A DNA stretch of 64,000 bases from Bacteriovoracia bacterium (GTDB lineage: Bacteria; Bdellovibrionota; UBA1018; CAIPTA01): NCBI GenBank assembly GCA_050246755.1, contig JBFWVL010000002.1, forward strand, positions 320,001-384,000, in the 5' to 3' direction. Position numbers and translations under genes: made by a program. How positions within the stretch are numbered: the stretch's first letter is position 1; each line of letters begins with the position of its first letter. Below are positions 1 through 64,000 of the stretch, piece by piece. Under the pieces are notes generated by a model that had not been told where the DNA came from, did no database searches, and worked only from the letters and a program-made list of their open reading frames with translations.

Positions 1-667
1 ACGCCTTAGCCCGGAACGAATTGAGCTATGGAATAAAACGCTGCTAAAAGAATTGAGAGATCTTCCGATGACCGGCGAAGAGCGCGGGCGCAGCAGTGGC
101 CTTTCGCTTCCCGAAATTCATGCCTTATACAAGCGCGTGGCCACCAACCGGGTTGCCGACTACTCAAAGCCCGTTATGGATAAATACGATCCGGATGGAA
201 AAATCGGATTTTGTTTTGGCCGTGCTTCCGCCGCCCACTGGATCGCCCTGCAAACCACCGACATCGCCAAAGAAAATATTAAAAAAATATGGGCCATCGG
301 CACCATGAAGTACAACCAGGTATACTGGGCCCATCACGTGGCTTCGATCGTGAGAGATAAAAATGGGGTCTGGCATTCGCTAGATCCGGAATATGGGCGT
401 CCGCTTCGCTTGCCCGTCTGGTACCAGAAGGTGAAGGCCATGGATGCCGATGGTCGGCTGCAATTATTTGTGACTCCGGCGAAACGCTTCGGGCCAGGCA
501 GCAAAAATACTTATAATACCGTGAATAGGGATAATACCGACGTGGACCTCACGATCCCATTTTACAATAACTACTTCACCGATCTGCTGCAGACTACGCG
601 GGAAGAAGCCGCCGAAATACGAAGAATGCGAGAGGCGTCTGGTGTTGCGCGTAAAATGAATCCTTAG
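1..667 (+). CDS. Protein-glutamine glutaminase-like (papain-fold Cys-His-Asp) protein, 5'-truncated by the window
   Basis: Frame is open from position 2 (RLSPERIELW...). Motifs GFCFGRA, WAHHVA and SLDPE resemble the glutaminase C..H..D triad (GCYARA / W.YHVA / IDP). Confidence 0.55.
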   Translation, partial: RLSPERIELWNKTLLKELRDLPMTGEERGRSSGLSLPEIHALYKRVATNRVADYSKPVMDKYDPDGKIGFCFGRASAAHWIALQTTDIAKENIKKIWAIGTMKYNQVYWAHHVASIVRDKNGVWHSLDPEYGRPLRLPVWYQKVKAMDADGRLQLFVTPAKRFGPGSKNTYNTVNRDNTDVDLTIPFYNNYFTDLLQTTREEAAEIRRMREASGVARKMNP

Positions 668-670
668 GTT

Positions 671-698
671 CTTGACAGAAAGTAAACTCGTCCCATCT
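671..698 (+). promoter_or_regulatory. sigma32-like heat-shock promoter of hsp20
   Basis: CTTGACA-N13-TCCCATCT upstream of a small heat-shock gene; resembles CTTGAA-N13/14-CCCCATNT. Confidence 0.45.
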
Positions 699-780
699 TT
701 AAATCTGTAAGACGGCCGTCTTGTGAAACGAAAACCTGCCCGAATTGGGCAATTTTATCATTCCGCAGGAGGAATTTATC

Positions 781-1188
781 ATGCGTAGAACTTCCGTATT
801 TTTTCCTAATTTTACCTTGGGCCTGGAACCTTTTGAGAGGGAGAGCGTGCGCACCCCGCCCAGTCTGGTGCAAGAAAACGCCGAAGGATATTATTTGCAG
901 GTAGACGTGCCAGGAATCGCGCGCGAGGACATATCCATTTCTTTGGAGCAGGATCATTTGATTCTAGAGGGAAAGAGAAAAGGCCAGCTCTCCCAGAAGA
1001 TCCGCAAGGCATTTTTGCTGCCTAACGACGTGGACGCCGAAAAAATTGAAGCCGAAGTGGCAAATGGCGTCCTAGAGCTCTTGCTTCCCAAAAAAGCCCA
1101 GGCAAAGCCGAAAACTATTTCGGTAAGCGAAGGAAAGGGGGGCATTTTCCACAAGCTACTGAAAAAAGAAGAAAAGGAAAGTGCCTAA
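781..1188 (+). CDS. Hsp20/alpha-crystallin small heat shock protein
   Basis: VDVPG..EDISI, F.LP.DVDAEKIEA...NGVLEL.LPK motifs and a C-terminal IxV (TISV). AGGAGG RBS before ATG 781. Confidence 0.93.
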   Translation: MRRTSVFFPNFTLGLEPFERESVRTPPSLVQENAEGYYLQVDVPGIAREDISISLEQDHLILEGKRKGQLSQKIRKAFLLPNDVDAEKIEAEVANGVLELLLPKKAQAKPKTISVSEGKGGIFHKLLKKEEKESA

Positions 1189-1200
1189 GAATTAGTAGCG

Positions 1201-1233
1201 AAAGCTAGGCGGCCCTGCCGCTTAGCTTTTTTT
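1201..1233 (+). terminator. Rho-independent terminator after hsp20
   Basis: 12-bp stem AAAGCTAGGCGG/CCGCTTAGCTTT (one G-U pair), 5-nt loop, followed by a T tract. Confidence 0.7.
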
Positions 1234-2442
1234 ATTTTTGGCTTCGATCCAGCGGGAAAAATACTTCGTGGCATTATTTTGGGCGTGCCGGAGCAGGGCG
1301 CCGGTAATGCCCACGCGGCCATTTTGCCGAATCGCGGAAGCCCTTGCTTCGATAAAAGCCAAGAATTTTTCTCTCAATATATTTTCCGCGAAATCGCGGC
1401 GGAGAACGGAAAATCCGTTTCGCTGAAAATCGCTCCATGCCTCGCCAAGCCCCGCCGCTTGGATAAAGCCGTCGGCGTCTTGAAAGGATACTCCCGCCTT
1501 ATCCTCAGGCTTGCACATTCCTTCGAACGCGAGGGGAGTGCCGATCACCGGGGTTCCCGTGCCCCATGCTTCCAAAATTTTTCCCTTAATGCCGGCGCCA
1601 AACCGTAGGGGCGCTACCAGGGCTTCGTGTTTTTTCAAGGCGGCCCGGTGATCCGCTACCGGGCCATGGGCATGAATGCCATTTTTTCCCGCATGAAAAG
1701 AAATATGGGCGGGCGGATAAGCGCCGTACAAATGAAGCTCGGCGGTCTTATTCAAAGCGCGCCATCGCGGCCAAATTTCGGCGATGAACCATAAGATCCC
1801 ATCCAGGTTGGGCGCGTGGCGAAAATTTCCGAGAAATGCGAACCCTTGCCGGCCTTCTCTAGGGAATGGTGATTCATCCGGGCGCCCCATGAGCGGTAAG
1901 TGGAGCAGGTTCTCGGCCGGGAACTGAAAGCGTGCCCTCAGGAAATCGGCCTCCCAGGAGGAAACCACGATCGCCCCGTCGGCGCGATGAAGAGAGGAAA
2001 GCTCACGGACCATGTCGTCGCTGAGCCCTAGATTCGGCAGGCGCAAAATCTCCTCGGGGCTCGCATTTTTTTTCAGGAGAGCCTCGCGCGCGCGGCGCAC
2101 GGAATGCAAGTCTTGCGTATCGACCAGCACCAAGGCATTCGGCCAAAATTCCCGGGCCTTCCAGCCGAATTGCTCTTCCATCACGAAGCGATCGAAGAGA
2201 ACCAAAGCGGGAGCGAGTGCGCGAAGAAATTCATCTTGGCTCGCCTCATTCGCGGCGCAGGTGGACACCGCGATGCCCATCTTTTCGAGCTCCTCACTAT
2301 ACTGACTCGGCTTCGACGAGCTCACGGCGGTGATCTTCCATCCATCGCTCAATAGCCAGCGCAGGAGATCGTGGGTTCTCACTCCCGCCGCGCTGGAGCG
2401 TGCTTCCGGCCAGACGTAGACGAAGAAAACGGCGCTTTTCAT
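1222..2442 (-). CDS. Glycosyltransferase family 4 (GT-B)
   Basis: FLGNFRHAPNLDG and APLRFGAGIKGKILEAW..GTPV motifs. ATG at 2442 overlaps the upstream stop (ATGA). Confidence 0.85.
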   Translation of the reverse strand: MKSAVFFVYVWPEARSSAAGVRTHDLLRWLLSDGWKITAVSSSKPSQYSEELEKMGIAVSTCAANEASQDEFLRALAPALVLFDRFVMEEQFGWKAREFWPNALVLVDTQDLHSVRRAREALLKKNASPEEILRLPNLGLSDDMVRELSSLHRADGAIVVSSWEADFLRARFQFPAENLLHLPLMGRPDESPFPREGRQGFAFLGNFRHAPNLDGILWFIAEIWPRWRALNKTAELHLYGAYPPAHISFHAGKNGIHAHGPVADHRAALKKHEALVAPLRFGAGIKGKILEAWGTGTPVIGTPLAFEGMCKPEDKAGVSFQDADGFIQAAGLGEAWSDFQRNGFSVLRRDFAENILREKFLAFIEARASAIRQNGRVGITGALLRHAQNNATKYFSRWIEAKNKKS

Positions 2443-2762
2443 CCGTGGCCGAGCTTCAGGCCGAGGGTGCCAAGAAGAATTAGGGCAATGCAAAGAAGGC
2501 GAAACCAGTTGCTTGGCTCACCGGCAAAGAAAATCCCGAAAAGCACGGTGCCCGCGGCGCCAATTCCGGTCCATATGGCGTAAGAAGTACCGATTGGCAG
2601 AACTCGCACGGCCTCGCTCAGGAGATAAAAGCTGACTACTAGGGGAACTAAAGTAATGATCGTGGGAACTAGCTTCGTGAACCCGGCGGTTCGCGGAAGT
2701 AAAACGGCCCACATAACTTCGAGGAGGCCGGCTAGTAAAAGGCATACCCAGGGTCGCGTCAT
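2439..2762 (-). CDS. sugE: SMR family transporter (SugE/Gdx type)
   Basis: 107 aa, 4 TM segments; W..L.LAGLLEV.WA and LPIGTSYAIWTGIGAAGT motifs. Confidence 0.85.
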   Translation of the reverse strand: MTRPWVCLLLAGLLEVMWAVLLPRTAGFTKLVPTIITLVPLVVSFYLLSEAVRVLPIGTSYAIWTGIGAAGTVLFGIFFAGEPSNWFRLLCIALILLGTLGLKLGHG

Positions 2763-2782
2763 TCCCGGAAATTAGCACAGAA

Positions 2783-5700
2783 CTAAGGCTTTTTCAGGGC
2801 CTCTTGCACCATGTCGGACACTTTCTTCATGCGTTCCGAAAAATCCGGAATCTGTTCACCGGCCAAGCGAGGCCGGATGATTTGATCCCGTAAATAAGCT
2901 TCCGCAGACTTTCCGGCGGGCTTTTCCCGCACTTCGTTCCAGGTATAGGTTTTATAGCCGGCAAATACCCGGCCCGCGAAGCGCACGAGCATATTACTGG
3001 ATTTGGCGTCGATGCTTTGCTGGATTTTTCCCTGCACGATGAGATCGCCGAATTCTGGAGACTCGATGAGACTATTCATCACTTTGCCTTCGAGCATCGT
3101 CATGGCGGCGGTCACCTTCGGATCAGACATGCCTTTGCCTTCGAGGAGCATCGGCTTCAGCATCTTTTCGGTAATAATGGGGCGGAGCTCGGCCAGAATT
3201 TGCGGCGTAATGGCTTTTTCCACGGTTGCCTTATCCATTAGCTTTTTCTCGAGATCGGGAGGCATGCGGTCCTCGGCGGGAAGCGCAGCTAGGCTTTCCG
3301 CTATTCGTGCACGCACCATGGATTTCAGCAGGCGATCAATCATTCCGCGATCGATGAGGAGCTTCAGCAGTTTTTCCCGCGCGGCCACCGGACCCGCCGA
3401 CTCTAAATCTTTTACCAGCTGCTTGATCACCACTTCGTAGTCGGCACCGGCTTGGTCCACGTCGTAATTGATAAATTCACCGATCATTTTGGCGAAGTCT
3501 TCGAGAAAGCTGGCGGGATCCAGGGCCACGATGGCGCTTTCGATTGGTGTGGGAGGCAGGAGATCGCCGAGGCAGGGGATCGCCACGGCGAGATCGTGGT
3601 TAAGCTGGGCTTCGGAGCCTTGCTTTTGGCCCTGCATTTCGCTCACGAACTCGCTCTGCATCAGGCTAACTAGCTCTTCTTCTAGTTTTTTCGAACACTG
3701 ATCGATGCTAGCAAGGAATTTTCCGTCGAGCGGGGCCAGGTATTCGGCGTCCACGCATTTTACGAATTCTTTTTCGGCGCTCTCGGCCGCGGGCAGACTC
3801 GCCAGATAACGTTTCTTGCCCAGCACATCGGCTAGCGACTGGCGCATTTTCACGCCCGCCAGGAACTTGGCAAGCGAACGCGCATAGTTCTTAGCGCAAG
3901 TATCGGAAATTTTCCCTACTTGGCCCATGCATTCCCGGAATTTCTCCTCGATGGCATCGAGCTCTTTAGGAAGCTTGCCGGTATTCAATATTTTCTTCGC
4001 TCTTTCTCGCCCAGCTTCGAGGGCAATCAGTTGCGTGGCTTCTCTCTGCAGGGTGTTCACGCAGCGGTCCATGCCTGAAGTATCTTCTGCGGGAATTTCG
4101 GATACGCACACGACGAAGGGATCCATTAAGTTTTTTTCTAAACTATCTTGTTTGCTGAGCTCTGCCGGAGTGGAAGAGGGCAGGTTTGTGCGCAGCGCTT
4201 CTTTCAGCTGCGCCTGGGCTACCCGTTGGGTGTAGATGGTCGTCAATCGAATGCGGCATGTGTCTACCTGACTGAGATAATCGCGCAGGGAAAACTGGCT
4301 AGAATCTTTTTCGCTCAGGCAAGCGCCGAAATCGGCTACCATTTCATCGGCCGCCTGCGCCCATTTTGTCCGCTCTTCGGGAGCGTAAGACCCCACGCTG
4401 CGGATAAACTCCATCCTTCCCAGGCGCCCGCTCAGCGCTTTGATGGTTCCTTTGAAACAGGTGTCCACCAAGGTATCGGCAAGCTTGGAATCTTTGGGGG
4501 TAGGGCTAACGGCTAGGCACTTTCGGTGAGTCTTCAAGATAGAATCCAGGAGCTCTTGGCGCTCCTCGGCTTGGAGATTATAGGCGCCGGCGCCGCCGTG
4601 GTTTTCTACGAAACGGTCGAATTCATTTGGGATCAAAGCCTCCGCGGCGGCTTTTCCCGCATCCAGGCGCAGCGCAATGGAGCAGGTATCGAGCACGGAC
4701 TTTACGGGAGCAGCGCCGAGGCATTTTGCAAAATCGCCCTTGATGATCTTGGCCACGAGATCGTCGATCACCTTAGGGTTGGAGCGGCCAAAAAGAATAT
4801 CGCGGAACTGAAATTCCGCCACTTTGAGCCCGGCGTCGCGAGTAAGGCGTCCCGTACATCCCGCCACGCGCTCGTTGGTATCGTTAGCTTCCATCATGTT
4901 GGTGGGAAGCCGGCTTTCCATACAAGAACGCAGCTGGGCAAGGAGAGTGTCCTTAAATTTCGGTTCTTTCGCAATGAGCGCCGCGGGAAGCTCCTTAGAC
5001 AGCTGAGGATCGGCAATCGTGCTAACTAGCTGCTGCACAGTTTTCCTCAGGCAGGCATTGTTCACGGATTCACCGGCGGAGCTATTCCAGCAAGTATCGA
5101 GCAACTTATAGATTTTTGCCCCGAGCAGGTTTTTTTCTTCCCCGGTGCCATCCACGTTCGCGGCGATATTATCCTTGAATAGTTCATAAGCTACTACTTT
5201 GGCGGCGTCGTAGCGCACGAGGTTGGCGCAATTGGAAGTATCCAGGGTGCCGGCCGCGTTTCGCTTGCCGGTGACCCGGTTATTTTCCATGCAAGTAGCG
5301 AAATTCGATTTCGTGCGGGCGACCAGGGCCTCAAGATTTTTTCCAGAAATTTGCTTTACCACCTGAGGATTTCTACGCACCGCTTCGGCGGCGATCTCGG
5401 CTCCGGCGGCAATGGCAAAATAATCGGCGCAGACGCTGAAGTCGGATTTGGAGCGGGCGGTGGACAAGCATTTCTCGAAAGCGGGCCCAGTGTTTTGGAC
5501 GATTTTAGCCGCCGCTTCCGGAACTTCGCTTTTAGCGATGGCGAGAACTTTATCTTTACCGTAGACGGCGATGCTGCTCCTCACGTTGGTGAGAACGCAG
5601 CCCATCATGCGTTTATTGGAACCGGGCTTTTCGGGCTGCAAGCACTGCACATACCGCACCGGAAAATCTTTGGCTAGATCGGGGCCGAGCTCTTGGCGAA

Positions 5701-6298
5701 TGAGCTCGTAGCCGATGGCTTGGCCCAAGTTGCCGGCGATATCGGCCTGAAAAACTTCCAGGCATTTGGTGGCCTCGGAATATGCCTTGGCGGCTTTGAT
5801 GCAAGCATTGATGGGCGCCAAAACCTTATTTGCCCAGAGGAGACGGCGGGCGGGATCCCGTGCGCCTTCTTTTTGCATCACGCGCTCCATTACCGTGCGG
5901 ATGATTTCATTGGCGGCATACTGCGTGGAGAGAATCAGGGTCGTGTTCGAAGTTCCGGCGACGAGAAATTTTTTATTCACGTCGTTCGCGATACGCTTGG
6001 CGATAAGCTTGCGTTCTTTGGGGTCGGCGAAATACTTTGCCATCTCGGGATCTTCGAGCTTGGCTAACGCCTCGGCCTCTACCTTAGCGGGAACATCCAC
6101 GATGGCGCCGGCGAGCACGCCACCCACGGAGGAAACGAATTCGGTTAAGCCACGGTTCGTTTCCTTTTTTGGATCATAGCTTTGCGTGGCGATGAGACGA
6201 ACGGAGGCGAGCTCATCGGCGGCGAGCGCCGGGCAAATAGCCAGCCACAGCGCTGCGAGCGCGCTCGAGGAAATGGTTATTAGCCGGCTGACTTTCAG
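2783..6298 (-). CDS. Large secreted helical Cys-pair repeat protein (~1170 aa), probable CTG start
   Basis: Frame extends 57 codons above the called GTG (6127) to CTG 6298, with GGAG 5 nt upstream. The extension encodes a signal peptide (KVSRLITISSSALAALWLAICPALA-ADE). About 12 C...C helical repeats. Confidence 0.75.
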   Translation of the reverse strand: MKVSRLITISSSALAALWLAICPALAADELASVRLIATQSYDPKKETNRGLTEFVSSVGGVLAGAIVDVPAKVEAEALAKLEDPEMAKYFADPKERKLIAKRIANDVNKKFLVAGTSNTTLILSTQYAANEIIRTVMERVMQKEGARDPARRLLWANKVLAPINACIKAAKAYSEATKCLEVFQADIAGNLGQAIGYELIRQELGPDLAKDFPVRYVQCLQPEKPGSNKRMMGCVLTNVRSSIAVYGKDKVLAIAKSEVPEAAAKIVQNTGPAFEKCLSTARSKSDFSVCADYFAIAAGAEIAAEAVRRNPQVVKQISGKNLEALVARTKSNFATCMENNRVTGKRNAAGTLDTSNCANLVRYDAAKVVAYELFKDNIAANVDGTGEEKNLLGAKIYKLLDTCWNSSAGESVNNACLRKTVQQLVSTIADPQLSKELPAALIAKEPKFKDTLLAQLRSCMESRLPTNMMEANDTNERVAGCTGRLTRDAGLKVAEFQFRDILFGRSNPKVIDDLVAKIIKGDFAKCLGAAPVKSVLDTCSIALRLDAGKAAAEALIPNEFDRFVENHGGAGAYNLQAEERQELLDSILKTHRKCLAVSPTPKDSKLADTLVDTCFKGTIKALSGRLGRMEFIRSVGSYAPEERTKWAQAADEMVADFGACLSEKDSSQFSLRDYLSQVDTCRIRLTTIYTQRVAQAQLKEALRTNLPSSTPAELSKQDSLEKNLMDPFVVCVSEIPAEDTSGMDRCVNTLQREATQLIALEAGRERAKKILNTGKLPKELDAIEEKFRECMGQVGKISDTCAKNYARSLAKFLAGVKMRQSLADVLGKKRYLASLPAAESAEKEFVKCVDAEYLAPLDGKFLASIDQCSKKLEEELVSLMQSEFVSEMQGQKQGSEAQLNHDLAVAIPCLGDLLPPTPIESAIVALDPASFLEDFAKMIGEFINYDVDQAGADYEVVIKQLVKDLESAGPVAAREKLLKLLIDRGMIDRLLKSMVRARIAESLAALPAEDRMPPDLEKKLMDKATVEKAITPQILAELRPIITEKMLKPMLLEGKGMSDPKVTAAMTMLEGKVMNSLIESPEFGDLIVQGKIQQSIDAKSSNMLVRFAGRVFAGYKTYTWNEVREKPAGKSAEAYLRDQIIRPRLAGEQIPDFSERMKKVSDMVQEALKKP

Positions 6299-6440
6299 GT
6301 GAACTCCGATCTTCTATTTGCTCTAAGAAAATCGGAAAAAAAGGCTATTTTCTGAAGGGAAATTGCCTATTTAGCAGATAAATAAATAACCGGCGGGCGC
6401 AAAAAATCAGAGCCGATACCTGCTGGCGGGTAGATGAGAG

Positions 6441-7091
6441 CTAAAGCTTTTTAATCATGTCGTCGCGGGAGAATCTCACCTTCTTAAAGGTAGAAAATCG
6501 ATCCTCGGGGTTCCGGTAGCCTAAAGCGCAAGCCACGGTAGCGGTAAATCCTTTCGCCGGCAACTCGAGGATTTCATCGTATTTCGCCGGCTCGAAGCCT
6601 TCCATGGGGCAGGTATCGATGCTCATCACGGCCGCGGAGGTCATCAAATTCCCAAGCGCGATATAAACCTGGCGAGCGGCCCACTCTCGCACGTAGCGGC
6701 TTCTTTCCCCGTGAACCACGTCGCCCAGAATTCCTTTTTTAAGGCCAGCTAAGGTATCGAGCGGAACCTGCCGGATCGCCGCCATCTCCGTTAAATAGCG
6801 ATCCACGTACGCCTCATCGATCCCAACTTTTTGCGCAAAAATCACATAGTGGGAGCATTCCGCCACCTGCCGCTGGTTCCAAGAAGCTGCCCGTAATTTT
6901 TCGCGGAGCGCGAGATCTTCCACCACAAAAAAACACCAAGGTTGGAGCCCATAGGAAGAGGCGGTCAAAACCAGCGAGGCCTCGAGGGCCGCAATCGCTT
7001 CCGGAGGAACTTTACGCGTGGGATCGAAAGATTTGGCGGAATAACGCCATTCCATCGCTTCCACTAACTGTTGGGGAGAAAGGGTGGTCAT
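6441..7091 (-). CDS. NAD(P)H-dependent nitroreductase (NfsB-like)
   Basis: WRYSAKSFD, SSYGLQPW and IDTCPMEGF motifs. Confidence 0.92.
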   Translation of the reverse strand: MTTLSPQQLVEAMEWRYSAKSFDPTRKVPPEAIAALEASLVLTASSYGLQPWCFFVVEDLALREKLRAASWNQRQVAECSHYVIFAQKVGIDEAYVDRYLTEMAAIRQVPLDTLAGLKKGILGDVVHGERSRYVREWAARQVYIALGNLMTSAAVMSIDTCPMEGFEPAKYDEILELPAKGFTATVACALGYRNPEDRFSTFKKVRFSRDDMIKKL

Positions 7092-7126
7092 GCACCAAGA
7101 CTACAAAATATCGGCCGGGCCGGCAA

Positions 7127-8962
7127 CTACGGCAATGGATCGCCGGCGAGTTTACCCACCGGGCTAAATAGTAGCGGGAATGCCAGCAGCGAAGCTCCCG
7201 CCACTCCTGCCAAAGGCCAGCGCACGCAAACCGCCGCCAGTACGGTCTGCAGAATTACCGCCTGCAGAAATTGCCGGCGAGCGTATTCTTGATAGGCGCG
7301 CCCCAGGCGGATAACGTGCCAGACGCTCGCCAGGTCCCAGCGGGCCGTCGTCACTTCTCCCCGTAATTTTGCGAAAGGGGTCACGATCTTGGGAAATTTG
7401 CCCGGCGGCAGGGGAGTGATTCCATTATCGAGCCAAAGTGGGCTCAGGCCATCGCTGCCGAGACGGCCCAGGAGCTCCTCGGCGGCCCCCGCGGCCGCTT
7501 CGCCCTGAAAATGCTCTACGCCCACTTCTTCGGCCAATGCCTGGAGGCTTTCTTTATGCACTTGGGAAAGTAAAACCACGGGCAACCCGGCCCGCGCGAG
7601 CGACTGAACGGCCTCGGCACTGGAAGCGCGGACCGAGTCCACAAAAGAAAATGCCGCCACCACCTTCGATTCCCGTAGCAGGAAATGAGCGCTAGCCCCC
7701 GGCCGCTTCATCTCTTGCGCGAGGAAGCTAGAAAATTTTGCGTAAGGGATTCCTTCCGTCACTAGCGTGGATTCATCGCAGAACCGGACTTCTTCTCCGG
7801 AAACCACGCCCGCGCCGCCGCCGGGAGCGGGAAAAAAAACATCCAGCAGCTCGAGGGGAATATTGCGCAAACGCATTTCTTTTAGAATGGAGTAGGCGGC
7901 GGGACTTTCTATCCGGCGCGCGAGCGGGGCGGCGAGCCGCAGGGCCCCTTCTTCCTCCAGCGCATCATCGGTGGCCACGCCCGAGAGACGAAGAACACCT
8001 TCCATCAGCGATCCTTCTGGGTCGGTAACCAGGGACTGAGCGGTGCTCACGGACCGCACGTCGGCCAAGGAACGCCACAATACGCCGGTGGCGGCGGAGC
8101 GGGCCACGAGCGCCAACCGCAACGCCCAACTGCTTCCACCGTACAGGGTGCCGAGCGAGCTTAGCCAGACGCCGAGTAATACCGCGCCGCTATCTTCGAT
8201 TGCGGCATGCATGGTCACCAAGAAAAGCAGCGCCAATATTTCCAACAAGAAATACCGGATATTCAAAAGCGGAAATTCAGGAAAACCGATCTGCAAGAAA
8301 TTTGCTTTTCGCTGGAGAAACGTTTGATTCCCGGCGTGCGAAACGCGGAACAGGAAGCTCGCGCTCTTGTTCTTGCTGCCGGCGTACACGCTTTTTCCCA
8401 CGCCCTTCGCGGCCGGTTCCGGATCTCCGGTAAGCAAAAGCTCTTCGGTAAAGCCGGAGCCGAAAGATACCACACCATCGGCGGGAAGTATTTCTCCGGC
8501 CTGCACGCGCACGATATGATCCGGATGCAACGAGGAGGTCGGAGTATCCGTCTCGATGTCATTATCGATGAACAGCCGGCTATTAGCGGGAACCGTCGCC
8601 TTCAATTCCCTGGCAAACTCCTGATTAACGCCTTCTTTTTTCTCGGCCATTTCCAGGAGCACGAGACGAAACTGAAATGAAAAAATCACCAGCGGAACCC
8701 AGATCTTCCCGAGATGTGGCGGGAGCGGGCCTTCGAGCAAGAGCACGGCCAGGCCTAAAATGGAAAAACCTAGGATATAAAAAATCCGGCGAGGGCGCTG
8801 CGCGATCTGCCAGAAACTGATGGGCAGCGAAAAAAGAGATATGTATAAAGCGAGGGAATCGCGCTCGGCAAAAAAAGCCAAAAGGCAGCCGACGGCGGCC
8901 AGCGCCAATGCCGTACGGTCAAGCTTCGCCGCGAAGCTCATCTGCTTTTTCTCGTGATCCAC
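7127..8962 (-). CDS. Degenerate P1B-type ATPase-like membrane protein
   Basis: A-domain GEILPADG and LLTGD present. The P-domain DKTGT reads DPEGS; CPC, HP, TGD and GDGxND motifs are absent. Confidence 0.7.
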   Translation of the reverse strand: MDHEKKQMSFAAKLDRTALALAAVGCLLAFFAERDSLALYISLFSLPISFWQIAQRPRRIFYILGFSILGLAVLLLEGPLPPHLGKIWVPLVIFSFQFRLVLLEMAEKKEGVNQEFARELKATVPANSRLFIDNDIETDTPTSSLHPDHIVRVQAGEILPADGVVSFGSGFTEELLLTGDPEPAAKGVGKSVYAGSKNKSASFLFRVSHAGNQTFLQRKANFLQIGFPEFPLLNIRYFLLEILALLFLVTMHAAIEDSGAVLLGVWLSSLGTLYGGSSWALRLALVARSAATGVLWRSLADVRSVSTAQSLVTDPEGSLMEGVLRLSGVATDDALEEEGALRLAAPLARRIESPAAYSILKEMRLRNIPLELLDVFFPAPGGGAGVVSGEEVRFCDESTLVTEGIPYAKFSSFLAQEMKRPGASAHFLLRESKVVAAFSFVDSVRASSAEAVQSLARAGLPVVLLSQVHKESLQALAEEVGVEHFQGEAAAGAAEELLGRLGSDGLSPLWLDNGITPLPPGKFPKIVTPFAKLRGEVTTARWDLASVWHVIRLGRAYQEYARRQFLQAVILQTVLAAVCVRWPLAGVAGASLLAFPLLFSPVGKLAGDPLP

Positions 8963-8982
8963 ATCGCCTATTAAGAATAGCG

Positions 8983-9948
8983 CTAGGTCGGGCTTTTCAC
9001 AATGCGCACGCTGCGCTGGCTGCTCTGCCGGTTGAACTCCGCCATTGCCAGCGCGGCGGCCACCGACACGTTAAGGCTCTCTACGTTACCCGTGCCCGGG
9101 ATACGTAGCGATCTCTCCACCGTCGCGCGCACAAGGCCGGAAACCCCATCTACCTCATTGCCAAAAACGAAAACGGCTTTCTCTGGCAGGCGCGTATCGT
9201 AAATAGAAGGATTGCTTTCCTTCGCATCGAACGTATAGGAAATAAAATCACGCTGGTGCAGGCGGTCGAAAAATGTCTCGGCGTCTTCCACCTCCACGAG
9301 CGAAACGAACTCGGCGGCCCCTTCGGAGGTGCGATTAGCGGCGGGAGAAAGCCGGGAAAAAGATTCTTTCGGCAAAGCCACGTGCCGAATGCCGAAATGA
9401 GCGGCGCTGCGAAGAATGGCACCGAGATTATGCGGATTGCCCACTCCATCGAGGTAGAGCAGGAGCGAGCGTCCGCCCATGATCTCGCGGAAAAAATCCT
9501 TTTCCTGCATCGTACGCTTCGCGGCGGCCACGATGCATACTCCCTGGTGATGAACCGAATCAGTGAGCCGCTCTAAATCACTTGCGTCCACCAGCTGATA
9601 CGCTCTTTGCTCCTTCGCCATCGCGGTGAGCATTTCCGCGTATTCCTCGGTTCTCGCTCGCTCCACGTAGACCCGAATGATATCCCGCGGACGATTTTTC
9701 CAGATTGCCACGCAGGCGTTCTTTCCGCAGAAACGGAGCTCGTCTTTATTGAGATGCTGAGGGCGAGAAGAAGGGCGTTCGCTATCGCGGCGGTACATGC
9801 CCCGCATCGGTTTCTCGAAGCGATTCAGCCGTTCCTGTTGGGGAACGCCCGCCGGACGCGATGCGGTTCCGGGAACGGGCTGGGAATCTTTTCCGCTGGG
9901 GCGGCGTGGTCGGTCGCGCCGCTTCGGAGGACCAGATTTATCGTTCAT
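8983..9948 (-). CDS. TrmH/SpoU family RNA methyltransferase (YfiF-like)
   Basis: [28 protein letters not shown] and [13 protein letters not shown] motifs. Confidence 0.92.
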
Positions 9949-10685
9949 GATTTCTTCCCTTGGTTAGCTACGGCCGCTGCTGCGGCTTTCGCCTTGGCTT
10001 CGTCGCCCAAATAATAGTGACGGATGGGTTTCATGCTCTCGTCTAACTCATATACGAGCGGAATACCCGTGGGAATATTGAGCTCCATGATATCGGCCTG
10101 GCTAATTCCATCCAGGTGCATTACCAGCGCGCGGAGGCTGTTTCCGTGGGCCGCAATGAGAATTTTCTGGCCGCGCTTCACTTCCGGCGCGATGGTCTTT
10201 TCCCAATAGGGAAGCATGCGGTCCACCGTCTGCTTCAGCGCTTCGCCGGCGGGCAGGTCCTTTACGCCCTGGTAGCGGGGATCATGGCTGGGATGGCGTT
10301 CATCTTTGGTTTCCAGCAGCGGGGGCAATACGTCGAAGCTCCTGCGCCAAATATGAACCTGCTCGTCGCCGTATTTGGCGGCTGTTTCGGATTTATTAAG
10401 TCCCTGAAGCGCGCCGTAGTGGCGTTCGTTTAGGCGCCAGCTTTTTTCCACCGGTACCCAGAGCAGGTCCATCTGATCCTGTACGATCCAGAGAGTACGG
10501 AGCGCGCGCTTGAGCACCGAGGTATAGGCGCGGTCGAACGTCAGGCCCGCTTCCTTGAGCAGTTTCCCGGCTTCGGCGGCCTCTTCCTGGCCTTTTTCAG
10601 AAAGGTCCACGTCGGTCCAGCCCGTGAAGCGATTCTCTTTATTCCAGGTGCTTTCTCCATGCCGCAATAATACCAATTTATACAT
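9945..10685 (-). CDS. gpmA: 2,3-bisphosphoglycerate-dependent phosphoglycerate mutase
   Basis: [31 protein letters not shown] and AHGNSLRAL motifs. Confidence 0.98.
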
Positions 10686-10695
10686 TTTCTTTACC

Positions 10696-11922
10696 TCACT
10701 GGGCGAAGGTTTTTTCTACTTCGCTTCTTACATTTTTGTCGTCGAACAAACGGTCGTGGCTCAACTCGCTGTAAATCACCTTCGCGTTTTTCGCCAGTAA
10801 AGCAGGCAACACCGAAGAGGTGAGGGGCACCGTTCCGTCGCCCGGTGCATACAGTTCTTTTTCGGGTAAATTTCTCTTGGCTGGCTTATCCGTATCGAAG
10901 ATCAGCTCGCCGGAAGAGGGATCAAAAAACGCCGAGGTCAGTGTGTCCCGGTCTTTTCCTACCACGTTTATCACGCTCAGAGAGGCGGGAGGCAACGCGG
11001 TTTCGTGCACGAAATTTATCCGGTCGGCGAACTTTTTCGCCCTAGCCAGCTGCTCCACTGTAAATTTTACGCGGGCTAGGCGAATGCTCTCGGGAAGATC
11101 CCCACTACGCAATAGGCCCAGCTTATTTTTTTCCCAAAAATGAAAATCAGAAAGGTTCGCTGGTACCGGATTCTGGGCCAAATCTTTAAAGACGGCGGAA
11201 ACCGGCATCACCGCGTAGGAAGCCGGGAAAGAAGCCACGGTTTCGGCGGGCAAGAGCTTACGGTTCCAGGGAAAATCCGCGCCTCGCTGCATATTGCGGA
11301 ATACCGAGAAGCAACCCTGAAAAGGGGTGCCTAAAAAGATAATGCGCTCTATTTTCTTGGCTCCCGCCCAGTTCAGCTTCGCGATTTCTCGCGGCTGGCT
11401 TCCGTAACCCAAATAATAGCTGGCCACCATTCCGCCCATACTATGGGCCATAATCGTGATCTTGGAGACCCCCTTGGCCTGGAGGGCCTGCACCAGGGCC
11501 TCCAGCTGGTTTACCGCGAGGCTGAGATCCTTGCGCCAGTCGTAGGCCATCGGCACAACTTGCACTCCCGGCAACGACTGCGCGTATTTCACGAACTCGC
11601 CGTAAACGTCTACGTTATAAAAAATCGGCAGCACGGGAACTCCGCCGAAAAGGCCTTCTACTTCTAGCCGCGGGCCCGGCGGGGTAGCCAGCTCTTCCTG
11701 GAATAAACTGAGGGCGTTGCGGCCGAAAAGAATTTCCCGGGCCGAAAGGAATATTCGGCGCTGTGATTCCACATCGCGCAGCGTGCTGCCGTAGTAGCCG
11801 TGAATGAAAATCAGGGCCGGCCGGGAATCAAAGGTGGTTTGCTGCATAATCGAAGATTTCTCGGATCCACAGGCCAGCGCCACTAAGGCCACGATCACGA
11901 TGAATATACGCGGGAGCTTCAT
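10696..11922 (-). CDS. Lipase/acyltransferase (LCAT-like alpha/beta hydrolase), probable lipoprotein
   Basis: Lipobox-like ALAC; FIHG, YDWR, AHSMGG, GTPFQG and GDGTVP motifs. Confidence 0.85.
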
Positions 11923-13140
11923 TCACACACTTTCGAACGTGCGCTGGATAATTTGGCAACTCTCGCGTACCTGCACCTCGTTGATTACCAGCGGAGGCGC
12001 TAAGCGGATGATATGGTCATGCGTCGGCTTGGCGAGCAGGCCGTTTTCTTTTAATTTCAGGCAAAGATCCCAAGCCTTAACGGGCGCTTGAGGATCCACC
12101 ACCACCGCGTTCATCAGGCCGCGGCCACGGACTTCCTGCACCCAGGGCTGTTTCACTTTTTTCATCTCCGAGCGGAATAGCTCGCCCATGCGCGCCGAAT
12201 TTTCTGTGAGCTTCTCGTCTCGCAATACTTCGAGCGCCGCCATGGCCACGCGGCAGGCTAGGGGATTTCCGCCGTAGGTGGAGCCATGCTCTCCCGGCTT
12301 TAAGTTCATCATCACTTCGTCGTCGCAGAGAACGGCCGAAACGGGCAGCACTCCGCCCGAGAGCGCTTTCCCGAGGATCAGGATATCGGGGCGCACGTTT
12401 TCGTGGTCGCAGGCGAGCAGCTTTCCGGTGCGACCGAGCCCGGTTTGCACTTCGTCGGCGATAAAGAGAACGTTATATTTTTCGCAGATCGCCTTGGCCT
12501 GGCGAAGGTAGCCTGCCGAGGGAATTACCACGCCGGCTTCTCCTTGAATCGGTTCCAGCATGAAAGCGGCTACGTTTTTGTCTTTACAGGCTTGTTCGAG
12601 CGCCTCGAGGTCGTCGTAGTTGATCACTTCGAAGCCCGGCATATAGGGGCCAAAGCCGGCGTACGAGGATGGATCCGTGGACGAAGAAATCGCGGCGAGG
12701 GTTCTGCCCCAGAAATTTCCCTTCGCGAAGAGAATTTTTGCCTGCTTATCCGCGATGCCTTTTTTAACGTAGCCCCAGCGGCGGGCCAGCTTAATGGCAG
12801 TCTCTCCGCCTTCCACGCCGGTATTCATGGGCAAAACACGCTGGTAACCGAAATACGAGGTGATGAATTTCGCGTATTCTCCCAATACGTCATTATAAAA
12901 CGCGCGAGAAGTGAGCGTAATACGTTGGGCTTGTTCGGTGAGCGCCGCGAGGATTTTGGGATGGCAATGGCCTTGATTCACCGCGGAGTAGGCGGCTAAG
13001 AAATCGAAGTATTTTTTTCCTTCGGGATCCCAGACGAAAATTCCTTCGCCGCGGGAAAGAACCACGGGAATGGGATGGTAATTATGGGCGCCGAATTTAT
13101 CTTCGAGCGCGATGGCTTCTTGGCTGGAGACGGTTTTCAT
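11923..13140 (-). CDS. rocD: Ornithine--oxo-acid aminotransferase
   Basis: [39 protein letters not shown] and LGKALSGG motifs. Start placed at MKTVSS. Confidence 0.96.
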
Positions 13141-13216
13141 CCCGGCAGCATAGCCTAGACGCGTCGAGTCAGTCCACGTTCCCCATGACCTCCCATAACG
13201 GGAAGCGAGGATAAAT

Positions 13217-13510
13217 TTAGAGAATATCCGCCTCTTCGAATTCATCCAAAACAATGCGCGCGGGCGCTTTCTCATCGAAAAAGGCCATTACCTTATCCAG
13301 TACGGCTTTGCCCTGATCGTGGCCGCCGGCGCAAAGAGAAACCGCGAGGGTCCCTCGCTCGGGATTGGCCACCATGTGCTCTTCCACCACCACGCACGAC
13401 ACGTTGAATTCTTTGCGCACTTCTTTCGACAGGGAGCGAAGGGAGCGTGCCTTAAATTCTTCGTCTTCGTTGTTGAAGAACTCGAATACGATTTTGCCGT
13501 GGAATGCCAC
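13217..13510 (-). CDS. DUF503/YlxP-like small protein
   Basis: K.R.LRSL...VRKEFNVS pattern and ~97 aa length; start at GTG 13510 is inferred. Confidence 0.55.
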
Positions 13511-13536
13511 CGGCTTATCTACCGAGCGGTGCTTAT

Positions 13537-14415
13537 TCAAGTTTGGGAACCCTGGGATTTGGCGGCGATCTTCTTGCGGTTCCCGATGATCCTGATCACC
13601 TCGGAAGCCGTCTCCTCGAGCGCTTTTCCGGAAACGTCGAATACCGGCCACTTGCGATTCTGGCGGAAAAGGTCCGTGGCGTATTCGATATCGGCGAGCA
13701 CATGTTCCATGCTCGCGTAGTTTTCGTTGCGGTGATCACGGGGATCTTTACCTAGGCGATCGAGCCGCGCTTTGCGGATCGTATGCAGCACTTCGGCTTG
13801 AATGGTGAGGCAGATGATCTTGTTGGGATCTACCTGCTGCAATTCGGGAGGCACGGGAATACCGCGCACGAGCGGAATATTTAGAACCTTATAGCCCTGC
13901 ATCGAGAGGTACATGGAGAGCGGAGTCTTGGAGGTACGGGAAATCCCGAGAATCACGATATCCGCTTCCTGGAGGCCGCTCAGGGTTTTCCCATCGTCGT
14001 GGTGGATCGTAAACTCCATAGCCGCGATCCGGCGGAAATACTGTTCGTCCACCACCCGGGTGAGGCCGGGCTGAGATTTTGGCTGCACCTCGAAGAAAAG
14101 CGCCATGGAGTTCAGCAAAGGCCCCAATAAATCGATGGCGGGAATATTGTGCTTTTGGGCTAGTTCCTGGATGGATTTTCTCAGCTCGGGCGACACGAGG
14201 GTATAAACCACGAGATCGTGACGCGGAACCGCGTCTTCGAAAATGGCCTCGATTTGCACTTGGGTGCGGATATTTTTATAGCGCGTGAAAGAAATCTCGC
14301 GATTCGAGAACTGCACCACGGCCGCTTTCGTCATGAGCGAGGCCGTTTCTCCGGTTCCATCCGAGATGATGATGATCTTGATGTCGTCCTGGTGGGGCTG
14401 GGAGTGTTCGGTCAT
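13537..14415 (-). CDS. PEP synthase/PPDK regulatory kinase-pyrophosphorylase (DUF299)
   Basis: ISDGTGETA, YFRRIAAMEF..HDDG and GISRTSKTPLS motifs. Confidence 0.95.
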   Translation of the reverse strand: MTEHSQPHQDDIKIIIISDGTGETASLMTKAAVVQFSNREISFTRYKNIRTQVQIEAIFEDAVPRHDLVVYTLVSPELRKSIQELAQKHNIPAIDLLGPLLNSMALFFEVQPKSQPGLTRVVDEQYFRRIAAMEFTIHHDDGKTLSGLQEADIVILGISRTSKTPLSMYLSMQGYKVLNIPLVRGIPVPPELQQVDPNKIICLTIQAEVLHTIRKARLDRLGKDPRDHRNENYASMEHVLADIEYATDLFRQNRKWPVFDVSGKALEETASEVIRIIGNRKKIAAKSQGSQT

Positions 14416-14489
14416 AGGGAAGATAGTAGTGTAGAAACGGTAAGGCGGCTAGGCTTAGCCCATTACGCGGCGTGTGATGGCGGAAGATT

Positions 14490-14699
14490 TTAGGCGATCA
14501 CCTTGATCTGCTGGCCATTAAATGAAACTACCTGCCCAGCACGAATTTTTTTCCCGCGCCGGATTTCGAGCGCGCCGTCCACGGTAACCTGGCCGGAAAC
14601 GATCACGGCCTTGGCGGCGCCGCCACTATCGCTCAGTCCGCTGGCCTTGAGCAGTGCTTGCAGGGTAATAAATTCTTCGCCTTCTAGTTTGAATTCCAT
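14490..14699 (-). CDS. S4-domain RNA-binding protein (YbcJ/YaaA family)
   Basis: FITLQALLK..G..DSGGAAK..I..G.V.VDG..E.RRGKKI. Confidence 0.92.
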   Translation of the reverse strand: MEFKLEGEEFITLQALLKASGLSDSGGAAKAVIVSGQVTVDGALEIRRGKKIRAGQVVSFNGQQIKVIA

Positions 14700-14719
14700 A
14701 ATTCTTCTATCCTGGGCTC

Positions 14720-15025
14720 ATGCGCATCCGGCAAATGGGATTTTCTTCCAGACTCATAGCACACCGCCATCTCCTCACGCTCGAGACTTTGAAGTTCATC
14801 GTAGAATATTTGGAAGACGGGAACGCCAAAAGCGCTGCGATTCGCGCTGGTATTCCCGAAACCTACGCTACCCGGCAAGGAAACTGGCTCAAGAAGCTGC
14901 CAATCGTGAAAAAAGCCCTCGAAACCGATACTAACGAGCGCGACCTCAAAAAGCTCCAGTCTGCGCTCGCCGTGATCGAAGAGAAAATGCGGGAATGTAA
15001 AGCGATTCTTGGGATGGACGCTTAA
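14720..15025 (+). CDS. Terminase small-subunit-like HTH protein (orphan)
   Basis: F..EYL.DGNA..AAIRAG....A...G..L...P.V matches the N-terminal HTH of Terminase_2-type TerS. Confidence 0.5.
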   Translation: MRIRQMGFSSRLIAHRHLLTLETLKFIVEYLEDGNAKSAAIRAGIPETYATRQGNWLKKLPIVKKALETDTNERDLKKLQSALAVIEEKMRECKAILGMDA

Positions 15026-15113
15026 GCAACCCAGCAGCGCGTTAACACCCAGTCATTTTCCACTAGGCAGGAAAAGCTTTGCTTCCACGTGGTCTCAATT
15101 TATATATCTCTGC

Positions 15114-16496
15114 ATGAAAAAACTCTTCATCTTCGCCTCCATTTTTAGCGCGCTCTCCGCCCAGGCAAGCCCTTCCGTTGCCAACGAAATAAATGCGGAA
15201 ATCACGAAGCGGCTCCTTACCGTGATGAGCTCGAACGGATGCAGCGAGAGGATTTGGCCCGGATACTCCTGGGAAAATCTAACCGTAGTTTTTATCGGAG
15301 ACGAAGTGCACCAGGCTTTTTCGGCCAAAGAGAAGCGCGTCTTCAGCGTCAGCTCCGACCAGCTTCCCTCGGCCGCCATAAAAACCGCCTACTTTTTCTT
15401 CAAACAGAAAGACGGAAGCGAGTGGATGTCCATCAATACGGCCCTGGACCTCAGCACCGGGCCCAAAAGAAATCCGGAAGAAGTGGCGAAAGACAACTTT
15501 CGCCTGGCGATCCACGAAGGGTTCCACTGGGTCGCCCAAAAAAATTGGCATATCTACGAAGGAAACCGGGGCACGGAACTTCCCATTCGCTGGGAGCCTC
15601 GATTGTACCGTTCGATCATGTTCAGCCAGCTGAAAGCCGCTCTGGCCGAAAAAAACCAAACGGAAACGCAGCTGAGAAAAGCACGCTACTGGTACGACCG
15701 CTGGTCGAGCGAGTATCCCGATGAAGTGATCAGCACCGCCGACGGATACGAAGGCTCGGCCCGTTACTCCGACTGGACTGGATACGCCCTTTCTGAACTA
15801 GGCTGCGATGCTTCCGAAGCGCAGCTGTCTGTGTTCGTGCAATCCATCCTCGATTCGAATTACGGTTTTGCCATGAACGGCGATCTGTTTGCCTTCGACG
15901 TGGAAGGGTACGAATTGGGCAGCCTGGCGGCTTTTCTATTGCGCCGAGACTACGTAAACGACGATTGGCAGGAAAAATTATCCGAAGGACAAAGCCCGGT
16001 CGCCATCTTACTCGAAAAATTTAGCCCCGTTTTTTCCGAGCCGGACCTCGCCATGCAGCAGAAGTTTAAGGACTCGGGTAAAAAGTTTCAGGAAGAGGCG
16101 GATAAATTGGTCGGTCATGCTACGGCTTTGCTAGCGGCACACGGTACTGTCTTCGTCAGCATTCCCCGGTCTTGGTATCTAGGCAGTTTTTCTCCTCTGG
16201 GATTTTTTATCGATCGCGCCACTAATATACAGCTCGTACCGATGGGAATGCCGCTTACTTTCACGAGCCCTAGCGGGACGTCGGCCATGAGATCGGAGCT
16301 CAATGCAGTTTTCCTGAGCAATCCCCAGGCGCCGTGCGGATCCCCATCGGACTGGCAATTCGCGGTCTCCGGCACAAAAATACACTTTTCTGAAACCGGC
16401 CAGGCCAGGCTCGAGGATTCTTTTTTTAGCGGCAATCTTTCCGGCGTCACCGCTCAAAGCGCAACGGGCGCGCAGTGGTTCTGTGCCGGCGAATAA
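15114..16496 (+). CDS. Secreted HEXXH metallopeptidase-like protein
   Basis: Signal peptide MKKLFIFASIFSALSAQA; HEGFH with a downstream EGSARY. Confidence 0.55.
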   Translation: MKKLFIFASIFSALSAQASPSVANEINAEITKRLLTVMSSNGCSERIWPGYSWENLTVVFIGDEVHQAFSAKEKRVFSVSSDQLPSAAIKTAYFFFKQKDGSEWMSINTALDLSTGPKRNPEEVAKDNFRLAIHEGFHWVAQKNWHIYEGNRGTELPIRWEPRLYRSIMFSQLKAALAEKNQTETQLRKARYWYDRWSSEYPDEVISTADGYEGSARYSDWTGYALSELGCDASEAQLSVFVQSILDSNYGFAMNGDLFAFDVEGYELGSLAAFLLRRDYVNDDWQEKLSEGQSPVAILLEKFSPVFSEPDLAMQQKFKDSGKKFQEEADKLVGHATALLAAHGTVFVSIPRSWYLGSFSPLGFFIDRATNIQLVPMGMPLTFTSPSGTSAMRSELNAVFLSNPQAPCGSPSDWQFAVSGTKIHFSETGQARLEDSFFSGNLSGVTAQSATGAQWFCAGE

Positions 16497-17453
16497 CTAA
16501 ATCAGTTTTAGGCTTGATCTCAGCGCCGGAAGAAATTCCGGCTCTAGCCATTCCACGTCGCGCTCGCCGCGGAACCAGGTCATCTGCGCTTTCGCGAGCT
16601 TGCGGGTAGAGAAGAAAATTTTTCCTTCGAGCTCCTCGGTGGCGTTACCCAAAATCGCTTCCACGGCTTCTTTATAGCCCACGCTGCGCATGGGCTTTGC
16701 GTCCGGAGCAACGCCGGCATCCAATAGCTTCCGCACTTCTCGCTCGATGCCTTGCTTCACCATCAATGCCGTACGCGCCCGGATACGGGCTTCCAGCTCA
16801 TCTTTCGGCAGCTGCAGGCAAAAATAACGGAAATCGGGGTAACGTGGTTCGGCCACGCGGGCTTCGCGGTTGAGCTCGCTCCAAGGTTTTCCGTAGAGCT
16901 CCATGGCCTGCAAAGCACGGATCACGCGGTAATGATCGTTGCTATGGATCGTAGAAACGGATTGGGGATCCTTCGTCACGAGCTCGCGGTACATCTCATC
17001 CCAGCCCACGGATTCGGCCTTTTTCAACAGAGCGCGCTTTACCGCCGCCGCTCGCTCTTCGGGCTCATCGTCGCTCGAAGCCATGCCCCAGAGCAGGGCG
17101 CGGAGGTAGAAACCAGTTCCGCCCACCAAAATGGGGATGATTTTTTTCGCGTGCAGCTCCGCGATCTTTTCCTGGGCGATGCGCACGAAATCGCCGGCGG
17201 TGAAATCTTCGGCGGGGTCCGCCATATCGATCAGATGGTGAGGAACGAGGCGTTGTTCTTCTTTCGTGGGCTTGGCCGCGCCGATTTCGAATCCGCGGAA
17301 TACGGTGATCGAATCCGCGCAGAGAATTTCTGCCCGGCGGTTCATGGATTTCAGTTTCAGCGCAAATTCCACGGCGAGAGAAGATTTTCCGCTGGCGGTA
17401 GGGCCGGCGATTACGAGAACGGGCTTCTCGCCCAAGGCACGAATGGTTTTCAC
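16497..17453 (-). CDS. miaA: tRNA dimethylallyltransferase
   Basis: GPTASGKS, VPHHLID, VGGTGFY and AKAQMTWFR motifs. GTG 17453 overlaps the mutL stop (GTGA). Confidence 0.96.
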   Translation of the reverse strand: MKTIRALGEKPVLVIAGPTASGKSSLAVEFALKLKSMNRRAEILCADSITVFRGFEIGAAKPTKEEQRLVPHHLIDMADPAEDFTAGDFVRIAQEKIAELHAKKIIPILVGGTGFYLRALLWGMASSDDEPEERAAAVKRALLKKAESVGWDEMYRELVTKDPQSVSTIHSNDHYRVIRALQAMELYGKPWSELNREARVAEPRYPDFRYFCLQLPKDELEARIRARTALMVKQGIEREVRKLLDAGVAPDAKPMRSVGYKEAVEAILGNATEELEGKIFFSTRKLAKAQMTWFRGERDVEWLEPEFLPALRSSLKLI

Positions 17454-19324
17454 AAGGTTCTCTTGAACATTCTCTCGATTTCGCCCCATTTGAACCGCAG
17501 CGTAGTGGGGCGCCCATGGGGGCAATGCCCGGAGAAATCCGTATCGCTCATTTGCTCCAAAAGGGCATAGGCTTCTTGGGGCGCCATGCTGCGGCCGGCG
17601 CGCACCGAACCGTGGCAGCTTTCGCTCGCGATCACCTCGAGCATTTTATCGAGCAGGGCATCGGCGAGCTGGCCTTCACCCGGCATTTCTTCCCAGGATT
17701 GGCAGAGTTTACGCAGAAACTCTCCGATCGGCAGTACGGGGCTGCCATCGGCACGCAAAAGCAGAGCGGGCAATTCACGCACGGCTACCACGGTGGGGCC
17801 GGTACGATCGAGACTCAAGCCCCATTCGGCGAATTTTGGAAATTCACTTTCCATGCGATCGAGGGCGTTGCGGGGAAGCTCCACTTGAATGGGAATCAGG
17901 AGCGGGGCGCCTTCGCGCTTGGCCAAGCGATTGCGCTTCAGGCGTTCGTAGGTAACGCGCTCGTGGGCGGCATGCTGGTCCACGAGCAAGAGACCGTCTT
18001 CATCCTGGCAAACCAAGTAGGTATTGCGGAGGGTGCCCAAGAACTGCGGGCGATTCGAATTGGATTCCGCTGCGCGCACGGCGCTCGAAAATTCTTGGGA
18101 AAAATTATTGCCCGGAAACGAAGCCGGGGAGGAAGCGTAAGAATGGGAGGAAGATTGCGGCTCCGAAAAATTCTGGCTTGGCTTCGCCGCCCTCTGGTGG
18201 AACTGCGTGGTTCCTCCAGAAAAAAGAGGCGCGGTAGTTTGGGCCGCATATTCAGGGGCGGAAAAGGGCATTCGTTCGCCCGAGGCATCAACTAGGTCCA
18301 CGGATTCTCGGCGATCGCCGGCGAGGGCTTTTTCCAGGTGTTTCCTCAGGAAACCAAAAATATGCCCGGGCTCGCGGAAACGCACCTCCGCTTTCGTGGG
18401 GTGTACGTTTACGTCCACGTAATTGGCCGGCATCTCGAGATCAAAAACCAGCTGAGGGTATACCCGCCCGAATAAAGTTTCTTTCGCCGCCGCTAAGATA
18501 GCCTGCTGCAATAGCTTATCCTTCACCGAGCGCTGATTCACGAAAGTGAGAATCCCGCGGGAAGATGGAATGAAATGCGAGGAGGGCAAGATCCAGGCGC
18601 GTAGCTTTAGCGGAAAGCTTTCGGCTTCCACCTTCAGGAGGGTTTCCACCTCGAGCTTCAGGTTCCAGGCTTCGCGGTATACCTGCACGATCCGCTCTTC
18701 ACGGGACTTCGTGGCGGGATAATGGAAAGCTTTTTCCCCGTCTTGCCAGGCTTCGAACTGCACTTCGGGGCTGCCGAGCGCCAGGCGGTGCAAGGTTTGC
18801 CAGCAATGCGCCGTTTCGGCGCCGGTGCTTTTCAAGAATTTTTTGCGCGCGGGAGTATTGTAGAAGAGATCCTGCACGCGCACGGTGGTGCCCACGGTGC
18901 GGGCCACCGAGCGATCGTCCACTAGGGTTCCGCCTTCGAGCACGATCTCCCGGGCGGTATTGGCTTCGGCTCTTCTCGAAGCAATACTCAAGCGCGAAAC
19001 GGCCGCGATCGAGGCGAGGGCCTCCCCGCGAAATCCCCAGGAGCGGATTTCGAAGAGGTCTTCGGGTTTGGAAATTTTGGAAGTGGCGTGGCGATCTAGG
19101 GCCAGAGGCAGATCTTCCGCGTGGATACCGGAACCATCATCGGCCACTTCGAGTAATTCAATGCCACCGCCGCGCAAATGCACGCGGATCTGCGTGGCTC
19201 CCGCATCGAGGGAGTTTTCCATCAGCTCTTTTAGGGCAGCGCCCGGTCTTTCTACCACCTCGCCGGCGGCGATTTGGTTGGCAAGCTGATCGGGTAGGCG
19301 AAGGATCCGGGTGGTTGAATTCAC
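17450..19324 (-). CDS. mutL: DNA mismatch repair endonuclease MutL
   Basis: NQIAAGEVVERP, GFRGEALASI, VDVNVHPTK, DQHAAHER and CPHGRP motifs. Start is GTG 19324 or ATG 19345. Confidence 0.98.
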   Translation of the reverse strand: MNSTTRILRLPDQLANQIAAGEVVERPGAALKELMENSLDAGATQIRVHLRGGGIELLEVADDGSGIHAEDLPLALDRHATSKISKPEDLFEIRSWGFRGEALASIAAVSRLSIASRRAEANTAREIVLEGGTLVDDRSVARTVGTTVRVQDLFYNTPARKKFLKSTGAETAHCWQTLHRLALGSPEVQFEAWQDGEKAFHYPATKSREERIVQVYREAWNLKLEVETLLKVEAESFPLKLRAWILPSSHFIPSSRGILTFVNQRSVKDKLLQQAILAAAKETLFGRVYPQLVFDLEMPANYVDVNVHPTKAEVRFREPGHIFGFLRKHLEKALAGDRRESVDLVDASGERMPFSAPEYAAQTTAPLFSGGTTQFHQRAAKPSQNFSEPQSSSHSYASSPASFPGNNFSQEFSSAVRAAESNSNRPQFLGTLRNTYLVCQDEDGLLLVDQHAAHERVTYERLKRNRLAKREGAPLLIPIQVELPRNALDRMESEFPKFAEWGLSLDRTGPTVVAVRELPALLLRADGSPVLPIGEFLRKLCQSWEEMPGEGQLADALLDKMLEVIASESCHGSVRAGRSMAPQEAYALLEQMSDTDFSGHCPHGRPTTLRFKWGEIERMFKRTL

Positions 19325-19445
19325 GTCCCGTTTACACCATGGCATCGAACTATTGTCGATGATAACGCGGAGCAGGGATTCGATAAAGTTCAGGGCTTTT
19401 GAGGGCGCGGGCTAGTTGAAACCGGGGACTTGGTAATAGCCCCTG

Positions 19446-20477
19446 TTAAATCCTATTAGGATTTATATAAGACGGTTTGCTCGTAGAATAATGTCGCAAA
19501 CGGTTTCTGCATGCTTCCTTTGAATACTGGATGCGCCCCTCTTTGTTCAGGATTTGCTTGATCAAAGTTAATAGGGCTATTTTTAAGGTTTTCTCATTCT
19601 GAATATTGCCGTCTTCTGCCTGAGCATAAAGCCGATCTAATCCTTTCGGTTCCTTACCTTGGAAGACTTCAAGCCAACGGGAAGGTGGCGTATAAGAGAC
19701 GACTCTTTGGCCCGACTTATACCTAATTAGATCACGCACCACTTCATCGTAAATCTCCGCGGTTCCGTAAGAGAAGCTGTCTATCGTAGAAGATTCGTTA
19801 AATATAAACTCTCGATATCTTATTTTTGCCGCCACTCCTCCTTCCGGAGGAACGCCATACTTGTGGGCAACGAAAGGTGTGCCTTCTTTCATTTTGAACC
19901 TAATAAGATAGGGACCGTACCCATACGTAGATACCGCTGAACCTGAAGTAAAAATGAATCCGCCAGGAATGTCTGGGTTGACCCAGTGAGGCCAGGTAGC
20001 ATTGTCGGCTAGGTTGCGTGAGACCGCCTGCATTTTCGCTAAAGATCCCCAGCTATATAGAGTATCCGGCTTGCACCTTTCCGGTAAGGCCTCTCCAACC
20101 TCTAGCTTTAGTTTTTCCATGGGAGCAGTCTCGCAGGCGAAAATCGCGGGATCCGGTAATGATTTATTGAAATCGGCTGGATACCAAAGCTTTAAAAAAT
20201 CTTCTAACGGCGCTGAGGCTCCCCGAGACAGGAGTTTTTGAAAATATTTGTAATTTGGTGAAGAATCAGCGGCGATGGGCCCTAAGTTTTCTTCGCAAGC
20301 TTCCTCGGAAAAGTTTTGCTTTTCAACTTCACAGACTGGAGTGGCGGATACCGATCCTTGATTAATTTTTTCGAGATGAAAAAGGGCGCTTTTGATTTCG
20401 TCGGCAGCAAAGGCAAAATGCCCAAAGTAGTAGCTGCTAGTTATTAGAAAAATTGAAATTGTTCGAAAACAGCGCAC
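19446..20477 (-). CDS. Secreted hypothetical protein, possibly ADP-ribosyltransferase-like fold
   Basis: Signal-like N-terminus ending AFA; visibly AT-richer than its flanks; LYSWG / FIFTS.S...YG / LIRF / EFIF pattern. Confidence 0.45.
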   Translation of the reverse strand: MRCFRTISIFLITSSYYFGHFAFAADEIKSALFHLEKINQGSVSATPVCEVEKQNFSEEACEENLGPIAADSSPNYKYFQKLLSRGASAPLEDFLKLWYPADFNKSLPDPAIFACETAPMEKLKLEVGEALPERCKPDTLYSWGSLAKMQAVSRNLADNATWPHWVNPDIPGGFIFTSGSAVSTYGYGPYLIRFKMKEGTPFVAHKYGVPPEGGVAAKIRYREFIFNESSTIDSFSYGTAEIYDEVVRDLIRYKSGQRVVSYTPPSRWLEVFQGKEPKGLDRLYAQAEDGNIQNEKTLKIALLTLIKQILNKEGRIQYSKEACRNRLRHYSTSKPSYINPNRI

Positions 20478-20653
20478 TGATTTCTAATCGGGTCTAACTC
20501 TTAAAACAGTGAGATTAAAAAACCGAGCGCCGCCGGTAACGTGTGAGAACTAGCCCACTTGATTGGTTCTATGCGGGCTTATTCCACAAGGCCTTGAGGC
20601 GATTGTATAATTAAAAAAGCCCAGGGATGCCGAGGGAATTTAAGTACATGACG

Positions 20654-20684
20654 AAAAAAGAGCCACGGCATATAACCGTGGCTC
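20654..20684 (-). terminator. Rho-independent terminator of the STAS gene
   Basis: GAGCCACGG/CCGTGGCTC 9-bp stem, 7-nt loop, A6 on the plus strand (U tract on the minus strand). Confidence 0.85.
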
Positions 20685-20710
20685 CTGCGTAATGGCTGCT
20701 ACTAAGAAAT

Positions 20711-21076
20711 CTAGTGGCTCTCGGCGATGCCGGGGCGGAAGAAACCATCCACGGCCGCTTCTCTGGTCTCATGAATGAAAAATTCACGGTTGAGGTCGTA
20801 GGCGTTGATGATTTTTCGGAACTCGCTCTTCACGTTGCACAGGTGGGGAACCACCATGCCGCGTTCTTGAAGCTCGTAGAGTGAACGAATGAAGTGAGTG
20901 ATGCCGCTCGAGCCCACGAAGCTCAGGCCTTCCATGTCCACAATCACGCGCTTGCCCTGACGGGTCAGCGAAATGATGCTCTCGCGAAGGATATCCTGGT
21001 TTTCAAAATCCAGTTTCCCCTCGAGGGCAATGACGGTTACTTCACCTTGGTTTAATAGACTAGCTCTCAATGACAT
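20711..21076 (-). CDS. STAS domain anti-sigma factor antagonist
   Basis: VIALEGKLD and VIVDMEGLSFVGSSGI motifs; GGAGGG RBS before ATG 21076. Confidence 0.88.
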   Translation of the reverse strand: MSLRASLLNQGEVTVIALEGKLDFENQDILRESIISLTRQGKRVIVDMEGLSFVGSSGITHFIRSLYELQERGMVVPHLCNVKSEFRKIINAYDLNREFFIHETREAAVDGFFRPGIAESH

Positions 21077-21160
21077 GTGACTTCCCTCCATGGCTGTCAC
21101 GCGACCGATATGTGGGAAAGTATTGCTACCTTCCGTAGGAAAAGTATAAAGGAAGTGGAT

Positions 21161-22021
21161 ATGAAAGACCAAGCAGAAGATCGCCTGGCTCCGGGCCTTT
21201 ATATGGTGGCAACTCCGATCGGGAATCTCGAAGACCTGAGTTTTCGCGCGCTTAGGACCCTAAAACAGGCCGATTGGATCGCGGCCGAAGATACCCGGGA
21301 AACAAAGAAATTATTAAACGCCTACGATTTAGTAACCGCTACCGTTTCGCTCCACGAACATTCCGGGCCGCGTAAAGTGGCCGAATTGGTGGAAAGGCTT
21401 AAAACGGGGGGTACTGGCGCTTACGTGAGCGATGCGGGCACTCCCGGGATTTCCGACCCTGGTGCCGAGCTGGCGGCGGCGGCGCGGGCAGCCGGAATTT
21501 CCGTCTATCCCGTGCCGGGAGCCTCGGCGCCGGTAGCGCTGCTTTCCATAGCGGGATTCAACGAAACGGCGTTTGCGTTTCACGGATTTTTTCCGCGAGA
21601 AAATGCCGCGCGAAAAGAATGGCTAGAGAAAGCTTCTCTCGGAGGCGTACACGTTTTCTTTGAAAGCCCGTACCGCATTGTGGAAACCCTGCTTTTCCTC
21701 GAAAAAGAGAAACCCGAAGCGGAATTAATCGTGGGCCGCGAGCTCACCAAAAAATTCGAGACGGTCACGGCGGGTAACGCCGGCGCAGTGGCGGAAATCT
21801 TGCGCAAAGAAGAGGGACGCGGCGAATACGTGATCGGCCTGAAACTTCCCGTTCCGCCTCCCGAAAGCGAAGAGGATCTCGCCGAAAAAACCTCCATCCT
21901 GCTCCGGGAATTGGCCGAGCTGGGCGGCAATCAAAAACTGCTCACTCGAGTGGCCATGAGCCACGGCCTGCCTAAAAACCGGGCCTACGCCCTCAGCCTC
22001 GAAATTCTAAAAAAACCTTAG
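21161..22021 (+). CDS. rsmI: 16S rRNA (cytidine1402-2'-O)-methyltransferase
   Basis: LYMVATPIGNLED, AEDTR, SDAGTPGISDPG and RELTKKFE motifs. Confidence 0.96.
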   Translation: MKDQAEDRLAPGLYMVATPIGNLEDLSFRALRTLKQADWIAAEDTRETKKLLNAYDLVTATVSLHEHSGPRKVAELVERLKTGGTGAYVSDAGTPGISDPGAELAAAARAAGISVYPVPGASAPVALLSIAGFNETAFAFHGFFPRENAARKEWLEKASLGGVHVFFESPYRIVETLLFLEKEKPEAELIVGRELTKKFETVTAGNAGAVAEILRKEEGRGEYVIGLKLPVPPPESEEDLAEKTSILLRELAELGGNQKLLTRVAMSHGLPKNRAYALSLEILKKP

Positions 22022-22099
22022 TAATTACCTGATATTCGGGAAAGAAATTGCCTATCTATTGGCTTTACTCGGGCACCTTTCGCACCGTAAAATTATAGG

Positions 22100-24439
22100 G
22101 TGAGGGTGTTGGCCATGGATTGGCGCGCAAAGTTAGCAAGGATGCTGGTTCTATCGCCGCGTAAAATTGCGGGTACTCTTCTATTCTGCTTCCTCTCGCT
22201 CATCGGCATTCGCCACACGTTTCATGCCTGGCAGCTCATCGATTCCGAAGTAAAAAAAGGCTACGACGCCGAAGAGCAATTCGATGATTTTTTCCCCATC
22301 CTTAAGTGGGTAGAGCGCACGGACTACGACCTTCACTTGCGGGCGCACCAGCATGGCAAGCCCAATCCAAATGTAGCGGTGATTGAAATCAACGAGCGGT
22401 CCATTCAGGGCATAGGCCAGTTTCCCTTCGCCAGAAGCGTCTACGGGCAACTCATCGATAAGCTCCAGAGGGCCGGCGCGAAGGTGGTGGCCTTCGATAT
22501 GTTTTTTTCCGAAGCCGAACGCAACGAAGCTTTGTCCGAGCTGAAGAGGCTGCGCGCCGATCTCCCGGCCAACGAAGAAAGCATCTTTCGTAAGATCGAC
22601 GCCCGCATTCGCCTGCTCGACAGCGACCAAGAGTTCTCGCGGGTGATCCGCTCGAATAAGCTGCCGATCGTGATCGGCTTCGGGTTTGCCGGGTATAAGG
22701 GCCAAGAAAATTCCGAGGCGGACCTGGGGGCTAAGGAAAAGCGCATTTTGCAGGGCCACGCCATCCGTTCCTCGCAGGTAAACCGCGAAAACTTCGGCCT
22801 TTCAATGTCCGACCGGATTCCCATCGTTCCGCACCGGGACATTCTAGAGAGTCTGCCGAAAAATTCGCTGGGACATATCGTTCCTGACGCCGATAACGAC
22901 AGCGTGATCCGTCAGGTGCCCGTGGTGGTGGAGTACGAAGGCGGATTCTACGGATCGCTGGCGATACAGGCGGTAGCAAAATACCTGAACTCGGGATTTA
23001 CGCTGGCGCGGGAAGGCGGAGAGCTCTGGGTTCACGACGAGCACGGAAACGTGAATATCCCACTGTCGCGCAGCCGGATGCTAGCGCGCTACTACGGAGA
23101 AGAGCGCACCTTCGAGTACAAAGAATTCGTGGATGTGCTCGAAGGCAAAGTGCCGGACTCCTTTCTCAAGGATAAGATCCTATTCGTGGGTGCCACCGCC
23201 CAGGGCCTGAAAGATATCCGCTCTACGCCGTTTTCCAAGGATTACCCCGGGGTGGAAGTGCACGCCACGATCGCGAGCAATATCCTCAACGGGGAATACA
23301 TGGTGCGCGATACCAGCTATTTCTACGTGGGCTACCTATTCGTGTTCGCGTTCGGCCTTTTCACCTCGTGGATCGTTTACCGTTTCCACCCGATGGTTTC
23401 TTTTTTATCCACGATTGCCGCCGTGGTCCTGCTTCAGTTCCTCGCGCAAAAATTCTATTTTGACCGCGGGGTAGTGGTGCCCACCTTCGTGCCCACGATC
23501 GAAATGCTCTGCATTTTATTCTCCGGGATCCTCTACCGCTACTTCACCGAAGAAAAAGAGAAAAAATTCGTGCGCACGGCGTTTTCCCGCTACGTATCGG
23601 GCGCGGTGGTGGAAGAGCTCCTGAAGGATCAATCCAAACTGCAGCTCGGCGGGCAAAAGAAAGAGCTCACCGTGATGTTCAGCGATCTCGCCGGCTTCAC
23701 CAAGCTTTCCGAAAAAATGGACGCGGCCTTCGTGACCCTGCTCCTCAACGAGTACTTTACCCGCATGACCCACATCGTGCTCAAAAACCACGGTACCTTG
23801 GATAAGTATATGGGAGACGGAATCATGTGCTTTTGGGGCGCCCCCCTCGACCTGCCGGACCACGCCACGCACGCCTGCCAGGCGGCGCTCGAGATGACCA
23901 AGGAACTCGAGGCCATGAATTCCGAGTGGAAGCTTAAGCACAATATCACGGTGGGCATGCGCGTAGGCGTGCATACCGGCGACATGGCCGTGGGAAACAT
24001 GGGCAGCGATAAGGTATTCAGCTATACGGTCATGGGCGATAACGTGAACCTTTGTTCGCGCCTCGAGGGCGTAAATACTATTTATGGAACCCAAGTGATC
24101 GTGAGTGGGGAGACCGCCGCGCGGGCCGCCGATAAATTTATCTTTCGCGCACTCGATATCGTGCGCGTAAAGGGCAAGGAAGAATCGGTAAATATTTTCG
24201 AGCTCGTAGATGAAAAAACGGAAAAAAATCCGGCCCGCGACGAATGGCTGCACGCCTTCAAGCTAGGCCTGCAGGCTTACCAGGCCGGACGCTGGGAAGA
24301 AGCCACCGCCGCCTTCGGCGCCACGCTGATGCTCCGGCCCCAGGATCAAGCGGCTAAAACATTTCTCGAACGCATAGAAGAACTGCGGCGCTCGAAAGCG
24401 AAAGAATGGGACGGAGTCTGGAAGCTCCAGTCTAAATAG
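22100..24439 (+). CDS. CHASE2-domain class III adenylate cyclase
   Basis: CHASE2 motifs (FPFARS..., PGVEVHA), 3 TMs, then FSDLAGFT, DKYMGDGIM and YTVMGDNVNLCSRLEG. The K/T specificity pair points to ATP. Confidence 0.93.
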   Translation: MRVLAMDWRAKLARMLVLSPRKIAGTLLFCFLSLIGIRHTFHAWQLIDSEVKKGYDAEEQFDDFFPILKWVERTDYDLHLRAHQHGKPNPNVAVIEINERSIQGIGQFPFARSVYGQLIDKLQRAGAKVVAFDMFFSEAERNEALSELKRLRADLPANEESIFRKIDARIRLLDSDQEFSRVIRSNKLPIVIGFGFAGYKGQENSEADLGAKEKRILQGHAIRSSQVNRENFGLSMSDRIPIVPHRDILESLPKNSLGHIVPDADNDSVIRQVPVVVEYEGGFYGSLAIQAVAKYLNSGFTLAREGGELWVHDEHGNVNIPLSRSRMLARYYGEERTFEYKEFVDVLEGKVPDSFLKDKILFVGATAQGLKDIRSTPFSKDYPGVEVHATIASNILNGEYMVRDTSYFYVGYLFVFAFGLFTSWIVYRFHPMVSFLSTIAAVVLLQFLAQKFYFDRGVVVPTFVPTIEMLCILFSGILYRYFTEEKEKKFVRTAFSRYVSGAVVEELLKDQSKLQLGGQKKELTVMFSDLAGFTKLSEKMDAAFVTLLLNEYFTRMTHIVLKNHGTLDKYMGDGIMCFWGAPLDLPDHATHACQAALEMTKELEAMNSEWKLKHNITVGMRVGVHTGDMAVGNMGSDKVFSYTVMGDNVNLCSRLEGVNTIYGTQVIVSGETAARAADKFIFRALDIVRVKGKEESVNIFELVDEKTEKNPARDEWLHAFKLGLQAYQAGRWEEATAAFGATLMLRPQDQAAKTFLERIEELRRSKAKEWDGVWKLQSK

Positions 24440-24447
24440 AGGTAACG

Positions 24448-25695
24448 ATGCTTAGGATTGGCAATATCAATGAAGAGCTAAACCTGCTCCAGGAGCACCT
24501 GCACGATGCCGTGGAAAAGGGCGGCAAAAGCGGCCTTGCCAAGGCGAAAAAATTGGAGGAAGAGCTCGCCGGCATCGTGGACCGCGCCAGCCGCTACACC
24601 TCGCAGCTCGAGCAGCTCATGGAATTTTCCTCGATTTTAAATTCCACCCTCGATACGAGCCGCGTACGCGAGCTCGCGATGAAGGCCACCTGCAAGCTGC
24701 TGGAATGCGAGGGCGCCACACTTTATCTGGTAGACGAAGAGCGAAACGAGCTCTATTTCGAAACCATCGTGGGCAGCGTGGCTTCCGAGCAGCTGAAGCA
24801 AATTCGCCTGAAAATCGATGAAAGCTCGCTCGCCGGAGCCGTGGCGATGAAACGCGCATCCATTCTCCAAAACGACGTGGCGCACGAGAAACGCCACTTC
24901 AAGAAAGCCGACGAAAAAAACCGTTTCCGCACTAAAAGCATGGTTTGCGTGGCGGTGGAAGCGAAAGGCAAGCTGCTTGGCGTGCTTCAGGCGCTCAATA
25001 AATTCGATGGCGCATTTCTTGAGACCGACAAGCGCCTCCTGGAAACGCTCTCGCACCAAGTAGCGATCGCGGTGGAGAACGCGAAGCTCTACGAACACCT
25101 CCAGACCCAGTTCCACGAAACCGTTTCGGCCATGGCGATGGCGATAGAGGCTAAAGATCGCTATACCGGCGGCCATACGAAACGGGTAGCATTGTTTTCT
25201 GAGCTCATCGCTAAACATATGGGATTGAGCCGCGATCAAATCGCCGAGGTGCGGCTGAGCGCGATCCTCCATGATATCGGGAAAATCGGCATCGATGATA
25301 AAGTGCTCAAAAAAAATGCGGCCCTCGACAAAGAAGAGTGGGAGCACATGAAGCAGCATCCGGAATTCGGCTATCGCATCCTCGCCGACGTGAGCAGCAT
25401 GAAAACCATCACGGATGGCATGCGCTTCCACCACGAGCGGCCCGACGGCCATGGCTATCCACTCGGCCTCAAAGGAGAGGAGATTCCCTGGATTGCGCGC
25501 ATTATCAGCGTGGCCGACACCTTCGACGCGATGACTTCCACTCGGCCCTACCGCAAAGGCCTCGACTACGAAGTGGCGTTTGAGGAAATCGTGCGTAATC
25601 GCGGCACGCAGTTCGACGAGAAAGTGGTTGACGGTTTTATCCAAGCTTTTAAACTAGAGCGAATGGGCAAAAAACGGATCAAGGAGGAGAGTTGA
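24448..25695 (+). CDS. GAF + HD-GYP cyclic dinucleotide phosphodiesterase
   Basis: GAF domain with LQALNK; LHDIGKIG, HHERPDGHGYP and ADTFDAM..RPYRK motifs. Confidence 0.93.
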   Translation: MLRIGNINEELNLLQEHLHDAVEKGGKSGLAKAKKLEEELAGIVDRASRYTSQLEQLMEFSSILNSTLDTSRVRELAMKATCKLLECEGATLYLVDEERNELYFETIVGSVASEQLKQIRLKIDESSLAGAVAMKRASILQNDVAHEKRHFKKADEKNRFRTKSMVCVAVEAKGKLLGVLQALNKFDGAFLETDKRLLETLSHQVAIAVENAKLYEHLQTQFHETVSAMAMAIEAKDRYTGGHTKRVALFSELIAKHMGLSRDQIAEVRLSAILHDIGKIGIDDKVLKKNAALDKEEWEHMKQHPEFGYRILADVSSMKTITDGMRFHHERPDGHGYPLGLKGEEIPWIARIISVADTFDAMTSTRPYRKGLDYEVAFEEIVRNRGTQFDEKVVDGFIQAFKLERMGKKRIKEES

Positions 25696-26450
25696 AACTC
25701 CGCGTACTAGGGGCAGACGGTGGGGTAGCGCCCGGTTTTCAAACCACCAGCTTCCTAATCAACGACAATATCCTCATTGATGCCGGCTCGGCGGCCTCCG
25801 CGCTCACGCTCACGGAACAGCGTAAGATCGATCAGATTTTCATTAGTCACACTCACCTCGATCACGTGAAAGACATTTGCTTCCTCGCCGACAATGTCTT
25901 CACGCATCGCCGCAAACCCATCGAACTCATCTCCACCTTCGAAGTCCTGGAAATTTTGCGTAAGCACCTTTTCAATAATCTTATCTGGCCCGATTTTACG
26001 AAAATCTCGAACGGCCATTGCCCTATCCTTTCTTACCGTCCGATCGAAAAGAACCTGCAAATTGGCAAAATCGACGTACAAATTTACCCAGTGCATCATC
26101 CCGTTCCCGCGGTAGGCTTCATCATCAAGGAACAAGGAAAGAATAGCATTCTGATCACCGGAGACACGGGACCCACGGAAGTATTGTGGGAAGCCGCTAA
26201 CCAAGAAAAGCGCCTCAAAGCGGTGCTGACCGAAATTGCTTTCCCTAACCGCCTGGAAAAAATTGCGCACCTAGCCGGACATTTCAGCCCCGCCATGTTC
26301 AAAGACGAGATGAAAAAACTCAAAAAGCAGGTGCCACTCTTCATCTATCACTTGAAGCCCGAGTATATCAAAGAGCTCAAGGCTGAGATAAAAGCGTTGA
26401 AATTCCCGAAGCTTAAGTTAATAAGTAGTAAGCAGCGTTACACTTTTTAA
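25692..26450 (+). CDS. Class II 3',5'-cyclic nucleotide phosphodiesterase (MBL fold)
   Basis: SHTHLDHV, HLFNNLIWPDF and TGDTG motifs. TTG start overlaps the HD-GYP stop. Confidence 0.88.
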   Translation: MKLRVLGADGGVAPGFQTTSFLINDNILIDAGSAASALTLTEQRKIDQIFISHTHLDHVKDICFLADNVFTHRRKPIELISTFEVLEILRKHLFNNLIWPDFTKISNGHCPILSYRPIEKNLQIGKIDVQIYPVHHPVPAVGFIIKEQGKNSILITGDTGPTEVLWEAANQEKRLKAVLTEIAFPNRLEKIAHLAGHFSPAMFKDEMKKLKKQVPLFIYHLKPEYIKELKAEIKALKFPKLKLISSKQRYTF

Positions 26451-26468
26451 TGGTCTTCGAGAAAACTC

Positions 26469-27371
26469 ATGTCTTCCTTTGAAAATATAAAAACTCCCGG
26501 CATTAAGGGGAAAACCGAAGGCGAACGCACCACCCGCGTGCCTGAAGGCATGTGGTTCAAGTGCACGGCCTGCGGTGAAGTGATGGAGACGCGCGCGCTC
26601 CAGGAAAATCATTATATCTGCGTGCAGTGCAACCAGCACTTCCGTATGTCGGCCCGGGAGCGCATCTATCACCTCACCAAGGGGGCCGCGTTTGAAGAAT
26701 ACGGCCAAGACCTTCGTTCCTCGGATCCGCTGAAATTTTACGACCTTAAGCCATATAGTGAACGCTTAGATGCAGCTATCTTAAAGCATAACGCGAACGA
26801 CGCTTTCGTGTGCGGACGCTCCGAAATCGGCGGCCTTCCCGTGCAGATCGGCGCTTTTGAATTCAAATTCATGGGCGGCTCCATGGGCACGGTAGTAGGG
26901 GAGAAGATTACCATGACGCTCGAGCGGGCCGTACGAGAGGGCACCGGCGCCATCGTGGTGAGCGCCAGCGGCGGGGCGCGGATGCAGGAGTCGATTTTGT
27001 CCCTCATGCAAATGGCGAAAACAAGCGCCTACGTGATGGAAATGCGCAAAGCGGGGCTTCCCTTTATCTCTCTGCTCACGGATCCCACCACCGGCGGGGT
27101 GGCCGCGAGCTTTGCTATGCTGGGCGATGTCATTTTGGCCGAGCCTAAGGCCCTCATCGGATTTGCCGGCCCCCGCGTGATCGAACAAACCATTCGCCAA
27201 AAGCTTCCCGAAGGTTTTCAGACTTCCGAATTTCTTCTTCAGCAAGGCTTCATCGACCAAGTGGTTCCCCGTGAGCGCTTGCCCGACGTGATGGCCTCTC
27301 TGCTGCAAATGATGCAGTGGAAAAAAAGCAAAACTCCCGCGCCGGAAAAAAAGAAAAAGACGAAGAAATAA
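26469..27371 (+). CDS. accD: Acetyl-CoA carboxylase carboxyltransferase beta subunit
   Basis: C4 zinc finger; FMGGSMG, SGGARMQE, PTTGGV.ASFA and GFAGPRVIEQT motifs. Confidence 0.98.
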   Translation: MSSFENIKTPGIKGKTEGERTTRVPEGMWFKCTACGEVMETRALQENHYICVQCNQHFRMSARERIYHLTKGAAFEEYGQDLRSSDPLKFYDLKPYSERLDAAILKHNANDAFVCGRSEIGGLPVQIGAFEFKFMGGSMGTVVGEKITMTLERAVREGTGAIVVSASGGARMQESILSLMQMAKTSAYVMEMRKAGLPFISLLTDPTTGGVAASFAMLGDVILAEPKALIGFAGPRVIEQTIRQKLPEGFQTSEFLLQQGFIDQVVPRERLPDVMASLLQMMQWKKSKTPAPEKKKKTKK

Positions 27372-27406
27372 GAAGGCTTTGCTAAGATCGTTTCAAGTTA
27401 AAGCTT

Positions 27407-29884
27407 ATGACGCGATCGCTCCAAATTGCCGGCAGCTTGCTGCTTTTATTTTTATCTCCAGTCGCCTTCGGCGCCTCCTCCTTTGAGCTCGATTCGCTCC
27501 GCGAAAAACATCACGTCACGGCCGACCGCACCCTCTATCACTCCAATGAAAAAGTGTACGAAGCCTTCGGGCACGTGGTGGTAAGCTCGCACGGCCAGCG
27601 CCTCTCTGCCGACTATTTATGGGTAGACGATAATACCAAAGACATCAAAGCCCGCGGCAACGTGATCTTCGTGGACCGCACCACTACCGTGCAGGCGGCG
27701 GAGATTCACTTGAATCTTGAAACCGGCATCGGCTCGATTTTTTACGGAAAAGTTTTTAACGATCTCTACACTTTAAAAGGCCAGCTGATCCGCCGCGTGG
27801 CTGACGATCGCTTCCTTACCACCGAGGGAGAATATACCACCTGTAAGGACTGCGCCGAATCCTGGAAGCTTTCCGCCCGCTACGTGGACCTCACCATGGA
27901 AGGCTACGCCTTTCTCGACGGCGTATTCATCAAGATCAAGGATGTTCCAACCCTGTATATTCCCTACGTGATTCTGCCAGTGAAAACAAAGCGTCAGTCC
28001 GGATTGCTTTTTCCGCGCATGGGAGCCAATTCCAACAACGGCTTCGTGTTCGTGCAACCTGTTTTTCTTGCCATCAGTCCGCACCAAGATCTGACGCTGG
28101 GAGCGGGCCGCTATTCTACGCGAGGGCTGCGCTACGAAGGGGAGTATCGCTACCGCAGCTATAACGGCATTCACGGGCAGCTCAACTATTACCACACGGG
28201 CGATCGCCGCCCCGAAGCTCCGAAAAAATCACGCGTGGCTCTGAAGACAGAAAACGAATGGTCGTTCGCGAAAAACTTCGGCATGCGCTGGCGTGCCACC
28301 GAAGTTTTCGACCGGGAATATATTTACGATTTCCCCGAGGATATCCAGGGGCAGGGATATCCCTCGCTCGAGTCCAACGCGATCGCCACCGCTCCCTTCG
28401 ACGACTTCTACGCCAGCGTGGAGGCCCGCCGTTACCGCAACATGCTCACCACCAGGAAAACCGGGTTCGACGGGGGAACGGTGCAAGCCCTGCCCACCGC
28501 ACACCTAGGAATGAAGGAACGCTCGATCGCAGGCCCGCTTCTCGGCAGCTTCTATGGCCGTTATGATAACTATACTCGCCGCAACGGTCCCTTCAGCGAT
28601 CAAAACGCCAACGGGTATTTTGATCCCAACTTCAACTCCGCCGTTCAAAGCCCGGAACTGATCCGCGAAACCCGGCGCATGATTTTTTCCCCCGAAATCT
28701 CGGCGCCGTTCCGCCTCGGCCGTTACCTCAATATCGGCCCTTCGGCGCAGTACAATGAAATCCGCTACGACTTCGCGGTGCCGGTGGGGGAAGGGAAAAA
28801 TCTTCCCCATACCTATACCCGCTATGTACAAACCAAGCTCGAAACCTCTACCGTTCTCGAAAAGGTGTATGAGTACGACGGTAAAGAAGTGAGCCGCGTG
28901 AAGCACCAGCTGTCGCCCTTCGTTACTCTTTCGTATATTCCCTGGATCAGCCAGGACCAAAACCATCCGTTCCAGCAGCAGGTGAATAACCGCCCCGAAG
29001 GGCTCTTCGATCAGTACGACGCGGTTCCCGTGACGAATTCCACCAGCTTTCTGCGTTACCCGCAGGGGAAGTCCGTTTACTACGGGTTCAATAGCCGCGT
29101 GATCCGTAAGATGAAGAATTTATCAGAGATACCCCGGGAATATCCCTACGATCTTATGCCGGCGGCCAAGCCGCGTAAATATCCCAGCCCGCAGAACCGT
29201 AAGGATGAATTATTCATCGCCAGCGAGCAACTTTGGGAAAAATACAATCCGCATTACGAAGAATACCAGGAAATCTGGAACCTGAACGTATCGCAGGCCT
29301 TCGATTTCATAGATGCCAAGCGCCACGCCGACGATCCGAAACGCGCCTTCAGTTACTTGCTGGCAAAATCCGCTTTCTCGATTCCATTTTTTCGCCACGA
29401 CTTCGAATATAAGTTTTTCCCGCGGATTTTACCGCCCGTGGCCCCCGGCGCGCCTTTTCCCGAGCCCCTGCACAATAAGCATATCTTCACCACCGGCTTA
29501 ACCTGGGAATGGATCCACCTCGCTAACCTGAGGAAAACCCGTTCTTTCATCCGCAGCATTTCTCTAAACTACTCGAACTCTAGCCAGCCGAATCCCTCTC
29601 GTTCCGCATCCACAAACCTTGTTTGGTCGGTAAACGATTTCGTGGGTTTCAAGGCTGGCTACGGCTACGACCTAATGGCTTCCAAGCAGCAGACCTGGGA
29701 TGCATTAGCCCAGCTCACCCATCCTTCCGAATGCTGGGGCCTCGCGTTCCGCTATAACTGGAACCGCTATCGATCTCCCAATAAGGGCGAAGTAGGGTTT
29801 GAGCTACTCTTGAATTTAATGGGCACCGGTTTCACCGGCTTCAACCGTGAAGGCGGTTCGGGCGGCGTGTTCGGCGGCGGATAG
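27407..29884 (+). CDS. lptD: LPS assembly outer membrane protein LptD
   Basis: Signal peptide, OstA-like N-terminal domain, YTTC, P...KRQSGLLFP and a C-terminal ECW. Confidence 0.85.
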   Translation: MTRSLQIAGSLLLLFLSPVAFGASSFELDSLREKHHVTADRTLYHSNEKVYEAFGHVVVSSHGQRLSADYLWVDDNTKDIKARGNVIFVDRTTTVQAAEIHLNLETGIGSIFYGKVFNDLYTLKGQLIRRVADDRFLTTEGEYTTCKDCAESWKLSARYVDLTMEGYAFLDGVFIKIKDVPTLYIPYVILPVKTKRQSGLLFPRMGANSNNGFVFVQPVFLAISPHQDLTLGAGRYSTRGLRYEGEYRYRSYNGIHGQLNYYHTGDRRPEAPKKSRVALKTENEWSFAKNFGMRWRATEVFDREYIYDFPEDIQGQGYPSLESNAIATAPFDDFYASVEARRYRNMLTTRKTGFDGGTVQALPTAHLGMKERSIAGPLLGSFYGRYDNYTRRNGPFSDQNANGYFDPNFNSAVQSPELIRETRRMIFSPEISAPFRLGRYLNIGPSAQYNEIRYDFAVPVGEGKNLPHTYTRYVQTKLETSTVLEKVYEYDGKEVSRVKHQLSPFVTLSYIPWISQDQNHPFQQQVNNRPEGLFDQYDAVPVTNSTSFLRYPQGKSVYYGFNSRVIRKMKNLSEIPREYPYDLMPAAKPRKYPSPQNRKDELFIASEQLWEKYNPHYEEYQEIWNLNVSQAFDFIDAKRHADDPKRAFSYLLAKSAFSIPFFRHDFEYKFFPRILPPVAPGAPFPEPLHNKHIFTTGLTWEWIHLANLRKTRSFIRSISLNYSNSSQPNPSRSASTNLVWSVNDFVGFKAGYGYDLMASKQQTWDALAQLTHPSECWGLAFRYNWNRYRSPNKGEVGFELLLNLMGTGFTGFNREGGSGGVFGGG

Positions 29885-29891
29885 GAGAAAA

Positions 29892-30725
29892 ATGCGCATC
29901 TTAATATCGAACGACGACGGCGTGCACGCGGAGGGCATCCACGCCCTGGCGGAAGAGTTCCGCAAAGACCACCAAGTATACGTGGTAGCTCCCGAGCGGG
30001 AGCGCAGCACCACCGGCCATTCACTCACCCTGCACAAGCCCCTGCGCTTGCACCGCTGGGGCAGGGAGGTCTATTCCGTTTCGGGCGGCCCCGCCGACTG
30101 CATCTACGTGGGCCTCGGCGAGGTGATGAAGGGCAAAAAACCCGACCTCGTGCTCTCCGGCATCAATAACGGCGCCAACCTCGGCCAAGACGTTTTCTAT
30201 AGTGGCACTGCATCCGCCGCCCGGGAAGCCGCCAACCTCGGCATTCCCTCGGTGGCCGTCTCGCTTTCCCTCGACCACGCCAAGCCCGGCAAGCCAAAGC
30301 ACTTTGCCACGGCTGCCAAAGCCGTGCGCGCTTCACTCAACCAAGTTCTGCCCGCCTTTGCTGGTAAAGCAAACGCTTCCTGGAAAACGGGCCTGAACGC
30401 TTGGCCCAAAGGCATGATGCTGAATATCAACGTGCCCAATGTGGCGGAGAAAAAGCTCAAGGGCTACCGCCTCGCTTCGCAGGGCCGCCGAATATATGGC
30501 ACCGAGATTCTTCGCCGCATCGACGCCCGCGGCCGGGAGTATTTCTGGATAGGGGGAAAGTACCAGAGCTACGATCCCAATCCCGAAACCGACTGCTGGC
30601 AGGTGGACCACGGCTACGTTTCCGTGACGCCCCTCGAGTTGGACACCACCATGCAGGAGGTTTTCCATTCCCTTCAGTTTGCCTTTGAGCTAAAAAATAA
30701 ACGCTCCGGACCTAAGCGGCGCTGA
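29892..30725 (+). CDS. surE: 5'/3'-nucleotidase SurE
   Basis: MRILISNDDG, SGINNGANLG.DVFYSGT and VSVTPL motifs; AGGAG RBS. Confidence 0.97.
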   Translation: MRILISNDDGVHAEGIHALAEEFRKDHQVYVVAPERERSTTGHSLTLHKPLRLHRWGREVYSVSGGPADCIYVGLGEVMKGKKPDLVLSGINNGANLGQDVFYSGTASAAREAANLGIPSVAVSLSLDHAKPGKPKHFATAAKAVRASLNQVLPAFAGKANASWKTGLNAWPKGMMLNINVPNVAEKKLKGYRLASQGRRIYGTEILRRIDARGREYFWIGGKYQSYDPNPETDCWQVDHGYVSVTPLELDTTMQEVFHSLQFAFELKNKRSGPKRR

Positions 30726-30731
30726 TTTCTC

Positions 30732-30807
30732 GGTTCCATAGTTTAAATGGATAAAACGGGGCTTTCCTAAAGCTCTGATCCCCGTTCGATTCGGGGTGGG
30801 ACCACCA
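30732..30807 (+). tRNA. tRNA-Arg (anticodon CCT)
   Basis: Acceptor GGTTCCA/TGGGACC plus ACCA; anticodon arm GGGCT-TT CCT AA-AGCTC; T-loop GTTCGATTC; 76 nt. Confidence 0.95.
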
Positions 30808-30842
30808 AATGGTGTCAGGCACCTTTGGTTAAGGGGCGCGTC

Positions 30843-30891
30843 AAAAACAGAATACCCCGCCAACTCCGAAGAGAAGGCGGGGTTTTTGTTT
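30843..30891. terminator. Probable bidirectional terminator after the tRNA
   Basis: ACCCCGCC...GGCGGGGT stem flanked by A-rich and T-rich tracts, between convergent transcripts. Confidence 0.7.
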
Positions 30892-30905
30892 TCTATTCTT
30901 TATTC

Positions 30906-32066
30906 TTACTCGGCGCTCGTATTATTCGAGGGCACAGCACCGGCTTCGCCGCTCACGCGCTTCTTCAATTTACTTACTTCGGTTCCATCGGGAATACTCG
31001 TAATGTAGTGAGGACGCGAGAGAACGAAGTTTACATCGTATCCGGTAAAATCACAGCTAGGGCCGGCTCCCGTTTTATGCGCCGACCTTGTTAGCGTCTT
31101 GCTGCCTTGCTTTACGCTAACGTTGTACTCGTACGGCTCTACTTCTTTACGCTGATAGCGCCATACTCCGGAATTAAATCGCACACCCACTTTATCGCAG
31201 TCGCCAACTTTAACCAGGGAGTCCACGTATAAATCCCCATCGGAAGAAGCATCACCGAGGATCCTAGTTCCTCCGCCAAGCGACTCGCGTACGGAACATG
31301 TGATTTTTAAAGATGCATTACCGTGGTTTCTCTCTCCAAGTTTCGGAGAAATGACCTTAACGCGCCATTCAGGATTTTCATTTGAGTCCACCAAGATATG
31401 TTTTTTGGCCAAGCAGCTGTCCGCATCTCCATAATCAGCAACTGTTAGGATTTTCCCCAGTTGCTGCTTTATGAAATCATTCGAAACTTCCGGAGAAAAT
31501 GCCGCCGCCACGTAACGACGCGAATCTTTGGAATCGTCTTGCTGTTTCATTTCGCGGGCCAGGCGGTAGGCCGCTTCATGGAGAAAGAAAGCAGCGCGAT
31601 CGGTAGGGGACAGTGCTTGGTAGACCGAACGGGAAACTTTCAGCTTGCCGTCGTCTTCATAGTAGCCCACGCCTTCAAGCCGGCAGCCTTCGGGTACGGG
31701 AATGGCGATGCCTTTTCCCAAATCGGCAGAAGGGTTCAGCGCCACTCCGCTGCGAAGAAATTCGTAATTATTCAGAACGTGCGCCACGGACTGCTCGATC
31801 AAGTTCCTGGTAAGCGGATCCGGAGAACGGTTTAGTGCGCGGGACATGGCCGCTACGGAATCGGAATCTCGGGCGACTTCGTAGTCGTAACGAACCTCTC
31901 CTTCATAGAGGTCGAGTAGCTCGGCGCGAGCAATTGCGCCTTGGCTATTCCGGCAGACAACGGCATTTCCTCCGCCGCCATTCACACCACCTTCGGCCGC
32001 CCAGAGACTGGGGGCAAGGGTTGTAGTGGCCAAGAGAGCGAGTAGGGTTACGTTAGTGGCTTTCAT
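30906..32066 (-). CDS. Secreted hypothetical protein (GGGG-xVVC / LLDLYE / HExxY family)
   Basis: Signal peptide, then EGGVNGGGGNAVVC, AELLDLYEG and FFLHEAAY; AAGGAG RBS. Confidence 0.65.
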   Translation of the reverse strand: MKATNVTLLALLATTTLAPSLWAAEGGVNGGGGNAVVCRNSQGAIARAELLDLYEGEVRYDYEVARDSDSVAAMSRALNRSPDPLTRNLIEQSVAHVLNNYEFLRSGVALNPSADLGKGIAIPVPEGCRLEGVGYYEDDGKLKVSRSVYQALSPTDRAAFFLHEAAYRLAREMKQQDDSKDSRRYVAAAFSPEVSNDFIKQQLGKILTVADYGDADSCLAKKHILVDSNENPEWRVKVISPKLGERNHGNASLKITCSVRESLGGGTRILGDASSDGDLYVDSLVKVGDCDKVGVRFNSGVWRYQRKEVEPYEYNVSVKQGSKTLTRSAHKTGAGPSCDFTGYDVNFVLSRPHYITSIPDGTEVSKLKKRVSGEAGAVPSNNTSAE

Positions 32067-32079
32067 AAGATCTCCTTAA

Positions 32080-32107
32080 TAATCGGTTGTTTGGGCTCAG
32101 TACTTGA
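32080..32107 (-). promoter_or_regulatory. sigma28/FliA-like promoter
   Basis: TCAAG-N15-ACCGATTA directly upstream of the RBS of 30906..32066. Confidence 0.55.
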
Positions 32108-32215
32108 TTACTTAAGACAACTATAAAAGAGCTCTCGAATGAAGAATAGATTAAGCTGCTAAATTAAGCATAATTAAATTTAAATATTATCACTTTAAGT
32201 CGATAAGTACTGAGA

Positions 32216-33034
32216 ATGCCAAGCCAATCATTATTTGAATTTAACGATTATCGAGCCTATATTTTGATGCGTTTTGGCGGAAAGGGCCGCCGAGATGGCA
32301 CTCGCTCTGCTGCCGCCAAAACCATTGGCTGCCACTCTACATTTCTCTCCCATGTTCTGCAGAAGAAGGCCGACCTTAATCTTGAGCAAGCCGCTCGCTT
32401 GAACGATTTTTTGCAACACTCCGAGGAAGAGGGCCATTTTTTTCTGCTGCTGCTGCAAAAAGAACGCGCGGGAACCGAGAAATTAAAAAAATACTTTTCC
32501 CGGCAAATCGAAGAATTGATTCAGCGGCGTTCGGTGCTGAGTAACCGGGTTCCGGTGAGCAATAGAATTTCTCCCGAGGCCGAAGCAAAGTTTTATAGCT
32601 CTTGGATTTACGGTGCCGCGCATGTGCTTCTATCGATTCCGCACCTACAGGAAAGAGCGCAACTCGCAGCGTTTCTGCAGCTTTCTGTGGGCGCCACCAC
32701 GGAAATATTAGAGTTTCTCCAAGAAATTGGATTGGCCATTTACAATAATGGTAAATACGCCATGGGGCCAGGACATATCCACCTCGCTGGCGACTCGGAA
32801 AATATCAATAAGCATCATTCCAACTGGAGAATACAGGCATTGCGTTCGCTCGACTTTAAACGTCCGGATGATTTGCACTATTCCGCCGTGGTTACGCTCT
32901 CGAAAGACGATGCGGCACGCGTGAAGGATCTCTTGCTCTCCGGAATGAAGAAAAATATCGAGATCATCCGGAATTCCAAAGAAGAGGAAGCCTACGTCTA
33001 CTGCTTTGATTTCTTCCGGCTGCGCGGTTTTTAG
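32216..33034 (+). CDS. TIGR02147/DUF4423 family HTH regulator
   Basis: LFEFNDYRAY, an N-terminal HTH, FYSSW.Y.A.H and HH.NWR..A motifs, C-terminal YCFDFF. Confidence 0.8.
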   Translation: MPSQSLFEFNDYRAYILMRFGGKGRRDGTRSAAAKTIGCHSTFLSHVLQKKADLNLEQAARLNDFLQHSEEEGHFFLLLLQKERAGTEKLKKYFSRQIEELIQRRSVLSNRVPVSNRISPEAEAKFYSSWIYGAAHVLLSIPHLQERAQLAAFLQLSVGATTEILEFLQEIGLAIYNNGKYAMGPGHIHLAGDSENINKHHSNWRIQALRSLDFKRPDDLHYSAVVTLSKDDAARVKDLLLSGMKKNIEIIRNSKEEEAYVYCFDFFRLRGF

Positions 33035-33089
33035 AAGAGGAAAAGTAGAATTCCTCTCACAAACTGGATAGCATTTGAAATAGGTTCTC

Positions 33090-34511
33090 GTGATTTTAAA
33101 CGCCCTTCTCGCAGTTTATGGTGCCCTCGCGCTAGTGGACATTTTGTTCATGACGGTGCTGCACTTTTTCCACGATAGACGGGGCTACTATAAAACGGCC
33201 GCCGGCATTTGGGTGGGTACCTTTCTCTCCTACGCCGCCGATGGGTTTATCTCCGAGCAGCCGGGCGGGCTCTACCATATTTTTGGGTTTCCTTTTCTCG
33301 CCATCACTTCGTTCAGCCTAGCCAGGCTCACGAGCGATCTTTACGGGTTCCGCTTTCCTTATAAAAAGCTGTTCGCCTTTTTCGCGCTGGCCTGGATTTC
33401 CGGCGTTTCTTTGCATTATATTTTCCGCGCAGGATTCGCTATCGAGAGCCTAGCGATTTGCATAGGGATCGTGGCCCCGATGCTGCTCGCCGCCGGAAAA
33501 CTCCTTTCCTCACCAAAAAAACTGAATGTGATCGATAAAATATTCGGCGTCTCCATTTTGGTACAAGGCCTCCATATTCTCGATTACCCTTTCCTCCGCA
33601 ATATTCCCGAGGCCGCCGTATTCGGCTTCTCGTTCGGGTTGCTCCTCGTGTACGTAATCTCGGTGGTGATCCCCGTGGTGATCAATAAACGAATCCACGA
33701 AGACCTGAATCATTCTCTCGAAGAAAAGGTGAAGGAGCGAACGGCGGAACTACTAGAAGCGAAGGCCCACCTCCTGAACTCGGCAAGGATGGCCGCGCTG
33801 GGTGAAATGGCAGGGGGCGTAGCCCACGAAATCAATAATCCGCTGGCGATTATCAAGATGGTAAGCGCCACCATGACGGAGTCGCTTGGCCAGAAAGCAC
33901 CGGACCGGAAGGAGCTGCGGCATCACGCCGACATGATCGAGCAAACCACGAATCGCATCGCCAAGATCGTCCACGGCCTACGTACTTTTTCCCGCGAAGG
34001 CAGCAATGACCTTTTTGAAGAGGTTCCGCTGGAGCAGGTGATCGGCGACACGATCGGCCTTTGCCAGGAGCGCTTTCGTAGCCACGCGATCCGGCTGATC
34101 GTGGATCAGGTGCCCAAGCAGCTTTCCTTCGAGGGCCGGGCAACGAATATCTCGCAGGTTCTTCTCAATCTTTTAAATAATGCTCACGATGCGATTATTT
34201 CCTTACCGGAAAAGTGGATTCATATCTCGGTACGGGAAGAGGGGAGCTGGCTGGAGGTGCAAGTGACCGACTCCGGCAAGGGCATCCCCACGGAGGTACG
34301 AGAAAAAATTTTTCGCCCATTTTTCACCACGAAAGAGGTTGGGAAGGGCACGGGTCTCGGCTTGAGTGTATCGTTGGGAATTGTGAAAGCGCACCGAGGA
34401 GAATTAACGATAGATGCCACGAGCCCCAATACTCGCTTCTTGCTGAGGCTGCCAAAAAAACAGGCGCGGCAGCCAATTGAGCCACGGCTTTCGTCTGGAG
34501 AAAATCAGTAA
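33090..34511 (+). CDS. Membrane sensor histidine kinase
   Basis: About 7 TMs; [25 protein letters not shown] and [16 protein letters not shown] motifs. Confidence 0.95.
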
Positions 34512-34658
34512 TTCCAGATACTTATCACGTCAAGGAATCAACACATTCCCAACATATTACCTTCATATTTCCCCTTCATACTGGAATACATGGGCGGATC
34601 TCAGGAAGAGAGAGAGCCCTAAAGCAAACTGGTTTCCATTTATATCCCGGGGGGCGAA

Positions 34659-34958
34659 ATGGGCAAAAATTCGGGTGTTAGCGGCAGGTATTTTGAAAGT
34701 GTTGGAGCCTATTTACGGGAGATGCGGGTAAACGCTGGTCTCACACAAAAGTACGTGGCGGATGAACTGGGATACTCTACGCCCCAGTTCGTCTCAAACT
34801 TCGAGCGGGGCGTGGCGCTCCCGTCTTTGAAAAAAATGAAGGTACTGATTCGTCTCTATAACTTATCGATACCAGAATTCATTAGGCTCGTGCTGGAGGC
34901 CGAGCGTAAGCGCATGGCAGACGGACTTACACGCGATAAAAAGCGGGCTTCGCGGTAA
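34659..34958 (+). CDS. XRE-family HTH transcriptional regulator
   Basis: LREMR...GLTQ..VA..LGYSTPQFVSNFERG. Confidence 0.88.
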   Translation: MGKNSGVSGRYFESVGAYLREMRVNAGLTQKYVADELGYSTPQFVSNFERGVALPSLKKMKVLIRLYNLSIPEFIRLVLEAERKRMADGLTRDKKRASR

Positions 34959-35031
34959 CTGCGTCAAAAATCCTTCCCGGGAAGGGGCATAGTGGCTGCT
35001 ATACTGGTGTGAGTAACCAGGGAGAAGCTTT

Positions 35032-35256
35032 ATGCAAAATTACCGGAAAATTCTTTTTACCGCCCTCGTGATCTTCGCGGGCATTCTATCTCTATTCTCG
35101 CTTCGGGCCACCGCCGAGAATAAAGGGATGGCGTACGGGGCTTGCTATACTTTGTATAATTGCCAAGGTGGCAGTATCGGCACCTTCGATGATACGCAGT
35201 GCCGCGCCTATGGGGGCCACTCGATCAATAGCGGCGGTGTTTGCGTAAATCTCTAA
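35032..35256 (+). CDS. Small secreted 4-Cys protein
   Basis: GGAG RBS, signal peptide ending ATA, ~46-aa Gly-rich mature part with four Cys. Confidence 0.65.
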   Translation: MQNYRKILFTALVIFAGILSLFSLRATAENKGMAYGACYTLYNCQGGSIGTFDDTQCRAYGGHSINSGGVCVNL

Positions 35257-35990
35257 GCGAAGATCTTCGCGATAGCGGCTTCATCCATCACGATATAGTC
35301 GCCGGGCTCTAAGTCGATCGGCAAACTCAGGCCGCCGATACTTTCGCGGTGTAGTTCCGTAACGTGGTTGCCCACGGCCGCGAACATTCTTCTCACCTGG
35401 TGATAACGGCCTTCAGTTAGATCGAGGGTGCCGGTAGTGGGAGTTTCCACGATTAGCTTGGCGGGTAAGAGCGGCTTGTCTTCGCTCTCCAGCATCAGAT
35501 TTCCCGCCGCAAATATTTTTTCTTCTTGTCCGCTCATCGGGCGGTCCAGTACGAAACGGTAGCGCTTAGTGATCTGGCTCTTGGGCGCCACGATTTTGCG
35601 CAGGAGCACACCGTCGTCGGTCACGATCAACAGGCCGGAAGTATCTTTATCCAGCCTTCCCACGGTGGATAGCACGGGATCCCGGAGCCGCCAGCGGGGC
35701 GGAAAAAGATCGTAAACCAAATCACCTTCTTCTTTATGGGAGCAAGTCACGCCCACCGGCTTATGCAGGAGAAGCGTGAGGCCGGGCAGGGGATCTAGCG
35801 GCTCCCCTTCGATTTGCATGCGTTCCGGTAAATCTTCCGTAAGCGGAATATGCTGCTCCGATTTTTTCAAAACCTCTCCGTCGAGAGTCACGAGGCCGCT
35901 ATTTACCAGATTCTGTACTGTGCGGCGGGACCCATATCCGAGATTGGCGAGAATGCGGTCTAGACGAAATTTTTTAATTTCTTTGGTCAT
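35253..35990 (-). CDS. RsuA-family pseudouridine synthase
   Basis: S4 domain RLDRILANLGYGSR; LHKPVG, VGRLDKDTSGLL and EGRYHQVRRMF motifs. Confidence 0.93.
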   Translation of the reverse strand: MTKEIKKFRLDRILANLGYGSRRTVQNLVNSGLVTLDGEVLKKSEQHIPLTEDLPERMQIEGEPLDPLPGLTLLLHKPVGVTCSHKEEGDLVYDLFPPRWRLRDPVLSTVGRLDKDTSGLLIVTDDGVLLRKIVAPKSQITKRYRFVLDRPMSGQEEKIFAAGNLMLESEDKPLLPAKLIVETPTTGTLDLTEGRYHQVRRMFAAVGNHVTELHRESIGGLSLPIDLEPGDYIVMDEAAIAKIFA

Positions 35991-35997
35991 TTTCTGC

Positions 35998-36918
35998 TCA
36001 CTTTTTCGCTTCGTAAATCTTGAATCCACTCTGTTCGGCAACCAGCTTAACTTCGCCGAAGAAAGAGCGGAGGATGGCTTCGTAGGGGAGGTGGCGGTTG
36101 GCCACGAGCCAGCAAGAACCCCCCTGGCGTAAGATTTCCGCCCCGCGCTTGAGGAAGGCCTGGCCGAGGCTTTGGTCTTCGATTCCACCATCGTGGAAAG
36201 GAGGATTGGTTACCACGAAATCTAAATTGGCAGGCAAGGCGGCGGTGCGGAGATCCGCCCATTGCAAAGTCACGCGCTTTTCTCCCAGGTTTTTCTGAGC
36301 GCACTCGATGGCCCGGCGGTCGATATCCAGCATCGTCAGGTGCTTTACTTTTTTCGATTGTAAAATGTTTCGGGATAAAAAGCCGATCCCGCAGCCGAGA
36401 TCCGCGCCAACTCCGGCGAGCGCCGGTAAATGCTCTAGCAGCAGACTGGAGCCCAGATCGTGACGATTCCAGCTGAAAACCCCCGGCTGAGTCCAGAGGC
36501 CGATTTCTTCCAGAAAATGGGAGGCGCCTTCTTGGAGGGCGTTCTCTAGCGCGGGAGAATGCATGTTTTCCGGCGGCCGGCATACGCAGATCCGGTGATG
36601 GCTTTTCGCTTCCTCGCTCACCTCGCAGCCAAATTCCGTAAGCTCTTTTTTTAAGCGGGAACCGCCTTTATCCTTTGGCGCCATTACCGTGAGTGTTCCG
36701 TGGGGGGCAAGCGTGCGCAGCGCAAGGGCGAGGGTATACCGGCGGTCTATGGTGCCACCGGGGGCGAGCATCGTCATGGCGGAAACAGTTTGGGGCGCGC
36801 AATTTTCTAAAGAATCTGCGCCAGGGAACAAAGGAGAGTACTGCGTGGCCCCCGGGGGCGAGCCCGCGAGATCTTCGGGAGGGTTTCCAAAAACTCCAAT
36901 TTTCTTCGTTTCCACCAC
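35998..36918 (-). CDS. RsmC-like class I SAM methyltransferase
   Basis: PGVFS...D.GS.LL, DLGCGIG, NPPFH and LVANRHLPYE motifs. Start placed near the GGAG RBS (approximate). Confidence 0.88.
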   Translation of the reverse strand: MVETKKIGVFGNPPEDLAGSPPGATQYSPLFPGADSLENCAPQTVSAMTMLAPGGTIDRRYTLALALRTLAPHGTLTVMAPKDKGGSRLKKELTEFGCEVSEEAKSHHRICVCRPPENMHSPALENALQEGASHFLEEIGLWTQPGVFSWNRHDLGSSLLLEHLPALAGVGADLGCGIGFLSRNILQSKKVKHLTMLDIDRRAIECAQKNLGEKRVTLQWADLRTAALPANLDFVVTNPPFHDGGIEDQSLGQAFLKRGAEILRQGGSCWLVANRHLPYEAILRSFFGEVKLVAEQSGFKIYEAKK

Positions 36919-37164
36919 GCGTGCTCCAAGAAATTCGTCTGCTCTTCTTACAATGCTGGGCGCTGATTGAAAATAGCGGGATTCAGAGAAATTCTTCCAG
37001 CCGCCAAAACAGCGCGTCATTCTATAAATATTATTTATATCCTACTTAGACAAAATGGCTTTTTACACGGCGAAAACGGCCTGTGCGGCCCTTATGCCCC
37101 AGAAGGGAAATTAGGGTGAAATACATACCGGTGCAGCCCTCCGGCGTGCTAGAGTCGGTCCTGC

Positions 37165-37374
37165 ATGAATAAGGAGAAACCAATGATGACCCCGTCTAAA
37201 GTAGGGCGACCTGCCAAAAGCCAGCTGAAGTGCTTCGCCTGCAAGTCTCCTTGTCTGCCTAAAAACGGCGATTGGTTCGTTTCCTTAAAATCCACCGACC
37301 AGCAGGTTTTCTTGTGCCGGGACTGCGAACGCGGCAGCGCCAAAGACTACAAACGCGCTATGCCATTCCGCTAG
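37165..37374 (+). CDS. Small zinc-ribbon-like protein
   Basis: CFAC ... CRDC. An AAGGAG suggests the real start is near 37183. Confidence 0.5.
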   Translation: MNKEKPMMTPSKVGRPAKSQLKCFACKSPCLPKNGDWFVSLKSTDQQVFLCRDCERGSAKDYKRAMPFR

Positions 37375-37381
37375 GTCTCTA

Positions 37382-37397
37382 GGGCACCACCTTTGCA
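37382..37397 (+). promoter_or_regulatory. sigma54-like -24/-12 promoter
   Basis: GGGCAC-CACCT-TTGCA (GG-N10-GC) upstream of the GGAGG RBS of 37419..37607. Confidence 0.5.
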
Positions 37398-37418
37398 TCG
37401 CATTAGGTGGAGGTTCTT

Positions 37419-37607
37419 ATGGGTATCTATTCTGCCGCCGACCTAATACCGCTCATCTACGCTCACTTCGCCTTTATTGTGCTGCCGGGAGTGATTACGG
37501 GGGCCTATACCTGGTGGACCGGCTTTCGCGACGATGAAAACCAAGTATACGGAACAGAAATCATCGAGTTCGAAGTGGAATCTTTGCCTCATCGCCGAGC
37601 AGCGTAG
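37419..37607 (+). CDS. Small single-pass membrane protein
   Basis: GGAGG RBS, one hydrophobic segment, acidic tail ending RRAA. Confidence 0.55.
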   Translation: MGIYSAADLIPLIYAHFAFIVLPGVITGAYTWWTGFRDDENQVYGTEIIEFEVESLPHRRAA

Positions 37608-37632
37608 GTGCATTTCGCCTCGGGTAGCAAAG

Positions 37633-38028
37633 TTATTCGCTTAGCTTATCCAGCCCCTTGATGATGAGCTCCGCCGTGCTGAGATTCGTCGCGAGGGGAA
37701 CGTCGTGGACGTCGCAAATCCGCATGAGCATGGAAATATCGGGGTCATGCGGGTGCATACCGAGCGGGTCCCGTAAGAAAATTACCGCCTGGCAGCGTCC
37801 AGTGGCTACTTCGGCCGCGATCTGCGCATCTCCGCCCAGCGGTCCGGAAAGCTTGCGGGTGATTTTGAGTCCCGCCGAAAGCACGAGGCGACCGGAATTT
37901 CCGGTGCCGATCAGCTTATATTTATGCAGGCTGCCGAGATTATCGCGCACGAAGGTAACAAGTTGCGCCTTTTTTCCGTCGTGCGCGATGAGCGCGATGG
38001 TTTTTTTGCGTGCCGATTTTTTCGCCAT
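37633..38028 (-). CDS. mgsA: Methylglyoxal synthase
   Basis: IALIAHDGKK, SGPLGGDAQI, DPL..HPHDPD and PLATN motifs. Confidence 0.97.
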   Translation of the reverse strand: MAKKSARKKTIALIAHDGKKAQLVTFVRDNLGSLHKYKLIGTGNSGRLVLSAGLKITRKLSGPLGGDAQIAAEVATGRCQAVIFLRDPLGMHPHDPDISMLMRICDVHDVPLATNLSTAELIIKGLDKLSE

Positions 38029-38192
38029 ACAGGGTTCTCCCTACTTAGTTTCACTAGCGCAGGATGGAAGCGCAAGGCTAAAAAAACATTTTTAAGCGGT
38101 GCGTGAAAGCGGGCCTTATTTGTTTAGACCGCTGAAATCCCCTTATACTTTCGCCCATTTCCCATGATATTCCCGAGTAGAGGCAAAATGGA

Positions 38193-39257
38193 ATGAGACT
38201 TTTAATCACCGGCGGAATGGGCTTCGTGGGCTCACGCTTGGCCCTCTACGCTAACGACACTTGGCCCGAAGCAGAAATTATCTGCTTTGATAATTTGCGC
38301 CGCCGCGGATCCGAGAAAAATATCGAAACTCTCCAGGCGAGGGGAATACGATTCGTGCACGGCGATATCCGCAATCCCGGTGATTTTTCCGGCCTAGGAA
38401 ACTTCGACGTTTTCATCGAAGCTTCTGCCGAACCTTCGGTGCACGCTGGCCTGGACGGATCTCCTTCCTACGTTTTCGAAACCAATCTCGTAGGCACTTT
38501 TCATTGCCTGGAATTCGCCCGCCTTCACTGCAAGAAACTGATTTTCCTCTCTACCTCCCGCGTATACAGCATAGAGAATTTGCGCGCGATCCAGCTCACT
38601 GAAAGCGGCCCTCATTTCGTGGTGGCGGCGTCGCAAAAGGAAAGAGGCATCTCCGCCTTTGGCGTGAGCGAAGATTTTTCCACGGCGAATGCCCGCTCGC
38701 TCTATGGTGCCACCAAACTGGCCTCCGAGATGCTGATCCAGGAATACGCCGCCGGCTACGGCCTCGAAAGCGTGACCAACCGCTGCGGGGTGATCGCCGG
38801 GCCGGGCCAGTTCGGGAAAGTAGATCAGGGAGTATTTGCGCTTTGGGCGGCCCACCATTATTTCGGCAAAGCGCTAGAATACAAAGGCTGGAAGGGCCGT
38901 GGGCTCCAAGTGCGGGATTTGATGCATCCCCGCGATCTCTTCGATTTGATCCGTGGGCAGCTGGCGCAGTGGGAAAAAGTAAAGGGCGGAATATTCAATG
39001 CGGGAGGCGGAGCCGAGAACGCCGTTTCGCTCGCGCAATGGACCTCGCTTTGCCAAAAGGCCACCGGGCGAACCACCGAGATAAGGGCCAATCCCGAAAC
39101 GGCGGCGGTGGATATCCCTTACTACGCGAGCGATAACCGCAAAATCGATGCGGCGATCGGCTGGAAGCCGAATTTTTCGGCCGAAAAAATCGCGGGCGAA
39201 ATCACGGCCTGGATTCGCGAGGACGAATCCCAAGCCAAGAAAATTTTTGGAATTTAA
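38193..39257 (+). CDS. NAD-dependent epimerase (CDP-paratose 2-epimerase-like)
   Basis: [22 protein letters not shown] and DQGV motifs. Confidence 0.88.
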
Positions 39258-39280
39258 GATTTGTTCACGCGGGAGAAGAG

Positions 39281-40336
39281 ATGGCAGTAGCGATAGTAAC
39301 GGGATCTTCAGGGTTGATTGGAAGCGAGACCGCTCGCTTCTTGCATGAGAAAGGCCTCGATATCGTGGGGGTGGACAATAACCTGCGCGCGTATTTCTTC
39401 GGCCAAGATGGTTCGGTGGACTGGAACACTGAGCGCCTCCGTAAAGAGCTCCCTCGCTTTACCCACCATAGCGCCGATATCCGCGACGAGGCCGCGATCG
39501 ACGCCATTTTCGCGCAATACGCCAAGGACGTTCAGATCGTGGTGCACGCCGCGGCCCAACCCAGCCACGACTGGGCGGCGCGCGAGCCCATGACGGATTT
39601 TTCCGTGAACGCCACCGGAACACTGGTGGTACTAGAAGCCACCCGCAAACACTGCCCCGGCGCGGTTTTTATTTTCACTTCCACCAATAAGGTATATGGC
39701 GATTTCCCTAATACCTTGCCGCTCCTAGAGAAGGAAATGCGCTGGGAGCTGGATCCCTCACACCCTTACGCCAAATTCGGTATCGACGAATCGATGACCA
39801 TCGATCAGTCCAAGCACAGTATCTTCGGTGCCTCGAAAGTGGCGGCGGACGTGATGGTGCAGGAATACGGCCGTTATTTCGGCATGAAGACGGCCGTATT
39901 TCGCGGTGGCTGCCTCACCGGGCCTGCTCATTCCGGAGCCGAGCTCCACGGATTCCTCGCGTACTTGGTGAAGTGCACGGTGGGCCAGAAGCCGTACACG
40001 ATCTTCGGCTATAAGGGCAAACAAGTCCGCGACAATATTCATTCGTTCGACCTCGTGAACGCATTCTGGAATTTCTTCGAGGCTCCGCGCCCAGGCGAAG
40101 TATACAATATGGGTGGATCGCGCCACGCCAATTGCTCCATGCTAGAAGCCATCGCGATCATCGAAGAAATTTCGGGCAAGCGCCTGGATTTCAAAATTTC
40201 CGGCGAGGCCCGTTCCGGTGACCATATCTGGTACGTGAGCGACGTGCGAAAATTCCAGAATCATTACCCCCAGTGGAAGTATCGCTATGATCTGCGGCAT
40301 ACTCTCGAAGAGATGGTAGAAGCGGCTAAGAGATAG
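39281..40336 (+). CDS. NAD-dependent epimerase (CDP-paratose 2-epimerase-like)
   Basis: [27 protein letters not shown] and FGASK motifs. Confidence 0.88.
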
Positions 40337-40338
40337 GG

Positions 40339-41088
40339 ATGCAGAAGCTATCCGTCGTCATTCCCGCGCATAACGAAGAAGGCAGCATCGTTGGCACAGT
40401 AACCAGCCTGGCCGAAGCTCTCGGGGCCGAAGGTATTCCCTACGAAATCTTGGTGGTGAACGATCATTCCACCGATGGTACCGAAGCGAAGCTGCTGGAG
40501 CTGGCGAAAAAATATCCCGGCGTTCGCCACTTGAATAACCGCCCGCCGAACGGCTTCGGCTTCGCCGTGCGCAAGGGCCTAGAAAACTTCCAGGGCGATG
40601 TGGTGGCGGTGTTCATGGCCGATGCTTCCGATAGCCCGGCCGATCTGGTTTTATTTTATCGTACCCTGGAAAAACAGGGCGTGGACTGCGTTTTCGGCAG
40701 CCGCTTCGCCAAGGGTGCGAAGATCATCGATTATCCCTGGCCGAAACTTCTCCTGAACCGCATGGCGAACTTTTTCATCAAAACCCTCTTCGGTTTCCGC
40801 TACAACGACACCACGAATGCCTTCAAAATGTATCGCCGGGAAGTGATCCTCGGCCTCAAGCCCTTTCTTAGCCATCACTTCAACCTCACGGTAGAGCTTC
40901 CGCTGAAGGCGATCGTGCGCGGATATACGTACGCGGTGGTGCCGAACTCCTGGACGAATCGAAAATCAGGCGTATCGAAATTAAAAATAAAAGAGATGGG
41001 CAGTCGCTATCTCTTCATTGTTCTTTATTGCCTGATCGAAAGGTGGCTCAGTCGTGGTGATTACCGAAAACAGGAAATTTCGGAGTAG
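40339..41088 (+). CDS. GT2 glycosyltransferase (DPM1/ArnC-like)
   Basis: LSVVIPAHNEE, VNDHSTDGT, MADASD and GSRF motifs. Confidence 0.92.
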   Translation: MQKLSVVIPAHNEEGSIVGTVTSLAEALGAEGIPYEILVVNDHSTDGTEAKLLELAKKYPGVRHLNNRPPNGFGFAVRKGLENFQGDVVAVFMADASDSPADLVLFYRTLEKQGVDCVFGSRFAKGAKIIDYPWPKLLLNRMANFFIKTLFGFRYNDTTNAFKMYRREVILGLKPFLSHHFNLTVELPLKAIVRGYTYAVVPNSWTNRKSGVSKLKIKEMGSRYLFIVLYCLIERWLSRGDYRKQEISE

Positions 41089-42565
41089 TAGGCTTTCGGC
41101 TTTGGTGGTGGGTATTTTCTCGGCCGCGCTGCTGTATTCCCTCTGGGCCGCCACCGTGGGCTGGAATACCTCGATCATGCAGGAGCATAGCTTTCGCCAA
41201 ACCCAGACCGCTTTCAGTTCCTACATGATTGCGGAAGGGGGGCCCATCTTAAAGTATGAATCCCCGGTGCTCGGCCCCCCATGGTCGATCCCCTTCGAAT
41301 TCCCCCTCTATCAAACCATCGTGGCGGTCGTCTACAAAGCCACCGGCTGGAAGCTGGAAAGCGCGGGGAGGGCGGTAGCGAAACTTTTCTTTTATCTTTC
41401 CCTGCTTCCTCTGCTGCTACTCGGCTGGCAGTACGGCCTTCGGGGGGCGGCCCTCCTATTGCCGCTTACTTTGTTTTTGCTGAGTCCCTTATATTTATTT
41501 TGGTCCCGGCAATTCATGATCGAAAGCACCGCTACCTTTTTCGGTCTAGCGTATCTCGCTTCGGCCTATCGCTGGGAAAGTAGCCGCACCAGCCACTGGT
41601 GGATCGCGGCACTCTTTTTCGGATTCACCGCCGCCCTCGTAAAATCTACTTCTTACATATGCTACGCGCTTGCGCTGGGACTGCTCTTTTCCTGGAATAC
41701 TTGGACGGAGAAAAAATTCGATCGCCGCTGGCTGCTGGCCGCGGGCACACTTTTACTAATACCCCTCCTCGCGGGACTAGGATGGGCAAAGTTCACCGAC
41801 CACGTGAAAGAAATGAACCCGTTGGCGGGCTTCATCACCTCCGGCGCACTCAGGGAGTGGAACTTCGGCACCCTGGCGCAGCGCTTGAGCGGAGATTTCT
41901 GGTATAAACTTTTCCGCCAAACCATCCACGATTCCATCGGCCACCGCACCGGCTGGCTTCTTTCGGTAGGGCTGGCGCTAGCCTGGGGAAGAAAAGCCAC
42001 TCTCTACTGGATGTTCTCGTTCCTTTTCCTCGTGGCGCCGCTGATTTTTACGAATCTGCATATCATCCATAATTACTACGCCAACGCGAACGGCGTTTTT
42101 TTAGTATTGGCGATCGCGGTTCTCTGCGCGCAAACCATGCTTTCGGAAAAGAGATGGGCGCAGGTAGCGGGAATCGTTCTTTTCGTTTCGGTAGCGGTAT
42201 TCAGCGTTCGCGAATTTATGCGCCAGCCGTATTGGCAGCAACAGATCGTAAATGAAGGCCCCGTAGTACTCGGCGAAAAAGTAGCGGCGGTGGTGCCGCC
42301 GGAGAAAGTACTCCTAATCTATGGCTGGGACTGGGATTCGACGCTTCCTTACTTTGCGCGCCGGCGCAGCATCATGGCGCGCAATGTGGATTGGGAATCT
42401 CCAGAGCTGGCGCGGAGCCTCGCTCTGTTGCAAGCGGAGAATCGCGGCGTGGGCGCGGTCGTCTACTGCGGCGGGAGCGATCAAAACCCCCGTTTTTTTC
42501 CCCACCCTCACGTAGGAAAATTATTGATCCGGCACTTATGCAATGTTTACGAGTGGCGGAACTGA
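41054..42565 (+). CDS. ArnT/PMT-like multi-pass glycosyltransferase (GT-C)
   Basis: FRQTQTA, EFPLY and WSR.FMIES motifs plus many TMs. Start is uncertain. Confidence 0.75.
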   Translation: MVITENRKFRSSRLSALVVGIFSAALLYSLWAATVGWNTSIMQEHSFRQTQTAFSSYMIAEGGPILKYESPVLGPPWSIPFEFPLYQTIVAVVYKATGWKLESAGRAVAKLFFYLSLLPLLLLGWQYGLRGAALLLPLTLFLLSPLYLFWSRQFMIESTATFFGLAYLASAYRWESSRTSHWWIAALFFGFTAALVKSTSYICYALALGLLFSWNTWTEKKFDRRWLLAAGTLLLIPLLAGLGWAKFTDHVKEMNPLAGFITSGALREWNFGTLAQRLSGDFWYKLFRQTIHDSIGHRTGWLLSVGLALAWGRKATLYWMFSFLFLVAPLIFTNLHIIHNYYANANGVFLVLAIAVLCAQTMLSEKRWAQVAGIVLFVSVAVFSVREFMRQPYWQQQIVNEGPVVLGEKVAAVVPPEKVLLIYGWDWDSTLPYFARRRSIMARNVDWESPELARSLALLQAENRGVGAVVYCGGSDQNPRFFPHPHVGKLLIRHLCNVYEWRN

Positions 42566-43374
42566 ATCACATTCTTCGTGCGGGCCGCATCGCAGGCTTC
42601 ATGCAAAAATTGCATCGCCGCCATTTCCGCACGGCGATGGCGCTGAAGTTTGGGCGTAGCTAAGGCCTCCCGTAAGTCCAAGTAGAGCTTGGCGCTCGCG
42701 CGCAAAGCTTTTTCGCAGCTTTCGGGATCATCCGATTTAGCGAGCGTAGCGCGCAGTTCCGGGAGAATTTCGCTACAGCTTTCTTCCAGGCGGCGCACGC
42801 CGTAGGGCGGCTGCCCGCATTTTTGCAAAAGCAACGGCCCGAGCACGGTACTGCGCAAAAAGGCCACGAAGTTAATCGTCTCAAAAAATTCACCCCGCCC
42901 GATTTTCAGGCCGGCGTAGTGCATCCAGGTCCAGAATCGATCTTCCATCCATTGCAAATCCACGGAAACGGGCTGGGGGTCGGACGCCGCCAAAATATTC
43001 GAAAGAATATTCTTTCTCTCCCAAAGGATTGCTGGGTTTTCAGCGCGCTGATGAAACTGGCTTTCCGAAACAAATTTAAGATCCACGTGCAGCAAGGGAT
43101 TTTCGAACAGGCAGATGAGCAGGGTAGGCTCGCCCACGTGCTCAGCGGTAAAGGAAGACAAAAGCGTGCCGAGGGAGGAGGCCGTTTCCTTAGCTTGCCG
43201 GACGCTATCTTTAAAATTTTCATCCCTGACTACCAGCACGAGATCGAGATCGGAAAAAACATCAAGCTTACCGATGGCCCAAGAGCCGGCGGCGGCCACC
43301 CCGAGAATACGATCGTCTTGCTGCAAAATCGGCAAGGCCTGGTCCACAAATTTTTGATGCGTCGCGGGAATCAT
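42547..43374 (-). CDS. Nucleotidyltransferase (ANT(6)/Lnu-like)
   Basis: GSWA....D.FSDLD NTase motif, LHVDLKF, and a helical C-terminal domain with DRFW; GAGGAG RBS. Confidence 0.7.
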   Translation of the reverse strand: MIPATHQKFVDQALPILQQDDRILGVAAAGSWAIGKLDVFSDLDLVLVVRDENFKDSVRQAKETASSLGTLLSSFTAEHVGEPTLLICLFENPLLHVDLKFVSESQFHQRAENPAILWERKNILSNILAASDPQPVSVDLQWMEDRFWTWMHYAGLKIGRGEFFETINFVAFLRSTVLGPLLLQKCGQPPYGVRRLEESCSEILPELRATLAKSDDPESCEKALRASAKLYLDLREALATPKLQRHRRAEMAAMQFLHEACDAARTKNVIQFRHS

Positions 43375-43564
43375 TATTCTCCTCGGCTGAATTCTACTAT
43401 CGGGCGCAAAAAAGCGCCCTGAGTCAAATAGGCGCAATTTTTCCTGGCTCAAATACCTTCGAGTAGGGAGTGAATTGTAGCGAAAAGGTACTTATTTTTA
43501 TAAATTTTTTTCGTTTCGCCCCCCGCATTTGCACAAATTGCCCAAGGTAAATACACTAGAACGC

Positions 43565-44719
43565 ATGAAAGCAATCTTCCGTTTTTTAGCCGTGATGGCC
43601 GTTATCTTTGGCGTAGCCATTGTTTGGAAAGCAGATCGCCGCAAACCAATCGATTTACTCTCCCAAACCTCGGGAAATAAGAAAAAGACGGATAGGCCGG
43701 AAGAGACGATGCAGTTGGCTTTCACGCAGCCTTTCCGCACGCCGATGGTGGAAGGATGGTCGAAAGAAAAATTTCAGGCAGACCTCGAGGAAGCTTTTTC
43801 TAATGAGGATCCCTGTGCCGTGCATGCACTCCTAGCTCAACTCAAAGACGCTCCGCCCGCGCAATTTTGGGCGGCGGGAATGGCTGCTCTTTTGGCCCGG
43901 CAGCGCAACCGCAACCCTTTGCTGGAAGAGCTTTTTGCCTTTGAACAATCTCCGCTTTACGGGAAACCGGCGGAAAATTCTCGAAACCCAGAAACTCGTT
44001 TTTTTAACTCCTTGCTCTACTCGGGAATGCTTACCCCAGTGGCCAGTCTTGGTCCCAAGCCCGAACGCTACCGAAACTACGATAAAGCCATCGGTGAGCT
44101 CCGGGAATTGGCTCAGCAAGATCCAGAAAACGGAGCCTACGCCTACTATTTGGCCGAGAGCCTAAAACGCAGCGGCGCCAAGAAAGAGGAAGTGCAAGCG
44201 GCATTTATTCAGGCAGGCAAAGCGGCCCGTTTCAATACTTATTATCAGACCGCCTACGACACCTTGCTGTCTACATCCTACGACAACGCCGCGGCCTTCA
44301 CGTGGGTTTATAGCTTTCTGCCCACCATGGCGGTGCCCGAATTTAATACGCGTTCCCTAAAAAACTGGGCCAGCGAAAACGAAACCGGAAAATGGATCGC
44401 GCAAAAAATCGCCAAAAAACTTTCCGATATCGGCACCGAATATAAGCAGAAAAGCCCGGGTTATTATTATTCCCACGTCGAATACATGGTGGGCCAAAAC
44501 CTAAAACACACGCTCAGCGGCCTAGTAGACAAAGATCGCGAAGAGTTTTTTAAGAAAACCAAAGAAGCCCAAGAATATATTTCGGAACAGCCGGCCGCCG
44601 TGACGGACGCCGAAACGGCGATTTACATGAGCATGATAGAGGAGCGGCAAAGCTGCAGTACGGAATCTTGGCGCTCGCTGTTCGAAACGTACCGGCAAAA
44701 AGCGAAGGGCCATAGCTAA
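43565..44719 (+). CDS. Membrane-anchored hypothetical protein with a TPR-like repeat
   Basis: N-terminal TM segment; YDKAI..L......DPENG.Y.YYLA resembles a TPR. Confidence 0.55.
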   Translation: MKAIFRFLAVMAVIFGVAIVWKADRRKPIDLLSQTSGNKKKTDRPEETMQLAFTQPFRTPMVEGWSKEKFQADLEEAFSNEDPCAVHALLAQLKDAPPAQFWAAGMAALLARQRNRNPLLEELFAFEQSPLYGKPAENSRNPETRFFNSLLYSGMLTPVASLGPKPERYRNYDKAIGELRELAQQDPENGAYAYYLAESLKRSGAKKEEVQAAFIQAGKAARFNTYYQTAYDTLLSTSYDNAAAFTWVYSFLPTMAVPEFNTRSLKNWASENETGKWIAQKIAKKLSDIGTEYKQKSPGYYYSHVEYMVGQNLKHTLSGLVDKDREEFFKKTKEAQEYISEQPAAVTDAETAIYMSMIEERQSCSTESWRSLFETYRQKAKGHS

Positions 44720-44997
44720 CCCGCCCTGGATTGCGCTGGCTGAGATTCCGCCCCCGCTACTTCGTATAGATAAAGCTCCCGCATGCCCCGTTCCCCGGGA
44801 TCGCGGTATACTAGCAACGTTTCCCGGGAAGAGGTTTCTATCCGGAAGAATTGGCGGTTACCCGCCGATCTTTCCTCGAGCGAAAGAGGCCCATATACTC
44901 CCAGCATTTGCCACGATCCCAAAGGCGAAGAGAGCCGCGCTCCTTTGCGTTTCAAGGGCACCGCCCCCGAAAGAGACTGGATAAATTCTTTCATCAC
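44716..44997 (-). CDS. Stand-alone ImuB C-terminal-like domain protein
   Basis: Aligns by eye with the C-terminus of ImuB in this window (SW..L...GP...R.(F/Y)F.(I/V).T...E.L.V.R...EL.L). Confidence 0.65.
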   Translation of the reverse strand: MMKEFIQSLSGAVPLKRKGARLSSPLGSWQMLGVYGPLSLEERSAGNRQFFRIETSSRETLLVYRDPGERGMRELYLYEVAGAESQPAQSRAG

Positions 44998-45494
44998 GTG
45001 AACCTCCGGCGTAAAAGTTCCAGGCCATTCTTTCCCGCAAGCAGCTGAACGCTAAACAATGTGGAGGGAGTAGGGCGTTCGCTGATCACTAAGAAAGTTG
45101 CGTTGGTGGCTTTTGCCTGGCGGAGGTAACGGCGCAATTCGCGTTCGTTACTATAGCCCGCACCGAAAACCACGAGCGGGAATAGGCCGGTGGTGAGTAC
45201 CGCCGATGCCGCCCAGGAGGAATCTTGATCGCCATGCACGAAGAGCACGCGCTCAAAATTCAGGCGTATGCACTCGAGCTCGGGCGGCAGGGGAGCCAAG
45301 CTACGTTCGATCCATACCACGGCCTGGTCTGGATTCTGCGCTAGCAAAGCCGCCACTGCGCGCCGGGCGCTAGGCCCGGAAATCTCCACCAGCGCCCCCC
45401 GTGGTAAATCCACGAAGGTCTCCGTTTCAGTTCGGACAAAAGTATCCCGCTGCGCCTCAATAGGCGCAAAATTCTCGTGAAGAGACATATTCAC
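44994..45494 (-). CDS. ImuA-like (truncated RecA-fold) protein, copy 1
   Basis: LPRGALVEISG, WIE, PP.L, LFPLVV and LRR; paralog of 54860..55366. Confidence 0.72.
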   Translation of the reverse strand: MNMSLHENFAPIEAQRDTFVRTETETFVDLPRGALVEISGPSARRAVAALLAQNPDQAVVWIERSLAPLPPELECIRLNFERVLFVHGDQDSSWAASAVLTTGLFPLVVFGAGYSNERELRRYLRQAKATNATFLVISERPTPSTLFSVQLLAGKNGLELLRRRFT

Positions 45495-45522
45495 ATCCTT
45501 GTTACGTATATTTAACTAGGTA

Positions 45523-46122
45523 TCAGTATTTATGATTAAGGTTGCGCAACACTCCGGTGAGTATGCCCTCGATGCGTAATTGCACCGGGGGCATAATCAC
45601 CAGAGGAGCGTACTTCGGGTTGGCTGCATGAAGTTCTACTCGGTTCTTTTTGCGCTGTAAGCGCTTAAGAGTGGCCTGGCCTTCTACCGAGGCCACCACG
45701 ATCGTGCCGTCGTCGGCATGATCTTGTTTCCGAATCACGGCGTAATCGCCATCGAGAATTCCCGCTTCGATCATCGAATCCCCGGCCACCATCAGGCAGA
45801 AATGCTCGCGGTCGATTTGCACGAAGGAGGAGGGAACCTCCACGAACTCCTGGTGCAGGTGGTATTCGATCGGCTGCCCGGCGGCTACTTTTCCTAAAAG
45901 GGGTAAGTGAATCCCAGATTGCTTCACCGAAACACCACGCTTGGAGTTAGCGTCCATATCGAGGAAGCCAGCATCGCGAAGGCGCTCCACGTATTTCTGC
46001 GCCGTGGATCGGGAGCTGAGGTTGAAGGCATCAGCGATCTCCTGGTAGGAAGGCGAGTAGCCATTCTCCTGAATAAAACGCTGAAGGAACTCGAGAACGT
46101 TTTTCTGTTTGGGAGTGAGCAT
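45523..46122 (-). CDS. lexA: SOS repressor LexA
   Basis: MLTPKQ..VL.F, GYSPSYQEI, VAAG cleavage site, GDSM and TLKR catalytic motifs. Confidence 0.96.
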   Translation of the reverse strand: MLTPKQKNVLEFLQRFIQENGYSPSYQEIADAFNLSSRSTAQKYVERLRDAGFLDMDANSKRGVSVKQSGIHLPLLGKVAAGQPIEYHLHQEFVEVPSSFVQIDREHFCLMVAGDSMIEAGILDGDYAVIRKQDHADDGTIVVASVEGQATLKRLQRKKNRVELHAANPKYAPLVIMPPVQLRIEGILTGVLRNLNHKY

Positions 46123-46128
46123 AAAATA

Positions 46129-46179
46129 AAGGTAAGCGTACATTCGTCGTACGTCAAGCGGATAGTACATTTTTCGTGC
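46129..46179 (-). promoter_or_regulatory. lexA promoter with two candidate LexA boxes
   Basis: TTGACG-N17-TACCTT. GTAC-N7-GTAC at 46138-46152 and GTAC-N7-GTGC at 46165-46179. Confidence 0.7.
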
Positions 46180-46192
46180 AGCCGATTCCAGG

Positions 46193-47104
46193 TTAAGCGG
46201 CTAACCCATGAAGATAAAACGTTTTCTCAATGGAACGAAGCAGCAAAAGAAGCGATTCCGGGCTCGATTTTTGGGGACTGAGCCAATTTTTTAGCTGCTC
46301 CTGTTTCAAAAAAACTGGGCAGCGATCATGGCCGGCAGCGGCCACCTCGGCCGGCGGATTATCGGTCACCATGGCGAACGAGCTGATGGCCCCATCGTTT
46401 CCACTCGGAGAAACGGAAAAAAGACCGGCGGCCCACATCACCTCGCGATTTTCTGGCGCAAAATAGATTTCTTCTTTTTTGCCGTGCGCGGAAACCCACT
46501 CGTAGAAGCGCTGAAAAGGAAAAATCAGGTGATTCTTTCCGAAAAGGGGGCGCCAAGTTTTAGCGCTCAGGAGCGAATCGTGTCTGGCATTAAATACATT
46601 ATATTGACTAGGAATCTCGCTGCCGTCGGGATTTTGCACCCGAAAGCGCATGGGCCGTAAAAATCGCTTTCCGGCCTCCTCCACGATCACGGGGGCGAAG
46701 TAGGAGGGGAAGATACGATCGTCGAGCGGATCGATTCGATCGAAGGAGGCTCGAATCTTCCCGTCCAATTTCACGATGCGCCGCTGCAGCACGCCGATTT
46801 TCTTCGCGCCCGTGGCGCTAGGCTTTTTGCTCTCCAGCGCGCGCAGCTCGTGCACGGCGGCCCTCAGCGCAATCTCGTTGCGCGACTTCTCTTCGGCGTG
46901 AAAAGCCGAAATAAACGGCGATAGCCTGGCTTCCGCCGGATCCTGGCTCAGCAAAAAATAACGATCCAGCCCGAAGGGCACTCTTAGCTGCGGGCTAGAT
47001 AGGCGCTGGCGGAGAAGGCTTTCAAAACTGCTTAGGTCGGTTTGCGCCTGGAACTCTCCGGCTATTTCCTTAAGCGAAGTTTTAATGCGAGTTGAGTAGC
47101 ACAT
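46193..47104 (-). CDS. SOS response-associated peptidase (SRAP/HMCES family)
   Basis: N-terminal MCYS (catalytic Cys2); FNAR.D, FYEW and GHDRCPV motifs. Confidence 0.9.
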   Translation of the reverse strand: MCYSTRIKTSLKEIAGEFQAQTDLSSFESLLRQRLSSPQLRVPFGLDRYFLLSQDPAEARLSPFISAFHAEEKSRNEIALRAAVHELRALESKKPSATGAKKIGVLQRRIVKLDGKIRASFDRIDPLDDRIFPSYFAPVIVEEAGKRFLRPMRFRVQNPDGSEIPSQYNVFNARHDSLLSAKTWRPLFGKNHLIFPFQRFYEWVSAHGKKEEIYFAPENREVMWAAGLFSVSPSGNDGAISSFAMVTDNPPAEVAAAGHDRCPVFLKQEQLKNWLSPQKSSPESLLLLLRSIEKTFYLHGLAA

Positions 47105-47150
47105 GCCCGCGAGAGTAACGCCAATCCGTTTTTTCTGCTATCGTGTTCTG

Positions 47151-47783
47151 GTGGAAATAAAGCGCGATAATGTGATCACCCTGAACAACGCTAAGCTCTC
47201 GCGCTTCCTCGGCCGCGCCGCCGAGTTTCACCGCAACCGCGACTACCAAATTTCTCTGCGCGCCATCGCCGACGCGGGAAAATTGCTGGACGCCCAAAAT
47301 AGCGAAGCCCATAAATTTTTAATTTCCTGGGAAGAAGCCATCGAGCGGGAAAGTAGGGGATTGCCCCTTAGCGCCCCGCCCACCTCGTGGGGAAAAATCG
47401 CCAGGGAAATCGGGGCGTGCCTGGAGCGCAATGAAAACTTCGACGACTGCATTCTCCAGCAGACCCACCAGCCCAAGCGCATTCTTCTGCAAAGATATGG
47501 CTTCGGCCTCTTAGGCGCGCTTCTATTTGTCATTGGCTTTACCGCGCTGGCATTCGTTCTTCGGGGTGTTTTTTTCCGCTTCGACAATGGCTACCGCTTG
47601 GCCCAGTTGCCTTTTTTCCGGCAGGGAATCTGGCTTTACTTTCATGCCCTCGCCACCGCCATTTCGGGAGGGGCGCTGGCGGCGCTTGGATTTCGCTGGA
47701 TTCGTTTTGCCTGCCATAGCCGCGCCTCCCTAAAACCAAAGATGGAGCTGCGGCCCCTCGAATCAGACCAAAAAAGTTTTTAA
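47151..47783 (+). CDS. Hypothetical membrane protein
   Basis: Two C-terminal TM segments. Start is uncertain (the ORF-track start overlaps SRAP). Confidence 0.45.
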   Translation: MEIKRDNVITLNNAKLSRFLGRAAEFHRNRDYQISLRAIADAGKLLDAQNSEAHKFLISWEEAIERESRGLPLSAPPTSWGKIAREIGACLERNENFDDCILQQTHQPKRILLQRYGFGLLGALLFVIGFTALAFVLRGVFFRFDNGYRLAQLPFFRQGIWLYFHALATAISGGALAALGFRWIRFACHSRASLKPKMELRPLESDQKSF

Positions 47784-47845
47784 AATCTTATCTCCTTTCT
47801 GCGCCTACACGCTTTCTGGGGGGCATTCTGGGCTACAATTTACCC

Positions 47846-48271
47846 ATGAAGACCCTCCTCTATTTGTTCGTTTTCCTGGCGGGGACTGCCAGGGCCGAAC
47901 CGGAGCCGAATTTTCAGTTTTCGTACGTGCCCAACGAAGGCGCGGAAGGGGTAGCGTGCGCCCACGAAAGAATCCGCGATCTTCCCGACTGGCGCGTGGC
48001 CTGCCCATTTTTCGGGGAAGAAAAACGATTCACCGCCCACGTTCTGCTAAGAAACTTTCCGTCCCAGAAAAAAAGTGCGGTGGAGCTGCTATATTGGGTT
48101 ACCGAGGCCGCGGACGCACCGGGATCCTCCCCGAAATTTCACGCTACGAGCGCTCTGCTTAAGCTGAAGGGGGAAACCGCTCTGGATTCCCTCTCGCTGG
48201 CCCAGGGCGTGGAGAACGACTATGCCTCCCTCGTGCTCGACGCCTCACTGGAAGCCAAGGGAAAGAAATAG
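47846..48271 (+). CDS. Secreted hypothetical protein
   Basis: Signal peptide ending ARA, two Cys, beta-rich pattern. Confidence 0.6.
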   Translation: MKTLLYLFVFLAGTARAEPEPNFQFSYVPNEGAEGVACAHERIRDLPDWRVACPFFGEEKRFTAHVLLRNFPSQKKSAVELLYWVTEAADAPGSSPKFHATSALLKLKGETALDSLSLAQGVENDYASLVLDASLEAKGKK

Positions 48272-48295
48272 GCGCGCTTGGCCGATAAGGAAATC

Positions 48296-48988
48296 ATGAA
48301 CCTGCATAAAATAAAAACGCTTTTAACCCAGATTCTCTGCCTGCAGCTCGCTATCGGAATGGGCACCGGCTACGCGGCCCCCGTGGTGAGCACCCCGCAA
48401 GTTGCCATTGCCAAAAATGTAGATACCCGCGCCCTCGAAAATGCAAACCCGGAATACGTAAAAACTTTGAGCGAAATGCTAAAGGCCTTGGGGGCTAAAA
48501 AAGTAACTTGTACCTCGGGGTATCGCTCCCCCGACCAGCAGCGCCGGGCCTGCGTAAGAATTTGCGGAAACCCGAACGGATGCCCGAACCTCTGCGCACG
48601 TCCCGGAAGATCCCAGCACCAACAAACGACCATTGCCACTTGTGATCTAGTGGGACTCACGAACGGATGCCATGAGCTGAAGCGCCTGTGCGATGAAAAA
48701 TATAACGGAAAATGCGGAATTGGCGGCTACGCGGGCGGGGGTTATCACTTCGGCGTGAACGACACCCGTTTTTCCGCCTGGAACAAATGCGCCGGTCTTC
48801 CGAGAAATAAGAGCAACTATGGCCCTGATTTTCGCGCCCCGGCCGATCCAAGCCCCGGTTCCCTCACTGGTACCGAGCTGATCGCCGACGAAGCCTCCAA
48901 GAGCCACGAGATCATCATCATCGCGGCCATTGCCGCCCTCGGTGTAGGCGGAGCCTTGCTCTACCAAAAAATGAGGAATAAAAAGTGA
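48296..48988 (+). CDS. Module 1: Cys-rich M15/LAS-type zinc peptidase with C-terminal TM anchor
   Basis: Signal peptide; TSGYRS, ARPGRSQH...CD and GIGGY...YHF motifs; C-terminal IIIIAAIAALGVGGALLY followed by KMRNKK. Confidence 0.65.
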   Translation: MNLHKIKTLLTQILCLQLAIGMGTGYAAPVVSTPQVAIAKNVDTRALENANPEYVKTLSEMLKALGAKKVTCTSGYRSPDQQRRACVRICGNPNGCPNLCARPGRSQHQQTTIATCDLVGLTNGCHELKRLCDEKYNGKCGIGGYAGGGYHFGVNDTRFSAWNKCAGLPRNKSNYGPDFRAPADPSPGSLTGTELIADEASKSHEIIIIAAIAALGVGGALLYQKMRNKK

Positions 48989-49698
48989 AGTCCTTACCCA
49001 AATTCATCCCCTTCGCGGTTGGCGCTTTCTTGATTTCCAGCGGCGCCCAGGCGGCCGCGCCGTTTTGCCTGCCCTTTGCGGCGCTAAAAATAAATGCCAC
49101 GAATTGCGACGATAACTTCGCCCTCGGCAAGCAGGCGGACAATTGCCTTTCGCTTTTCACCACGGCGCTGAGCAATAACCGCGCGCAGATCGACAAAATC
49201 TTGAAAGCGGAGGCCGCCAAAGGCAGCTCCGGGCAAAATATCACCTATAAAACTACCGGATCCATTTTCGCCCAAACCCTTCAGGAGCTGGACCATCTAA
49301 TTGCCAGCGGAGAACAGGCCAAGTTTGCGGTAAAAACCTATTCGGATAACCTTTCGCTTCCCGAAGATTATGATCAGCCGGCTCTAACCGGAATGAGCAC
49401 CGAGAAATACCTTTCGGTAGAACCTTGCTACGCCACTCCCTTTCGCATGGTGAGCGAAGACAGCGCCGTGCTCAGCCTCATGGTGGAAGACCTCAAGAAG
49501 GCCAAGAGCGAAGTGCTCGCCAAGAGCGGACTGAACCAAGTCAACTTAGGGCAAGTGGAATCCAGCAGCGACACTAAGGTGCTGAAGGGCAAGCCCGTTG
49601 CCCCAACGGGACTTCCGAAAGAATCGGCGGTAAAAAATCGCGATTCCGACGTGACGGGTATTCTGGAAGATCAGAAGAAGCGCGAAGAGAAAAAATAG
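48985..49698 (+). CDS. Module 1 partner: secreted 4-Cys helical protein (NRDSDVTG family)
   Basis: Signal peptide; C-x12-C-x12-C, LPED, PCY and KNRDSDVTG. GTGA overlap with the peptidase gene. Confidence 0.75.
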   Translation: MKSLPKFIPFAVGAFLISSGAQAAAPFCLPFAALKINATNCDDNFALGKQADNCLSLFTTALSNNRAQIDKILKAEAAKGSSGQNITYKTTGSIFAQTLQELDHLIASGEQAKFAVKTYSDNLSLPEDYDQPALTGMSTEKYLSVEPCYATPFRMVSEDSAVLSLMVEDLKKAKSEVLAKSGLNQVNLGQVESSSDTKVLKGKPVAPTGLPKESAVKNRDSDVTGILEDQKKREEKK

Positions 49699-50469
49699 CT
49701 AACTGTTCTCCGCCGATTTCGTGGCCAACAAATTCGGAGCGCGCTCCGTGATCAGCTTTCCTAAATACGCCTGGACCGCCGCCATCATCCCAAACTGGTA
49801 AGGCGCCAGACAAACACTCAGGCCTATGGCCACGTATTCCAGCCCCGAGAAGCGGAAGCTCAGCATGCGCACGGGAAAGAGCAGGAGCAGGCTAGGTGCC
49901 GCCTGCAACAACAGCGCCAGCAAGCATCCTTTCCAGATGGCACGGAAGGCTTTCCAGGAGTCCCGGGTAGAGTGATGGGAATGCCCGCGGGCGGCCACCA
50001 GGGCCGTGGCGCCATGATAGAGAACGAACCATACCGGAATAAAAATCACCACTAATCCGCCCGTGATTGAGGCGAAACGAATGGGATTCGTGATGCTCGT
50101 CATATAATTCGTAAGCGCATAAGCAAAAGCGGGGATCAGGGTGAGGCAGGTGAGCGTGGCTACCTTGATCGACATCCAGGTCCAGGAGATGCCGAAATCC
50201 CAGAGTGAAGGCTGATGGCGGGCGAAGGAATTACGCAACTTATGCAAAACACTGAAAAGCAAAATCAGCGCGAGGGCGAAAAAGAAAAAACTCGCCAGGG
50301 TATACCCGAGAACCGCGAAAGATTCTTGGGAGGCCATTCCCGAATCGATGGCATTTTTTTTCGATTTGCTGAGTTCGCCGAATAATATCCCCACCGCCCA
50401 AAAGAATGTGCCGAGGTAGTAGGCGGTTTGTTTCATTTCCAAGCGCAAAAAATCTAGGATGGACTTCAT
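49699..50469 (-). CDS. Hypothetical multi-pass membrane protein
   Basis: About 6 hydrophobic segments. Confidence 0.6.
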   Translation of the reverse strand: MKSILDFLRLEMKQTAYYLGTFFWAVGILFGELSKSKKNAIDSGMASQESFAVLGYTLASFFFFALALILLFSVLHKLRNSFARHQPSLWDFGISWTWMSIKVATLTCLTLIPAFAYALTNYMTSITNPIRFASITGGLVVIFIPVWFVLYHGATALVAARGHSHHSTRDSWKAFRAIWKGCLLALLLQAAPSLLLLFPVRMLSFRFSGLEYVAIGLSVCLAPYQFGMMAAVQAYLGKLITERAPNLLATKSAENS

Positions 50470-50548
50470 TTCTTTCCCCAAGATGAAAAGGTTAGGGCGG
50501 GCGGTTCGCCTAAATTTTAGGCCGAAATAGCCGGGAAGGAAATCAATT

Positions 50549-53500
50549 TTAGAAAGAGTGAAAGTATTGAGTAGGCTCGATCACCAGGCGCGCTTGCTCG
50601 CGGTCTTTGCTCTCGGGCCATACGCTCTTCACGTCGGCCACCCATACGCTATAGGAATTGGTTTCTCGCTGGAGCTTGCCGGTCACCACGAGAAAGCAAT
50701 TATCCAAAAAAGCATCCTTTACTCTTTCCCAGATATCAGGGGCGATCGCGATATCCAGAAAGCCGAACTCGTCCTCGAGAGTGCCGAAGGTCATGCCTTT
50801 CGCGGTGGGCGGCTGCTGGCGCACCAGTAATAAACCCGAAAATTTCACCTGCGTCCCGGGGCGCTGGAGCTTGGCGGTCTGGGTATTCAGCTTGGGCAGG
50901 GGCAATATTTTCCGCAGCGCCATCATGGGATGCCCGTGCGTGGAGAGCGAAAATGCATCATATTCTTCGAGAATTTTTTCGTAATCGCCGAGGGCATGGA
51001 ATTTTGCCCCGCTTTCCTCCACATAACCGGAATCGAGGAATAAATCTCCCTGCACGCGGTCGCGGCGGCGCTGAAACTCGAGCACCTGCCAAAGCGCTTC
51101 GCGCGGAGGAAAGCCGAAGCATTCGAATGTCCCCCCCATGGCCAAACGCAGGAGCGCGTCTCGCCGCACAGGGGCGCGCTTAAGAAAATCCGCCAAGCCG
51201 GTAAAAGGGCGGAGGCTAAGGATTTTTTCGGCTTCCTCCCGGTGCATTCCCTTCACCATTTTCCAGCCTAAGCGCAGCGCACCGTTTTCGATGGTACTTT
51301 CCCAGGCGGAAGCATTCAAATGCACGGGCAATACCGTTACCCCCTGAAGCTTGGCGCTATCCACCAGGGTATGGGGAGAGTAAAATCCCATGGGCTGGGA
51401 GTTCAAAAGCCCGCAGGTGAATTCGGCGGGATGATGGCACTTTAAATAACAGGAAACATACGCCAAGAGCGCGAAGCTCGCCGCGTGGCTTTCCGGAAAA
51501 CCGTACTGCGCAAAGCCTTGGATCTGCTGAAAGATGCGGTCGCAAAACTCCTCCGATAAACCATTTTTTTTAAAGCCATCCTTTAAGCGCTGGCCCATCT
51601 TCGTGATCGATCCTTCGGAACGCCAGGCCGCGATGGCGCGCCGAAGCTCATCGGCTTCGCCGGGAGTAAAGCCACCGAGCTCTACCGCCATCTTCATCAC
51701 TTGTTCCTGGAAAAGCGGTACGCCGAGAGTTCGCCCCAAAATCGCGCGCAGGGCCGGGTGAGGGTAGTCTTCCTTTTCTTCTTTGCGGCGCCGGCGTAAA
51801 TAGGGGTGCACCATTTTTCCCACGATGGGTCCCGGCCTCACGATCGCCACCTGGATCACCAGATCGTAAAATTTCTCCGGCAACAGCCTGCCCAGCATCG
51901 ACATTTGCGCGCGGCTTTCAACCTGAAAGGTACCCACCGTATCGGCCATCTGGATCATCTTATAGGTTTTCGGGCATTCCTTGGGGAGCAAGTGCATTTC
52001 CGTTTTCACGAGCTTCAGGGTGCGCTGGATCGCGGTAAGCATCCCGAGCGAGAGCAAATCTACTTTTAGGAGGCCGAGAAAATCTAGGTCGTATTTATCC
52101 CACTGGATGATGGTACGGTTCTCCATCCTCGCCGGCTCGATGGGCACGATCTCGATCAAGGGATCGGCCGAAAGGGTGAACCCCCCGCTGTGGATCGAAA
52201 GATGGCGCGGGAAGCCCGCCATTTCCTCCGAAAGCGCTTCCAGTAATTTCCTGGGCTCCTTAGTTTCGGTGTTCTGGGCGCGCTCGTCGAAAAACTTATT
52301 GAGCTTCTTGGCCGAGAGCGTCCCCACGTCGATGCCGAGAGCTTTGGCCAGTTCCCGGAAAGCCGAACGCCGGCGGTAGGTGATCACCGCACTCACCATG
52401 CCGGCGCGATCGCGCCCGTAACGCTCGTAAACGTACTGCAAAACTTCTTCACGTCTTTCGTGCTCGAAATCCACGTCGATATCGGGTGGCTCGTTCCGTT
52501 CCTCCGAGATAAAGCGCTCAAACAGCAAATTCATGTGAACGGGATCGATCGCGGTGATGCCGAGACAATAGCAAACCACGCTATTGGCGGCAGCACCCCG
52601 GCCCTGGCAGAGAATGTCTTTGGAGCGCGCAAATGCCACGATATCGTTAATGGTGAGAAAATAATCGGGAAAGCCAAGTTTCTCGATCAGGCGAAGCTCA
52701 TGTTTCATCTGCGCGCTCACGGCATCTGGTATCCCATTGGGATATCGCTCTTGCGCTCCCTTCCGGGTGAGATGCTCGAGGTAGGACTGCGCCGTATGCG
52801 ATTGCGGAATCCATTCCGAGGGATAACGGTATTTCAACTCCGAAGGGCAAAAGGTGCATTGTCCGGCGATTTCAATCGTGGCCTCGACGGCTTCCGGCAG
52901 ATCCGAAAAAAGTGCCCGCATTTCGGCGCAGGACTTCAGCCTCCTTTCGCCGTTGGGGAAAAGCTTATGCCCTAATTTCTGCAAAGACGCATTCTCGCGC
53001 ACGGCGGTGAGCGCGTCCTGAAGGGGCTGCCGCGCGCTCTCGTGGTAGTGCACGTCGTTCGTGGCTACGATGGGCACGCTCCAGCGGTCGCGTATCCAGA
53101 TGGCTTTTTCGGTATTTTCTTTTTCGAATCCATCGCGTAACCGATGGAGGGTCACGTAGAGGCGGGAAAAGAGTGGGCGCAGCCGTAAAAAATCCGCCGT
53201 GAGCGGAGCCAAGGCGAATAAACCTTCCGCCGCCTCCGGAAATGCATTCAGCAGCGCGCGCAATTCTTCGAAACGCAGCGCGGCCTTTCCTTTCTCCTTT
53301 CCGGCATGGCTGGCGGTGAGGATACGGCAAAGCAAGCCATAAGCCTTACGGTCACGGGCGAGAAGAGTGAGCCGCGACGAATTTTCCAGGGAGAGGCTGG
53401 CTCCCGATATCAATTTTAGGTCGGGGTATTTCTTTTTTTCCCAGAATGCTTTCGGGATGCCGTACACGCCGTCGAAATCGTTCAGCGCAATGGCGGATAA

Positions 53501-53593
53501 GCCGAGCTCCGCCGCTTTAATGATCAGCTCCTCCGGAGAGGAAGCTCCGCGCAGAAAAGAAAAATTCGTCTTTACCTCGAGCTCGGCGTACAT
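50549..53593 (-). CDS. dnaE2: Error-prone DNA polymerase DnaE2/ImuC
   Basis: YAEL...NFSFLRGAS, PPDIDVDFEHERREEV, FPRHLSIHSGG, YGFPESHA and NSQPMGFY motifs. Start overlaps the imuB stop. Confidence 0.96.
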   Translation of the reverse strand: MYAELEVKTNFSFLRGASSPEELIIKAAELGLSAIALNDFDGVYGIPKAFWEKKKYPDLKLISGASLSLENSSRLTLLARDRKAYGLLCRILTASHAGKEKGKAALRFEELRALLNAFPEAAEGLFALAPLTADFLRLRPLFSRLYVTLHRLRDGFEKENTEKAIWIRDRWSVPIVATNDVHYHESARQPLQDALTAVRENASLQKLGHKLFPNGERRLKSCAEMRALFSDLPEAVEATIEIAGQCTFCPSELKYRYPSEWIPQSHTAQSYLEHLTRKGAQERYPNGIPDAVSAQMKHELRLIEKLGFPDYFLTINDIVAFARSKDILCQGRGAAANSVVCYCLGITAIDPVHMNLLFERFISEERNEPPDIDVDFEHERREEVLQYVYERYGRDRAGMVSAVITYRRRSAFRELAKALGIDVGTLSAKKLNKFFDERAQNTETKEPRKLLEALSEEMAGFPRHLSIHSGGFTLSADPLIEIVPIEPARMENRTIIQWDKYDLDFLGLLKVDLLSLGMLTAIQRTLKLVKTEMHLLPKECPKTYKMIQMADTVGTFQVESRAQMSMLGRLLPEKFYDLVIQVAIVRPGPIVGKMVHPYLRRRRKEEKEDYPHPALRAILGRTLGVPLFQEQVMKMAVELGGFTPGEADELRRAIAAWRSEGSITKMGQRLKDGFKKNGLSEEFCDRIFQQIQGFAQYGFPESHAASFALLAYVSCYLKCHHPAEFTCGLLNSQPMGFYSPHTLVDSAKLQGVTVLPVHLNASAWESTIENGALRLGWKMVKGMHREEAEKILSLRPFTGLADFLKRAPVRRDALLRLAMGGTFECFGFPPREALWQVLEFQRRRDRVQGDLFLDSGYVEESGAKFHALGDYEKILEEYDAFSLSTHGHPMMALRKILPLPKLNTQTAKLQRPGTQVKFSGLLLVRQQPPTAKGMTFGTLEDEFGFLDIAIAPDIWERVKDAFLDNCFLVVTGKLQRETNSYSVWVADVKSVWPESKDREQARLVIEPTQYFHSF

Positions 53594-54858
53594 CAGTCGA
53601 AAATCCCGTGCAAAAAAAGCTCGGTCTCGTTGAAATGGCGGAATACCCATAGCCGTTCTCCCGCCAAAGTATCCACACAAAAATACTCCCGGGAAAATCC
53701 CCCGAGCCACCATTCTCCGCGCAACTTCTCCGGCCCCTCAAAAGCCAGGATCCCCCAAGAACGATTCTGGCAACGCAAAAAATTTCCGTCGCGGCGGATC
53801 GGAAGGGGCTTAGCCAATAAGCGCAGAGGGCGTAACGGCACATGGGGCAAGAGCTCGCCTTTCCCGGGTTCCAGCGATTTTTTCCAGGCCGCTTCGGGTA
53901 ATAAACGAGGGGAGGGCGCCGCCAGAAAAGCCGCATTTTCACCCAGCCTTTCGCTCAGTCTGGCCACGAGCGAAGCCCAGGCTTCTTTTTCTTCTTCTAC
54001 TTTGGAAAAAAAGTCTCGCTGTGCATTGCGGAAGGGGGCCGTTTCGATAATTTCGATCGCAACCTCTTCCAGCGCATCTTCTAGCGGCCGGCTTTCCAGC
54101 TCCTTGGCGATTCTATCCTGCAAAAACTGCAGTACTCCTTTCGGATCCGATTGGGGCAAGGGCAGCCTCACTTCCAGCAGACGCTCGCGGGATCCGTTAC
54201 GCGCCAGGCGGTTGAGCCGAAAACGCAATCGAAATGCCATTAGCATCTCGGCCCTCGCGAAAAGGCGGATAAATACGCGGTCGATCAATCCTTTGAGAAT
54301 AAAGAAAATAGGCTCGAGATTTTCGATCTGGGCCGCGAAATCCAGCTCCGTTTTCTCTTCGATTTTTGCGGAAGGCACGAATCGGGGCCAGGCGATACGT
54401 TTAGCCTCGAACACCTTAGCGTATGCCCGCGCGCCCTCCTTGCCGAAACGTGCCGGGATTTCCTTAAGCGGTACGGCCAAAAATTCACCCAGAGTTTTTA
54501 TGCCAAGCTTGCGCAGGATGGCACCCGGGGAAAAATCGCTGGGCGTAAACGGAGAAAGATAATCGCGAAGAGCATCCACGGGCAGATTTTCCCGCGCGGT
54601 AATTCCGTAGCGCGCAAAGGCCAGCGAAGAAGGTAAATCACCGGCGCTGCTGATCGTGGCGGCGAGCTGGAAAGCGCCGAGGATTTCTTGCAGCCTCGCA
54701 AAACATTGCTCGAGAGAAAAAAGCCCTAGGGAACCAGAAACCTCCACGAAAACCGCTTCGTGGGATACGGCTACTTGCGGGCTAAACGCCAAGCAGGCCT
54801 CCGCCAAGGCCGGAAGCCGGGAAAAATTTTCGCGCAGCAGGAGGCAAACCACCACCAT
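53593..54858 (-). CDS. imuB: ImuB (inactive Y-family polymerase)
   Basis: FSP.V, LGIKTLG and RFG motifs, clamp-binding motif QRDFF, C-terminal GPE.L..EWW...REYF...LFLHGIFD. Confidence 0.9.
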   Translation of the reverse strand: MVVVCLLLRENFSRLPALAEACLAFSPQVAVSHEAVFVEVSGSLGLFSLEQCFARLQEILGAFQLAATISSAGDLPSSLAFARYGITARENLPVDALRDYLSPFTPSDFSPGAILRKLGIKTLGEFLAVPLKEIPARFGKEGARAYAKVFEAKRIAWPRFVPSAKIEEKTELDFAAQIENLEPIFFILKGLIDRVFIRLFARAEMLMAFRLRFRLNRLARNGSRERLLEVRLPLPQSDPKGVLQFLQDRIAKELESRPLEDALEEVAIEIIETAPFRNAQRDFFSKVEEEKEAWASLVARLSERLGENAAFLAAPSPRLLPEAAWKKSLEPGKGELLPHVPLRPLRLLAKPLPIRRDGNFLRCQNRSWGILAFEGPEKLRGEWWLGGFSREYFCVDTLAGERLWVFRHFNETELFLHGIFD

Positions 54859-54859
54859 T

Positions 54860-55366
54860 TCACTTTTGCCGCAGAACGAAGAGCTTCCGTTCGCGCACCT
54901 CCAGCGAAAGGGCGATCGGCCAGGCGGCGAGGGGTTTTTTTCGCGCCAAGAGAATTACGGTGGCCTCGGCCTTTTCGGCCAATAGCTGAAAGCGCCTCAA
55001 CTGCCGCTCGTCCTCGCGGTAGGGCGCGTGGAATACGAGGATCGGGAATAAGCGGCTGCGGAGGATGGTGGCCGCGGCCCACGCCGCATCCTTTCCAGCC
55101 TCAACAAAAAATGTGTTCTCGAGCTTTCTCTTTCTCTGAAAGAGGGCGGGCGGATAGAGGGAAAATTCACTCTCGATCCAGGCGGCCGGTACCTCGGAAT
55201 TCTCCGCGAGAAAATGCGCCACGTTCTCGGTTTTCCCCTGACCCGAAACTTCCACCAGCACGCCTTTCGGCAAGCCTCCCGCCAAAAGCGAGTAAGGATG
55301 GGTTTCGCTGCGGGAGAGTTTCTTGAGGGCGCCGATGCGCGCGCGCAGCTCTTGTAGAGCGGACAT
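54860..55366 (-). CDS. imuA: ImuA-like protein, copy 2
   Basis: GGLPKGVLVEVSGQGKT, YPPAL and LRRFQL.AEK motifs. First gene of the imuA-imuB-dnaE2 cassette; GGAG RBS before 55366. Confidence 0.8.
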   Translation of the reverse strand: MSALQELRARIGALKKLSRSETHPYSLLAGGLPKGVLVEVSGQGKTENVAHFLAENSEVPAAWIESEFSLYPPALFQRKRKLENTFFVEAGKDAAWAAATILRSRLFPILVFHAPYREDERQLRRFQLLAEKAEATVILLARKKPLAAWPIALSLEVRERKLFVLRQK

Positions 55367-55446
55367 CCAGTCTCCAGCGCCCAATGGGGGCGAATTAAGT
55401 GGGTGATAAGCAGAGGGATCCATTCGCAGCGATGAACCACCCCTTA

Positions 55447-55476
55447 AGCATAATAGTACATTTGTAGTACAGTCAA
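55447..55476 (-). promoter_or_regulatory. imuA-imuB-dnaE2 promoter with a candidate LexA box
   Basis: TTGACT-N18-TATGCT with GTAC-N7-GTAC (55456-55470) in the spacer. Confidence 0.7.
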
Positions 55477-55595
55477 GGGCATTCCATAGATGAGCTCAAT
55501 ATTTTCCTTACAATAAGGAAAGCAGGTATCTAAATCCGCGAAATATTTTAGACTATTCAGGAGAGCTCCCCCCGATAGAAAATTTTGGAGTATCG

Positions 55596-56084
55596 ATGAA
55601 ACTCACCCTAACTCTTTTGGTTCTTACCTATTTTTTGAGCCCCCATGCGGAAGCTGGCTGCATGCCTGGAACCGAAGGCGCCTGCGGCGATCAAAATATC
55701 TGCGTTTCTGATCAGCCCACCGCAAAAAGCGGCCGTGGCGATAATAATAAGTGCCTGCCGGCAAAAGTATGCGGCGCGCTCCGCATGATCGCCAAAGAGT
55801 TCGGGAAAGTAGAGATCGCTTCCGCCATGCGCGTAAATAACGCCCGTCGCGGTGGCGCAAAAAATTCTTGGCATAAAACCTGTAACGCCGCCGATTTCTT
55901 GGTACCCAACCACCAGAGCAAAGCCACCCAGCAAAAATTGGCTAAGCTCATGATGGGCATCAATGGGATAGGCAAGAACGTCTACTGCACCGGGCGCTCC
56001 CACGTGAGCATTTCGCCCCGGGAATATTTCTACAGCAGCTGCGTGGCCGGCGGAAAAAAGCGCGCAAAAAGAAAACACCGTTAA
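55596..56084 (+). CDS. Module 2: secreted Cys-rich M15/LAS-type zinc peptidase
   Basis: Signal peptide ending AEA; I.SAMR, GGAKNSWHKTCNAAD (H-x6-D) and GIG...Y....SHVS motifs; 8 Cys. Confidence 0.75.
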   Translation: MKLTLTLLVLTYFLSPHAEAGCMPGTEGACGDQNICVSDQPTAKSGRGDNNKCLPAKVCGALRMIAKEFGKVEIASAMRVNNARRGGAKNSWHKTCNAADFLVPNHQSKATQQKLAKLMMGINGIGKNVYCTGRSHVSISPREYFYSSCVAGGKKRAKRKHR

Positions 56085-56096
56085 GCAGGAGGAAAA

Positions 56097-56792
56097 ATGC
56101 ACTACCTATTCATGCTAGCCCTCTTATCCGGCACCCAAGCCCTCGCCGCTAAAGATTATTCCAAGCTGCCCAAAAGTTTTTGCGAGCCCGTGACCAGAAT
56201 CGCGTCCGCGGTGGAAGATTGCGAAGGCAACGATCTCTTCCTGCAAAAAGGCGAAGACTGCCTAGACCTACTGGATAAAGAATCCAAGACCGTGGCCGGC
56301 ATCCTACCCGCCGCCTTTTCGAAAGACCTCACCCAAAAGCAGGGAGCGAAATTCGACTCCTCCGGCAAGGACTATAAAGTAACCTCTCTTTCCCTCGCGT
56401 ACCTGATCGCCGTTACGAACACGGCGATAGCGGAAATCAAATCCTACCAAGAAAATTTAGTGCTGCCTCCAGACAGCGACGAGGAAGAAGTTACCGGAGG
56501 CAATGTGCAAGCCTACGCGATGAGCGTGGACTGCTACGGCGCGAATAAGGAAAATCTCGACAGCCTGCTCGAAGATTTCGATAAGCGCCTGAAGCAGCTT
56601 CAAGGCGCTAAGGCCATCGCCGACGCTCACGACTCCACCTCAGGCTCCCGCGAGCAAAAAGTGCAGATGAATTCCGGCACCGATATTATTCGGGGCCAGG
56701 GTAAAGCCGCCGTACTGCCCAAGGGTGGAATTCCGGAAAATCGAGATTCCGACGTTTCGGGAATCAAAGAGAGCAAAGAAAAGAAAAAATAA
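56097..56792 (+). CDS. Module 2 partner: secreted 4-Cys helical protein (NRDSDVSG family)
   Basis: AGGAGG RBS; signal peptide; C-x12-C-x12-C, LPPD, DCY and ENRDSDVSG. Confidence 0.75.
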   Translation: MHYLFMLALLSGTQALAAKDYSKLPKSFCEPVTRIASAVEDCEGNDLFLQKGEDCLDLLDKESKTVAGILPAAFSKDLTQKQGAKFDSSGKDYKVTSLSLAYLIAVTNTAIAEIKSYQENLVLPPDSDEEEVTGGNVQAYAMSVDCYGANKENLDSLLEDFDKRLKQLQGAKAIADAHDSTSGSREQKVQMNSGTDIIRGQGKAAVLPKGGIPENRDSDVSGIKESKEKKK

Positions 56793-56795
56793 AGA

Positions 56796-58343
56796 TCAGC
56801 CCTGAAGCGCTTTTAGGGTACGTAACACTATAGGCTCTTCCATCTTCAGCGTTTCCAGCTCGCCGAATAGTGCATAGCAAATATCTTCGTAGGAAAAGGA
56901 GTTTTCCCCGTTTTGCTCCAGCAGGGCCTGCACGTAGCGGATGGAGCGGTCGATGAGCTTATTATTGCTCGGCTTCACCCAGGTCATTAGATTCCCTTCA
57001 TAGCGCCCGAGCCGCGCCATCAGAAGGGAAGAGTGCGTATTCAACAAAAGCTTCAGGTAAATATGCTCAAAGAGCGGATGCAGCTTTTCTACGCTGAAAG
57101 AAGTTTCTCCCGCCGGGGAACGCCAAACCATATTTCCGCCTTCGCGGGTGATCGAAAATATTTCTTGCCGCTTGCCGTTCAGGCGCTTCACGCGCTGCTC
57201 GCGGGCATTGCGACTGAAATCATACCCACGCAGGCGCGGCCAGTTCGACACGGCGGCCAGCTCGTCCCATTCGAGAGGAATAGGCTCGCGCAGCAAGAGC
57301 TCTTTCCAGGCGCTCATTACGTCGGCGGCTTTCGGGAAACTCAAATAGGCCAATGCGGGGGCCGCGTCTTGGTCCAAAAGGTTCTCCACGGGCACGAGGC
57401 TAAAGGTGGGAGAACGCTCAGTGGTGTCGGTAAAGATCGTGATGCCGTAGCGATCGGTCTCATAGAGCGTATATCCGCCCGCCAAGTAGAGGGCCGCTTC
57501 CCATTCGATATACTTCTGCACCGAAGCTAAGGGAGCCTTACGATAAAAGTCCACGAAAGGCGCGAGGTCCAAAAGCTTTTTTGGATTTTTTGGATCGGCG
57601 AAAAGCGCCACACCCGCGGCCAGCATCAAAACCGTGCTCGCCTGCAAGCGCGTGCTCCCCGAGATCGCCATTGGCCCCGTGAGAATCGGAATCGTGCGCA
57701 GGGCGGGATTATTTAGGAAGCGGCGGCAACGCTCGAGCCGCTCCGCCAACAGCGCGGGCGGATTACAAAATAAAACGTAGTGGGGTGCGCGGGAAATGCG
57801 CGCGGCCTCTTCCACCGCCCCAATGACCGAGGGAGTTTCGCCGCCTTCCGTGGTGGCGATCATCAAATCGCCCTCGCTAAAACCCAGCTCCCTCACCTGG
57901 CGTGCGCCGAAATCCGGATGATCCTCAAAATTCTCGATCGAACGCACCAGGGCAATATCCCCGCCCGACATAAAGGAAACCAAGCGATCCGCATCTTTGC
58001 TTCCCTGGTGCACAAAGCGCCAGATCACCTCGAGGGAAAGCGATAGTCTTCCGGTGGCTCCGCAGCCATAAAAAAACACTCTTTTACCCTTCGCGAAAGT
58101 GGCGTGAATGGCCTCGGCCATTTTTTCGAGCTCGGCCCGTTTTTCGAGAATCTTTTCCATGGCTGCTAAATCCACGGCGCGGAAAATTTCCATGGCCTCG
58201 GGAAGATTGTCTTTCGCCAGGGAAGATAATTGCAGCGTGGCCGGGTGCTGGCTTTCGGTAGGCAGAGAACCCAAGCGAAACTGGGGAGCGATTTTCAGAA
58301 AATCGTCGGCTTTCTTTCGGGCTTCCGGGCTCACCTTAGGCAT
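56796..58343 (-). CDS. MurQ/GKRP-like SIS-domain protein (extended)
   Basis: TESQHP, GCGATGRL, ENFED, GSTRLQA and GNLM..V...N.KL.DR parallel MurQ motifs; 515 aa. Confidence 0.7.
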   Translation of the reverse strand: MPKVSPEARKKADDFLKIAPQFRLGSLPTESQHPATLQLSSLAKDNLPEAMEIFRAVDLAAMEKILEKRAELEKMAEAIHATFAKGKRVFFYGCGATGRLSLSLEVIWRFVHQGSKDADRLVSFMSGGDIALVRSIENFEDHPDFGARQVRELGFSEGDLMIATTEGGETPSVIGAVEEAARISRAPHYVLFCNPPALLAERLERCRRFLNNPALRTIPILTGPMAISGSTRLQASTVLMLAAGVALFADPKNPKKLLDLAPFVDFYRKAPLASVQKYIEWEAALYLAGGYTLYETDRYGITIFTDTTERSPTFSLVPVENLLDQDAAPALAYLSFPKAADVMSAWKELLLREPIPLEWDELAAVSNWPRLRGYDFSRNAREQRVKRLNGKRQEIFSITREGGNMVWRSPAGETSFSVEKLHPLFEHIYLKLLLNTHSSLLMARLGRYEGNLMTWVKPSNNKLIDRSIRYVQALLEQNGENSFSYEDICYALFGELETLKMEEPIVLRTLKALQG

Positions 58344-58630
58344 GACCTAAGTGTAAGCGATTTTTGGGCTCTTTGTTAGGCCTGGCCCGTGACGCCCCGC
58401 CGCCACCATAAAATTAAATAAATATTATTTTTAAGGCGCTATTTAGCTGGGGCGCCCACCCTCGGCGATTTTTTAAAGCGAAGAATTTGCCAATTAAATT
58501 AAGCACTTGCATACACGCCACCGGATCGGCATGCGCAAGTAAAATAGATTTTCAGTCGATAAAGCCACACGACGATAAATTTCCTGAAAAACCCTCGTCG
58601 AGATGCAAGAATATTAGTGAGGAATCCCCG

Positions 58631-59074
58631 ATGCCCAACTTCAAATCCTTTACGTTTCTCTTGTTTTCTTTTCTTCTCGTATGCCTAGTGGTTGAACAGG
58701 ATGCGTGGGCAAGAAGAAAAAGACGCGGGCACCGCTATTTAGGCCGGCAAGGCGTGGCCTGCGTGGAATTCGCAACTCCACCAAAATGCGATATTCCCGC
58801 CTCCCGGGTTAAACAGTCCAACGGAGAGTTTCGCCTAAATCAGCAGCTTTGCGGAATGGTAAAAGCCCATCTTCAAAAACAGCCCAGCTGCTTTTTTACG
58901 ATCGGCTATCGCAGCTGTAAAACCAATAGTGGTATCCGTGGAGCTGCACGTAGATCCCGCCACCTATGTGGTAAGGCCGCGGACGTAAGAAAAGGCACCT
59001 GCAGTCTCGGCCAAGTTCACACCAAAGGAAGCGCCGTACACCAGCACTTTTCACCCTTAGGGCCTTGCCAATAA
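58631..59074 (+). CDS. Module 3: secreted Cys-rich M15/LAS-type zinc peptidase
   Basis: GAGGA RBS; signal peptide ending AWA; IGYRS...N..IRGAARRSRHLCGKAAD (H-x6-D) and HQHF; 8 mature Cys. Confidence 0.75.
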   Translation: MPNFKSFTFLLFSFLLVCLVVEQDAWARRKRRGHRYLGRQGVACVEFATPPKCDIPASRVKQSNGEFRLNQQLCGMVKAHLQKQPSCFFTIGYRSCKTNSGIRGAARRSRHLCGKAADVRKGTCSLGQVHTKGSAVHQHFSPLGPCQ

Positions 59075-59104
59075 ATTATAAATATTTAAAAATAGGACCC
59101 CCGA

Positions 59105-59806
59105 ATGAACCATAAGCCACTCTTAACTGCCGTAGTCTTTTTCCTAGCCGCTCAAGCCCAAGCCGCAAATGTGCCTAAGTACCTCGGGGAAATCCCTTCT
59201 AGCTATTGCGCTCCAGTGAGTAAAATAGACACAAACATCAAAAGCTGCGACGACAATAAGCTCTTCGTGCGGGTGGCGCAGAAATGCTTTGACGACTTCA
59301 AAAGCCTTCGTAAATCTACTGCAAATGACCTTGCGGGCCGCTTCGCCAAGGGCGACCAAGATAAGCAGCGCAAAGACTTTGCCGACCATGCCGCGAATAA
59401 CCAGGAAGCAATCGCCGCCCACAAATACCTAATTAGCTTGGGCGAGCTGGCCGTGAGTGAACTCGACGGCTATTTTGACTATATGGAACATCCGGAAGAC
59501 GCTGAAAACGACGATGAGATTCTCTCTGAGCCATGTTTCATCGAAAATGCTACCGCCCTAGAAAACATAGTGAACGATTTTGAAGACGAAGTAGACACGA
59601 TGAAAGAGGCGAAAGAGATTGAAAAGGTACATAGCGCGATCTCCAGCCAAAATAAGCAGCAAATCGATGCTTCGAGCACCAATTTAAAAATCAAATCCAC
59701 CACTGGCAAAGGTAGCGGCACCATCAAAGCCGGTACCACGGGAAACCGCGAGTCCGACGTGAGCGGCGTGGAAGAATCCAAAAAAAAGAACGAGCAGAAA
59801 AAATAG
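59105..59806 (+). CDS. Module 3 partner: secreted 4-Cys helical protein (NRESDVSG family)
   Basis: Signal peptide ending AQA; C-x12-C-x12-C, HPED, PCF and GNRESDVSG. Confidence 0.75.
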   Translation: MNHKPLLTAVVFFLAAQAQAANVPKYLGEIPSSYCAPVSKIDTNIKSCDDNKLFVRVAQKCFDDFKSLRKSTANDLAGRFAKGDQDKQRKDFADHAANNQEAIAAHKYLISLGELAVSELDGYFDYMEHPEDAENDDEILSEPCFIENATALENIVNDFEDEVDTMKEAKEIEKVHSAISSQNKQQIDASSTNLKIKSTTGKGSGTIKAGTTGNRESDVSGVEESKKKNEQKK

Positions 59807-59807
59807 C

Positions 59808-60173
59808 TCAGTTCGAGAATCGCGCTACGGCATCTAGGATCACATCGATGTCCACGGGTTTGCGCAGGAGCAGCTTCGCCGCCGTACGGCGCTGCTTGTC
59901 TTCCACGTGACCATCGGCCGTCATCACGATCACCGGCACGTCTGCAATACGCGGATCTTTTAGCTGGGCTTCGCGAAATTGAAACCCATCCATGATCGGC
60001 ATCATCAAATCTAAAACGATGAGAGACGGAAGGGGCTTACCCGAACGCAAAAAATCAATCCCCACCTGCCCATTCTGGGCAAGCTCCACCGCGTAACCTT
60101 CCGACTCCAAAAGTAGCTGGAGGTTATTTCGGATGTCTTCGTCATCCTCGACGATTAAAATTGTTTTCGCCAT
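59808..60173 (-). CDS. Single-domain response regulator (CheY-like)
   Basis: ILIVEDD, LDLMMP.MDG, MTA and KP motifs. Confidence 0.93.
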   Translation of the reverse strand: MAKTILIVEDDEDIRNNLQLLLESEGYAVELAQNGQVGIDFLRSGKPLPSLIVLDLMMPIMDGFQFREAQLKDPRIADVPVIVMTADGHVEDKQRRTAAKLLLRKPVDIDVILDAVARFSN

Positions 60174-60578
60174 AAGTTGTTCTTTGTAAGCCAAATTTTC
60201 CTTTTTTGTCACTGGCTGTCAAACGATAACTGAAGGCTTTAGTACGGTTAACGCCCTACCTAGGAAATTTGCCTACTTGAGCAGATTTTAACGTCCAGCT
60301 GCGGCATATTGCCAGCGATTATTTGTGCCAAGAAACGACAATGGCTATCACGATCAAGGGCTCCTCGGAAGCGCCTAAGAGCGCCCCCCTAACTCTTTTG
60401 GTTATCGGTCACGGCAAAGGTAACAAGCCAAAGAGATCTATTTGTGCCCCAACCCTCATCGTTAAAAATTAAAGCGAAGTTACTACAAAAAACTAAACCG
60501 AGGGCGGGCATTGCTCTCCTTACGAAGATGAAATCCCGGAGCGACGAGCGGCCAAAGATCGGATAAGATCTCCGGCGA

Positions 60579-61271
60579 ATGCCCGAAGAAAAAGCCAGTT
60601 CGGCGAGCCTCCTTGCTCCTTCTTTCGAGAAGGGATACTGGCGCTCGGCCGAACGGATCCGCTACCGCGACCATGCCGGGTTCTCGAAAAAGAAAAAGCA
60701 CTTCGAGCCCGAAGGCCATAATGCCTTCGCCGCGCGCTGGGCGGGGGAGCTCACGCGGGATGAACATATCGCCGAAATTAAGCAAATCTACGAAAACGCG
60801 GTGGTCATTTTAGGAAATAAGCGGTCGCAGATGGAGCGCAGCGACCAAAGCCTGGATTGCCGCCAGTTCCGTTTCACGATCGATGCTGCACAAGACCCGC
60901 AGGATGCCACGAGCATCCTGGTGACCCGCAGCCTCACGGTAAAAGTTCCGCTTAATACCCTGGGCGCCCACTTCGATGAAATCTTCCCCTATAAACCGGT
61001 GGAGCTGGTAGTGCCTTTCACCGGCGGCACCGATTCCCGGCAGATGCTCGAAATTTTAGAAGAATGGGAAAGTAGGCTAGAAGGCCGTATTGAAGAAGGC
61101 CTGGACCAATCAATGCTAAAGCTTCACCTGAAGTCGGGATTCACGATGGCCGTAGACTTAAATTCCCACGAGGCCATTTTTTCCAAAGCATCGGTAGAAG
61201 GAGTTTCGGCGCTGGCGGGAGCGGTAGCGCAGGATTTAAAGAACATGGGTATCACGAAGAAATTGGAATGA
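60579..61271 (+). CDS. Hypothetical protein
   Basis: 230-aa ORF directly upstream of the DoxX gene; no motif recognised. Confidence 0.6.
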   Translation: MPEEKASSASLLAPSFEKGYWRSAERIRYRDHAGFSKKKKHFEPEGHNAFAARWAGELTRDEHIAEIKQIYENAVVILGNKRSQMERSDQSLDCRQFRFTIDAAQDPQDATSILVTRSLTVKVPLNTLGAHFDEIFPYKPVELVVPFTGGTDSRQMLEILEEWESRLEGRIEEGLDQSMLKLHLKSGFTMAVDLNSHEAIFSKASVEGVSALAGAVAQDLKNMGITKKLE

Positions 61272-61275
61272 AGCT

Positions 61276-61647
61276 ATGCTGAAACGAATCGCGCTCTACG
61301 CAATGGCTCTTTTTTATGTTGTGGCAGGCATGAATCACTTTCGCGACACGGGCCTCTACTTAAGAATGATGCCGCCCTGGATTCCGGCGCACGAGCGGAT
61401 GGTCCAGCTGAGCGGTATCGCGGAGGTATTGCTGGGCTTGGGCCTGCTGTTTCGGAAAACTAGGCCCTTCGCCGCGTGGGGCGTAATCGCGCTATTGATT
61501 GCGGTATTTCCCGCAAATGTCTACATGTACGCGAACCGAGACGCTTTGTTTGCCGAAATTCCGGCCATGGCGTTGCTGATCCGCTTGCCGGCTCAGGGCC
61601 TGTTGATTTGGTGGGCTTACCTTTACACGAAACGCGGTCCGGTTTAG
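61276..61647 (+). CDS. DoxX-family membrane protein
   Basis: AG.NHF, MMPPWIP, SG.AE, AVFPAN and RLP.Q motifs. Confidence 0.85.
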   Translation: MLKRIALYAMALFYVVAGMNHFRDTGLYLRMMPPWIPAHERMVQLSGIAEVLLGLGLLFRKTRPFAAWGVIALLIAVFPANVYMYANRDALFAEIPAMALLIRLPAQGLLIWWAYLYTKRGPV

Positions 61648-62288
61648 CGGGAAATAAACCAGTCTACGAGCCGCATGTGAAATGGGTTGGCGCCACCGGG
61701 ATTGAATTCCTTGCGGTACAAAATTCCGCGCAATTGAGGCTCATCAAAAAAATAGAACCCGGTGATCTGATCCCCGGGAAGGCGCTTTTGCTGAAATAAC
61801 GTGTTCGCGCCGAATTCCGTTTCTTCGGTCACGAAGATGGTTTGATAGGGACTCGGCGGCCCGTGGCGCTCTAAAGGGTTGCAGTTGAACTTCTCTTCGA
61901 AAGCCAGCGCGGGCGTAAGCACGGGGCGCGAAGCAAACGACCCACCGGGTAGGGCGGGGTAGAGGTCTATCAAAAAATTCATTTTTTGGCGGGAATCCCG
62001 GTGAGCCGCCAAGCATTTACGGTAATCCACCACGAATTTATGCGTAGGGTGGAATGCCGTTTCTCCGCGTTGATCCAGGCGCGTGCTCATCAGGATAGTC
62101 ACCATGAAATCTTTTCGCACCAGCACTTCATACTTTTCGGTGGAATAGGCCTGTCCTTTTTGGGACTCATCGAAATAGCGCCAAGTGAACGAGCTGCCGG
62201 GCGCGAGCTGATCGAGAGAGATAATGGGCATGGCCGCTGGAACCGAAGCCGCGCAGAAGAAAGAAAAAATAAGATGGAGGAGAGGCAT
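61644..62288 (-). CDS. Secreted hypothetical protein
   Basis: Signal-like N-terminus; aromatic-rich; FEEKFNC. Confidence 0.55.
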   Translation of the reverse strand: MPLLHLIFSFFCAASVPAAMPIISLDQLAPGSSFTWRYFDESQKGQAYSTEKYEVLVRKDFMVTILMSTRLDQRGETAFHPTHKFVVDYRKCLAAHRDSRQKMNFLIDLYPALPGGSFASRPVLTPALAFEEKFNCNPLERHGPPSPYQTIFVTEETEFGANTLFQQKRLPGDQITGFYFFDEPQLRGILYRKEFNPGGANPFHMRLVDWFISR

Positions 62289-62362
62289 TTATGCTCGCTT
62301 TCTGGGGGCCTAGAACGGGGTAATACCTTGGGAAAAAATACGTGTCATGCTATTTCGGTGAT

Positions 62363-63928
62363 ATGAACAATGCCTTTATTCTTCTCGTTTTTAGCTTAGT
62401 ATCCGGCCCGGCCTGGGCGATGGAAAAAAATCTCGTTCCCACCACCCAAGGGCTGGTGCGTGGCCAGGAATCAAACGGAGTCTTTTCCTTCAAAGGCATT
62501 CCGTTTGCCCAGCCCCCGGTGGGCGATTTGCGCTGGCGGGAATCCTTGCCCGCCAAGCAATGGGTGGGCGTTAGGGACGCGAGCGATTACGGCGCGCCTT
62601 GCATGCAAACCGAAAACTTCAATGCCGACGGAAAGGTGATCGGCAGCGAGGATTGCCTCACGCTGAATATTTGGCAGCCAAAGGATTCGGCCAAGCCCTT
62701 ACCCGTGATGGTATTCATCTATGGCGGAGCCTTCTCCTGGGGTTCTAGCCGCGGAAGAATGGGGGGAGTGGATATTTACGATGGCACGTATCTCTCCAGC
62801 CATGGCCCGGCCGTGGTGGTGACCTTCAATTACCGCGTGGGCGCCTTCGGCTTCCTCGCGCACCCCTCGCTACGCACCGATGGCACTTCCGGAAACTATG
62901 GCCTTAGCGATCAAATCTTGGCGCTGGAGTGGGTGCAGAAAAATATCGCGAATTTCGGCGGCGATCCCGCCCGCGTGATGATTTTCGGCGAATCTGCCGG
63001 TGCGTTCAGCGTGCTCGGCCTGCTCACCTCCCCGGCGGCCAAGGGACTCTTTTCTCGCGCACTTCTGCAAAGTGGTTCCGATATTCGCGATACGGCGGAG
63101 AGGGCGGAAAAAGTGGGCGTGGATTTTGCGGCCGCCGCGGGCTGCGAAGGCGAAGGTCAAGCGAAGTGCTTGCGTGCGCTGGATCAGGCCGAGGTTATGC
63201 GCATCACAAAATCTTTCCTGCACGGGCAGGGTGCGAAGCTGATTTTTTCCCCTCACGTAGACGGGAAAATTATTCCCGATTTTCCGCTACGGGCCTTACG
63301 GGATGGTAAATACAACCGCGTTCCGGTGGTGGTGGGCGCGAACGCCGACGAGATGACCATTCTCGGGCTGCCGATCATCAGCCAGAAGCCCATTTTCCTG
63401 CGTAAAGACTACGAGTCCGTGGTGAGGCAAGAGTTCGGTGAAGAACTGGGCAATAAAGTGATTGAGCAGTATGGGAAACCCGTGGACAGAACTTCCTACG
63501 GCCTCTTGCAGGATGTATTCGCCGACAATATCTTCCATTGCCCCGCCCAACAGATCGCCGAGGTGATTTCCCGCGATCAGCCGGGGCAGGCTTGGCGCTA
63601 TGTATTCTCGCACTCTTATCACCTCGACATCTGGAAAATTCTAGGCGCTGGCCACGGGCTCGAACTCTCCTATGTTTTTCATAATTTCGCTCCCTGGTAC
63701 GTGCCGTTCCGTGCGCCCAACCAAAAAGAGCTCGAGCTCTCGGAACGAATGGTAGGGTATTGGACTCGCTTCGCCGCGAACGGAAATCCCAATGCGGATG
63801 GAGAATTTGGCTGGAGATCTTACTCCGCGGATACGGCTAATTACCTCGATTTAGAATTGCCGCTTTCGGAAAAGTCTGGCTACCGTGCCGAAGCCTGTGC
63901 ATTTTGGCAAAACGTGAGCGGCCAGTAG
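62363..63928 (+). CDS. Secreted type-B carboxylesterase/lipase
   Basis: FKGIPFAQPPVGDLRW, SEDCL.LNIW, FGESAG, GAGHGLEL and FA.NGNPN motifs. Confidence 0.95.
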   Translation: MNNAFILLVFSLVSGPAWAMEKNLVPTTQGLVRGQESNGVFSFKGIPFAQPPVGDLRWRESLPAKQWVGVRDASDYGAPCMQTENFNADGKVIGSEDCLTLNIWQPKDSAKPLPVMVFIYGGAFSWGSSRGRMGGVDIYDGTYLSSHGPAVVVTFNYRVGAFGFLAHPSLRTDGTSGNYGLSDQILALEWVQKNIANFGGDPARVMIFGESAGAFSVLGLLTSPAAKGLFSRALLQSGSDIRDTAERAEKVGVDFAAAAGCEGEGQAKCLRALDQAEVMRITKSFLHGQGAKLIFSPHVDGKIIPDFPLRALRDGKYNRVPVVVGANADEMTILGLPIISQKPIFLRKDYESVVRQEFGEELGNKVIEQYGKPVDRTSYGLLQDVFADNIFHCPAQQIAEVISRDQPGQAWRYVFSHSYHLDIWKILGAGHGLELSYVFHNFAPWYVPFRAPNQKELELSERMVGYWTRFAANGNPNADGEFGWRSYSADTANYLDLELPLSEKSGYRAEACAFWQNVSGQ

Positions 63929-63931
63929 GAG

Positions 63932-64000
63932 CTAGGCCGCTTTTTCTTCGCGAGAAGATGCGTATTTTTTCGGCAGGGTGAGCACGAAGGCAGTATTCGG
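63932..64000 (-). CDS. 3' end of a probable histidine kinase (partial)
   Basis: Translates as PNTAFVLTLPKK...AA*, resembling the HATPase tail of 33090..34511 ([12 protein letters not shown]). Confidence 0.5.
   Translation of the reverse strand, partial: PNTAFVLTLPKKYASSREEKAA

Follow-up and report, generated by a model that had tools for sequence, protein, structure and literature searches.

The 64,000-nucleotide stretch of Bdellovibrionota DNA analysed here (the window) carries an SOS-box-preceded operon whose genes lie on the minus strand in the order lexA, imuA' and imuB-C'. The imuA' gene encodes a RecA-core ImuA paralog that lacks the P-loop, and imuB-C' encodes a remodelled, beta-rich ImuB C-terminal domain (ImuB-C) as a protein in its own right (Table 1). 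The best overall explanation, to which we assign even chances of being correct, is that this is a trimmed operon whose two small proteins work as a pair in trans and, without catalysis of their own, modulate or adapt damage-tolerance proteins. Standalone ImuB-C proteins are known, and what is new here, judged against the available text of the literature on this domain, is the pairing of one with an ImuA paralog. The genome of the window (G000) is one of six from the same genus (G000 through G005), and G007 and G008 represent sister genera.

Table 1. Features of the lexA-imuA'-imuB-C' unit, its neighbours and the full cassette (window coordinates).
Feature	Position	Strand	Remarks
Convergent 396-aa gene	43529..44719	+	stop overlaps imuB-C' stop by 4 nt; conserved neighbour
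imuB-C' (standalone, remodelled ImuB C-terminal domain)	44716..44997	-	93 aa from GTG; 92 aa from ATG at 44994
imuA' (ImuA paralog without P-loop)	44994..45488	-	164 aa from ATG
lexA	45523..46122	-	199 aa from ATG at 46122 (MLTPKQ...)
GTAC-N7-GTAC box, putative LexA operator of the lexA operon	46138..46152		one of 2 exact matches in the window
SRAP (SOS response associated peptidase) gene	46193..47104	-	Pfam SRAP E 2.2e-27; directly upstream of lexA
dnaE2	50549..53713	-	longest ORF; true start probably near 53590
Cassette imuB	53593..54858	-	reduced, 421 aa, own ImuB-C domain; between imuA and dnaE2
Cassette imuA	54860..55423	-	187 aa, SGQGKT; NF033429 E 3.4e-13
Second GTAC-N7-GTAC box, upstream of the full cassette	55456..55470		context TTGACT-box-TATTAT

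The longest lexA open reading frame spans 45523-46170, but the true start is most likely the ATG listed in Table 1, because an operator-like box falls inside the longer frame. The product matches TIGR00498 lexA (E 1.2e-53) as well as the Pfam LexA_DNA_bind and Peptidase_S24 domains, and no second lexA was found in the G000 genome. An alternative GTG start exists for imuA' at 45494 (ORF 44994-45494); database relatives start at the ATG at 45488. The start of imuB-C' overlaps the stop of imuA' at a GTGA junction in G000. All five remaining genus genomes share this three-gene order, as does metagenome contig L077, which is the sole relevant locus among three recovered by close alignment in a metagenome contig search. 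The start/stop overlap accompanies this order in every case, as GTGA on L077 and as ATGA, preceded by a GGAGG-like Shine-Dalgarno sequence, in the five genus relatives. A preliminary description of this DNA held that both small genes are intact, diverged paralogs of ImuA and ImuB-C that are translationally coupled and linked to lexA, and all of these points are borne out.

The imuA' protein shares 33% identity with the cassette ImuA over 150 amino acids (E 7e-21). Its match to the NCBIfam model ImuA_translesion (NF033429; 28.1 bits, E 1.6e-6) fails the 150-bit equivalog cut-off, but this model is a poor yardstick in this phylum because even the G000 cassette ImuA (49.9 bits) falls below the cut-off. 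When an AF2 model of imuA' (pLDDT 82.3) was compared with PDB folds by using Foldseek, the best 50 matches were all RecA (TMq 0.58-0.67). As evident by this RecA-core fold, by the position of its gene, flanked by lexA and an imuB-derived gene, and by its nesting among ImuAs in the tree described below, imuA' is a member of the ImuA family. The missing Walker-A lysine that was noted earlier is a real difference (SGPSARR versus SGQGKT in the cassette copy). None of seven lexA-linked ImuA paralogs has a G-K-[TS] P-loop, whereas 14 of the 24 cassette ImuAs with sequence over this region do. However, P-loop loss does not by itself signal a new role, because several ordinary cassette ImuAs have also lost it.

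The imuB-C' protein aligns by BLASTP with residues 345-417 of the 421-residue cassette ImuB (32% identity, E 3e-6), and an hhalign comparison of 45 members of its family with 21 ImuB C-termini returned a probability of 98.95% (E 9.7e-18). The family profile also matches the C-ends of the G000 cassette ImuB (E 2.0e-9), of 234- to 605-aa open frames in further genomes from the phylum and of 408- to 459-aa proteins from a 1.84-billion-representative library; its matches to ImuB C-ends range from E 7.3e-10 to 8.9e-5. These alignments establish homology between imuB-C' and the domain that follows the Y-family-like part of ImuB, which is the relationship used to delimit the ImuB-C superfamily (PMC3765255). 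The protein begins at the ImuB-C boundary (ImuB residue ~345) and is without the upstream ImuB linker where clamp-binding and RecA-NT motifs would lie, as judged from their placement by eye at about residues 278-322 of the cassette ImuB. Its AF2 model (pLDDT 76.8) contains six beta strands, in agreement with the description of the superfamily as a small, mainly beta-strand domain without a known fold relative. Foldseek found no PDB relative at E<=1e-3 (best E 0.9), the best match in a wide VIA-align search of the PDB (Z 5.5) is within noise, and a PDB sequence search with the ImuB or imuB-C' family profile yielded nothing meaningful.

The imuB-C' family comprises 79 database proteins of 57-128 amino acids (E<=1e-3), with 11 invariant columns among 45 aligned members. 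It is narrow, as standalone matches among the sampled genomes of the phylum occur in this genus only. Residues R16, G18, W28 and R64 are kept from ImuB C-termini, and the family has gained a new invariant motif, GERGMR. In contrast, the GEWW loop and terminal LHG[YF]FD common to the 21 ImuB C-termini are absent, and the LWV of their LWV[FY] strand is mostly LLV. Scored on GEWW, LWV[FY] and LHG[YF]FD of our own 21-sequence alignment, imuB-C' therefore lacks the full set of conserved tryptophan and basic residues of ImuB-C, the tryptophan meant in PMC3765255 not being mappable from its text. Similarly, the match to Pfam DUF6504 (PF20114) reaches 15.6 bits (E 0.02), below the gathering cut-off of 24.2 bits, and only 4 of the 45 family members match this model at E<=1.

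Exact GTAC-N7-GTAC matches occur twice in the window, compared with 0.07 expected, once in front of lexA and once in front of the cassette. A third copy, with an AT-rich spacer and the same extended form, is located upstream of recA. The sequence TTGAC abuts the lexA box on the transcribed strand (46153-46157); TTGAC beside each box was assigned by eye, and a promoter consensus scan of 44400-47400 called no promoters. The box is kept upstream of lexA in G002, G003, G004, G005, G006, G007 and G022, and it also precedes the cassette imuA of G001 and G003. Its occurrence in front of lexA, the imuA-imuB-dnaE2 cassette and recA implies that the lexA-imuA'-imuB-C' operon, the cassette and recA would be under shared SOS control, and GTAC-N7-GTAC is a candidate LexA operator for this Bdellovibrionota lineage.

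The earlier claim that the pair does not look like recent decay is upheld by purifying selection on both genes. The frames of imuA' and imuB-C' are open in all six genus genomes despite synonymous saturation between species. For each gene, pN is smaller than pS in 15 of 15 pairs, and dN/dS lies at 0.15-0.48 in the pairs that allow an estimate; saturation precluded estimating dS in 9 of 15 pairs for imuB-C' and in 8 of 15 for imuA', and strain-level differences were used instead. A strain contig that is 97.4% identical to the G000 locus carries 44 differences and no indels, and among the 40 differences listed, those in imuB-C' (11/11) and lexA (15/15) are all synonymous, as are 8 of the 9 in imuA', with the remaining one non-synonymous. 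Protein evolution is nevertheless fast, as evident by identities within the genus of 31-50% for imuA' and imuB-C' versus 82-89% for lexA. This speed, together with the different stumps of the same operon found in sister genera (see below), would fit a functionless deletion remnant that rides on the lexA transcript. We consider that reading extremely improbable and close to refuted, given the open frames and synonymous strain differences, the 11 residues that are invariant across 45 family members, and the conservation of both the start/stop overlap and the Shine-Dalgarno sequence.

In the full cassette, DnaE2 matches NF004225 (error-prone DNA polymerase) with 1176 bits versus a cut-off of 939, beginning at residue 41, and ImuB has no Pfam match at E<=0.1. 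The distance from imuB-C' to cassette imuB is 8.6 kb, and the two loci keep their synteny at a spacing of ~9-10 kb in G000, G003 and G005. The cassette co-occurs with imuB-C' in five of the six genus genomes (G000, G001, G003, G004 and G005, with G003 counted on cassette imuA-imuB only). Searches of G002 revealed neither DnaE2 nor cassette ImuA or ImuB, an absence that rests on one 96%-complete draft, and the lexA-imuA'-imuB-C' unit of G002 is intact and keeps every family-invariant residue. Likewise, no DnaE2 was found in G007, which keeps imuA'. Plain DinB is encoded once per genome in G000, G002, G003, G004, G005 and G007; the G000 protein has no C-terminal extension, its gene has no exact box in the 690 nucleotides upstream, and no link to the unit was found.

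The arrangement in related bacteria suggests how the unit arose. Of 21 ImuA loci in other genera, 15 have lexA adjoining imuA, with lexA immediately preceding imuA in the same direction in 12. Most related genera have a single lexA-imuA-imuB array, and the lexA of such arrays is the only one found in G006, G024 and G032. An ImuA tree separates 20 other-genus ImuAs from a group formed by five genus cassette ImuAs, six ImuA' proteins and the G007 protein (100/100), and the lexA-linked copies of G000-G005 and G007 form one clade (100/100), with G007 ImuA' on a very long branch (3.25). Because ImuA' groups with the cassette ImuA of its own genus, and given the gene order, we infer that the unit is a trimmed, lexA-proximal copy of the cassette. 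The tree is unrooted, and the duplication scenario assumes a root among the other genera. An ancestor would have carried a single lexA at the head of a lexA-imuA-imuB-dnaE2 operon, as is still so in most related genera. The imuA-imuB-dnaE2 part would have been duplicated in the genus ancestor, and the lexA-proximal copy would then have lost everything except imuA and the ~80 terminal codons of imuB, leaving the intact cassette copy, with its own box, ~9 kb off. The stumps in the sister genera differ: G007 has lexA-imuA' only, and in G008 a 184-aa piece of the ImuB N-terminus is encoded behind lexA (38% identity, E 8e-29).

By descent, the unit would be the same operon as the lexA-imuA-imuB-dnaE2 SOS cassette. 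It has the same order, a coupled imuB-derived start and an SOS box upstream, as far as that cassette is described in the available text of PMC3765255 and PMC8072749. However, ~340 imuB codons (the Y-family-like body and upstream linker) and all of dnaE2 are missing, and, unlike the case of a single lexA-imuA-imuB-dnaE2 operon, the genome has a separate complete cassette 9 kb away. The accessible portions of PMC3765255, PMC6511836, PMC8072749 and PMC12926913 describe standalone ImuB-C in the arrangements lexA-imuB-C-polY (Geobacter), imuY-imuB-C-dnaE2 (Deinococcus, Kyrpidia) and DnaE2-[ImuB-C] (Actinobacteria). Those in lexA operons (available text of PMC3765255 and PMC6511836) went unmentioned in the preliminary description. 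The unit resembles the published examples, as presented there, in that it encodes a free domain protein of ~80-100 amino acids in a lexA-linked damage-response context. Moreover, an SRAP gene adjoins it, as in the ImuB-C neighbourhoods that Aravind reports in the accessible part of PMC3765255. In contrast, the published standalone ImuB-C proteins are paired with a polymerase and are stated, in the portion of PMC6511836 available, to lack imuA both from their operons and from the genomes that carry them. Here the partner of ImuB-C' is an ImuA paralog, the operon has no polymerase, and the genome encodes full ImuA-ImuB-DnaE2. Also unlike them, imuB-C' is a secondary ImuB derivative that lacks GEWW and LHG[YF]FD and falls under the DUF6504 cut-off. 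No pair of ImuA and standalone ImuB-C was found in the accessible main-text passages of the literature on ImuB-C.

A second comparison concerns how the two proteins might interact. In mycobacteria, according to the available text of PMC11791113, a RecA-NT motif upstream of ImuB-C forms the critical ImuA'-ImuB contact and ImuB-C stabilises ImuA' binding. The unit is like that mycobacterial pair, as described there, in joining a RecA-like subunit without a P-loop to an ImuB-C domain, but imuB-C' begins after the RecA-NT region. Because this critical region is missing, a complex of ImuA' and ImuB-C' is not assured, and a complex prediction for the two proteins gave a score of 0.00 versus a mark of 0.32, which says nothing either way.

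The unit was previously labelled a 'mini-mutasome', which is a misnomer. An ImuA-ImuB-DnaE2 mutasome comprises DnaE2 and an ImuB whose Y-family-like body is accompanied by clamp-binding and RecA-NT motifs, and the pair has no polymerase, no ImuB polymerase-like body and no clamp/RecA-NT linker. Therefore, it cannot be a mutasome. Rather, DNA damage would de-repress the lexA-imuA'-imuB-C' operon, and coupled translation would yield ImuA' and ImuB-C' together, in step with LexA. The pair would most likely modulate or adapt damage-tolerance proteins in trans, non-catalytically, through contact surfaces that would descend from the ImuA / ImuB-C / DnaE-PHP junction. The target of such a modulator would not be confined to the DnaE2 cassette, because relative G002 keeps the pair without the cassette.

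This last point bears on the preliminary proposal of a DnaE2-specific decoy or brake, wherein ImuA' and ImuB-C' would compete for DnaE2, give no clamp tether and limit SOS mutagenesis. AlphaFold models position two modules at the PHP interface of DnaE2 (accessible part of PMC12926913), and the unit has kept descendants of both. In addition, the same type of box precedes both operons, and the cassette accompanies imuB-C' in most genus genomes, at a syntenic distance in three. We nonetheless regard this proposal as unlikely. The intact, conserved unit of G002 and the imuA' gene of G007 persist where no DnaE2 was found. Furthermore, a decoy should keep its binding surface, yet with GEWW and LHG[YF]FD lost and an invariant GERGMR gained, the ancestral partner surfaces may be gone from imuB-C'. 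A related idea, which we rate as decidedly unlikely, is that the pair is an SOS-induced polymerase-docking module without a polymerase, formed by a RecA-core protein and an ImuB-C barrel, that binds the PHP domain of DnaE-type polymerases, including replicative DnaE1 where DnaE2 is lost, and slows or re-routes replication after damage. If true, this would be a new type of SOS checkpoint made of mutasome parts.

The pair might instead act away from polymerases, with ImuA' as a SulA-like protein or RecA modulator and ImuB-C' as its adaptor. Operons of lexA and sulA occur in Pseudomonas, and ImuA' is a small RecA-core protein without a P-loop encoded right behind lexA and retained without imuB-C' in G007. 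ImuA is termed 'related to SulA' in the accessible text of PMC3765255, and the part of PMC11791113 available cites RecA binding by Myxococcus ImuA. We give this possibility little credence. No Pfam SulA match was found for imuA' at E<=1, none of its best 50 Foldseek matches is a SulA entry, its descent in the tree is from ImuA, and the long-branched G007 copy may be decaying.

Among the modules of the ImuABC mutasome, ImuB-C is described as the least understood, and current models propose it as the DnaE2 docking point, according to the available text on this system. This lineage supplies a natural separation-of-function construct, consisting of ImuA and ImuB-C minus the clamp tether, RecA-NT region and polymerase, which selection has long maintained, including in one genome with no DnaE2 found. 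The binding partners of the pair could reveal the role of ImuB-C itself, and whether trimmed mutasome parts tune mutagenesis, although the general reach is limited by the narrowness of the family and its origin in uncultured bacteria.

The SRAP gene is syntenic in G003 (57.6% identity), but none was found beside the unit in G002 or in the flank visible in G001, and it is outside the conserved core of the lexA-imuA'-imuB-C' unit. The convergent gene on the other side, for which a weak TPR match was the only result of a domain search, adjoins the unit in G002-G005 and G007 (tblastn), and a convergent 392-aa ORF occupies a similar place in G001. No Rfam families were found in 43000-48000, and a weak terminator-like hairpin is located at 44722-44707, one of 8 such sites found versus 5.0 expected in a scan of 44400-47400.

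Four minus-strand genes lie in series in the window: an SRAP gene, lexA, an ImuA-like gene (imuA′) and a small open reading frame. About 34 nucleotides separate lexA from imuA′, and the GTG of the small frame overlaps the imuA′ TGA as GTGA, with an ATG next and a GGAGG just 5′. A complete imuA-imuB-dnaE2 cassette sits ~8.6 kb beyond this operon. The preliminary description regarded the two genes behind lexA as an ImuA paralog and a relative of the ImuB C-terminus, and both assignments are borne out: ImuA′ matches the cassette ImuA at 33% identity (E 7e-21), and the small protein matches cassette ImuB residues 345–417 at 32% identity (E 3e-6).

Features of the lexA operon, the mutagenesis cassette and the shared box
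Feature	Position	Strand	Evidence
Convergent 396-aa gene	43529–44719	+	ORF; weak TPR match
Small ORF, 92/93 aa	44716–44997	-	ORF, ImuB C-terminal homology
imuA′ (ImuA-like)	44994–45488 (or 45494)	-	ORF, ImuA homology
lexA	45523–46122	-	TIGR00498, E 1.2e-53
Box 1, upstream of lexA ATG	46138–46152		exact GTAC-N7-GTAC
SRAP gene	46193–47104	-	Pfam SRAP, E 2.2e-27
dnaE2 (longest ORF)	50549–53713	-	NF004225, 1176 bits (cut-off 939)
Cassette imuB, 421 aa, reduced form	53593–54858	-	ORF
Cassette imuA	54860–55423	-	ORF, ImuA homology
Box 2, upstream of cassette imuA	55456–55470		exact GTAC-N7-GTAC

Profile comparisons extend this relationship to the entire family of small proteins. An hhalign comparison of 45 members with the C-termini of 21 ImuBs encoded in other genomes of this phylum yields a probability of 98.95% (E 9.7e-18). 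When searched against 1.84 billion representative proteins, the family profile gives 44 matches at E≤1e-3, and each of the 30 at E≤1e-10 is a family member of 65–119 amino acids. Eight of the 14 weaker matches are proteins of 408–459 amino acids aligned at their C-ends; among the other six, several resemble fragments, and canonical ImuB-C motifs are present in all five inspected. The Pfam model DUF6504 matches the small protein weakly (15.6 bits versus a cut-off of 24.2) and only 4/45 family members at E≤1, and this model exceeds its own cut-off in just 1 of 14 control genomes. An AF2 model of the small protein (pLDDT 76.8) has six beta strands and no convincing relative in the PDB (Foldseek best E 0.9; VIA-align best Z 5.5), in agreement with ImuB-C as described in PMC12926913, a beta-barrel without close PDB relatives. 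For the ImuA′ model (pLDDT 82.3), the best 50 PDB matches are all RecA (TMq 0.58–0.67).

Both genes are real and under selection. The expectation that relatives would keep a translationally coupled two-gene unit holds in all five other genomes of the genus, where lexA, imuA′ and the small frame are consecutive and the small-frame ATG overlaps the imuA′ TGA as ATGA. A JGI metagenome contig has this three-gene order too, the overlap there being GTGA. Synonymous sites are saturated between species, and both frames are nonetheless open; dN/dS for the two genes is 0.15–0.48 where dS is estimable, and pN is below pS in 15/15 species pairs for each gene. A contig in run X3, from a related strain, spans 44600–46300; it is 97.4% identical, differs at 44 positions and has no indels. 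Among the 40 listed differences, classified in frame, all 11 in the small gene (one of them TAG to TAA) and all 15 in lexA are synonymous, as are eight of nine in imuA′, the other being C75R. Eleven columns are invariant among 45 family members; the G-M-R of GERGMR, specific to this family, is among them. By single-protein search, the small gene occurs in 6 of 41 related genomes (the present one and all five other species of the genus) and in none of the 35 outside the genus. The wider database holds 79 family proteins, the named ones from ‘Bdellovibrionota bacterium’ assemblies. So far the unit is known only from a single genus-level lineage within uncultured Bdellovibrionota.

The small protein begins at the ImuB-C boundary and therefore lacks the ImuB stretch (~residues 278–322 of the translated protein) read by eye as a clamp-binding motif (QRDFF) and RecA-NT helix. 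The GEWW loop and terminal LHG[YF]FD found in the 21 ImuB C-termini are absent from the small family. As for the P-loop change in ImuA′ noticed previously, G-K-[TS] occurs in none of seven lexA-linked ImuA′ proteins versus 14 of 24 cassette ImuAs. The P-loop is thus missing from several ordinary cassette copies as well.

In other genera of the class, 15 of 21 ImuA loci have lexA adjoining imuA; lexA is co-directional and directly upstream in 12, with imuB downstream in 11 of these 12. The imuA-linked lexA is the only one found in three such genomes (G006, G024 and G032), and the present genome likewise has one lexA. An ML tree of 32 ImuAs, which is unrooted, has bootstraps short of fully settled and places the G001 and G007 copies on long branches, separates 20 other-genus proteins from five genus cassette ImuAs, six ImuA′ proteins and the G007 copy (100/100), and unites ImuA′ with the G007 copy (100/100). 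Given a root among the other genera, imuA′ and the genus cassette imuA would be lineage-specific duplicates. The genus’s own ImuBs are four of the six best ImuB matches to the small-family HMM. Two sister genera of the same family differ in content: G007 has imuA′ alone behind lexA, with the small frame absent, and in G008 (locus L081, 2171–2725) lexA is followed by a 184-aa frame matching ImuB residues 1–160 (38% identity, E 8e-29), another truncated remnant of that operon. The most economical reading has the cassette duplicated and its lexA-proximal copy then trimmed; the trimmed form would subsequently have been fixed and retained in the genus.

The sequence GTAC-N7-GTAC has exactly two matches in the 64-kb window (0.07 expected), each preceded by TTGAC. 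Of 14 exact matches in the genome, only three combine an AT-rich spacer with a terminal AATGTAC, the third (C3:252712) lying ~140 nucleotides upstream of recA; the extended form found upstream of lexA, imuA and recA is GTACnAnnAATGTAC. Exact boxes also precede lexA in G002, G003 (two), G004, G005, G006, G007 (two) and G022, and the cassette imuA of G001 and of G003 (two); no exact box was seen at lexA of G001 or at the G004 cassette locus. The box is conserved across several genera of the class. It is a candidate LexA operator of the lineage, and we infer that the lexA and cassette operons are damage-induced. It differs from the TTAC-N3-GTAA box of Bdellovibrio bacteriovorus. A consensus promoter scan at the lexA operon called no promoters.

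The preliminary description entertained the possibility that the pair acts as a decoy of DnaE2 mutagenesis. Such a role seems unlikely, even though the same box type lies upstream of both operons, the small gene co-occurs with the cassette in five of six genus genomes, and both proteins descend from a predicted DnaE2-docking junction (PMC12926913), because G002 (96% complete, 50 contigs) keeps a well-conserved unit and no cassette was found there. In this draft a DnaE2 search recovered only a DnaE1-like frame (645 bits versus the 939 cut-off), and neither a cassette ImuA nor an ImuB C-end was found; its contig shares with the window neighborhood only lexA, imuA′, the small frame and the convergent gene. 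DnaE2 was likewise not found in G007. A unit present where DnaE2, cassette ImuA and ImuB were not found leads us to favor, with low confidence, a non-catalytic modulator or adaptor that would act in trans on a target wider than DnaE2. ImuB also contacts DnaE1, according to yeast two-hybrid data cited in PMC11791113. Each genome checked has one DinB, and no link between it and the unit was found.

PMC3765255 already described free-standing ImuB-C proteins from neighborhoods linked to lexA and SRAP, and such proteins are catalogued with PolY and/or DnaE2 (PMC6511836; PMC8072749; PMC12926913). The operons described in PMC6511836 are polymerase-paired, and imuA was not found in them or in their genomes, whereas here the partner is an ImuA paralog and the operon carries no polymerase. 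In full-text searches of the literature, we found no pairing of an ImuA paralog with standalone ImuB-C, no polymerase-less operon of the lexA-imuA′-ImuB-C type, and no such unit alongside a full cassette. Against that literature, it is this combination that is new, not ImuB-C itself.

Several minor observations concern neighboring genes. The cassette ImuB has no Pfam match at E≤0.1, IMS included. The longest dnaE2 frame runs 120 nucleotides into the imuB 3′ end, and therefore the true start is probably near 53590. The stop of the convergent gene overlaps that of the small gene by 4 nucleotides. Its product has a hydrophobic N-terminus; homologs adjoin the unit in G002–G005 and G007, and G001 has a similarly placed 392-aa frame. 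Depth spikes (123 to 244) at 45740–45796 in runs X2 and X8 are a conserved-motif artefact and no feature of this genome, as many short pieces from foreign organisms stack on the conserved S24-peptidase core of lexA. The SRAP protein (303 aa) begins with MC. Its Pfam match does not start until residue 131, at profile position 35, and this suggests that ~100 amino acids are inserted behind the N-terminal cysteine. Contig C5 encodes a second SRAP paralog with 39% identity.

Follow-up and report, generated by a model that had tools for sequence, protein, structure and literature searches.

Gene organisation of the locus

The window, by which we mean the whole 64,000-nucleotide stretch of DNA that was analysed, contains three two-gene modules, with all six ORFs on the + strand and at the coordinates given in the first-pass annotation (Table 1). 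In each module, the gene for a small Cys-rich protein (A1, A2 or A3) is followed closely by the gene for a partner protein (B1, B2 or B3). The module junctions are also as described earlier: the start of B1 lies over the stop of A1 in a 4-nt overlap, and the two genes are 12 nt apart in the second module and 30 nt apart in the third. The longest ORF of A1 begins at 48278. For A3, the longest ORF extends from 58487, and the ATG at 58631 is preceded by GAGGAA. The ORFs that flank the first module (47103-47783, 47846-48271 and 49699-50481) were considered as cassette members and rejected, because they are absent at the other modules. The modules are surrounded by ordinary chromosomal genes. The stretch is present in DNA sequencing runs labelled landfill metagenome; RNA runs carrying it are not listed among the sequencing runs.

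Table 1. Genes of the three modules in the window
Gene	Product	Position	Strand	Basis or feature
A1	secreted Cys-rich LAS/M15-like peptidase, 230 aa	48296..48988	+	ORF; Pfam; alignment A4
B1	secreted partner, 237 aa	48985..49698	+	loop PEDYD; C-terminal SDVTGI
A2	secreted Cys-rich LAS/M15-like peptidase, 162 aa, basic C-terminal tail	55596..56084	+	Pfam
B2	secreted partner, 231 aa	56097..56792	+	AF2 model; complex model
A3	secreted Cys-rich LAS/M15-like peptidase, 147 aa	58631..59074	+	Pfam
B3	secreted partner, 233 aa	59105..59806	+	loop PEDAE; C-terminal SDVSGV

Sec signals are present on enzymes and partners, and A1-A3 start with a hydrophobic, signal-peptide-like segment. Lipoprotein signal peptides were considered and dropped, as the residue at position -3 before the first Cys, read by eye from the sequences, is not of the lipobox type. 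With assumed signal-peptide cuts, mature A1, A2 and A3 contain 10, 8 and 8 Cys residues, in agreement with the first-pass annotation. The charge bias that it reported is borne out by pI values of 9.2, 10.0 and 10.8 for the mature enzymes, and of 5.6, 4.95 and 4.93 for B1, B2 and B3. The upstream proteins are indeed highly divergent (mutually 19-22% identical), and the partners, which are 29% identical and have four Cys residues each, all of them invariant, form the single family that had been proposed.

The description of the module as triplicated turned out to be an undercount, as the genome has four copies, the fourth on another contig. The partner encoded there matches the partner profile at E 2.3e-21, and the same profile, run against 1.84 billion proteins, finds 550 cluster representatives with E<=0.001; the similarity between the partners is therefore not a matter of chance. 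A pattern search of a collection of genome contigs with the three-sequence partner alignment gave 54 pattern matches and no relative. All four partner genes of this genome stand directly after an effector gene (three of LAS type and one, X1, for the four partners), and no orphan effectors or partners were found in it on either side.

The upstream enzymes

By sequence, A1-A3 are divergent LAS/M15 zinc peptidases. The Pfam family Peptidase_M15_3 has a cut-off of 23.2 bits, which is passed by A2 (32.5 bits) and A3 (25.6 bits), but not by A1 (19.2 bits). A3 also matches the NCBIfam MepK model, at 25.4 bits, far under the cut-off of 185. Across the effectors, the Pfam M15 families matched are Peptidase_M15_3, M15_2 and VanY.

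The M15-type motif pattern of R, SxH, D and distal His, which had been read from the sequence in the first-pass annotation, is common to all three proteins. The zinc-ligand motif is present as H-x6-D within SxHxxGxAxD, together with the distal His and an upstream conserved Arg. All 19 effectors in alignment A4 have R79, S91, H93 and D100 (A2 numbering). The distal His was located by direct reading, in GGGYHFG of A1, GRSHVS of A2 (H136) and SAVHQHF of A3, and H93, D100 and H136 are the presumed zinc ligands of A2. Many relatives have an Asp two residues past the distal His, which A1-A3 lack. When compared with PDB sequences, the A4 effector profile matches M15 enzymes with E values from 1.8e-5 to 7e-4, including 1lbu (1.8e-5), 2vo9 (3.6e-5), LdcB and VanXY.

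The R, SxHxxGxAxD and distal His motifs are thus shared with the Streptomyces albus Zn D-Ala-D-Ala carboxypeptidase (1lbu), the Ply500 L-Ala-D-Glu peptidase (2vo9), LdcB, VanXY and MepK. In contrast to the known LAS/M15 peptidases, the enzymes discussed here are far more Cys-rich (8-10 Cys), very basic and very divergent, and they always occur with a helical partner encoded downstream, whereas a protein inhibitor is described with none of the solved M15 enzymes listed as matches of the A4 profile. The C-terminus of A1 has a hydrophobic stretch and a basic tail, which suggests that this enzyme may be membrane-anchored rather than released.

X1, the unassigned family to which the effector of the fourth module belongs, is more difficult to place. 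Its profile finds nothing better than E 0.8 among PDB sequences, and its AF2 model is poor (pLDDT 58). The Foldseek list obtained with this model consists largely of proteins with a double-psi beta-barrel (sugarwin, kiwellin, GH45, YuiC, expansin, MltA), all of them at E>=0.023, so that the likeness is only a hint.

The partner family

The first-pass annotation did not recognise the partner as a described family, and no family match was found in Pfam, in NCBIfam or among PDB sequences. No hit came near any cut-off in Pfam or NCBIfam, the best PDB sequence match of the partner profile had an E value of 4.4, and a search of the Atlas gave no usable match. In the source records, the relatives are named only "hypothetical protein". 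The AF2 model of B2 has a mean pLDDT of 78, with core blocks mostly at 86-98, and contains three long helices (residues 42-75, 84-119 and 145-193). The modelled partner is a three-helix bundle, stapled by disulfides and followed by a disordered tail. With this model as the query, the best Foldseek match was at E 0.085, and the VIA wide search gave generic bundles with a best Z of 10.0, where about 13 is wanted for helical bundles.

B1-B3 have a common C-terminal motif, NR[DE]SDV[ST]G, of which SD[IV][ST]G is conserved at the tail end across the family, whatever the class of the paired enzyme. In this genome, only the four partners carry SD[IV][ST]G at the C-terminus. A glycosylation or kinase sequon is one conceivable reading of this motif. 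Fused forms were looked for among proteins of 561-2000 aa and none was found, which is weak evidence.

Distribution and linkage

Almost all occurrences of the partner family fall within one family of the Bdellovibrionota (f1), and it was not found in 393 of the 394 Bdellovibrionota genomes that were sampled outside f1. Within f1, its distribution is patchy (five of the seven other genomes have it, two do not). Two genomes, G003 and G004, have at least 12 copies each.

The first-pass annotation had proposed to test whether partner genes nearly always lie downstream of M15-like genes. In eight genomes, 20 of 43 homologs follow a LAS gene on the same strand, and most of the others adjoin different small secreted enzymes. 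The module is not specific for M15 enzymes: the partner family is also found next to an Amidase_2 gene, SLT-like genes, X1 and genes for other small secreted proteins. In an independent metagenome sample with 13 partner loci, the upstream sequence was available for 11, and it matched the LAS profile in nine cases, X1 in one, and an SLT-like enzyme, judged by eye, in one.

In the partner tree, those paired with X1 or X2 enzymes group in a single clade (SH-aLRT 99). For 18 LAS pairs, a mirror-tree comparison gave no significant correlation between effectors and partners (Spearman 0.117, with 353 of 2000 permutations as high), and nearest neighbours agreed in only 9 of the 18. The genomic contexts of the modules differ among loci.

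A model of the A2-B2 complex

The proposal that the partner binds its cognate peptidase is supported by a model of the A2-B2 complex that passes its controls and places B2 over the zinc site. The ipSAE values were 0.68, 0.70 and 0.68 in three runs, and the best of three controls reached 0.02; the ipSAE mark is attained by 116 of 157 solved complexes and by 2 of 215 mismatched pairs. At least 85% of the contacts agree between runs, with pLDDT values of 76-82 for the enzyme and at least 69 for the partner. As the model received alignments made by us, the interface may have been shaped by conservation.

On the A2 side, the predicted interface comprises S91, H93, D100, H136 and the tail residues 153-162; on the B2 side, it comprises residues 39-46, 122-134 and 143-160. 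The modelled contact with the zinc site is made by the acidic B2 loop P124-P125-D126-S127-D128, and the contacts of highest confidence place the basic tail of A2 on an acidic helix of B2. The disordered tail, with its SD[IV][ST]G motif, lies outside the predicted interface.

The contacting loop, P-[ED]-D-x-[DE], is conserved in the LAS-coupled partners and different in the partners of other enzyme classes, as would be expected for the recognition of an active site. Conservation of the modelled interface as a whole follows the same division. In the 20 LAS-coupled partners, the entropy of the interface columns is 2.09, compared with 2.47 for the rest, and 48 of 5000 random subsets are as low; in the 21 other partners, it is not lower (2.61 compared with 2.59).

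Possible roles of the partner

Bacteria that export wall-degrading enzymes must shield their own wall. In our judgement, there is about an even chance that the modules encode a secreted LAS/M15 hydrolase and a co-secreted inhibitor for self-protection, on a scaffold that is reused for other hydrolases. A small, basic, disulfide-rich zinc peptidase would be exported by the Sec route and would cut peptidoglycan stem peptides. The acidic, likewise Sec-exported three-helix-bundle partner would be co-translated with the peptidase and would bind it in the periplasm of the producer, in a ratio of about 1:1. The P-[ED]-D-x-[DE] loop in the disulfide-stapled tip of the partner would cover the catalytic zinc (at H93, D100 and H136 of A2), and the basic C-terminal tail of the peptidase would run along the acidic third helix. 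The hydrolase would then be inactive on the producer's wall until it exits the periplasm or the partner is removed, and it might be used against other bacteria; only the phylum points to a predatory use. With other loops, the partner scaffold would serve other secreted envelope hydrolases, and the modules would make up a polymorphic hydrolase-plus-inhibitor set for self-protection or immunity.

The tight pairing of the genes, the LAS motifs, the complex model and the conservation of the loop speak for this assignment, as do the opposite charges of effectors (pI 9.2-10.8) and partners (pI 4.9-5.6) and the single clade of X1 and X2 partners. Of the first-pass reading as effector and cognate partner, the LAS family, the one undescribed partner family, the very strong linkage and the modelled binding have stood; the pairing extends beyond M15 enzymes. 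An immunity protein normally matches a single effector family, and the inhibitor reading is weakened by the finding that partners of one superfamily stand next to enzymes of several unrelated folds. The lack of correlation in the mirror-tree comparison, the possible membrane anchor of A1 and the missing Asp after the distal His of A1-A3 also count against it. Moreover, the position of the SD[IV][ST]G motif and tail outside the interface, and their independence of enzyme class, point to a second function that inhibition does not explain.

Such a function would be accounted for if the partner were a dedicated periplasmic chaperone or export adaptor, with inhibition as a by-product. It would keep a Cys-rich, basic enzyme folded and soluble, and would hand it over to an outer-membrane export route via the C-terminal motif. 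The constancy of scaffold and motif across enzyme classes, the occurrence of this C-terminus in only four proteins of the genome, the Sec signals on both proteins and the confident placement of the enzyme's basic tail in the model would all fit. So would the secretion genes, as the 95.7%-complete genome has four secretin genes and no match to the TssC sheath gene (PF05943). However, all three presumed zinc ligands are also within the modelled interface, the loop that contacts them is conserved specifically in LAS-coupled partners, basic tails are missing from some effector classes, and no export component was found to be genetically linked to the modules in the neighbourhoods inspected. On balance, the chaperone or adaptor appears unlikely to us, although less so than the readings that follow.

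Inhibition and docking could also be combined in a general-purpose safety catch, which we consider unlikely. With an exchangeable loop, the rigid, disulfide-stapled bundle of the partner would plug the active site of its particular enzyme, be it a zinc peptidase, an amidase, a glycan-cleaving enzyme or an esterase, and the invariant linear motif on the disordered, lysine-rich tail would dock every complex to a common station. Candidates for this station, which would decide on the release of the enzyme, are an export gate, a protease that frees the enzyme, and the wall of the producer. If true, this would be a new logic by which uncultured bacteria of a predatory-type branch deploy lytic enzymes and need no type VI system to do so.

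The enzymes might instead be the producer's own wall-remodelling hydrolases, neither weapons nor predation enzymes, with the partner as a regulatory or scaffolding subunit. EnvC and NlpD, which control amidases, would be the analogues. Some LAS/M15 enzymes, MepK and LdcB among them, have housekeeping duties in the wall, A1 may be membrane-anchored, and the location among ordinary chromosomal genes would be in line with such a role. Yet a dozen or more copies in a genome (G003, G004), paralogs with only 19-29% identity, a polymorphic choice of enzyme, variable genomic contexts and the absence from two of the f1 genomes fit conflict genes better than core morphogenesis, and we regard a remodelling role as decidedly improbable. 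A two-component toxin, in which the helical partner would be released with the enzyme and act on the target cell (it might bind or perturb the outer membrane, for instance, and so give the hydrolase access to the wall), is very improbable: the partner is an elongated helical bundle with weak fold matches to YaxB (Z 8.8), IpaB (Z 8.4) and ClyA (Foldseek E 0.9), but these scores are under the level that separates helical bundles, the protein is acidic, looks soluble and shows no hydrophobic hairpin, and it lies over the active site in the complex model.

Comparison with known protection systems

If the modules encode a hydrolase and its inhibitor, the closest functional parallel is in Bdellovibrio bacteriovorus, where, according to Lambert et al. 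2015 (PMC4686830), the ankyrin protein Bd3460 protects the predator from its own DD-endopeptidases Bd3459 and Bd0816; the study is described there as the first mechanistic examination. Both systems belong to Bdellovibrionota and include a secreted peptidase for peptidoglycan; the protector, which in B. bacteriovorus binds and inhibits the enzyme, would do so here according to the complex model. They differ in that Bd3460 is an ankyrin-repeat protein, whereas the partner is modelled as a three-helix bundle, with no ankyrin among its Pfam matches at E<=1. The targets of Bd3460 are DD-endopeptidases, of PBP4 type, and not LAS/M15 zinc enzymes. The partner family is also multi-copy and paired with several enzyme classes, unlike Bd3460. 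The genes bd3459 and bd3460 are adjacent and co-transcribed, and Bd3460 is periplasmic. We know of no other characterised self-protection protein of a Bdellovibrio-type bacterium.

The type VI pairs Tae/Tai, Tge/Tgi and Tle/Tli resemble the modules in the adjacency of effector and protector genes and in a similar range of enzymes (peptidase or amidase, glycan-cleaving, possibly lipase-like). Their protectors are periplasmic and occlude the active site, as the partner does in the model. In contrast to type VI effectors, the effectors described here have Sec signal peptides, and a single protector superfamily serves many effector classes. An assignment as a type VI effector-immunity pair was rejected, as no TssC match was found in the 95.7%-complete genome and all three enzymes have Sec-like signals.

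The use of one protector fold against unrelated toxins in polymorphic systems has a parallel in the SUKH superfamily, in which a single immunity fold reportedly accompanies a wide variety of unrelated toxin domains (Zhang, Iyer and Aravind 2011). The SUKH fold is alpha+beta, and its members act in the cytoplasm against nucleases and deaminases, whereas the partner is Sec-exported and helical and gave no match in the Pfam scan.

The partner family is abundant, undescribed and unrelated to Bd3460, and in this uncultured lineage its members accompany a whole range of secreted hydrolases. A literature search, which included part of the text of PMC11656739, found no report of a trans-acting protein inhibitor of LAS/M15 peptidases in the excerpts that it returned. 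A partner that proved to be inhibitory would be such a protein, and would offer a compact scaffold with specificity set by a loop. The enzymes are of interest too, as candidate muralytic proteins of small size that are stabilised by disulfides.

Organization of the modules

The window (G000:C2:320001-384000) belongs to genome G000, a 3.55-Mb assembly of 10 contigs with 95.7% completeness; the window DNA is present in sequencing runs labelled landfill metagenome. The six reading frames that the first-pass annotation had placed in three loci of the same order are all found on the plus strand, with its coordinates and spacings. Each module consists of an upstream enzyme (A1-A3) and a downstream partner (B1-B3). 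The enzymes are as divergent as had been claimed (19-22% identity), and the partners do form a single family, with 29% identity, four invariant cysteines and a common C-terminal NR[DE]SDV[ST]G motif. Computed on mature chains with assumed signal peptide cleavage sites, A1, A2 and A3 have 10, 8 and 8 cysteines and pI values of 9.2, 10.0 and 10.8, and B1, B2 and B3 have four cysteines each and pI values of 5.6, 4.95 and 4.93, which bears out the even cysteine counts of the enzymes and the opposite charge bias noted earlier. The whole genome contains exactly four partners, three LAS-type enzymes and one X1 enzyme, all paired and without orphans (X1 and X2 are our labels for small secreted proteins outside the LAS group that are paired with the partner family).

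Location of module genes, long partner forms and neighbouring genes (window coordinates unless another sequence is named)
Feature	Location	Strand	Remarks
A1 (module 1)	48296-48988	+	4-nt overlap with B1
A1 C-terminal region	48880-48988
B1 (module 1)	48985-49698	+
A2 (module 2)	55596-56084	+	12-nt gap to B2
B2 (module 2)	56097-56792	+
A3 (module 3)	58631-59074	+	30-nt gap to B3
B3 (module 3)	59105-59806	+
Fourth module	G000:C1:700121-701487 (= L004 1483-2849)	-	partner and 225-aa secreted X1 protein
Beta-lactamase2-type gene, genome G003	L012 2164-3270	+	368 aa, secreted
Long partner forms	L101 2421-3674; L115 617-1873; L109 2039-3223; L112 280-1452; L118 2494-3645		383-418 aa
SOS-type gene set	45523-47104 and 50549-55423	-
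LexA	45523-46170	-
SRAP-family protein	46193-47104	-
DnaE2-like polymerase	50549-53713	-	1054 aa
ORFs preceding DnaE2-like gene	53593-54858; 54860-55423	-	no Pfam family
SIS-domain protein, glucokinase-regulator type	56796-58343	-	515 aa; PF22645, 41 bits
Class-III aminotransferase	11923-13275	-

The enzymes

Judging by sequence, A1-A3 are LAS/M15 zinc peptidases. The proposed assignment to Peptidase_M15 by HMM holds for A2 (32.5 bits) and A3 (25.6 bits), which exceed the Pfam Peptidase_M15_3 cut-off of 23.2 bits, but not for A1 (19.2 bits). Alignment A4 combines A1-A3 and 16 proteins encoded upstream at related loci; in all 19 effectors, the R...SxHxxGxAxD pattern keeps its R, S, H and D without exception. 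The A4 profile matches the solved structures 1lbu (E 1.8e-5, spanning the catalytic domain, distal His included) and 2vo9 (E 3.6e-5), as well as LdcB, VanXY and other solved M15 enzymes. An Asp two residues past the distal His, present in many relatives, is absent from A1-A3, whose catalytic competence is presumptive. At its C-terminus, A1 has about 20 hydrophobic residues and then basic ones; the closest relative, at locus L011, lacks this end. It resembles a sorting signal or a membrane anchor, and the latter counts against a released enzyme.

The partner family

The searches agree with the earlier statement that the partner is not recognisable as any described family. B1-B3 do not approach the cut-off of any Pfam or NCBIfam family, and the best PDB sequence matches the partner profile with E 4.4. 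An AlphaFold2 model built with a 20-sequence alignment (mean pLDDT 78, most core blocks 86-98) predicts three long helices (42-75, 84-119 and 145-193, B2 numbering) followed by a disordered tail. Fold and sequence searches returned generic helical bundles only (best Foldseek E 0.085; best VIA Z 10.0, below the threshold of that tool for bundles), and the Atlas search gave no usable match. C29, C42, N45, C55, Q82, C146, S218 and G222 are invariant, and Y117 and P124 nearly so.

Searching 1.84 billion proteins with the partner profile yields 550 cluster representatives at E<=0.001 and 511 at <=1e-10; the 150 listed representatives are mostly 218-278 aa long (range 152-320). Two relatives carry the source labels 'Bdellovibrionota bacterium' and 'Oligoflexia bacterium'. 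The partner is present in 7 of 61 related genomes searched, all in one Bdellovibrionota family (f1); G003 and G004 have as many as 12 matches each. In a phylum-wide sample, with at most seven candidates scored per genome, it occurs in 7 of 401 genomes, namely G000, five of seven other f1 genomes and a single genome from a different family.

A C-terminal SD[IV][ST]G motif is kept in partners of all enzyme classes and lies outside the modelled interface; in G000, it is C-terminal in the four partners and has two weak look-alikes elsewhere. In the long partner forms, it is followed by some 150-190 disordered residues rich in Ser, Gly and Lys, and this extension terminates in a further conserved motif, LF.RV..RYR...LFR; L101 and L109 also have an internal FRNPGIGS..DPSGRFS.RG motif in common. 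The class-independent motif and the extended tails therefore indicate that the tail serves a second role beyond enzyme contact. Partner forms of at least 561 aa were not found, which is weak evidence.

Genomic context of the partner

The partner had been expected downstream of M15-like genes. A survey of 43 homologs in eight genomes and an independent scan of metagenome contigs show that the partner is, as a rule, linked to a small secreted enzyme, but that this enzyme need not be of the M15 type. A LAS-like protein lies upstream on the same strand in 20 of 43 cases (19 in alignment A4 and one, L116, by eye). X1 proteins lie upstream in five (by family alignment) and downstream in two (by common motifs seen by eye; included in alignment A6). 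Other upstream proteins are those of the small, Cys-rich X2 group (three, by eye), GHSxG-motif proteins (two, by eye, without a Pfam match), an Amidase_2 protein (28.7 bits, cut-off 26) and an SLT-like protein (19.8 bits, below the cut-off of 21.3). Divergently oriented neighbours, all assigned by eye, are two GDSH-motif proteins, one SLT-like and one Cys-rich secreted protein. Three partners adjoin no recognisable enzyme, and two are at or near a contig end. The metagenome scan, with the C-terminal motif alone as the pattern, found 13 loci (two pairs are apparent duplicates); the 11 with upstream sequence comprise nine LAS profile matches, one X1 match and one SLT-like protein (by eye).

X1 proteins make up an unassigned family with the conserved motifs T.Y.P..GG.NG and GD.Y..GSN.K.D. 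Their model is poor (pLDDT 58), and its fold matches to double-psi beta-barrels (YuiC, MltA, barwin-type; all E>=0.023) give a weak hint of a relationship to enzymes of the MltA/YuiC type. At locus L012, a LAS-plus-partner module is immediately followed, 3 nt past the partner stop, by a gene whose product matches Beta-lactamase2 (22.6 bits, cut-off 22).

Predicted complex and conservation of its interface

For the single pair modelled, mature A2 (21-162) and B2 (19-231), each with its own alignment, the complex scores are 0.68, 0.70 and 0.68, against 0.02 for the best control; solved complexes attain this mark in 116 of 157 cases and mismatched pairs in 2 of 215. The runs have at least 85% of their contacts in common, and the partner pLDDT is at least 69. 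The prediction supports binding of A2 by B2, and the suggested partner-peptidase interaction is upheld to the extent that a model can do so. On the A2 side, the predicted interface includes S91, H93, D100 and H136, which presumably form the zinc site, together with the basic tail at 153-162. On the B2 side, it includes residues 39-46 (around C42), the loop V122-G134 (P124, P125, D126, D128, E129) and helix residues 143-160 (around C146). Outside the tail, the modelled contacts of lowest error include those of A2 D100 and H136 with B2 P125 and D126.

The loop pattern P-[EDPT]-[DEG]-x-[DEA], mostly PEDxD, is found in all aligned LAS-coupled partners and differs in partners of Amidase_2, X1, X2, GHSxG and GDSH enzymes. 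Entropy in the 31 interface columns is 2.09 across 20 LAS-coupled partners, compared to 2.47 in the other 134 columns (48 of 5000 random column subsets are equally low); across 21 other partners, the interface columns are no more conserved than the rest (2.61 vs 2.59). For P124, P125, D126 and D128, the entropy is 0 to 1.3 bits in LAS-coupled and 2.1 to 2.9 bits in other partners. Because the complex model was fed these alignments, loop conservation cannot count as a wholly independent check of the interface. In a partner tree computed without the loop columns, one clade (SH-aLRT 99) unites the partners of all seven X1 and two of three X2 enzymes, and enzyme-class labels require 16 changes (mean of shuffled labels 21.2; none of 200 shuffles as low); most other branches are weak. 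Among 18 LAS pairs, effector and partner similarity matrices are uncorrelated (Spearman 0.117; 353 of 2000 permutations as high), and nearest neighbours agree in only nine.

Possible role of the partner

There is perhaps an even chance that the partner protects the wall of the producer. Enzyme and partner would be produced together and both exported by Sec. In a periplasmic complex, an Asp of the partner loop would cap the enzyme zinc and the acidic helix would grip the basic tail of the enzyme, so that the producer's own wall is spared. Release would follow either export of the enzyme or removal of the partner via its tail. With regard to the export route, G000 has four secretin genes, and TssC was not found in this 95.7%-complete genome. 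Type VI effector-immunity pairs follow the same genetic logic, but the Sec signals of the effectors, together with the lack of TssC, speak against counting the modules among them.

The uncorrelated pair similarities, the class-independent tail motif and the anchor-like end of A1 speak against self-protection. Beside them, a partner that acts as a chaperone or adaptor is a less probable but serious alternative. Endogenous wall regulation by the modules appears improbable, and a helper that is released together with the enzyme is more improbable still.

The nearest functional analogue of the proposed protective partner is Bd3460 of B. bacteriovorus, described as an inhibitor of DD-endopeptidases (PMC4686830). 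Bd3460 is an ankyrin-repeat protein directed against a different enzyme class, whereas the partner is modelled as helices and is coupled to LAS/M15-type enzymes. In the literature searched, neither the partner family nor any protein that inhibits M15 enzymes is described, and the terms 'M15' and 'immunity' each occur 0 times in the portion covered of a comparative genomics study of Bdellovibrionota (PMC11656739). Effector-protector systems are known as a kind; new would be a protector family with an unusually broad range of paired enzymes and a conserved tail.

Neighbouring genes

Genes of the SOS-type set are found both between modules and next to them. The two ORFs that precede the DnaE2-like gene are placed as imuB and imuA would be, and the 172-nt spacer between this operon and A2 contains the direct repeat TAGTAC-N5-TAGTAC. 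The SIS-domain gene sits between modules 2 and 3. MurNAc-6-phosphate etherases are relatives of this domain type, and by analogy a link of the gene to wall recycling is possible. The relatives listed for the aminotransferase are mostly of Bacteroidota type, with some from other phyla (57-74% identity). They are odd for Bdellovibrionota, and the gene may have been acquired by gene transfer.
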